Below, in pieces: positions 1 through 38,258 of a stretch of 38,258 bases of DNA. The stretch comes from Craspedostauros australis (Eukaryota). Where the stretch lies: positions 1-38,258 of the forward strand of contig JALAGF010003462.1 in assembly GCA_030167865.1 (NCBI GenBank). The letters are read 5' to 3'. The stretch's first letter is position 1; every line of letters starts with the position of its first letter. A program made the position numbers and the translations under genes. Below the pieces are notes generated by a model. It was not told the DNA's origin. It did no database searches and worked only from the letters and a program-made list of their open reading frames with translations.

Positions 1-7
1 CTCAAAG

Positions 8-2140
8 ATGAACGTTGCTTCGCCATCCACCATCATGTCATCATGCAACAAACAATCGAAACAGAGCAAACAGAAGCAGGTCAAGCAGATGAAGCAGATG
101 AAGAGTGCAGCCGAAGACAATGAAGAGAAGCAGCAGTCTCAGGCACTCGAGGGCCTCCTTGGCTTGTCATCCAGCAGTCTCAAGAGTGCCACATCCACAG
201 CCACATCAACAGACAACAAGAAGAAGACTGTCAAGAAGCGCAAGACCAAGAAGACATCGCAAGGACCATCCAAGAGAGCCCGCAAGACCGCAGCATCTCC
301 CACACCATCATCATCCTCCTCCTCATCGACCTTGTCTTCATCCTCGTCAACTCTGTCTTCATCTTCATCCGCAGCAGACGCACATGCAACCAAGACGAAG
401 CAGAAGACCGACGAGGGCGTCGCCGACCCCACAGACAACGACGTCCTGTGCGGCAGAGGCGGCAAGATCCCCTTCCACAGCGGCAACCGACACTTCCGCG
501 AGCTCGTGGCCAAGTACCGATCGGCCTACCTGCGCGCACGCAAGAACGAGAAGCCGGAGATCTCGCGTGGCATCGTGCGTCTCATCCAGTCCACCGGCGG
601 CCGCTTCCTCAAGCAGAATGCGCAGTCAGGTCTGTGGCATGAGATCTCGGATGCGGCCGCGCTCGATAAGACCTCGCAGCAGATGCGCACCGTCTTTCGC
701 GATGAGATCGACGAGTGCAAGCGATTCAAGGCCAAGATGGAGATGGCGCACGGCGGGCAGGTCAACGGCAAGTACCCAAGGAACGGCCAGGCGCCCTCGC
801 ATCACGATATCACGCACAGTATGCTGCGTGAGATCCAGGAGGCCACGGCCATCACCAACGCCAGCAAGATCAGAAGCAAGATCAGAAGCAACATCAGAAG
901 CAACAGCGATGCGAGTTTGGGCGGTGGCAGCAACCACAGCGCCACGGCATCGGTTAGCAACCACAGGAGTCGAAGCGTCAGCATGAGCAGCTACGCCATG
1001 ATCAACAGCGCAAGCCAACTCCAGAAGGCGCTGGCATCCCACCCGCAGATGCAAGCCGCTCCGCAAGCAGCAGCAGCAACGATCACTGCGCCAATCTCCA
1101 TGCCGATGGTCCTGAGCGCCACCAACAACACCAACGTCACCATGCAGGCACAGATGCAACAGCAAGCACTGGCACAGGCCAACGATGTCACCACATTCAG
1201 CGACGCCGAGGACATCAAGCCCGTTCCGGCGTCCACGGACGGCATCGCCCACTACACAAGCGATGACATCTTGTGCGGACGCGGCGGCGCCATGACGAAG
1301 CACCCCGGCAACCAGAAGTACAGACGCCTCATCGACCAGTTCCGCACGGTCTACTTCAAGGCCAAGAAGAAGGACAAGCCGATGGTGTCTCGCAAGGTCG
1401 TGCGCATCATCCGATCGCAGGGTGGTCGATTCCTCAAGCAGAAGGAAGATGCCCTGTGGTATGAGGTCGGCGATCACATCGCCTTTGAGGTACGTTCCCG
1501 TCTCAGTTGGGGCTAATGCCTATCATTGCTATTGTTCTATCACGCTTGATCAAATCTCACACCTCTTCTCCTTCCATTGCATCTCTTCCGATCAATCACA
1601 TATCCTGTACCCTCTACCAACCCACAGAAAACAAGCCAACAGATCCGCGACAAGGATGAGCTGCAAAAGCTCGTCGCCAAGCAGCTCCATGACGCACAGG
1701 AGACGACGCAGCTCATGATCGCCACGCAACGACAGATGCAGCAGGCTCAGCAACGTGAGCAGTACATCCGCCAGCAGGCCGCCATCGTCGCCGCGCACCA
1801 GCGGTTGGCCAGTGAAGAAGTTGCCACGCTGGAATTGGCCAACGCGTTGTCGGCGGCTGCGCCAGGTGCCATGAACACAGGATCGCAACTGCTGCAGTCC
1901 CTGCCGCGCCGTGTCAGTCTCCTCTCCACCACGGATCTGAGACGATCATCGGATACGCTCACACGGCACCGTCATTCATTGCAGTCGTTGGATTCGATGG
2001 ATCGACGCTTCTCGGTTGGCCCTCCGAACGCTGTGCCGTCCGCGTTGAGCCTGTCCACTGCGGCAGCCGATGCGGCGATCGCCCGTGCTCTCCTGGCGCG
2101 TCAGCATCCAGAACTGGCCCGCAGCGGCGCGTTTTTGTAG
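8..2140 (+). CDS. Protein with two DUF6824 domains (putative nucleic-acid-binding/regulatory), 2 exons: 8-1489, 1628-2140
   Basis: Two copies of the motif D(V/I)LCGRGG...H.GN..(F/Y)R.L...Y..A.K..K...S..(I/V)V..I...GGRFLKQ....W.E..D..A..KTSQQ.R. Intron 1490-1627 (GAG|GTACGT ... CCCACAG|AAA, phase 0) completes the second domain as AFE-KTSQQIR. Lys-rich NLS-like N-terminus and Gln/Ala-rich C-terminus. The start lies close to the window edge. Confidence 0.88.
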
Positions 2141-2740
2141 GATGCTCGAAGGTGGACAGCAAGCGCCGATGGTGTGACTGGAATGGAACCACATACCATC
2201 AGCCCGGCGCCGCCACATCTCTTTGAAACCACATCATTTTGTAACAGACCATTAACAGTAACACTATTCTATTGAACATGAAACCAATGCCTTTGGGCCG
2301 TCAAGTTCTGACTGTCGTCACGAGACGAAGAGACTCGATCAATGAACTGCTCTCCCCCGTCCTTCGTTCCCGACTCGTCTTCGTCATCCCGAATCTACCA
2401 TTCTATTACATGCTCAACCTTACTCTTGCGCCAGCAGTTCGGCGTCCCGAGGACGTTGGGATAGATGAGCAGATGTGAGAAGAGATCGTGTGGGTTACCT
2501 GGGTGTTTCGACCCGTTTCAATGAATGTTCGCATAGCTAGGCATTTCAATCTAGACGAACGCTCCTATCCACGATTGAATCACTGACACCAAAACAAAAA
2601 AATGCAACCAACACAACGAAACACAACATCGCTGACCTTCGCGCCAACAATCACAATCTGCGAGGGTCCAAACATGAGACGGATACCTTTGGCCATCAGG
2701 TATCAACCACACTCATGCACACACCAAGTCCAGAGTACCA

Positions 2741-3973
2741 ATGACAAGAGACGGAAAGAAGGAGGATCCAACGGTAATGCTTTCGACGCAGGCTGATGCT
2801 GACCACGACGCTGGCGCAACCGAGAAAATGCAAACCAAGCGAAGATCCAAACGGCTCGCATCTTCGTTGACGACATCGTTGACGTCCCCGTTCTTTTTCA
2901 AGAAGAACAACGACCGCGCTCCGAAGAAGAGTCGGCAGTCCGCATCGGCTGCTGAAGCTGGAACTGTGCAGAAGAAGAAGAATGCAGCTGTCAAGAAGTC
3001 GCCAAGGAAGCAGAGCGTTGTGCCCAAGACGAAATCCTTCGATGCAGTCGTTGCGAGCCGATTTGCCTCACTGAGAGACAAGAATATTCCCATTCACACA
3101 CTGATTCTGGGCACGCATCCCTCCGAAGCATCCTTGTCGGAACAGCAATACTACAAGCTCAACACCAAGTGAGTGTGTCACCTTCATGTTACGGAATGCG
3201 CGTATGGAGAGTTCGTTTCACGCAGCGTTCGAGCACTGTTTGGCGCCCTGCTCAAGTCGTTCCCTTCTCTCACATGTTTGTATCCAATGCATTGCAATGC
3301 AATGCAATGCAATCCAATGTACACACTGCATTCAATCCATATGCATCCTCGTTGTCCGCCTCACAGCGCGTTCTGGTGGATCGCCGGCGACTGCTTGGGA
3401 TTCCGCCGCGCACCAGGCTACATGGCAAACCAGAAGGACTTCCTGAATCTGACTCAACACTTGCGCCACGGGCTGGACAAGGTGATCCCCTACGAAGAAC
3501 AGCTCGAGATGCTGTGCTCGAAAGGCTTCGCCCTCTGGGATCTCGTGCACAGCTGCCGCCGCGTCGGATCATCGGACAGCAACATCCGCGACAGCGAACC
3601 CAACGATATCCGCAGCTTATGCCGCAAACATCCCACGATCCGACGCATCGTGCTGAGCAACGGCAGCGCGAGCGGAAAACTGTTTCGGCAATTGCATCGA
3701 GATTGGATCGCGACGGGCGAGGTCGTGGCGCATGCGAGTTCGCAGCGGTATTTTGGAAAGAAGACGGCGCCATCGCGGCGACGCATCGTTTGCATCGTCG
3801 CAGCTGCCGTGAGTCCGGCGGCCGCACGCATGACGTATGTGGAGAAGCGCGATTTTTGGGAAGAGCATGTCTACGGTCCTGGTTTGAAAGATTTTGAAGC
3901 AGCGAAGTTGGCGGCGGCGGTGGTGAAAGGAGGTGGTGATGTGGAAGGGGCGAGTGATGGTGGGAAGCGATGA
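2741..3973 (+). CDS. Uracil-DNA glycosylase superfamily protein, family 6 (hypoxanthine/deoxyinosine DNA glycosylase)-like, 2 exons: 2741-3168, 3367-3973
   Basis: Motifs TLILGTHPSEASLSEQQYY, NAFW (created by splicing AA|GTGAGT ... TCACAG|C, intron 3169-3366), GFALWDLVHSCRRVGSSDSNI..EPNDI..L...PTIRRIVLSNG and SPAAAR..Y.EK..FW. Basic N-terminal extension. Confidence 0.85.
3287..3316 (+). repeat. (TGCAA)n pentanucleotide microsatellite inside the glycosylase intron
   Basis: atgcattgcaatgcaatgcaatgcaatcca is seen directly; it supports the intronic, non-coding nature of 3169-3366. Confidence 0.75.
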
Positions 3974-4782
3974 GCAAGGAGAAAGAGATGATGGATGGCA
4001 GTGGGAAAGGTTCTTCCGAGTTGCATATACACCTATTTTCGTATTCATAGATTGATGTTGAAGTGTTCAGCACGATGCTGCTTCCGAGAACAAGTCCGGA
4101 AAGTGGAACGATGGCCCTGACAAGATGGATCTTTGTGTTGGATTCAAATCGACGCGAAAGCGTCTGAGCGTACTATTCTACTAAACTATACTCTGCGTAT
4201 CCAATCAGCCGCAAGGGGTAAAATGAGTACAATTCCGAATAAAGCGGCCCAAACAGATGCCCACGTCTGCCATGGGCCTATCGCCAACGTGGAAAGTAAG
4301 CCTTCCGAAGAATGGCGCGCGTCGTTGTTGTAGGCGAGATTGCATCACACGAAGTGTGGTCGTGGATGATGAACCAATCACATCATTGTGAAAGACGCCT
4401 TTGACTCCCACTCGTGATCCAGAGGGCATGCCAAGAAGCGAAAACCGTAATCGCACATGATCACAAATTGCGCCTTGTTGTTTGTCCGCGCGCCAAAGTT
4501 CGGTAGAAGAAAGAGAACATTGAGTTTGTATGCGATTTGCGTGTGATGAGTGATGTGCATGTGCCGAGATTCGTTCATAATCTCATCAGAGGTGAAGGGA
4601 GATGAAGGTAGATGAAACCAACACCAAGAAAAGCAGTGAAGCAAACAGAGACAACTTTGCTATCCACTGCTTCAGTCCGAGTTTGAACCGCTTTTCCAGT
4701 CATAAAAAACAAGGTCAGCCTGGATGCATTGTCACCTTCATTGTCACCTTCACATCCACAGTGCAAGAATAAGAACAGCAAG

Positions 4783-6846
4783 ATGATGATGAACGACGGA
4801 ACGATCTCTTCATCGTCCCGCACGATGAGGCCGTTCGTCGACGACGAGGAGCTGTCGATGGACGAAGGCTTGGATGCTGCTGCCTTCGCCAGCCCCGTGA
4901 AGGGCAACATGCTGCAGTGCGGACGGCAGTCCTCGTCCAACCTGACCGCCTCCACGGCCTCCGAAGATGACGGCGACGTCTCCGTGATGATGGCCATCCT
5001 GAAGGACAGCATGGCCTCTCTGTCCAGCAGCGTCACGACGTTGTCGGCGCTCGGCAGCGACCACACGCAGCGCAGCAAGGAGGACAGCGATCGCGACACT
5101 CTACACAGCCATGACATCAGCGATGAAGACCGCAGCATGGGCAGTCAGGAGTTGGAGGACGACTCTCTCAACAGCGATGAAGATGAAGATGAGTCTGGCA
5201 GTGGCAGCCATAGTGATGGTCGCAGTGATGGTCGTAGCCACAGTCGCAGTCAGAGCCACAGTCGCAGCAACGCCTTCGTGAGAGCCACGGGCGACAGCGT
5301 CCCATCGTTGCCGCAAGCTCAAGCCATGCGCCGCAGCAGCACAGGCGCTCTGCCAGGCACTCCCACGCCCATTCAGCCGCAGCAACCGCAAGAGCAGCGC
5401 AAGAGCACCTCCTTCTTCGACAGCAGCAGCAGCAATCACGGCAGCAACCACGTCATCAACGACCATGGCAGCAACCATCGTGACGATCACCATGATGACG
5501 ACGAAGACGTTGACAGCCACGACATCAGCGACGACAGCTTCGACGACGACGACGAGTACTACTCTGATGACATGGACATCAACAGCGACTGCTCCTCCAT
5601 CGACGACCGCGGCTTCAACGACCTCAGCAGCCACGGCTCGTGGACGCCGCCGCTGCATCCCCTCGAGATGGAGCACGCCCTCGAGTTCTCCCTGGCGTCC
5701 TTCCGCAGCCAGAGCAAGCGCCGCAGCCTGCCGCTCATCCTGGAGGAGCGCGAGGACGACGATGCCGACGACTACCACAACAACGACGACGACTGCACCT
5801 TCGACGATACTCAGCACCGGCTGGACACCTACCACGAGCTCATGCAGCAGGACCTGGCCACGCTGCAGCACAACATCAACGGCGGCGGCAACAACGCCCT
5901 CACCATCGGCCATCTGCCAGAGATCGAGAGCCAGAGCGACAGCGAGTACAGCGAGGGCATGTCCATGCACACGACCGACTCCTTCTCGGCGCGCACCAGC
6001 TCCTTCTCCGCGCGCACCAACTCACTCTCCATGGCCAGCACCATCGGCGACATATCCTTCTACGACGGCACGGACGGCACCCATCTCATCCAGGATGGCT
6101 CGCTGCACTCCGTCGACAAGTCCGTCACGCTGCCATCCTTGCACCACGATCACAGCTCCTCGCAGCAGCAGCAACTCATGGACCGCTCCAAGTCCTCCAG
6201 ACGCAGCAACCGCCGACGATCCAAATCGCGCAGCCGCCGTTCCAACTCAACCCGCTCCAACTCACGCAGCAACAGATCGCGCAGTCGCCGCTCCAGACGT
6301 CCCGGCGTGCGCTCCGTCTCACCGCTGCCAAGACGACGCAAACCGTTGCAAACCTTGTCGGACCGCTCCGAACGCACGGCCGACAATCTCACGACGTTGC
6401 GCACGAGGCCCACGATCGTGCCCGTCAGCGCCGGTGTCTCCATGACGGGAGAAGTGCGAACCATCGCGGCCGGCGATGTCTCGCAGAGGCTCTCGATGCG
6501 ACGCAAGCTTTCGGTGGAGATGCCGCCGACGGTCGAGACCAATGTGTCGCCCATCAGTAGCGACGAATTTCGCGTCGACGATGACTTGGAAACGTCCGTT
6601 GAAGTCGTGGTCCAGACGGTTCAGAAGGAGACTATCGAGAAGGAAGACATCGAAGACATTGAGATGGGACTTCCGCCCATCGCAAGCGTCGCAGTGGAAC
6701 CGCAAGTTGCCGTGGAAACAGCCACGACGCAGCTTGCGCCACAGCAAGAATCATCATCATCATCCAGCATGCCCTACGTCTACATCGGTGTGGCGTTGGT
6801 TGTGATTGGTGGCGGTATCGCCGCAGGTGTCGTCGTTGCTGGTTAA
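4783..6846 (+). CDS. Hypothetical intrinsically disordered Ser/Asp/His/Arg-rich protein with a single C-terminal transmembrane helix
   Basis: Long uninterrupted ORF with strong C/G third-position bias; first ATG at 4783; acidic tracts, an RS-rich block, and the hydrophobic terminus YVYIGVALVVIGGGIAAGVVVAG followed by the stop. Confidence 0.8.
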   Translation: MMMNDGTISSSSRTMRPFVDDEELSMDEGLDAAAFASPVKGNMLQCGRQSSSNLTASTASEDDGDVSVMMAILKDSMASLSSSVTTLSALGSDHTQRSKEDSDRDTLHSHDISDEDRSMGSQELEDDSLNSDEDEDESGSGSHSDGRSDGRSHSRSQSHSRSNAFVRATGDSVPSLPQAQAMRRSSTGALPGTPTPIQPQQPQEQRKSTSFFDSSSSNHGSNHVINDHGSNHRDDHHDDDEDVDSHDISDDSFDDDDEYYSDDMDINSDCSSIDDRGFNDLSSHGSWTPPLHPLEMEHALEFSLASFRSQSKRRSLPLILEEREDDDADDYHNNDDDCTFDDTQHRLDTYHELMQQDLATLQHNINGGGNNALTIGHLPEIESQSDSEYSEGMSMHTTDSFSARTSSFSARTNSLSMASTIGDISFYDGTDGTHLIQDGSLHSVDKSVTLPSLHHDHSSSQQQQLMDRSKSSRRSNRRRSKSRSRRSNSTRSNSRSNRSRSRRSRRPGVRSVSPLPRRRKPLQTLSDRSERTADNLTTLRTRPTIVPVSAGVSMTGEVRTIAAGDVSQRLSMRRKLSVEMPPTVETNVSPISSDEFRVDDDLETSVEVVVQTVQKETIEKEDIEDIEMGLPPIASVAVEPQVAVETATTQLAPQQESSSSSSMPYVYIGVALVVIGGGIAAGVVVAG

Positions 6847-6944
6847 AAGCGGCGCAGTGTAGACTACAATAATACCTAGCTTAATTCATACGTTTTGAAT
6901 GTATACCACTTGCATCACATTCTGTTTGCACAAGCGCACGTAAC

Positions 6945-9900
6945 TCAGTTAACTCGATGCAGATCGAAAACCTCCGTGAAGAATCCGAAACTGCTCTCGG
7001 ATGCCACCAGCAGACGCGTGCCCGCCGCGGACAGCTCCACCTTCGAACCAAACCGCTGTCCTTCTTGCGTGCCGTGCAGATCGTCCGTGATCTTGATCCA
7101 ATCCCAATCGCGGTACGCGTAGACCGACACCTTGCCGACGACGCCCGATTGCGTCGTGTATTCCGGCTCCCCGATGGCCACCGCGTCGCCGTCGAAGCTG
7201 ATGGAGGCACCGAAGGACGTCGTTCCCCACAGCCGGTTGCCCAGCTGCACCCAGCTCGTCACGTCCGTGTTCCATGCGTAAATGTCCAAGGGACCGCCCG
7301 AGATCAACGCGATGGCGATGCGCTGACCATCGCGTGACATGGCCATGTTGTACGATTCCAACACGTTGCCAAAGCAAACTTCGTCTTCGAATTCGATGTC
7401 AAACGGATCCTTCCTGTACGTATCGCCGTCGCGATTGTAGATGGAGACTTGGTTGCAGCCTCTGTCGTTCTGCACGCCCAGCGCGATCCTCGCACCGTCG
7501 GACGATATCGCGGCGCTGTTCAGAAACAACGATGGGGCGACGGAACCAGATGGGATGTCCTCTCCGATCTGGCGCACGGTGGAGTCACCGATCATGGTGT
7601 AGATGCGGAACACGGAGCTCGACGCTTGGGTGTCATCGAGGATCTTCATCACGAAGAACGGTTCCAAATCGGCGATGGTGACGTACTCGACGGTGGTCGT
7701 GGGCACGAGACCACCGAACGTCCACACGCGTTGCCACGCCTCGGGAGCGCCGGCTGTTGAGCAACACGCGTACAGATGAGCCACGCCGATGTTGGGACCG
7801 TTGGAATTGGCGTATCGTGGAAATCGCACGATGGCCCTCGACTGCGATTGGCGCGCGAAGTCGGCTTGCACGCCTGAAAAGTCGTACTGGCTGTTGCCGT
7901 AGTCGGGGCTCGAGTACAGGATGGCCGCTTCGGACAACGTCCAGCCGGAGTCGGAGTCTCGCAGGATGGAGGCGACCGGACGTCCCGGCTGGAAAAAGTT
8001 GTTGCCGATAGATCCGCTGCGCACTCGTGGGGCCAACAGCATTCGCTTCCCGTCCGCACTCAGAACGGCAGACCCGGGCATGGACGAGCCCGCCAACGAA
8101 TCGAAATCGCTGGAGGCTATCCTGGCCGAGGAAATCCACTCGTCCATGCCACTGGATACATCTGTATCGCTTAGGGTTGGAGATGGTGACAGTGATGTCC
8201 CCGGTGGCATTTGTGTTGGGTAGTTTGTGATGTCATCAGTCCGTGGTAGAAGAACGGTCTCGGTGATGTCAAAACAGCTGGACGTACCTGCGATTGCGTA
8301 GATATCATTGCAGACGTTTGTTGCGACGTTGTTTGAGCCTTCATTCAAAGACATATCCAACTTCAACGACTTGTCGGAACGGACGACAATTGCACCACCA
8401 AAGCGAGTAGCAGAATTGCTTTCGAATCGGCAATAGTGGACCTCCAATGAAAGCATGGTTCTGAATGATAACCCAAAGATGCCTCCGCCAGCAAGGGCGT
8501 CGTTGTGCCAGAAGGCAGACCCCACGATCTTTGCGATTAAAGGAGTTGCTTTGGTTGGCATGAAGACGTACAGCCCACCGCCGCCTTGAGCTGAATTGAA
8601 ATCAAACATCGAGTTGACAATGTCGACATGCGGCGTGTCTTCGATTGCCAGCCCACCACCGTGGATCGCCACACCTTCGGTGAACGAAGAGTTTTCGATG
8701 GTGACGCGGTCAGCGCCCTTGACGTGCACATTGCCGCCATTCTCGAACTGGCCAGCCGAACCTTTGTCAAACCAGCAGTTCCGTATCACGTGATGGCCAC
8801 TGGAGGTGATCAGCAGATTTCCACCGCCCGAGCTTTCTCTCTGGGACTCCGGGACCGATCCACCACCCAATACCATACCATCCATGACGAAATTGGATCC
8901 CTGCACTACGAATTGACGAAGGCCGCTGTTTCCTGAGAGGAGACATTCGCCAGGCTGGTGGCAACATATAGTGATGTTGTGTTGCCGGACTATGAGCGTG
9001 AGTGTGACGGGGAAGGAACCGCAGACAGAGATCGTGTCACCAGGTGCTGCGTCGTTGATCGCATTGGAGAGTTCCGTGAAGCCCACTGCACATTGCCCGC
9101 GCGTCGGTAGGCACGACAACTGTTCCAGCGAAGGGAAAGGGGAGGTGGTCGGCGCGGATGTTGGTGTTGATGTTCGTGTAGATGTTGGTGCGGAGGTTGG
9201 TGCAGGTGCTGGGGCGGTTGTTATGGCGCCTGGTGAAGCTATTGCAGGCACGAATGCCTGGCAATGGTTCGTGGGCCAAATATTCAGCTTCCCGTCCGTG
9301 CCATAATAGTAGTCATTCGCTGCCGGATAGTTGGCAGGGTTGATAAAGTCTGAGATGCCGACGTCGATGCTGATGCCGGATGATGGAAGGAAGGCTTCGC
9401 CCCAGCAGATCTGGATGGTGCCGTTCAAGAAGAGTTCGACGCGAAAGTTCGCGAAGAACTCTGGTTGCGGGGTGGATGACGTGGGTCGATCTTTCACACG
9501 CACATCTTCCCATGACACGACGATACTTTTCGGTCTGCCTGCACCGTAATTTTCTTGGAGGAAGATCGCGCCCCCGCTCGAAGGATCCAGATCCATGTAC
9601 GCCACGAGGATTTCACCGCAGTCCTCCTCAAACCCGTCGGCAATCGATCCGCAATGTCGAATGAGCACCCGCCCATTCGCGTCGACCCACGCAGTCTGGG
9701 CTTGTTGCATGCTGGATCCAACCCATTGAAGCCGCGGTTGTATCTCCACGAATTCTGCGCGATGAGTTGAGACAGCGGTTCACCGGTGGGTTCCAAAATG
9801 TTGCACCGTTGTGCGAGAAAACAAAATGTTAGTACCTAAAACAGCATAGAGTAGTTTGATATGTGCATGAGACAGTTGAACTTAACTGCAGATGCTCAAG

Positions 9901-12900
9901 CAAGGACTATCCAGTCGCCTGCAACCCATCGTGTCACGTCATCGTAGCCATCAAGATGGGCCTGGTGCGATGCACCGTGTACATAGTTGCGACATGCCAT
10001 TGCAACACATACATGCAGCACATAGATCATACGCTTGCACAAGCCTGCCCACCCGAAACACCCGCGCACTTACGGGAACAGTCGTCGCAGGCTGAGACCT
10101 GGGTGAGCATGCGTGTGTTGGGCTCGTTGCTAATCTTGCCGCGTGGAGTGGCGATCAGCGGACCGGGTCTGAATTCACGGTTGCCGACGAATGGTGTTGG
10201 GAATGGCGATGGGAATGGAGTTGGTGGTGATGCTCTTTGTCGTTTTTCGAAGAAGGTCTGGCACCGTTGGGATGGCCACGTCCCAGGGCTAGACCTTCCA
10301 TTTCGGTCGAACGGAAAGCCGATCGCGGGATAGCTTCCGAACTTTGGATCGTTTGGGAAAACCCCTGACTCGATGTAGACATTAGGTGGCGCGCTGCCTC
10401 TTCCCCAACAGAGAGCCACGGTTCCGTTGAGGAACAATCTTGCTTTGGCAGAAATGATGTGGCCTTCAGAGCCACGGGCAAGCTCCATGTCCTCCCACGA
10501 CACTTCCACGCCATCGGACATGAATCGAGACCAAATCTCGCCATTCTGCGCTCGTCTGAGCCAGTCGGACAGTGCCACGTAAATCGCGCCCTTCTCACCA
10601 CTGGTTGCTTCGACCTCAATTCGTCCATTGCTGAAGACTGTGATGCTGTCCACTGGATACTTTGTCAACCATGCGAAATTGCCAGGCAGTATCAGTTGTT
10701 CTGTGGGCATACGATGGGAGTAGTGGAACGGTTGATTGATTGGTAAGTGAGCGAGCGAGTGAATGAACATGTATCAATAGCGGAGCGAAACCAGAAAACC
10801 ACGATCGCAACATTCAAGAACCACACAAGCCAAGATCAAAACGAGACATTCGAAAATACGTGAGCCAAGCAACGGTCGAGAAATGTGCTTCGACTTACCC
10901 TGGCAAGAGTCGCAGTTCGACAATGTCCCCATGCGGACAGACTCAGGATACGTGCCCAGCGAGATGAATTGCGATGCATACATGTCTGATGTCACGAGAT
11001 CATCGTCAACCCAACCCGTTGGTGCATCCGTGTCAAACAAGCCGGTCGGTCTCAGCGAGGACGGTGATCGATCGCAGAGATGCGTCGAAGTAAACGTCCT
11101 GCATTGCCCAGAGGGCCACGTCCCGGCAAGAGTGGTGCCGTCCGACCGGAATGGATCCTTTCGAGGGAAGGTCTCGCCACATCCCGACGTCAGATCAGTC
11201 ACGGAGGTGCGGAAGGATGGGAAGTTGTCTGCGTTGACATTGTCGGCCCAACAGATGATGATGTCGCCAGTTTGGAACAGGTAGGCTTGCGCCGACACCA
11301 TCGGCAAAGCTTCGGGATGGTCCGCAAATCGCAACCCTTCCCACGAGATGATGTACATCGCCTCGGTTTGTGGATTTGCAGAGGGCAGCACAGTGCGGTC
11401 CAACACCCAGACGTCGCCGTCCGCCGTGGCGTCCAAGTTCGCTCCGACGACTTCAATGGTTCCACAGTCTCCAATGTTTGGGAGGCACTTGCGAACATCA
11501 AGTCTTCCGTCGACCAACACCAAAAATTCCTTGCTTGGGTACTGTCCCAACCATTTGAATTCCCCACCCAGCTTGAGCTCCTCGGTGCCTTCGTCTTGTG
11601 CCGAAAGGAATTCCAATCGAACTGCGCCGTTGGTGTTCGCAATGCTGGAATAGCTAGATCCGTTGGCATCGCCAGTATTGGAAAGCGTCATGAACTGGGT
11701 CGGCGACTGTGTCGGCGACTGTGTTGGTGCACTTGTCTTCTGTATGCTCATCTGATCAAAACGGTGGCACTGATTTGCGGGCCATGCCCCTGGTATGTTC
11801 TTTCCCGTGCTTTCGAAGGTCGTGCCATCTGCGGTTGCTGGGTAATATGTGAGGCCCATGGAACTGTACATGCCCGATGTGAATCTGACATCTGGGTCGA
11901 TGGATCCTTCACCCCAGCAGACATCGACGATGCCATCGCTGCAGATGGTGACCTGCGCATTCACTTTGGTTTGCGGACGGTCTTCGAAGGATATGTTCTC
12001 CCATGACACCACCACGCATTTCGTCGGTCGTTGCGATGCAACACCATTGTTGGACTCTTGATATGTGGACGACGATGTTGACGCAGATGTCGATGTTGAT
12101 ATCGACGTTGACGATGATGTCGATCCTGTTGACGTGGCGACATCACCGCCGCTTGCGCCTCTCTCGATTTCCAGCAGGAAGATGTTGCTGTCTGATCCTG
12201 AGATCTCGCTGTCAAGGCGACCCTGTACGACATGCACGTATCCCACGTTAGCACCCATGCTCACAAAGCCATCGGAGAAGATCCGAATGGTGTCGGTGGA
12301 ACGAACACTGGCGTCACCTTCCACCCCAGTCGCGAAAGAGAACGGCACGTCCAGATCGACGGACTGTGCGCAACTGCTGCATTCGCTGACATCGGAGAGC
12401 TTTTTAGAGCCAGGCTTGTCGTCGAGGGGCTCGAATTTCGTGCCGTATTCGATCGGCGCCTGTGTTGGAGTGAGAGTGAGGGCATCCGATGGCGGCGGTG
12501 TGCTTGATGGACTGTCGATGTCTCCTTTGTCGTTGCTGCCATCGTCGTTGCTGTTGCTGTCGCCATCAAGATTACCCGAGACGAGCAGCGCCACGATGAC
12601 TCCTTGCAGAATGAGAACGAGACAGAGCAGCACCCCGAACATGCGCACCAAGCGCCTGCGGCTCCACCGCGGTTCTGCCTCTGATCCAGCTGCATCATCG
12701 TCATCACCATTGGCGTCTTCCTGCAGCTGACCTTCTTCATCTTGCGACTGTGAGAACTCTCGCGTCGTTTGCTTCTGCGGTGACATGGGTGGCGGAAGAC
12801 TGGAAGCAGCGTCATCCGCGCTATCGGTATGCCGGATTTCTCGCACCTTGGGCCGCACATCGCCTTCATCGGGCGTTCCGATGGTCCTCTTGTGTCTAGC

Positions 12901-13110
12901 GTAGCCATCGGGCATAGCTTCGATGGCGTCGTCGTCGCTGGCGCGTCTCTTGACATCGCTGTCGTCGTCAATGTCGTCGCTGTCGTTGTTGCTGCCATCA
13001 AATTCGCGGCGGATGTCATCCATCGTCGGCGGAGGTGGGAAGATGCTGCCCAAATCAACACCCAGACTTCCCTCCGGGTCTTTGGCTTCTCCGTCATTGC
13101 GTGTTGTCAT
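6945..13110 (-). CDS. Large type II membrane / cell-surface protein (~1882 aa): acidic N-terminus, TM helix, 4 NIDO-like repeats, Pmp-like parallel beta-helix, C-terminal FG-GAP-like beta-propeller; 3 exons: 13110-10899, 10700-10074, 9754-6945
   Basis: Three same-strand ORFs join in frame through GT-AG introns 10898-10701 (CAGG|GTAAGT ... CCCACAG|AA) and 10073-9755 (TCCC|GTAAGT ... GCGCAG|AA); spliced length 5649 nt is divisible by 3. TM segment RRRLVRMFGVLLCLVLILQGVIVALLVSG; repeated V(V/I)SWE...LF..G.I.(I/L)CWG...G.WP...C..F blocks; GGG(L/I)/GGAI and FxxN repeats; (A/M)ISxDGxRIA(L/I) and FGxS(I/V) propeller blades; PT-rich linkers. Confidence 0.85.
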
Positions 13111-13813
13111 GGTGCTCGTCAATGCGTTGGTTGCCGCATCCACAGATGCAGTTGGTCGCAATCACAGCAGACTCTCTTCAGTGGATGATTGGTAAAGCGT
13201 ATTATGCGATCGCAGCAAAGATAAGAGCTATTATATGTGTGGCATGCCATGTCATGCCATCCAAAACGTGATCAATGCATCACCAGCACGGTCAGTGGCA
13301 TCAAGAAAGGCAGCGCCTTCCTCCATTGCGTGAGCATGGACTTGCGTGGCGCGCAATTCGAGATCAATCAAATCGCAACCATCACAACGCAACAACGTTG
13401 CGTGTGGACGCATTTTTTGGTTGCGATTTTTTGTTTGAAAGTTGTGTCGAGTCGAATGATTCGAACGCTCACATCGGATACACGACTAGAATTCATACAA
13501 GGCATGGCTCAATTCAACCGCGAAGAACATGATCGTTGTTCTCAGACGCATCAAGGCAACACACAGCCGCCAGCCAAAGAGGATGACTGTGGCCGATGCC
13601 TGTGTTGGCCAGATCATCTTCTTCCTTCCTTGCTTCTCTCATTCCGGCACATATATCTGTCGCCATTGTTGACGTCGAGACTGCCATCCAGCGATTGCAT
13701 CGTCGTCCTTGTCATCTCATCAGGAGCAGCGCAGAGGTGGTCACAATCGCAGTTGTTGCGACATCAGCGCAAGTATTGTACATTGATCAATCGAGAAGAA
13801 GCACGCAATCACG

Positions 13814-15591
13814 ATGAACGTGTACAGAGGACTCGGCGATCTGAGCCGCATGGTCGGGACCATCATCTTCTTCCTGATGGCTTGGAAGGGCAATACATCA
13901 GGTGAGAGCTGAGCTCTGCAATGAAACGCAATGTGCATTGTCTGGTGTTGGAATGCGGATGTGGCACAATGTTCGGCTCTTGTGGGGATCCTCACGTGGA
14001 CGCAACAGACAACATTCAACACGACTCTGCGATCAATGATCTCACATCTTGATCCTCTTGACATGCATGTACACATAATGCTCTTCTGCACATACGTTTA
14101 ATGCATGCATTTAATGCATACGAACAGCCATCTCAAGGAAGAGCCAGGAACTGTATCTGATGGTCTCAATCACCAGGTACTTGGATCTCTTCTACACTTT
14201 TTATTCGATGTACAATGCGCTGATGAAGATCCTGTACATTTCATTGGGCGCTGCGACCGTGGCGTGCCTGTACTTCAAAGAGCCAGGATGCTCGACGTAC
14301 AATGCCGCCCAAGATTCCGTTCAGCATTGGTTGCACATCGTCGTGCCATGTATTTTCATCGCCGTGGCGTACAAATCGCAGGATCCACGAGGATTCTATC
14401 CCCTGGAAGATACCACGGAATTGATGTGGACGTTCTCCGTCGTGTTGGAATCCGTCGCCATGCTGCCGCAGTTGCTCATGGTGAGACGAAGTTACCGAAA
14501 TGACCGCGAGCATCATGGTGGAGCGAGGGACGCCATCTACGTTCCGCTCTTCCTCTTCGGCATCTACCGATTCCTCTACGTGCTGAATTGGGCCTACCGG
14601 GCCATGACAGAGCCATTCTTTGCATTTTTGCATTCCTACATCAGATTGATCCTCACGGTGTCGGCCTTCATTCAGGTCCTCATGTACTCGGAGTTCTTTT
14701 ACATGTACGTGGTGCCAAGCAATTGGACGTTCGGGATCGCACAACGTGGTATTGTTGCTATTGTTGTGCTCTGATCTGTGCTGTGCTGTTGTACGAACAA
14801 TGCTCAATTTCATCTCGCTCCAATTTGCGCCAAGATGATTTTGAATGCAACCAACACAAACTCATTCATCCTCGTGCTCACTCTGTTGCGGTTATCCAAT
14901 AACACGACAATTTTGCTTGCGCATACGTGCATTCGTATGACATCATGAAACTATTCCATGCTACCTTGTGCACTCCAGAGTGTCACGCCCGCACTTGTGC
15001 CCAGCCAATGAGCCACCAGCGGGAACCGAATCGAGAGACGCGGGTCAAACTTCTGCGGAGGAGACTGACGCAGCTGTAGATGCGGAGGCAGGCGGCATGG
15101 CAGCCAGCGGAAAGCAGGGTGCGGTCGAAATGGTTGCGCGGCAGCAGGATCAACAACCTGCTACATCGATGGACAAAGCCGGAAACGAAGCTCCAATCTC
15201 GCGAGGTGGCGGATCTACGAGCACAGCGAACGCAAAGGCCCACAGAGCCACGACCGATGTGGAAGCAGGTCAGAAGAAGGTCCACAGCGGCGCACCGGTG
15301 AACACCGGTACCAGCATGGATAGCACCAGGACTGGAAAGGAGAGTCCACGACCGCCCATCGCCAGCAACAACAGTGGCAGCGCCGATGCGGAACAGCAGG
15401 ACGCAGCGCCGACAATGAACACTGTCGAAGCAACTGCGCCGCACACCACTGCCGGTGACGTGATTCAGCCTTTGATACGATCGCGAGGCACCGCGCCCCA
15501 AGATTCAGACGACGCCGAACGTGGCGACAACAATGGCACCGGCGGAGGAGGATCAGGATCGAGTGGATTCCTGTCCCTGTTTGGATTGTGA
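13814..15591 (+). CDS. ERD2: ER lumen protein-retaining (KDEL/HDEL) receptor homolog, copy 1, with long C-terminal tail; exons 13814-13901, 14128-14704, 14979-15591 (~425 aa)
   Basis: MNVYRGLGDLS start, ISRKSQELY..V..TRYLDLF, ELMWTFSVVLESVAMLPQL, GIYRFLYVLNWAYR, QVLMYSEFFY. Intron 1 is 13902-14127 (G|GTGAG ... AACAG|CC). Intron 2 is 14705-14978 (AT|GTACGT ... CTCCAG|A), in frame and conserved in position in copy 2. Without intron 2 the ORF would stop at 14774. Confidence 0.87.
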
Positions 15592-16116
15592 GCAACGGCT
15601 ACTGCTTGCTCTTCTATCGTTTTTCTCATGTGGGACTGCGAACAGTTGTGAAGTTCCTAACCAAGTCGTGTATTCTATTTTCATCCGCTACTACTGAGTC
15701 CGCAAATCCGCACCGGTCGCGTTTCGTGCGAATCCTCATTGAATCGATTGATTCGAAGGCCCACGTTGGGCAAACGACGAAAAATAAAGGGCCCAGATTG
15801 TACGATCCAATTCGAATCAAACATGAAGTCCGTTTTGTTCCGAAGCACGACACCAAAGTGCAAAGAAGACGCCACCAGTCCCTGCATTCGTAAAATCAAA
15901 ACAACCCGCTTGCCCCTCCACTCTTTGCGGCCCGTCTTTTGCGTTGTCATTGCTGATGTCGCAACTGCCATCAAGCTTGCATCATCGTCATTGCCATCTT
16001 ATCAGGAACAGTGCAAGTGCTCACGATCGCAATTGTTCCGGCGCCAGGGCAAGCGACATTGATCAATCCAAAAGAAGCAAAGCAAGGGAGCCATAACGAA
16101 ACCACACGCAACCACG

Positions 16117-17593
16117 ATGAACGTTTTCAAAGCACTCGCCGACTTGAGTCGCCTGGTCGGGACCGTCATCTTCTTCCTGATGGCATGGAAGGGCAATACA
16201 TCAGGTGAGAGCTGAGCTCTGCAATGCAACGCAATACCCGACGGACTACGTTGTACCTCTTGCGTACAATGGAATGTGGAGGAACACCGCACCACACCAG
16301 ACATCCCTGCTCCGCGCCTTGACAGAATCTTTGTGGTAGCGAAGCAGATGAGGATTTAACATGGCTCTGCACTCAATGATCTCACATCTCACTTCTCTTG
16401 ACGCGCACGTACGCACGAACGTACTCCTCGAATATTCCCTCTTGCACACGAGCAGCCATGTCAAGGAAGAGCCAGGAGCTGTACGTGCTGGTGGCAGTCA
16501 CCCGGTACTTGGATCTCTTCTCCAGCTTTTATTCGGTGTACATTTCATTCATGAAGATCGTGTACATCTCGTTGGGCGTTGCGACTGTGGCATGCCTGTA
16601 CTGCAAAGAGCCAGGATGCTCGGCGTACAATGCCGCCCAAGATTCGGTCCAGCATTGGTTGCACATCGCCCTGCCATGTTTCTTTCTGGCTTGGGCGTAC
16701 AAATCGCAAGATCCACGAGGATTCTATCTCCAATCAGACGTCACGGAATTGATGTGGACGTTCTCCGTCGTGTTGGAATCCGTCGCCATGCTGCCGCAGT
16801 TGCTCATGGTGAGACGAAGTTTCCAAAATGGACGAAAATATCATTGTGTAGTCAGGGATGCCATCTGCGTGCCGCTCTTCCTGTTCGGCATCTACCGATT
16901 CCTCTACTTGTTGAATTGGGGCTACCGAGCCATGACGGAGCCATCCTTTGCATTCATGCTTTCCCACACGAGGTTGGTCCTCACGGTGTCGGCCTTCGTT
17001 CAGGTCCTCATATACTCGGAGTTCTTTTACATGTAAGTTGTGCCATCCGATTGGTTGTCCGGGGTCAAGCGAAGTGCTGTCGTGGGGTGGCGTGGCGTGG
17101 CGTGGCGCGGCGTGTGGGCTTGTATGGGCTTGTATGGTGCCATACGTACCCTCTCGTACGTGTGTAGTGCTTGATTTCGTCTGGCTTCAATTTGCACGAA
17201 GATGATTTTGAACGCAACCAACACAAACTCAATCATCCTCGTTCTCACTCTGTCACCTCTATCGCTTGTGCCTGTGGGTTCCTCGTTCTCATCGACCAAC
17301 AACACCATCGTTCACCATCACAACCATTGTATTTGTGTGTGTACTCGTACCATGCAACTACTCCATGCCATCTTTTGCACACCAGAGTGTTGCGCCCGTA
17401 CTTGTGCCCGGCGCGGGCCGAATTGGCGAAGGCAGATCAAACTGGTGCTGAGGAGATTGGCGCAGGCGTGGATCCAGAGGTCGGTGGCGCGACAGTCAAC
17501 GGAACGCAGGATGTGGTCAAAACAATTGCGCAGCAGCAGCAACAACCAGCGACGTCGATGGAACCAACCGGCAACGAAGCTCCAAGATTGTAG
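16117..17593 (+). CDS. ERD2: ER lumen protein-retaining receptor homolog, copy 2, with truncated tail; exons 16117-16204, 16456-17032, 17386-17593 (~290 aa)
   Basis: Same motifs and identical exon 1 (88 nt) and exon 2 (577 nt) lengths as copy 1. Donors G|GTGAG (16205) and AT|GTAAGT (17033); acceptors AGCAG (16455) and ACCAG (17385). TAG at 17591-17593, with homology to the copy 1 tail continuing out of frame. Confidence 0.85.
17085..17112 (+). repeat. (GTGGC)n pentanucleotide microsatellite in intron 2 of ERD2 copy 2
   Basis: gggtggcgtggcgtggcgtggcgcggcg is seen directly and is absent from the copy 1 intron. Confidence 0.7.
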
Positions 17594-17960
17594 CTCGTCA
17601 GGCAGCGGGTACTTGGTGAACGCAATGGCCCATGGAGCCACGACTGATGTGGAAGCAGGTCAGGAGAAGTTCGACAGGGGTGTACGTATCGGTGAACGCT
17701 GGTACGGGCGACGGATAACACCAGGACTGGAAAGGACAATCCACGACGACGCAACGCCACCAACATCAGCGACAGCACGCCCAAGAACAACAGCAGGTCG
17801 CAGCACCAGTGATGGACACGAACGAAGCAACTTCGCCACACACGACTGCCGGTGATGTGGTTCAGCCTTTGATACGATCCATTTCGCCTGCGCCCCAAGA
17901 CGCACACGACGCGGAACGTGACGACAATGACATGCGGACGGAGGGAATCGGGTTCGAGCA
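17594..17960 (+). pseudogene. Decayed, frameshifted remnant of the ERD2 C-terminal tail coding sequence
   Basis: Peptides homologous to the copy 1 tail occur in different frames after the stop: NAMAHGATTDVEAGQEK (copy 1 NAKAHRATTDVEAGQKK) and EATSPHTTAGDVVQPLIRS...PQDAHDAERDDN (copy 1 EATAPHTTAGDVIQPLIRS...PQDSDDAERGDN). Confidence 0.7.
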
Positions 17961-20118
17961 AATTCCTCTTCATGCTCCGAGTGTGACAGTCGTCCCCAGG
18001 TCGAGTTGTGAAAATCCGCGAGCGCCTGTTCTCAGGTCGTCAAATACGAGTACCCATACGCTACGTACATACGCGAGCTAATACATATTATGCACGAACA
18101 ATTGCTCTACCCTCCAGATTATTCTCTGCTCCTCTATCCTCGTTTGCGAGGTCTGCGCAGAGATTCAAGTTGTGATCAAGTTGGTCATTGGACCACAACA
18201 GATTCGATCGATGGAGTCAACGATTCACACACAAAACACGACTGATTGTCGTAAATGCCAAAATGTGTTGCCTGTCTCCACATGACGCGGTGCACGAAGT
18301 CACGAATCAATGTCACGTGCGAACATGTGGTGAGCAATGGAGAACCTTGGACAACATCACAAGTACCCGCAGCGACAACGGCAAAACCAACGAGGAATGT
18401 GCAAGGAACAGAACGCAGCGAAACTGCGTGAAGACGAAGGAAGTGGAAGACTGGAGACAAGTTGCGTGATGTGCAACAATTATCGCCGTGGACAGTGTGG
18501 AAGTAATTGTAAGCATTCGCGTGGATGATGTGACCATCATGTCCATCATGCGGTACAGTGGTGAAGCGGCTGTGTTCTTCATCGGCCGGGATGTTGGTTG
18601 GCGAGGTCGATCTGTTAAGCGGTTGCTGTATCATCGTTTGCGGCTGGAATGTTGGTTTGCAATAGATGTTGGGATGGATGACTGCTGTAGGATTGTGGTG
18701 CCTTGTCTTGTGATGAATGTTGTTGCATTGTTGTGTTGTCTGTCATGTTTTGGTGTCGTGCATTGCGCATCTTGGGCTTTTGTGCGTTCCGATGTGTGTT
18801 CATCCGGTCATTGCGGAGAACAACCAAGACCGATTGGGGCTGTGTCACGCCTGTGATGTGCACGACACATGAAGATACAGTTTGCATAAGTATTGCATAA
18901 AATGTCCGATCCTTTCACGGTTTGTCACTGGGAGCGTTTAGGGGAACGTGGGTCGTTGTGGAAGATATTGCGATCCCAGCGGACCGGTACCCAGCCAACA
19001 TCCGCAACAACACCCGCAACAACGCTCGCACACCGGATTCCACATCACAAACCAGAACGAACCCTCCACGCAAAACCAGAACAACACATCAAAACCACCG
19101 AAAAAGGGAAGCCAGACACAACGGGGAACAACGACGGAGGTGGTTGCGAAAGTGGCAGCCAAACGCCAAAGCGAAAACCGCGGGAAATTCTGACCCACGC
19201 GACGCGCGCACATGGTCAAGCGAAGGAATGATGGAAGGTCATCGTTGTCCAGAGATGGATGGATAGATAGAGACCAAGAGAGAGAGAGAAGACCAACAGA
19301 GACAACATCAAAGACAGTGCAAGAGGCTATTGGGGGTGTCATTGATGGGAATGATTTAATCAGCATTCGAGGCATTGATTGCTCGCACACATGTATGCAT
19401 TGCATGTTGCTTGGGACATCAGCATCATTCCATTCGCTGGTTCGACTTACATCTATTGTCGCATCTATTGTCCCATCCATTGGTGCTGACACCGAACGCC
19501 AGACAACCGATCGATCGCAGCCCAAGGAGACCAAGCCAAGTGCACTCGAGACCAAGCCGAGACAGGTCTGACCACCGAGGTACAAGAGCGAAAACGGGGA
19601 AAGATCCAAGTAGTCTGCGGAAGAACCGAAAGCATCCAAAAGCGGAGCAACCGGCGAAAAGCGAGAGGGAAGTGAGAGGAAGAAGAAGTGACAGCTGCGA
19701 AAGGTGAAAGGCGAAAGGGACGCAGCATACTGAGCCACAACCGACGAGCAGTCAGCTTCCGCCCTCGCAACCGCCAGTCATCATCAACTTTGGCGTCATC
19801 AGTTGATCTATCGACCAGAACAGAAGCCAAGAAGGCATCGGCTCCGAGCAAGCAAAGCGCTCAAACTGAGCAAGGAAGTTCCCCGAGAACCGTGTCGTAC
19901 CACCTCACATCCCTCCCTTGACGTACTCCATACCAACGAGCCACAATACATATTGCTCGCAGCAAAAGAGCGCATCGCCGCGCGCCTACGTACTAATGCT
20001 CCAGAGGCGTATGGCACCGAAGGCACATCTCACTGCATTGAATTGAACTGAATAAATCACCAGACGCCCAGACACGGCAGGCCAGACATTTGTTCATCCC
20101 ATTCGTCTCATCGCCGCG

Positions 20119-22350
20119 ATGAAAATCAGTAGCAGCCAAGGTAACGAGTTTGCCGATGCCAAGGCAGACGCTTTTGCGGACACAAACGCCAATACGGCCG
20201 CCAACCCACCTAGCTCTCTCTTCGGCGGTCAGCACGCGCGATGCCAACAGCCCGGAGTACAGCAGAACTTGAAGCACCTGCCCGGTTCACTTTGCTCACA
20301 AAGCATGAACGATCCATTCCATCAACTCGACAACGGTGCTTCGGGAGATGATACCAATCACGTCGACCTCGATCCATCCCAACGTCCAAACACACTTCAA
20401 CATCCGTCCGCCAACACAGCAACAGCAACAGCAGCATTCGGCAGCTCCTCATCCAACCAGTCCCCGACCTCCCCCGCCCGCGTTGTGAGCACAAGCAACG
20501 ATAGGGCCGGCGACAGAAGCTCTACCACGAGCGTCCAAGGCAACACCAACGACTTCTTCCAGCAGAGCTGGTCCACATTTCCCTACCGAATACACCAGCC
20601 TGCCTACCCATCCATGAAGCGTCGCGCGAAACAACCTAAACAAAAGCAGAATGCGCTTGGGTTTGATCCGGAAACCCTCTTCTCCCAGATCGCCGATCTT
20701 AACTCTTCTTCTCGAGATGAGCCACAGCCGCTGCCCCAATCTGACGAGAATCAGCAGCAGCAACAACAACAACAACAACAACAACAACCGCCAGAACAGG
20801 AGGATGATACAATCGCCTCCAGAGATGGACTGGAGGCGCGCAAACCAAGAGCGGCTGCATGGGACGACGCGTCTCAGTCGCAATCGCCGTCTCAGTCGCA
20901 GTCACTGGACCCGGAGCATCCGTTGGACACGTCGCAAAATTCTGCAACCAACACAAAAGCCAGCAGCCACAGCGGCGCCCATCGGCATGCTGAAAGCGCA
21001 CCTCCTGCATCCATCCAGGTCGGTATTGGTAGCCTTGGCGTGCCACCAAGTCCATCTTTCGCTTCTTACCATCGTTTCCGCCATCCACATCTTCCATTCC
21101 AACAACAGTACCCTCAGCAACCGCCTTTCATGCCTCCATATGCGGCTGCAAATCAACCATCTCATGCCCAATCCCCAGCAGCAGCAGCAGCAGCAAGCCC
21201 ACCATCGCAACAGCACGTCTCCCAATCGTCTCCAAACAAGCGCAAGCATCCAAGCCATCCACATTGGACACAATACAGCCAAGGTCCCCAGAGCAACCCA
21301 AGGTACCCTGCCAACGTCCATGGGCAGCACCACTTGCAGCAACAACCATACCGGTATCCACAACAAATGCCTGTAAACATGTACCCCACCATGTCGCAAC
21401 AACAACAGCAACAGCAACACCGAGCGAATGCCGTTGGATTCCCCTTTTCCACACAGCAGCAGCAGCAGCAGCATCAGCAACTCCACCACCGCCGTATCCA
21501 AAGGCCGTCTCACTCAGGCAGCTTCATGACTCAAGCCGTCGCAGGGATGCCTGGAGCACACAACGCTACCACAAATGCCGCTATTGGTATGTCCGCAGCT
21601 ACTCGCGCTGGCGCGAGTCCTGGCGTATCTGCCAACCCCCACGATCCATTCCACAATCTCCATGCCGTCCAACAGGCATCCACGTACACAGCTTCCCTCC
21701 TGCTCTCTTCGTCCAATCAATTAGGCTCCAACCGTCCAGGCCAAATGATGCCCAGCAGCAACGCACACGCCCACTCTTCATTCGCGCGAATGCCCTGCCA
21801 GATCAGTAGCATGAACGTCAAGACGAACACCAGCAACAGCAACGCAGACTGCGCAGCCGTCGGCGTCTCAGCGACTGCGGCAAAGCTCCCATACGCACCT
21901 CAGGATGACCTACAGCCACACGGTCAACTCCTATCCGGCCGACTGAATCGACCAGGGCACGAGGAGCCACTGCAGCTGCGACCAGCACTGCGACCTCCTC
22001 CGTGCTCCGCTCAGAACGACACCGATGGCAGCAGCGCCGAACTGAACACGGAGCAGAAGAAGGCGAGGCTGCAGAACCTGTTACAAAACGGCGGGTACGT
22101 CGAAACCAAACCCAAGAAGTACATCCAGCTGATAGGCGCCAAGACCGTGGAGATGGCCATGAAGATACCGGGTAAAACGAAGGTCGTATCGTGTCAGCAT
22201 TGTCGCAAGTACTACCACGTCCAACGCACCTCCAGCTCCCTCTACTGCCGGGCATGCCAGCAGCTCACGCCGTTGGAACCCCACCTGATCGCATTGTACC
22301 GCGAGACGGAGATGAAAAACAACAACAAGAAGCGGAAGAGCAAAAAATAG
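20119..22350 (+). CDS. Hypothetical Gln/Pro/His/Ser-rich protein with a C-terminal Cys4 zinc-ribbon motif
   Basis: 743-codon ORF with poly-Q tracts, C-terminal VVSCQHCRKYYHV...LYCRACQQLTP (CxxC-x14-CxxC) and a basic KKRKSKK terminus. The start codon is uncertain (alternative ATG at 20305). Confidence 0.78.
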   Translation: MKISSSQGNEFADAKADAFADTNANTAANPPSSLFGGQHARCQQPGVQQNLKHLPGSLCSQSMNDPFHQLDNGASGDDTNHVDLDPSQRPNTLQHPSANTATATAAFGSSSSNQSPTSPARVVSTSNDRAGDRSSTTSVQGNTNDFFQQSWSTFPYRIHQPAYPSMKRRAKQPKQKQNALGFDPETLFSQIADLNSSSRDEPQPLPQSDENQQQQQQQQQQQQPPEQEDDTIASRDGLEARKPRAAAWDDASQSQSPSQSQSLDPEHPLDTSQNSATNTKASSHSGAHRHAESAPPASIQVGIGSLGVPPSPSFASYHRFRHPHLPFQQQYPQQPPFMPPYAAANQPSHAQSPAAAAAASPPSQQHVSQSSPNKRKHPSHPHWTQYSQGPQSNPRYPANVHGQHHLQQQPYRYPQQMPVNMYPTMSQQQQQQQHRANAVGFPFSTQQQQQQHQQLHHRRIQRPSHSGSFMTQAVAGMPGAHNATTNAAIGMSAATRAGASPGVSANPHDPFHNLHAVQQASTYTASLLLSSSNQLGSNRPGQMMPSSNAHAHSSFARMPCQISSMNVKTNTSNSNADCAAVGVSATAAKLPYAPQDDLQPHGQLLSGRLNRPGHEEPLQLRPALRPPPCSAQNDTDGSSAELNTEQKKARLQNLLQNGGYVETKPKKYIQLIGAKTVEMAMKIPGKTKVVSCQHCRKYYHVQRTSSSLYCRACQQLTPLEPHLIALYRETEMKNNNKKRKSKK

Positions 22351-22548
22351 AGCGGCGAAATTTGAGTGTCCAGAACAATGTAACACAACAACAGTATACT
22401 ATTTTAGAGTAGTTATGATAATCTTTCATGGAGTAGGCGGCTGGGGCTCTTCATCTAACAGTGTGCTCTGCCCTAACATCTTCTGCACGATCATCCATCT
22501 CACCGCCCTTCTTGTCCGCAGTATGTTGTGCTACGGAGCCATATGCCA

Positions 22549-23847
22549 TCAATCAAATACGGCCATTCCAAGCTCTCCCCACCAATCTTCCGGACGGAAG
22601 AATCGATACCCGCGATCCAGCTTCGAGATCCTGCCAATCTCCGCATCGGTCAATCGGATGCTCGTGTCAGCATTCGCAACGCTCAAATTCTCGGCCTGTC
22701 GTTGCGCCGATGCGCTCTTCACAACGACAGACGTGCCGCGTTGGATGGCCCATGCGAGGCAGACCACAGCGGCGGAGGCATTGTGCGATGCTGCGATGGA
22801 TCGCAAGACTGGGTCATGCAGCACCATGGGCTCTTCGCTCTCCTTGAATCCAGGTGTCCCCAATGGCGAATACGCTTGGAAATGGACGCCTCGTTTTTGG
22901 CAGTACCTCAGCAGCTTGGTTTGCTGCAGGTACGGATGCGCCTCGACCTGATTGACGGCGGGCGGGATGATGCACCGCGTCATGAGCTCATGCAGCAAGG
23001 AGACGCTGAAGTTGGAGACGCCAATTTGCTTCACCAAACCTCTGTGCACCAGCTGCTCCATGGCATGCCACGTCTCATGGATTGAGACGGTGGCGTCGAT
23101 TTTGCGGCCGTCGTCGGAGTCGTCGATATCCTCGTTGGCATATCCGCGCTGTGTGAGATCGATGTCGACGTATTCAAATGCCGGTGGCCAATGGATGAGG
23201 AAAAGGTCCAGGTACTCGAGCCGCAAATCATTCAGAGTCTTGCGCAGCGCCAGTTCCACATGCTCCTTGCGATGGAATGGACTTGCCAATTTGGAAACGA
23301 CGTACAGATCCTCGCGGTCAATAGAATTCTCACTGTCTTTTTTCGTGTTCGAGTTTGTGTTTGCATGTGCGGTGGTGGATATGGACGTAGACATCGACGT
23401 CGCGTGCGGTGATGATGCTGACGATGTCAGTATCTGCTGGAAGGCATCGCCAATCTTGTCTTCGTTGAAGTAGACAGGTGCGCAATCAATCCTGCGGTAG
23501 CCGACGGAAATGGCAGATTGAATTGCCCCAACCGCCTGATCTGGCGGCAAGCCGTAAGTCCCAAGACCAACTGGGTAGTGTTGCAGCATGCTGTCGCTGT
23601 TACAGTTGCTGGCGGTCGCGGCACCACCTGCGATGTATTGGTTTGACTCCAAGGTGGTGCACGTCCCCTCCGCAGACCCGTCACTTGGTTCGTCGCCGTG
23701 ATGGCTGCCAGATGCTGCAGCACACCAACGCAAGGTCGAGCCGGGGATGTGACTTCTGGACGGCAATATGAGACACGTGCTCGCGACGAGTGCAGCTTTC
23801 GACCAGAGCCTCCTTCTGACCGGGATCAGCATCGATGGACGGAACAT
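22549..23847 (-). CDS. Aldo-keto reductase with N-terminal targeting-like extension
   Basis: PVGLGTY, GYRRIDCAPVYFNE (catalytic Asp/Tyr), VVSKL (Lys), LEYLDLFLIHWP (His), GLVKQIGVSNF, NQVEAHPYLQQ, AYSPLG, VVVKS...R..ENL. Arg/Ser-rich N-terminus lacking acidic residues suggests organellar import. Confidence 0.95.
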   Translation of the reverse strand: MFRPSMLIPVRRRLWSKAALVASTCLILPSRSHIPGSTLRWCAAASGSHHGDEPSDGSAEGTCTTLESNQYIAGGAATASNCNSDSMLQHYPVGLGTYGLPPDQAVGAIQSAISVGYRRIDCAPVYFNEDKIGDAFQQILTSSASSPHATSMSTSISTTAHANTNSNTKKDSENSIDREDLYVVSKLASPFHRKEHVELALRKTLNDLRLEYLDLFLIHWPPAFEYVDIDLTQRGYANEDIDDSDDGRKIDATVSIHETWHAMEQLVHRGLVKQIGVSNFSVSLLHELMTRCIIPPAVNQVEAHPYLQQTKLLRYCQKRGVHFQAYSPLGTPGFKESEEPMVLHDPVLRSIAASHNASAAVVCLAWAIQRGTSVVVKSASAQRQAENLSVANADTSIRLTDAEIGRISKLDRGYRFFRPEDWWGELGMAVFD

Positions 23848-24191
23848 GCAGTGTTGGTTCTACTCTTTGCGCGTGATGTGCGGTGATGGTATCTTGTGTG
23901 GGTTTGGGTGCGATGTTGTTTGTGTCAAGAGAGAGGAAGAGAGAGGAATGATGTGTCACAAAAGAATCAAAAGATACGTTTTTGGTTATTGAGGAGTTGC
24001 GGCAATTCAGAAAAAGAGGATAGTTTCGAGCAACGAGAACTGACACCCAACTTGTACCAAAACGCGCCTCTCACCTTGCTTGTAAATCGTACTCCGATTG
24101 CATCTCTAGCTCGTACGACTACACAAGCAGTCCACAGTCATCGCATTGCATCATATAGTAGGTCACACGCGCACGTGTACAACAGTACCGG

Positions 24192-25367
24192 CTATTCTAT
24201 CTTTTCCAATACCGCGGAATTCATGTAGTTTTGCCATATCGGGCTGCATTGTTTCGGCTGCGTGTTGAGGCCATTGCGCCAGTGATGGACGAGGACATCG
24301 ACGGAAGACAGCGGATTGCCCCAGTGGGTCTCGGACTTGGCCATGATCAGTATCTCCACCAAGAAGTTGCTCACCGAACTCGTGTTAAAGTGAATGGGGA
24401 AGGTATTGTCGAGCTCCGGGGCTTGGCGGTCGGTGAACAGGACGACCTTCAGATTGGAGGGATTGTCGATCATGGTGTAGTTCATGTTGCAGGCATCGAC
24501 TCTGTCGGCAACCGTGCACGTGGGCGTTGTCAGGCAAGAACTTTGCTCCTTGGAGATGGGAGCTGCGCACGTCGCCCACTTGATGCACTTGTCATCCAGA
24601 TTCCTCCTGTGCACCGAGATGAAATTGCGCCCATACTCCCAAGCATCGACGTATCTATCTGCTTCTTCCTGGAAGATCTTCTTGGGGAGCAGGGTTGCCA
24701 GGTACGGCGCGAAGTCGACATGCATGTAGAAAACGCCTCTGCCTCGGAATCTGCGGAAGCAAGACGTATGCGGATCATTGTAGAGGAATCCCTCTCTGTC
24801 ATCGAAGTGCTCACGGAACCAATCGGTCCACCCCTTATCCAATGCGATGGATCGCACATTCCGATTTTCGGCACGCACCGCCAACAGTCTGGCCAGAGTG
24901 AGCACTCGGTTGCTGTGCTGACCAGAAAAGCTGGAGAGACAGTAGGACTTCCATGGTTGCCTGGCGGATTTGCGTTGCTGAAGGCGCATCTTTGACGATA
25001 TCGGCCGGGGCCTTGGCTTCGACGTGTGATTTGACTGCGGCTGGATCGGCGGCGACGCTGCCTGCGTTTTCACGGCGGGATCCAACCGCACGGAGGCAGC
25101 GACGCTCGTGGAAGACCGTTGATCACTGTTTTCGACCACATGCCGAGCCTCATGCCGAGCCTCATGCCCAGCCTCGAGCTCTTCTATGATATGCGGCGCC
25201 AGAATCGACCCATTGTGACTATCTTGCGGTGACTTGCCGAAGAGACTCATGAGCCTCGCTTGGGAGATCAGTGAGAAGCAAACAAGCGCCGCGAATGCCA
25301 GCCATTGGGATAGTTGCTTGTGTTGGTGCTCGCGTCCATTCTGTCTATTGCTGGGATGCGTCTGCAT
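24192..25367 (-). CDS. Type II membrane glycosyltransferase-like protein (GT-B, GDP-fucose fucosyltransferase-like)
   Basis: Short N-terminus, TM segment WLAFAALVCFSLIS, stem, then GQHSNRVLTL, FISVHRR (HxR motif I), VVLFTD (motif II) and EILIMAKSETHWGNPLSSV (motif III-like), as in alpha-1,2 / alpha-1,6 / O-fucosyltransferases. Confidence 0.7.
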   Translation of the reverse strand: MQTHPSNRQNGREHQHKQLSQWLAFAALVCFSLISQARLMSLFGKSPQDSHNGSILAPHIIEELEAGHEARHEARHVVENSDQRSSTSVAASVRLDPAVKTQAASPPIQPQSNHTSKPRPRPISSKMRLQQRKSARQPWKSYCLSSFSGQHSNRVLTLARLLAVRAENRNVRSIALDKGWTDWFREHFDDREGFLYNDPHTSCFRRFRGRGVFYMHVDFAPYLATLLPKKIFQEEADRYVDAWEYGRNFISVHRRNLDDKCIKWATCAAPISKEQSSCLTTPTCTVADRVDACNMNYTMIDNPSNLKVVLFTDRQAPELDNTFPIHFNTSSVSNFLVEILIMAKSETHWGNPLSSVDVLVHHWRNGLNTQPKQCSPIWQNYMNSAVLEKIE

Positions 25368-25852
25368 CCTTTTCGACGATTGTGTATGTGTGGTCGGTCA
25401 ACGCGAGTTGTCTATTGTACTTCGTCCAAGTGATGGCGTTTGCGCTCGTGCGAGGTGTGGTATTGACTGTCGTTGGTGTTGTTTCTTTGTGTTGGTTTGG
25501 TGTTGCGTTTTGCGTTTTCTGTTGGGTTCTCAGCACGAGTGCGGAGATGTCATTTTTTATCGCCAAACGTCATTTCGTGACAACGAAGTGAAACAATTCT
25601 GAGACAGACAATTGCAGCGAAATATGCAATAGAAAATTATCAAAGAAGTACCTGTATCAATAAGTAGGTTAGCTTGCATGGTAAATTACAACAAGCAGAA
25701 ACATGACATCGCAGAATAGTGTAGTTTATCGGCGTCGACGTCTGTCAATACACACGACGTATCGTCATAACAGGATCTTGTGAGATGAGCGGCGACACTC
25801 ATACGTCGCATCAAACGAACAACGCACACAAACCAGAGCGGACAAGATGCTG

Positions 25853-25879
25853 ACATGCTGGCGCTTCATGGATTGATCC
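25853..25879 (+). repeat. 27-bp exact direct repeat, copy 1 (duplicate of the P450 stop-codon region at 28347-28373)
   Basis: acatgctggcgcttcatggattgatcc occurs at 25853-25879 and 28347-28373. Confidence 0.9.
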
Positions 25880-26407
25880 AAATAGAGCTAAACTAGTACC
25901 CATCTTAGTGAGAGAGACTACAAATCATCTGACTCATCAACAGTCCAATAGATTGAATACACACATCGCCGGCCCCCACATTTGGGGACAGATCCAGAAC
26001 ATTGAAGCAGATCTTTGGAACCTGTGTCAAGGAACCAGAAGGGTTCCGATAACCAAGCCACTGACACCCACCATCGCCAAAACGCTGACACATGGAAACA
26101 GTGCCCCAGCAACGCACATCATTGCCCCTTGTCTCTCCCAGAACTCAGCCAAGGGATCTTGACCCACGGTACTTGGGCTACATGACCCATACACACTGTC
26201 ACTCAGGACACCACAAGAGATCCTCCCTGCAGGGAAGAACCATAGCACTAATCTCATAATCCGCACGTTTCTTCACCCATCATCAGTATTCTCAATCGAC
26301 TACTTGTGATCCAGAAGACTCACATTCGGACCACTTGCCAATCAAGCCTCTGCCCACAGCTAACAACAGCCAACAAGACAACAGCCAATACGTTTGGGCT
26401 CTATTAG

Positions 26408-27942
26408 AAGAAGCATACAAACAATGAGATTGTGTCAATGCCATTGATGACAGACCCCAAGAAGGTCTGCGCTATGAAGATCTGTGCGGACTTCGGCTTT
26501 CATTGCCACGTTACCAACAGTGCAATATTGCTGGTACTCAATTTATCCAAGATGATTCTCAGAACCATTAAACATGGTGTTTGTGAAGAATCGGCAAGCG
26601 CATTTGCCGACTATGGTCTCATCATGACCATCACGGGAGACCAAGCCATGGGGCAGCGTTGTGCGGATATTGCATTCGCAATCCTAGCCAGAACCAATGG
26701 GATGTCAAAGAGAGGACTTGTTTCCATTCTCGTGAACGAATACGTCTCAACGTTCAGCGCCCCATTCCTGCAGCTGCTCCGACAATGCCAACAAGGTCAT
26801 CATGACTCCATGGAGGTTGGAGAGCTTGAGGTGGGACTCTTGTGCTTCCACTTCTGTCTTGGATTGACGTTGGTTATTTGCTTTGAGCTGGGGCAACTGA
26901 TTGAAGCAACACGTGTAATCCTTCAACTGCACATCACATACGAAGTCTTCTCCCACGTAGAAATGGCGAAGGAATTTCTGCTCACGCTGAAGTGGTTGAC
27001 CAGAGACGAGCCGGTCCCATGGCAACAACTTGAGGCTGAGGCCAAGCGAGGTATCAACGAGGACTCATTGGATCCAGCCCAAGCTGGACGAGACTTGGTT
27101 CACTTCTTCGGCCGGGTGTACCTTTCAATCCACCATCGGCAGTTTCGCGATCGCGGAACGCTTGTACGAGTGCTTCCACGTTTTCTCTTCAAAGTCTCCC
27201 TCGTATTTCAACTTGATGATGACAGCATACTTTTCAGGCTTGATCTCTGCAGGAAGATACAAGGAGACCGGAAGCCGTCGCTACCTAACAACCCTGCGCA
27301 AATCCATCAAAGCGCTACGCCATCTCGGTAAGACCAGGGGACGAAATTGGATCCACCAGGCATTTCTGCTCGAAGCAGAGGAGCTCTCCATCACCATCAA
27401 GAACAAGTGTCATGCCAACATACAGTACGCGTACAGCCTAGCGATAATCTCCGCCGCTCAATCCACGTGCATCAACGACACAGCTCTTTCATACGAACTC
27501 GCAGGAGAGCACTTCGCTCGACATGGCGCAGCAGACATGGTCGGCGATCACTTCGATAACGCAGTCGAGCACTACACAGCCTGGGGATTGCAAGATCAAG
27601 GTGGATGACATCAAGCAGCGTCGCGGGAAGTTCGTGACCACGATGTATGATGATGGTAGATCGAATTCCAAGTTGGCGGCCTGGAGCCAACGCAACCAGA
27701 CCATCGCAGAGCTGTTTGGCATTGTGTCACCAACGAGCCTCGCAGGGTTTGAGATCGCGTCACGGCCATATCCAAGCGGAGCGCATACCAGAAATAGCGC
27801 TCGAGACGGCACTCAAGGTCGTACACACACATCACCTTCGAAATCGAACAATGATAGGAAGGCGGAACACAGTGGCCGCGACAACGGCAGCGAAGACGGC
27901 GGTGGTGACAATGTATCAGTGTTGACAGACAACTCGGATTGA
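26408..27942 (+). pseudogene. 5'-truncated, doubly frameshifted fragment of the helical C-terminal region of an AAA-ATPase / multi-sensor kinase-type (MalT/STAND-like) protein
   Basis: Recognisable segments MPLMTDPKKVCAMKI, KMILRTIKHGVCEESASAFADYGL, HQAFLLEAE, AYSLAIISA...NDTALSYELAGEHF and AVEHYTAWG.KIKV, spread over three frames. Single extra bases near 27143-27145 and 27587-27589 connect the frames. In-frame TAG at 26405-26407 and no Walker A upstream. Confidence 0.7.
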
Positions 27943-28105
27943 TAATGATGAGTAAAATGACATCAACAAACCATCCTGTGATCCAACCATATGCAATGGC
28001 CAAGAGTCCCAGAAAGGCAAAATGTGGAAACGAGCATCATGGAGAGCGTTGGTGATGTTGGCAAAAGTGAGAATGGCTCCATGCGCGTGGACGAAGACAT
28101 ATGTA

Positions 28106-28158
28106 ACAACAACGACGACGACGATGATGATGATGATGATGACAACGACGACGACGAC
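28106..28158 (+). repeat. Compound (AAC)/(GAC)/(GAT)n trinucleotide microsatellite
   Basis: aacaacaacgacgacgacgatgatgatgatgatgatgacaacgacgacgacgac is seen directly. Confidence 0.75.
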
Positions 28159-28346
28159 AGCCTCAACTCCACCTACAATATTGACACAGCAAGATACCAC
28201 TGCCTGCACTACTGTTTTAGCAAAGCGAAATGAATACAGTCATTCAATGTAGAGTAATGCTAGTTTTACACTCTGACACACACCACTGTTCCACGGCTCG
28301 ATATTGGATCATACGTATAATACGTATCAGCGAGGATGCCGTACCA

Positions 28347-28373
28347 ACATGCTGGCGCTTCATGGATTGATCC
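28347..28373 (+). repeat. 27-bp exact direct repeat, copy 2, overlapping the last codons, stop and start of the 3' UTR of the P450
   Basis: Identical to 25853-25879. Confidence 0.9.
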
Positions 28374-29829
28374 TCTTGACACGGAGCTTTGTTCCGACGT
28401 ACTTCCACGTCATGAAGTACGAAAGCTCGCCTTCCTCCACAACCTCGAACTCGTACTTCGACAGCACCTTCGGCATCACGGAGTACAGCTCCGCCTTGGC
28501 CAAGGACTGACCGGCACATTTGCGGCTGCCATGAGCAAACGTCATCATGCTCTTTACCATTTCGGTTGTTGCGGTCTCCCAGCGCTTCGGGCTGAACTCA
28601 TCTGGGTTTTCGAACACGTTGCCGTTGCGATGGGGCAGCATGTGCGGGAGGAACACGTTGGAGCCGCTTGCCAGCTCCACCTTCGTGTTGTTGGTCTCAT
28701 CGAAGAGGACGAAGTCGCGGTTAAGCTTCCGGGCCGATCCCAACGCGGTGACCGGGGCCATGCGGTTGGACTCGGTGATGACGTGTCTCATGCTCTCCTT
28801 GGCCGCCTCGGCATCATCGCTGAGCAATGATGTCTGCAGGTGCTTCATCGTCTCGGGATTCTTGGCCAACAACGTCACCGTGCTGGCCATGGTGTAACCC
28901 GTGGTATCGAAGCCGCCGATGAGGAAGAGGATGACGTCGGAGATCTTCTCGAGCTCCGTGTGGTAGTGCGGGTTGCTGTCGATGAGCTTGATGGCGGTAT
29001 TGTTGGTGGACTTGTTGGGCTTGTTCTGGTAGGCTCGCAGGATCTTCCTGCCGAACTCGGTGACAGCGTCACCACATCGGCGGGCCTCGCGCACGGTGGG
29101 GATGAATGCTCCAAAGATCTTGCGCAGTGGGTTGAGGGATTGGGTGTAGGCGTACTCGCGGTACGCAGTGAGGGAGTCGGAAGAGAACTTGTAGTACTCT
29201 TCATCGGTGGGGCTGTACTCGAAGCTGGCCTCCATGACGGAGTGGAAGACAAGCTTGGGGAACTCTTGACCAGGATCGAAGGTCTTGTCGGTATCGGCGA
29301 GAGGCTCGAGGACCTCGTCGATGAACTTCTGCGCGTATTTGTTGCAGATGCTGTTCATGCGGCTGACCTCGCTGGATGCGAAGGCTGGCATGACGCCCTT
29401 GCGGAATGGCTTGCATCGTGGGTCCTCAGCAGTGCGCGTGAGGAGGGATGGACACCCAACTGCGCCGTCGAACGACTTGTACAGAGCCCTGGACTTGTCC
29501 GTGGTCTTGTCCAAGAAGATCTCGCGCTGCGCTTTGGCATCACCGACGATGTACAGGCCACCTGGCATGGGAATGTTTAGCTTGAAGATGGATGCGCCAG
29601 TGGCCTTTGCTGTGTTGAGCAAGAACCATGGCGAATCGACGCCGACCATGGATGCCATGGTCTCGAACATGCCGACCTTCGCGTTGGGTGGGGCATTCTT
29701 TGGTTGCGGCTTGTGGACGATGGTGTACAGCGCGAACGTGATCGCAACGACAATGATAGCCGCGATGATGGAAGTGTCGGCCATGTGAGGGATGGGAGAG
29801 ATGGACATGGAAGAGATGAGGTCGCTCAT
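28360..29829 (-). CDS. Cytochrome P450 (paralog A), intronless
   Basis: N-terminal TM anchor plus Pro-rich hinge, I-helix LIGGFDTTG, K-helix ESNR, FENPDEFSPKRW, heme motif FAHGSRKCAG. First ATG at 29829. Confidence 0.95.
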   Translation of the reverse strand: MSDLISSMSISPIPHMADTSIIAAIIVVAITFALYTIVHKPQPKNAPPNAKVGMFETMASMVGVDSPWFLLNTAKATGASIFKLNIPMPGGLYIVGDAKAQREIFLDKTTDKSRALYKSFDGAVGCPSLLTRTAEDPRCKPFRKGVMPAFASSEVSRMNSICNKYAQKFIDEVLEPLADTDKTFDPGQEFPKLVFHSVMEASFEYSPTDEEYYKFSSDSLTAYREYAYTQSLNPLRKIFGAFIPTVREARRCGDAVTEFGRKILRAYQNKPNKSTNNTAIKLIDSNPHYHTELEKISDVILFLIGGFDTTGYTMASTVTLLAKNPETMKHLQTSLLSDDAEAAKESMRHVITESNRMAPVTALGSARKLNRDFVLFDETNNTKVELASGSNVFLPHMLPHRNGNVFENPDEFSPKRWETATTEMVKSMMTFAHGSRKCAGQSLAKAELYSVMPKVLSKYEFEVVEEGELSYFMTWKYVGTKLRVKRINP

Positions 29830-32054
29830 GGTGTCTGTTTTTGTTGTTGTGGTTGTTGTGGGGTTTGGGATTTTGTGAGCGATGGAAATCGTGACGGCAG
29901 TGCTGGCGTGCTGGTGTTTGATTGTTGGCGTTGGCAATGAGAGCGATTGCGGATTATGTCCTCAACGAACTGATCTGGAGATTGGCTCGTTGCCACATGT
30001 GCCTCTGATCACGGAGAAGGGCACGGTCTGCGCTATGCAGATGAACGTCATGGCAGCGATTGCGTGTGGTGTTGAAGACGCAGAACATTGGACTTTCCTG
30101 TGTGTCCACCCCACGTATCATCACACAACTATCTCAACTCCGCTCGACTCCACACACGCCACCGCCAAATCCAAACATAAGTTGGATACGCGAACACGAG
30201 CAACCGAAGGTGGGGATGCAGAGTTGAAGCACCTGACTTGAAGCAGCGGAATACATCCTCGATCATGTATGGATACATGCATGTTCTCTTGCCCCAGAGT
30301 GCTCATACGAGTACTGATACGTGTAGAATGGAGCGTGTCTACAGAGAGGATGCACAAGAGAGAAAGAGAGAGAGTGAGTGAATGACAATCTGGTCCATTT
30401 TGTGTCGCCGCCTCACCCTTCTCGTTTTGTTCTCTTCGCTTGTTTGGCGAAGACAATTTATCGCACTCATGACACAAACACGTGGAATGTCGTCCAATAG
30501 GAGTAAGTGCTGGTAACAATGGAGGAGAGTGATGAGGTGGAATGACCGTCCCACTTTGTCAACTACTTAAGGTGGCTGCTATTCTTTCTGCATCTGCAGC
30601 GGGGATGTATGAGTACAACTCTGTCCAATAAATTCCAACCTATTCGCGCGCCGGCTTGTTCGAAGGGAATGGACATACTCGCAGATGACATTTCCGAAGG
30701 ACGGTCGGGGCCTGCGCTGACAGCTTGGCCGAGTCAAAATGCGTTGCATTTGGGACGTCGTCCGAGCCTGGGGAGTGGTGGATGAACAAGACGGACCAAT
30801 GTGGCGCCTGCGACACAAACTACAACCCAACAGATACCAACGATGCCGCAGATGGAGGAGCACAAGCGGATGTTTGTTACTTTGTCGTCTTCCTCTCGTG
30901 GCGGCGCATTGTGGGCTTTGTGTAATCGACCGTCTCTCGTAGTTCATACAGCGCAGGAATGGAGCAGGCCCGGACTACTATTGCGCACATCAAATGCACA
31001 TCGAAACAGAGAACATGAAGAGCCAATTCAACACGTTCGGTAAATGATAATGGAGGCTTTGTTCCGTTCCAATTCTGTCTGCGTCGGAGTTTGTGTGTTT
31101 GTTCGTTACCAATTGGGAAATGCTTGATGTGCACTGCTCCACTATGCGACACAGGAGGACGCCCTTCCCGAAGACCAATGCAAAGAAAACAAATGTACAG
31201 TCAAGGAAACTGACATACAAGACCAGTTTGCACGACATTGCAAGACGTTCCGTACGTACAGACCGACAGCCATTGTGCATGCTAGCCTGCTGAACAAGAC
31301 CAACCGACAGCTTTCGGCCATGTTTCTGCCACTCTCTCTCTCTCTCCACGAATTCCTGCACACGATTTCGCTCAGGTGATTGTTTCCCATACTCTCTGGG
31401 GAGAACATCCGCAGAACAAGTGAATGTGGAAGAGAATGCTGGAGAGGGAAAGCTGCACGTGCCACGCATATTCGGTATCACCACAACAGGTCAGAGAGCG
31501 TGAGACTTTGCGAAGACAGATCAATGATAATATTGAGACCACTACGAGCACTGCGGGGGCAGGCCGGTGGGTGCTGGCATGTGGTGTTGTTGAACAGCAA
31601 TTAGACAGAGTGGCAGTGATCCGAAAGCTGTATCATAGTATGGGAGGAGATCTGTCGACACAGACGCAAGTACCTTCACACGGCCCAGCTCTCATTCTCT
31701 CATGCCAACCGCTTGCGAGGTTTTCAAAACAAGCAATCACACCAACAATAGATCAATGTAGAGCAGTGCGCGTATCATGTCACTAGAACGCAGCTTGAGG
31801 GGCATGGAGTGAGCTGCGCTGCGCTCGTGTCGCATGAACTAAAGGGATGTCGCAGCATCGCTGAAACGTTTGAGATGTCCGAGATGTTATGTTTCCGTTA
31901 AATACCAGTTATTCAAATCATCTCCTTTTCCACGCGCGTTTTGGATCTTTGGTGGATGTCGTGACTCTCACAACCAACAACAACGGATCATCTCGTTGAC
32001 GACATACTGAATGATCGGCATTTTCATTGACGACCAATCCTCCTTGACAACAGC

Positions 32055-33418
32055 ATGAGATCGATGACTGGTATCCGCCCATTGGCCATCGTCGCATGGT
32101 GCTGCGTTGCATCATCGACACGTGCCTTCGTGAGGAGTACCTGTCTCTCTCGACCAGGGTTGTCGGCAGAGACGCAGACACGAACGAAACCGGCAGTTGT
32201 CAAAGATACGCGATGGCCTCGCTCTGCGGCATCCTTGGGCAAGACGAGCCTCAACTTGATCCCGCTGGCGTCTGTTGACGAGTTCGATACCACGTTCTTC
32301 GCATCTCCGTTTGACGCACAAGGGACTCTCATTGATGATGACAGCAATGGCGGCGATGCCGATGCAAATGCTTGCAACCTGCAATACACGCTGTCCATCG
32401 TCGAAGAACAGGATCTGCCAGATCTTTCGCGGTTCATCGTTTCGTGCTTCGGCGCTGACATAATCCGCCTCAGTGACAACATGCCGAATCCCGAGCGGTT
32501 CCTGCTCTCGCCCGTGGTGGGTCTGCTCAATGCATACAGCTCCTTCTTGGCATTTGTCGAAGTGCTGAGCGGTGCCAGGCAGCGCACATCACGGCGCATG
32601 CAGCGCGAGAACGCGATCGCTTCACCGTCGGCAGCAGTCGATGGCGCCACATGCTCCGTCGAGGAAGCTTCGCAGGATTCATTGATTCTGGTCTTGGGAC
32701 GATCGAAAGCGGGCAGCGATTCGCAGACGGACATCATCGCAACGATCGAGCTTGGGTTGCAGGTGAGTGCGAAAGCGGATGTTGCGTTTGTTCGTTCGTT
32801 TGTTCGTTTGTGACGCAGTTCGATCCTCTCAGCTTGATGATCACGCTTCGACTGATTTGGACCTCACATTCCCACGAGCCACCACTCTGCCTTCACTCTC
32901 AACTTGCAAATGAACACGAATTGAATACGCAACATCCCCACACGAGTCCGTCCTTCCCATTTCAGCCTTGCGATGCCAAGATTCCGTTCACGTTGCCATG
33001 GCTGGACGTGCTGGAACGCCGCTTGGCATCATTCCTGGCAGCTGAAAAACGAAACAATCTCCATGGCAAAAAGGAGAACGCGAGCAATCTGCAACCGTAC
33101 CTCAGCAATCTGTGCGTCTCCGACGAATACCGAGGCAAGCGCATCGGGAGGGCGCTGGTGCAATGTGTGGAGTACATTGCGTCCGACATCTGGTCGCACG
33201 ATACCATGTACTTGCATGTCGATGAAGAGAACGCCCCCGCTCTTGGGTTGTACGTGAGTGAAGGCTACGAAGCTGCAGTTGGCAAACGATGGAATCCGAT
33301 TTGGGCCGGTGGTGTTTCCAAGGTTGGATACTACGGCAAGAAGTTGGCGGCTGACGGGCACACCAAGATGATGGGCAGAACGAGAACGAGAACAACTGCG
33401 GAGCGAAAGGCGTCGTAG
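32055..33418 (+). CDS. GNAT-family N-acetyltransferase with bipartite plastid-targeting presequence; exons 32055-32762, 32966-33418 (~386 aa)
   Basis: Signal peptide ending STRA|FVR (ASAFAP-like) followed by a Ser/Thr/Arg-rich transit region. Intron 32763-32965 (CAG|GTGAGT ... TTTCAG|CCT, phase 0). PYLSNLCVSDEYRGKRIGRALV (acetyl-CoA motif A) and MYLHVDEENAPALGLYVSEGY (motif B). Confidence 0.9.
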
Positions 33419-35441
33419 CGGGGAGTTGGTGGAAACTAACAGGAGCGCTTGCGGTGTACCTTACCCTTACGAACGAAGTGACCATCGAGTCATGCGGTCT
33501 TCCCGTTGGTGATCCGACGAGCCAGTTGGATTCATTCAAATCGCCGTGAATGGATGATGATATGGAACCGAGATGAAAATCGTTCTGTGAATATAATATA
33601 TATGGCACAAGCGAATCGCCATACTCGCAGGGCGGGCGAGCATATAATCCTGGATATGAAAGCATACGTTGTTGGCCGTGCGCTTGATGCGGTGCCTTCA
33701 TGCCGGAGTCGATCGTCTCCGACTGCAGACACCTTTGAGTTGCGATTGCGGGAGATTGTGGCAGATTGCGAAAAAATGCAAAAGTCATCGAAACGGACGA
33801 ATCACGAATCTGGTATACAGTCACGAATAGATCCCGCCAAAAAATGAGAGAAGCTAACCAAGCAAGCAAGACGTCATGTGTCTACCACGACTCTACCAAA
33901 CGAATGTCCCTGTCCATGTCCAGTGGCCGATTCATCAGCAACGGGTGTTTGTTCTTGTTATCCGTTGCTGCCTGCTGTTGTATTGGTTCCAAACTGATGT
34001 GATGGCTATTGCGCTCGCTTTGCATTCGAAACAATCCGCGGGATCCGTCGTTGTTCTGGTGGCTTCGATTGCGCTGTTGGATCAGGCACACCGCTCGCAT
34101 TAGTAGATCATATGACAAGACCGCACTCTATCTTGCATTGGCTACGAGAAGAACACCATGCGAGTCTGAGCAGAGCATGCGGTCGTGCCTTCGCCTGTGG
34201 TGTCATTGCTTGTGGAAAGACTGGGCCGTGTTGAGCAAAATGGATGTCACCGCAAGATGTCAACCATCTTGCAGTCGATACTTCAGTCGTCTTGTATCAT
34301 GGGGGCCGCCGGGATACTTCGAAATGCAGCACGTGAGGGCGGAGTTGTGCAATAGTACTGCCCAAGCACGATCAACCACGATCGCGTGTGGTACATTGGC
34401 AAGGGATGCCAACCCAAGACCAATCGTACAGGCAGATACTCTCACTCCCATACGTACACAAGAGAGACAAACCTTGGGAATCGATGCGGTTGCGCATGGC
34501 GCGCACCATTTCTGCCATACGAGGATGACCGATGTGGTCCCACACGACGAAGTCGAAATGCAACGACAGTGTGCCAGTATGTCGCTCACTGCTCACACAC
34601 ATCATACCATGATCAATCTTCGACATGACTGGTCATGACAAGCGACAACCTCTGAAACCGGGGCTTGTCATCTTTCTTCGAACATGGTTACAGTTAACGA
34701 TGGAAGCCGCAGCCTCCCGAGGCGGCGCCAAGCACTTTTTGGTCCTGGAGGATCGATGAGACATTTGTCCGTGGCATTGTGCATGGTACCACAAGCATAC
34801 GTACGACTACGTACATCCGCATCATCATTTGCGATAGACATGAACACGCGACGCAGGTGATGCATGTGCAGAGGCGATCCCATGAGGCCTCGAAAGCGAG
34901 GGAGCAAGATGTCACATGGGCATCGTGAGAGTGCGACGTGTGCGCTGCATACGTGTACGATCATGTGATTATTCTGCCCTGATCGACTCGATCTGACGTG
35001 TAGAATCGGACCCGAACGTGAAGCGGTGGCGATGCTATGTGCTGAACTGGAGGCGCGACGGATGCGACAGAATTACGTCACTCGGCGTGTACAAGTGTGC
35101 TGGACTCCTGGAATGACAGGTACTAATGCTTCATGCAATCTTCATGAACTCCAAGGAGAGCACATCACACCGAATCACAGACACGAGCGACACCAAACAA
35201 AGGCGTGATGCCCAACACACAACACATCATTCATTCCTATCGTTCGTCTCATGTCATCGCGGTTGGGTTCTTTTAGTTCGCTTTGCTCTGAGTTAGTTGC
35301 TGTTACTACATTATACATGGGAATCCTCGCCGTATGGTGTCGTGTTTGTGTCAAGATTGGCAATAGTGGAAAATCGTTGAGAAGTTGGTTGCACGTGCCA
35401 CCATGCGTGTGGCAGAATGAATTTTATGGCCGGCTCTGCGT

Positions 35442-36893
35442 TCAAGCCTTGAGATGCTTGACGCGCAGCTTGGCGCCGACGAACTTCCAAGTGAAGAAGA
35501 AGTCCATCGATCCTGGATCGGCGACCTCGATTTCGTACTTGGAGAAGATGCTGGGGAGGGTGGAGAAGATCTCGGCAGTGGCCAAGGACAGAGCCGGGCA
35601 GGAACGACTGCCCAAGCCGAACGTCAGCATGCTCTCCGTCATTTCCTTCGTGGGGTTCTCCCACCGCGATGGCTTGAATGCGTTGACGTCCTCGAAGATG
35701 GCCGCGTCTCTGTGCGACAGAACGTACGGCAAGAAGACCGTGGCGCCCTTCCGGATGCGGACCTTGCGGTTGGATGGCTGATCCAGGAAGATGAAGTCGC
35801 GGTTCACGATGCGGGCGGCACCCTGCGCGGCCACGGGCGTGAGGCGGTTCGATTCCGTGACGGCGCGCTTCAATCGTTCCGTGGCCTCCTGCGACTTGCC
35901 CTGCTTCATCAATGCTTGCAGCGCCTTCAATTCCTCGGGGTGTCTGGCGAGCTGGACGATGGCGTTGGCGATGGTGTGTCCCGTGGTGTCAGCACCGGCG
36001 ACGAGCAACGAGGCCAGTTCGCCAACCTTCTCGGCCTCCGTGAGGTTGTGAGGGCATTCCTCGATCATGCGGATGAAGGTCTTGCTCTTGGACTTGTTGG
36101 GGTTCTCGCGGTAAGCCTTGAGGACGACCTTGGCGAAGTCCTGCACGACCCTGCTGCAGCGGTGGGCCTTGCGGACGCCCGGGATGAAGAAGCCGAAGAC
36201 CTTGCGCAGGGGGTTCATGGTCTGGGCGAAGGTGAATTCGCGGAAGGCGTAGGCGAGGCAGGTGGTGAAGTTGTCGATCTCCTCATCGGTGCTGTGGTAC
36301 TCGAAGCCTGCCTCGACGATGGACTTGAAGATGATCTTTGGCAGGTGCGCGGATGGATCGAAGGTTCCGTCGGTGTCCACGATCTTCTCGAGGACCTCGT
36401 TCTCCCACTTCTTGACCTGCTTGATGCAGATGTTGTTCATGCGGTCGACCTCCGCGGACGAGAATGCCGAGGCCATCCATTTTCGCACTTCCTTGCGGCG
36501 GCTGTCCTTGTTGTCCCTGGTGGCCATGGAGGGGTAGCCGGTGATCTGGTCGAAGACCTTGTGCAGGCTCGCTGCCTTGTTGCTGGTGGCGTCCAGCAGG
36601 ATCTCGCGCTGGTCCCTGGCGTTGGCGATCACGTAGGCTCCTCCGGGAACTGGGAGGTTGTGCTGGAAGACGGAGGCGTTGAGCGTCTCGCGCAGGTTGA
36701 GGATGAACTCTGGTCCGCGGGAGCTGAGGACGTTGGCGAGGGTGGTGATGGGACCGACCGTGGACTTGACGGGGGCATCCTTGGCAGGCGGTTGCATCCA
36801 GAGGACGACAAGGCCGCCCACCAGGAGCAGGGGGAGAAGGATGACAGCTGATGTGTTGCTGTCAAACGCTTGAACGGTGTCAATGATGGACAT
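35442..36893 (-). CDS. Cytochrome P450 (paralog B), intronless
   Basis: TM anchor AVILLPLLLVGGLVVLW, I-helix LVAGADTTG, ESNR, FEDVNAFKPSRW, heme motif FGLGSRSCPA. Collinear with paralog A along its whole length. First ATG at 36893. Confidence 0.95.
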   Translation of the reverse strand: MSIIDTVQAFDSNTSAVILLPLLLVGGLVVLWMQPPAKDAPVKSTVGPITTLANVLSSRGPEFILNLRETLNASVFQHNLPVPGGAYVIANARDQREILLDATSNKAASLHKVFDQITGYPSMATRDNKDSRRKEVRKWMASAFSSAEVDRMNNICIKQVKKWENEVLEKIVDTDGTFDPSAHLPKIIFKSIVEAGFEYHSTDEEIDNFTTCLAYAFREFTFAQTMNPLRKVFGFFIPGVRKAHRCSRVVQDFAKVVLKAYRENPNKSKSKTFIRMIEECPHNLTEAEKVGELASLLVAGADTTGHTIANAIVQLARHPEELKALQALMKQGKSQEATERLKRAVTESNRLTPVAAQGAARIVNRDFIFLDQPSNRKVRIRKGATVFLPYVLSHRDAAIFEDVNAFKPSRWENPTKEMTESMLTFGLGSRSCPALSLATAEIFSTLPSIFSKYEIEVADPGSMDFFFTWKFVGAKLRVKHLKA

Positions 36894-36910
36894 GGTGGTG
36901 ATTGTTCTGA

Positions 36911-36967
36911 TGGAGTGAAGTTGAGTTGAGTTGAGTGGAACAGAGTTGAAGAGAGTGGAGTGGAGTT
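36911..36967 (+). repeat. Imperfect (TGAGT/TGGAG)n pentanucleotide repeat in the 5' UTR region of P450 B
   Basis: tggagtgaagttgagttgagttgagtggaacagagttgaagagagtggagtggagtt is seen directly. Confidence 0.6.
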
Positions 36968-38035
36968 CTCTGGGGTGGTCTGATTGTGTTTCTCGCAATG
37001 TTTGAGATTTATGGGATCAACTGTGATGGTTGCTTTTGCTGAGCTGCGAAATTATGGGATGAATAGCTGGTTTGTGGTCAGTATCTGAGGGATCACCGAG
37101 GATGTGAGTGCGCGGCCTCGTGTGTTGGTGTATGTCGTCGTGCACCACAAGTGATGTGTTTTCTTGCGTTTTGTGTGGTGGTTGGTTTTGGATGCGGTCG
37201 TATTTTATTTCTCGCTCGGATCGCAGCTTGAGTTTGTTGTTTGCGATCTTCATCGCGCGTTGTGACGTGAGGCCAAGGCGGCAAACTCCGTTCATTTGCG
37301 TCGCGCGATGGACCAAGACGGTGAATCGCTTATGCCTCTTCAGCATAGACTTAACGGCCCAAGAACCGAAAGAGCCCACCCAACACCGACACAAAAGGGA
37401 TTGGTCTTGAGGAACACGCGATTAAAACGCCTTCTTGTGTCCTTGCAAATTTGTCTTCCAGGGTCATCGCGAGATGCGACATCCCTTGGAAGCGGGAACG
37501 TTCGGTACACAGAAGAGAGGAGAGGAGAGCGAAGGAGGCTGCACAATCTCTGTGGGAAGCGCGGTAAATGCCATATAATGGTCGGTTTTGCTTTCTTCAC
37601 GCTTGAGGCATGTTGCGCGGTTTTGGGATCCGTAAAGTCATGCACAAATGGGACTACTTGAGCACGCCTTTCCCGTGTCGACATGACGTCGAGCTCATTT
37701 ACGCACGTGCTCGACATGTCCTGCACTGTGTGCCAATGACGGTGATGTCCGCTTTGCGCTCGTTCCACCCCTGTCGCGTCTGCTCCAACACACGCAAATT
37801 TCCAGACCCACGACCCATGGCATCGCCCCTTTCCTTCATCATCGCCGTGGGACACATTTGCCCCTTTCTTGTCGGCGAGATGTCCTCAGGTGGACATCGT
37901 CTTTCCAACTCGTACGTTTCTTCGCGCGGGGTAACTTTTGTGCCTTTGTCCCAGGCGGTTCCATCTCACATTGCTGTTCAGATGCATCACGGTGGTCGTA
38001 CAACATACACAGAATAATGCATCATACTCTGCAGT

Positions 38036-38257
38036 TCAATCAACGCGTTCGTCCACTGTCACACTCCGCCCACGCAAAGTCGTTTGTTTCCTCCACCATC
38101 GTTCTTGTTTCAAGGCAGCACAATCAGTTCGCGTGCTGTTCGTCATGTGCGCTGCATCAGTTGGTGGTGGCAACAGCGTTTGTGTCTCTCCTGTCCCCGG
38201 TGGTGGCGGTGGTGGCGGTGGTGCCCCATGCGCCCAACCACCTCCACTCCGCGTCCA
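38036..38257 (-). CDS. Possible 3' end of a gene entering from beyond the window (poly-Pro segment)
   Basis: Minus-strand frame open from the window edge to a TGA at 38036-38038, reading GGWAHGAPPPPPPPPGTGETQ...; no domain is recognisable. Confidence 0.25.
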   Translation of the reverse strand, partial: WTRSGGGWAHGAPPPPPPPPGTGETQTLLPPPTDAAHMTNSTRTDCAALKQERWWRKQTTLRGRSVTVDERVD

Positions 38258-38258
38258 C

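What the first reader, a model, noticed from the sequence alone, without database searches (positions are those of the whole stretch)
13814..17593. Tandem divergent KDEL receptors with the pH-sensor His replaced by Arg and altered retrieval signals
Seen: both copies read DLSR (GDLSRMV, ADLSRLV) where canonical ERD2/KDELR has GDLSH, and both read YSEFFY in place of Y(C/A)DFFY. No Lys cluster follows TM7 in either predicted splice form. Equivalents of ligand-pocket residues R47 (RYLDL), E117/W120 (ELMW), E127 (LESV), Y158/R159/Y162 (YRFLY) and N165/W166/R169 (NW.YR) are kept; R5 is Arg in copy 1 and Lys in copy 2. Known: in vertebrate KDELR2, His12 protonation is the pH switch, Asp193 is needed for retrograde transport, and C-terminal lysines form the COPI signal. 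Inference: a permanently charged residue at position 12 plus loss of the COPI motif suggests a pH-independent or re-routed receptor sub-family, possibly serving a diatom-specific compartment rather than Golgi-to-ER retrieval.
Basis: partly seen in the sequence, partly recalled or inferred. Interest (0 to 1): 0.72.

Follow-up and report, generated by a model that had tools for sequence, protein, structure and literature searches.

The report
Diatom KDEL receptors lacking pH-sensor histidine
Two neighbouring, spliced gene copies encode extra versions of the receptor that retrieves escaped ER proteins, keeping the cargo pocket but swapping the acid-sensing histidine for arginine, a swap that has happened repeatedly among such extra copies and offers a natural test of how the receptor senses pH.

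Summary
Two tandem three-exon ERD2/KDELR genes (PF00810) have Arg at His12, Glu at Asp193 and no lysine cluster; all four introns appear as spliced joints in one RNA-like run. The genome also has a canonical ERD2 (His12, Asp193, Lys cluster, LxLP), so these are extra copies. H12R does not mark a sub-family: the pair sits among His12 relatives in a wider, apparently diatom, set of long-tailed ERD2 paralogues, where loss of the Lys/LxLP tail is general. Residue 12 changed 10 times on my tree, 7 times to Arg/Lys (monophyly rejected), while 124 of 126 pocket positions were kept. D193E is conservative. Best reading (0.42): pocket-intact, non-recycling receptors in which a fixed positive charge stands in for protonated His12. 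Relaxed duplicates are a real rival (dN/dS 0.44, long stem, copy-2 tail truncated). Binding, pH dependence and location are untested.

The parts
13814..13901 (+). Copy 1 exon 1 (TM1; R5, D9, R12)
   Evidence: splice joint
13847..13849 (+). Copy 1 codon 12, CGC = Arg at the His12 position
13902..14127 (+). Copy 1 intron 1, 226 bp, GT..AG, phase 1; same position as intron 1 of the genome's canonical ERD2
14128..14704 (+). Copy 1 exon 2 (TM2-TM7, PF00810, ligand pocket, E193)
14414..14493 (+). 80-bp run over TM5 identical to 16742-16821 (probable gene conversion)
   Evidence: codon-shuffle p 0.0005
14705..14978 (+). Copy 1 intron 2, 274 bp; retained in some transcripts (244-aa form, stop ending at 14777)
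14979..15591 (+). Copy 1 exon 3: about 200-aa hydrophilic, acidic cytosolic tail, no Lys cluster, no LxLP, one QPLI motif
16117..16204 (+). Copy 2 exon 1 (TM1; K5, D9, R12)
16150..16152 (+). Copy 2 codon 12, CGC = Arg
16205..16455 (+). Copy 2 intron 1, 251 bp
16456..17032 (+). Copy 2 exon 2 (TM2-TM7, PF00810)
17033..17385 (+). Copy 2 intron 2, 353 bp
17386..17593 (+). Copy 2 exon 3: tail cut to about 68 aa by a TAG
   Evidence: P0002 carries this tail
17594..17990 (+). Frameshifted remnant of the rest of the tail, still alignable to copy 1 exon 3 (includes the QPLI motif); transcribed as 3' UTR

Best explanation
The two genes are a recent tandem duplicate of an extra, long-tailed ERD2/KDELR paralogue of a diatom, not the housekeeping retrieval receptor. 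Shown: gene structure, splicing, KDELR fold, intact pocket residues, Arg12, absence of the Lys/LxLP tail, a canonical ERD2 elsewhere, and repeated independent His12 to Arg/Lys changes among paralogues. Inferred: the protein still binds a C-terminal xDEL-like signal; the always-charged Arg12 stands in for protonated His12 plus its bridging waters, so capture is no longer switched by luminal pH; lacking both proposed trafficking signals, it does not run the Golgi-to-ER cycle but holds or sorts cargo at a station set by its long cytosolic tail.
For: Pocket positions kept in 124 of 126 cells across 9 Arg/Lys12 sequences whose non-pocket identity to the canonical ERD2 is only 0.41. On a 75-row tree built without column 12, the residue changes 10 times: 7 to Arg/Lys, 3 to Asn/Gln, none to a hydrophobic residue. 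Counting only hits of the two searches whose query lacked residue 12, and leaving the window out, 5 of 7 events are basic (binomial P 0.005-0.043 for my assumed expectation of 0.20-0.33). Copies under purifying selection, dN/dS 0.44, 95% interval 0.28-0.72, and spliced. Model pLDDT 84, TM 0.69-0.74 to KDELR2 structures. Papers tie binding to the protonated, charged state of His12 (passages of PMC7547670, PMC7617889). The same genome holds two pocket-degenerate paralogues (L005, L006), so keeping the pocket is not automatic.
Against: No binding, pH or localisation data. Arg is much larger than His and position 12 is at the base of the pocket, so it may block it; H12A abolishes binding (PMC7547670). 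A preference for basic residues could simply serve the buried Asp9. dN/dS 0.44 is weak constraint, the stem branch is long (0.92) and copy 2's tail is truncated. His12 paralogues keep the pocket nearly as well (454 of 474) and are the majority, so Arg12 is not needed for whatever the paralogues do. Most non-His sequences are single metagenome records; P0289 looks chimeric. The tail has no strict [DE]xxxL[LI] or YxxPhi motif.
Confidence: 0.42

Rival explanations
1. Redundant duplicates under relaxed selection: Arg12 (one A-to-G transition from a His codon) weakens or kills binding, it is tolerated because the canonical ERD2 does the job, and the copies are drifting towards the pocket-dead state of L005/L006.
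For: dN/dS 0.44 and a long stem; frameshifted, truncated tail and R5K in copy 2; frequent intron-2 retention; Arg/Lys12 branches are mostly terminal with His12 sisters, such as P0232/P0308.
Against: All 14 scored pocket positions survive a stem of 0.92 changes per site (R5K in copy 2 counted as kept); the interval of dN/dS excludes 1; no Tyr, Leu, Pro or Asp at 12 among 10 events; P0244/P0320 exchange Arg and Lys without leaving the basic class.
Confidence: 0.25
2. Still a pH-sensitive xDEL receptor: the proton is sensed by Asp9 and the Glu127-Tyr158 pair, Arg12 only shifts the set point, and the real novelty is the tail and hence the location.
For: D9, E127 and Y158 are kept; PMC7617889 (passages) reports that the proton may sit on Asp9 and calls Asp9 the sensor of luminal pH in a relay with His12; most long-tailed paralogues keep His12 (37 of 49 parsed long-tail rows).
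Against: In that model the relay needs a His12 that can give up its proton, which Arg cannot at luminal pH (established chemistry).
Confidence: 0.22
3. Changed job on the PQ-loop scaffold: a different ligand or a transporter/sensor role, with the arginines kept for some other carboxylate.
For: TM7 and the luminal loops are divergent and carry insertions; the family is PQ-loop derived (PMC7561476, passages); cystinosin and SWEET are the next fold matches.
Against: Every xDEL-contacting residue, including E117 and W120 that read position -4, is kept; the fold match to transporters is far weaker (E above 0.02 against 1e-10) and no better than for a canonical control.
Confidence: 0.11

Closest known systems
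ERD2 / KDEL receptor (PF00810; chicken KDELR2, PDB 6I6H, 6Y7V)
   Same: 7-TM fold (TM 0.69-0.74 over the query), 37-38% identity, D9, R47/Y48, D50, E117/W120, E127, Y158/R159/Y162, N165/W166/R169; R5 in copy 1
   Different: His12 is Arg, Asp193 is Glu, R5 is Lys in copy 2; no Lys cluster and no LxLP; tail of 68-200 aa; insertions in the TM4-5, TM5-6 and TM6-7 loops
Canonical diatom ERD2 (L001 in this genome; P0261, P0263, P0274)
   Same: Same intron-1 position; 46% identity over exon 2
   Different: The canonical copy keeps His12, Asp193, three Lys after TM7 and an LQLP end
Long-tailed divergent ERD2 paralogues (P0004-P0013, P0114, P0115, P0193; named members elsewhere in the set are from Fragilaria, Thalassiosira, Helicotheca)
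   Same: Starred 19-row clade (100/98); long acidic tails in full-length members, pocket kept; a one-residue shorter first loop and a TM5-6 insertion shared with the P0011/P0012 group
   Different: Most keep His12; many have lost Asp193 (Ser, Gln, Gly, Val); no paper describing them was found
ERD2-related proteins (ERP type, with extra N-terminal membrane segment; label from PMC10954686 and recall)
   Same: PF00810 members said not to act in ER retention
   Different: The window's genes start at TM1 like ERD2 and group with ERD2; the genome's ERP-like gene is a separate locus (L003)

Membership tests
PF00810 ERD2/KDELR family | Profile score over the curated cut-off | tested here: met
   119.6 and 107.1 bits, cut-off 25.6
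PF00810 ERD2/KDELR family | Seven-helix PQ-loop-type fold of KDELR | tested here: met
   AF2 pLDDT 84; the 8 Foldseek matches with E<=0.001 are all KDELR2
Canonical ERD2 retrieval receptor | Pocket residues R5, R47, Y48, E117, W120, R159, Y162, W166, R169 and the E127-Y158 pair | tested here: met
   all present; R5 is Lys in copy 2
Canonical ERD2 retrieval receptor | His12 pH sensor | tested here: not met
   Arg (CGC) in both copies
Canonical ERD2 retrieval receptor | Asp193 | tested here: inconclusive
   Glu; acidic charge kept. D193N blocks retrograde transport (PMC6888596, passages); the effect of Glu is unknown
Canonical ERD2 retrieval receptor | Lys cluster after TM7 (K201/204/206) | tested here: not met
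   0 Lys in the first 15 tail residues of all three forms checked
Canonical ERD2 retrieval receptor | C-terminal LxLP di-leucine Golgi signal on a short free tail | tested here: not met
   tails of 204 and 69 aa ending in other residues; motif from PMC10036638
Canonical ERD2 retrieval receptor | Orthology to the organism's ERD2 | tested here: not met
   L001 groups with canonical diatom ERD2; the copies fall in a separate starred clade
Canonical ERD2 retrieval receptor | pH-dependent xDEL binding; erd2 complementation; Golgi-ER cycling | not testable with these tools
   needs binding, complementation and imaging experiments
An 'Arg12 sub-family' | Arg12 sequences form one clade | tested here: not met
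   AU test, 6 Arg12 rows against 69: lnL 494 lower, p-AU 1e-81; the group was defined by residue 12, whose column was left out of the tree

The most novel reading that the evidence does not exclude
Diatoms carry an undescribed radiation of KDEL-receptor paralogues with new cytosolic sorting tails, and several lineages, this tandem pair among them, independently replaced the pH-switch His with a fixed positive charge to make pH-independent, non-recycling xDEL receptors that hold or route luminal proteins in a compartment outside the Golgi-ER cycle (for example the plastid-surrounding ER or a post-Golgi/silica-deposition compartment).
Probability: 0.2. Interest if true: 0.8.

Novelty: new variant of a known kind. 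Interest (0 to 1): 0.5.

Why it matters
His12, Glu127 and Tyr158 are described as strictly conserved and His12 as the pH switch of the KDEL receptor (PMC7547670). Natural, expressed, pocket-intact Arg12 and Lys12 receptors with close His12 sisters are ready-made pairs for asking whether charge alone, or the His-water network, locks the ligand, and whether release needs His12 or Asp9. The tail-swapped paralogues also bear on the dispute over whether ERD2 recycles or stays in the Golgi, and point to unstudied sorting routes in diatoms. If they are only drifting duplicates, the finding is modest.

Tried and rejected
(1) The AF2 model of the 244-aa copy-1 form is closer to peptide-bound KDELR2 (rmsd 2.6-3.0, TMq 0.74) than to apo/nanobody forms (3.6-3.8, 0.69-0.70), but a canonical His12 control folded on the same other 28 rows leans the same way (TMq 0.81-0.83 against 0.76-0.78), so this is not evidence of a locked state. 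(2) H12R as clade marker: rejected. (3) Sequencing error or pseudogene: both copies read CGC, the run-X1 contigs show no other letters, and the membrane core has no stop. (4) Ligand preference from position 54: the genome's BiP-like gene ends DGEL and another HSP70-family gene EDEL, and its canonical ERD2 has Arg54 while the copies have Thr/Ser, but most other canonical diatom ERD2s also have Thr/Ser, so nothing follows. (5) Strict di-leucine or tyrosine sorting motifs in the window's tails: none. (6) The Fisher table had a mistyped cell and is not used. (7) look-up of sequencing runs listed no holder on record as RNA; X1 is a guess. (8) No complex prediction was run: a receptor-peptide pair would pass by likeness to solved structures. 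(9) search of earlier findings gave nothing relevant. (10) Neighbouring genes (unknown repeat-domain proteins, aldo-keto reductase, two P450s, GNAT) give no functional link.

Full report
Anatomy. The window holds two same-strand copies about 2.3 kb apart, 72% alike at DNA level over about 2 kb, including a similar 5' flank. Each has three exons: copy 1 at 13814-13901, 14128-14704, 14979-15591 (425 aa) and copy 2 at 16117-16204, 16456-17032, 17386-17593 (290 aa). Contigs of run X1 skip exactly these four introns; X1 is only guessed to be RNA, is one study, and may share its source with the window, so it shows splicing but is not independent support. Pieces that retain intron 2 exist for both copies. 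Transcript-derived database proteins agree: P0001 is the 244-aa intron-retained form of copy 1, and P0002 and P0003 are copy1/copy2 chimeras joined in an 80-bp run that is identical in both genes (codon-shuffle p 0.0005, probable gene conversion). Copy 2's tail stops early, and the DNA after its stop still aligns to copy 1's tail with frameshifts.

The residues. Exon 2 scores 119.6 and 107.1 bits on PF00810. The N-terminus aligns without a gap to chicken KDELR2, which puts the Arg of DLSR at His12. Fourteen pocket positions are kept, with R5K in copy 2; position 193 is Glu; no Lys lies in the first 15 residues after TM7. An AF2 model (pLDDT 84) matches only KDELR2 structures at E<=0.001.

The genome. 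A PF00810 search gave 6 matches from 6 candidates (a lower bound): the two window genes, a canonical ERD2 with His12, Asp193, a Lys cluster and an LQLP end (L001), an ERP-like gene (L003), and two very divergent paralogues on one contig (L005, L006) that have lost Asp9 and much of the pocket, L005 with Lys at the position that counts as 12 (read by eye from translations). The essential retrieval function is therefore covered elsewhere. The canonical copy is sister to an Epithemia protein (100/80), which is my basis for calling the organism a diatom.

Relatives. Two searches with exon 2 alone and one with a profile of 29 divergent sequences (120 of 314 hits listed) gave 336 proteins. In the first two sets, 137 of 252 rows had an aligned N-terminus with Asp9; 8 lacked His12 (Arg 4, Lys 1, Asn 2, Gln 1). 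In the full set, 190 of 336 had a parsable TM1 motif: His 173, Arg 6 (two are the window's), Asn 4 (two from one cluster), Lys 3, Gln 1, and 3 mis-parses. With a canonical short tail, 63 of 65 are His (one Lys in a chimeric-looking record, one mis-parse); with tails over 30 aa, 37 of 49 are His (this class includes some mis-predicted non-diatom genes). So H12R is absent from canonical ERD2s in this sample but recurs among long-tailed paralogues. I built an IQ-TREE tree of 75 hand-picked rows (all 13 non-His12 rows except a cluster duplicate and the mis-parses, 45 His12 rows, 10 without N-terminus, 7 outgroups), with column 12 removed (a 204-row FastTree gave the same picture). The pair lies on a long stem (0.92) inside a starred 19-row clade (100/98) whose other readable members are His (7), Arg (1, P0193, sister to a His12 protein) and Asn (1). 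Its exact sister is unresolved (84/38). The fewest changes at residue 12 are 10: 7 to Arg/Lys and 3 to Asn/Gln. Holding the six Arg12 rows together is rejected (p-AU 1e-81). None of the other 17 members of that clade carries an organism name in the outputs I saw; named members of the wider set are diatoms (Fragilaria P0232 and P0308, Thalassiosira P0298, Helicotheca P0038), so 'diatom radiation' is an inference from few labels.

Selection. Between the copies, the membrane core has dS 0.27, dN 0.12, dN/dS 0.44 (bootstrap 0.28-0.72): constrained but loosely. Across nine Arg/Lys12 sequences 124 of 126 pocket cells are kept (K5 and D117 counted as kept) while non-pocket identity to the canonical ERD2 is 0.41; His12 divergent paralogues keep 454 of 474, Asn/Gln12 52 of 56, canonical 154 of 154. 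D/E193 is kept in only 5 of 9 basic-12 and 16 of 34 His12 divergent rows, so trafficking features decay across the whole set whatever residue 12 is. Of 36 long paralogues, 16 carry a PLL-type motif in the tail and 11 end in VV, hinting at a shared new sorting signal; copy 1 has only a QPLI. The excess of basic replacements (5 of 7 unbiased events; P 0.005-0.043 under my assumed codon-neighbour expectation) is suggestive only: small numbers, single records, and a buried Asp9 may favour a counter-charge anyway.

Mechanism. From passages of PMC7547670, PMC7617889 and PMC7561476: protonated His12 strengthens the Glu127-Tyr158 short hydrogen bond and holds two waters that bridge to the ligand's carboxylate; H12A abolishes binding; Asp9 relays the proton; K201/204/206 are exposed on binding as a proposed COPI signal. 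PMC10036638 (passages) finds the lysines dispensable and an LxLP motif essential; PMC10954686 (passages) disputes this. PMC6888596 (passages) describes D193N as Golgi-retained after binding. PMC8248988 (passages) gives the pocket contacts. The window's proteins lack both candidate tail signals. The simplest functional reading is a receptor that still binds xDEL-like ends, with Arg12 as a fixed charge, and does not cycle (0.42). Rivals: relaxed duplicates (0.25), pH sensing through Asp9 (0.22), a changed ligand or role (0.11). No step of binding, pH response or location was tested. The model's lean towards the bound conformation is shared by a canonical control and carries no weight.

Literature. 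Searches for diatom + ERD2 + KDEL (1 paper), diatom + 'ER lumen protein retaining' + receptor, diatom + 'KDEL receptor' (13 papers, 11 listed), ERD2 paralogue evolution (27 papers, 20 listed) and H12R/H12K variants (3 crystallography papers) showed, at the level of listings and abstract starts, no description of these paralogues or of a basic-12 receptor; PMC10903960 (passages) covers divergent kinetoplastid receptors, not His12. The library lacks most subscription papers, including the original structural and mutagenesis papers, and I read no supplements, where alignments with such sequences could stand.

Verdict. A real and correctly described variant; a new variant of a known kind. The sub-family claim fails, but the broader pattern, repeated His12 to Arg/Lys change with the pocket intact among extra long-tailed ERD2 copies, is more interesting than the single case and directly testable. 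Interest 0.5.

Noticed in passing
window 14414-14493 and 16742-16821: 80-bp run identical in both copies over TM5 against 86% CDS identity overall; probable gene conversion, and the join point of two chimeric database proteins (P0002, P0003).
   Followed up: partly
window 14979-16771: One contig of run X1 runs from copy 1 exon 3 across the intergenic DNA into spliced copy 2; read-through or overlapping UTRs, which a contig cannot tell apart.
   Followed up: no
L005 and L006 (G000:C4863, about 8 kb apart): Two further ERD2 paralogues with the same intron-1 position but Asp9 and much of the pocket lost, long tails with extra hydrophobic segments; L005 appears to have Lys at position 12.
   Followed up: partly
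P0120, P0133, P0158, P0031, P0061, P0169, P0298 and other long-tailed relatives: Tails often carry an acidic PLL-type motif (16 of 36) and end in VV/IV (14 of 36), resembling vacuolar di-leucine signals (resemblance recalled, not tested).
   Followed up: partly
P0232 and P0308 (Fragilaria crotonensis, both listed with a 93,784-base contig): Closely related paralogues differing at position 12 (Arg against His): a natural test pair.
   Followed up: partly
L009 and L015 (G000:C4837, C679): HSP70-family genes ending in DGEL and EDEL, i.e. acidic -4 ER signals; the canonical ERD2 here has Arg54, the type of change linked to ADEL/DDEL recognition in PMC8248988.
   Followed up: partly
window 6945-13161, minus strand: Long ORFs (944, 248, 795 aa) sharing a repeated domain with SWE..CWG-like motifs and no Pfam hit; the 795-aa one has a single membrane segment near its start; possibly one or more surface proteins.
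   Followed up: no
window 28360-29961 and 35442-37016, minus strand: Two cytochrome P450 genes (PF00067), apparently paralogues.
   Followed up: no
window 2-1516 (+), 22549-23859 (-), 32477-33418 (+): DUF6824 protein with two domains, an aldo/keto reductase, and a GNAT acetyltransferase exon.
   Followed up: no
window 26408-27608 (+): Two overlapping ORFs in different frames that look like one helical-repeat protein split by a frameshift or short intron; no Pfam hit for the first.
   Followed up: no
window 3173-3973 (+) and 24192-25397 (-): ORFs recalling a mismatch-specific uracil-DNA glycosylase and a glycosyltransferase (labels from recall; no Pfam hit at 1e-3).
   Followed up: no
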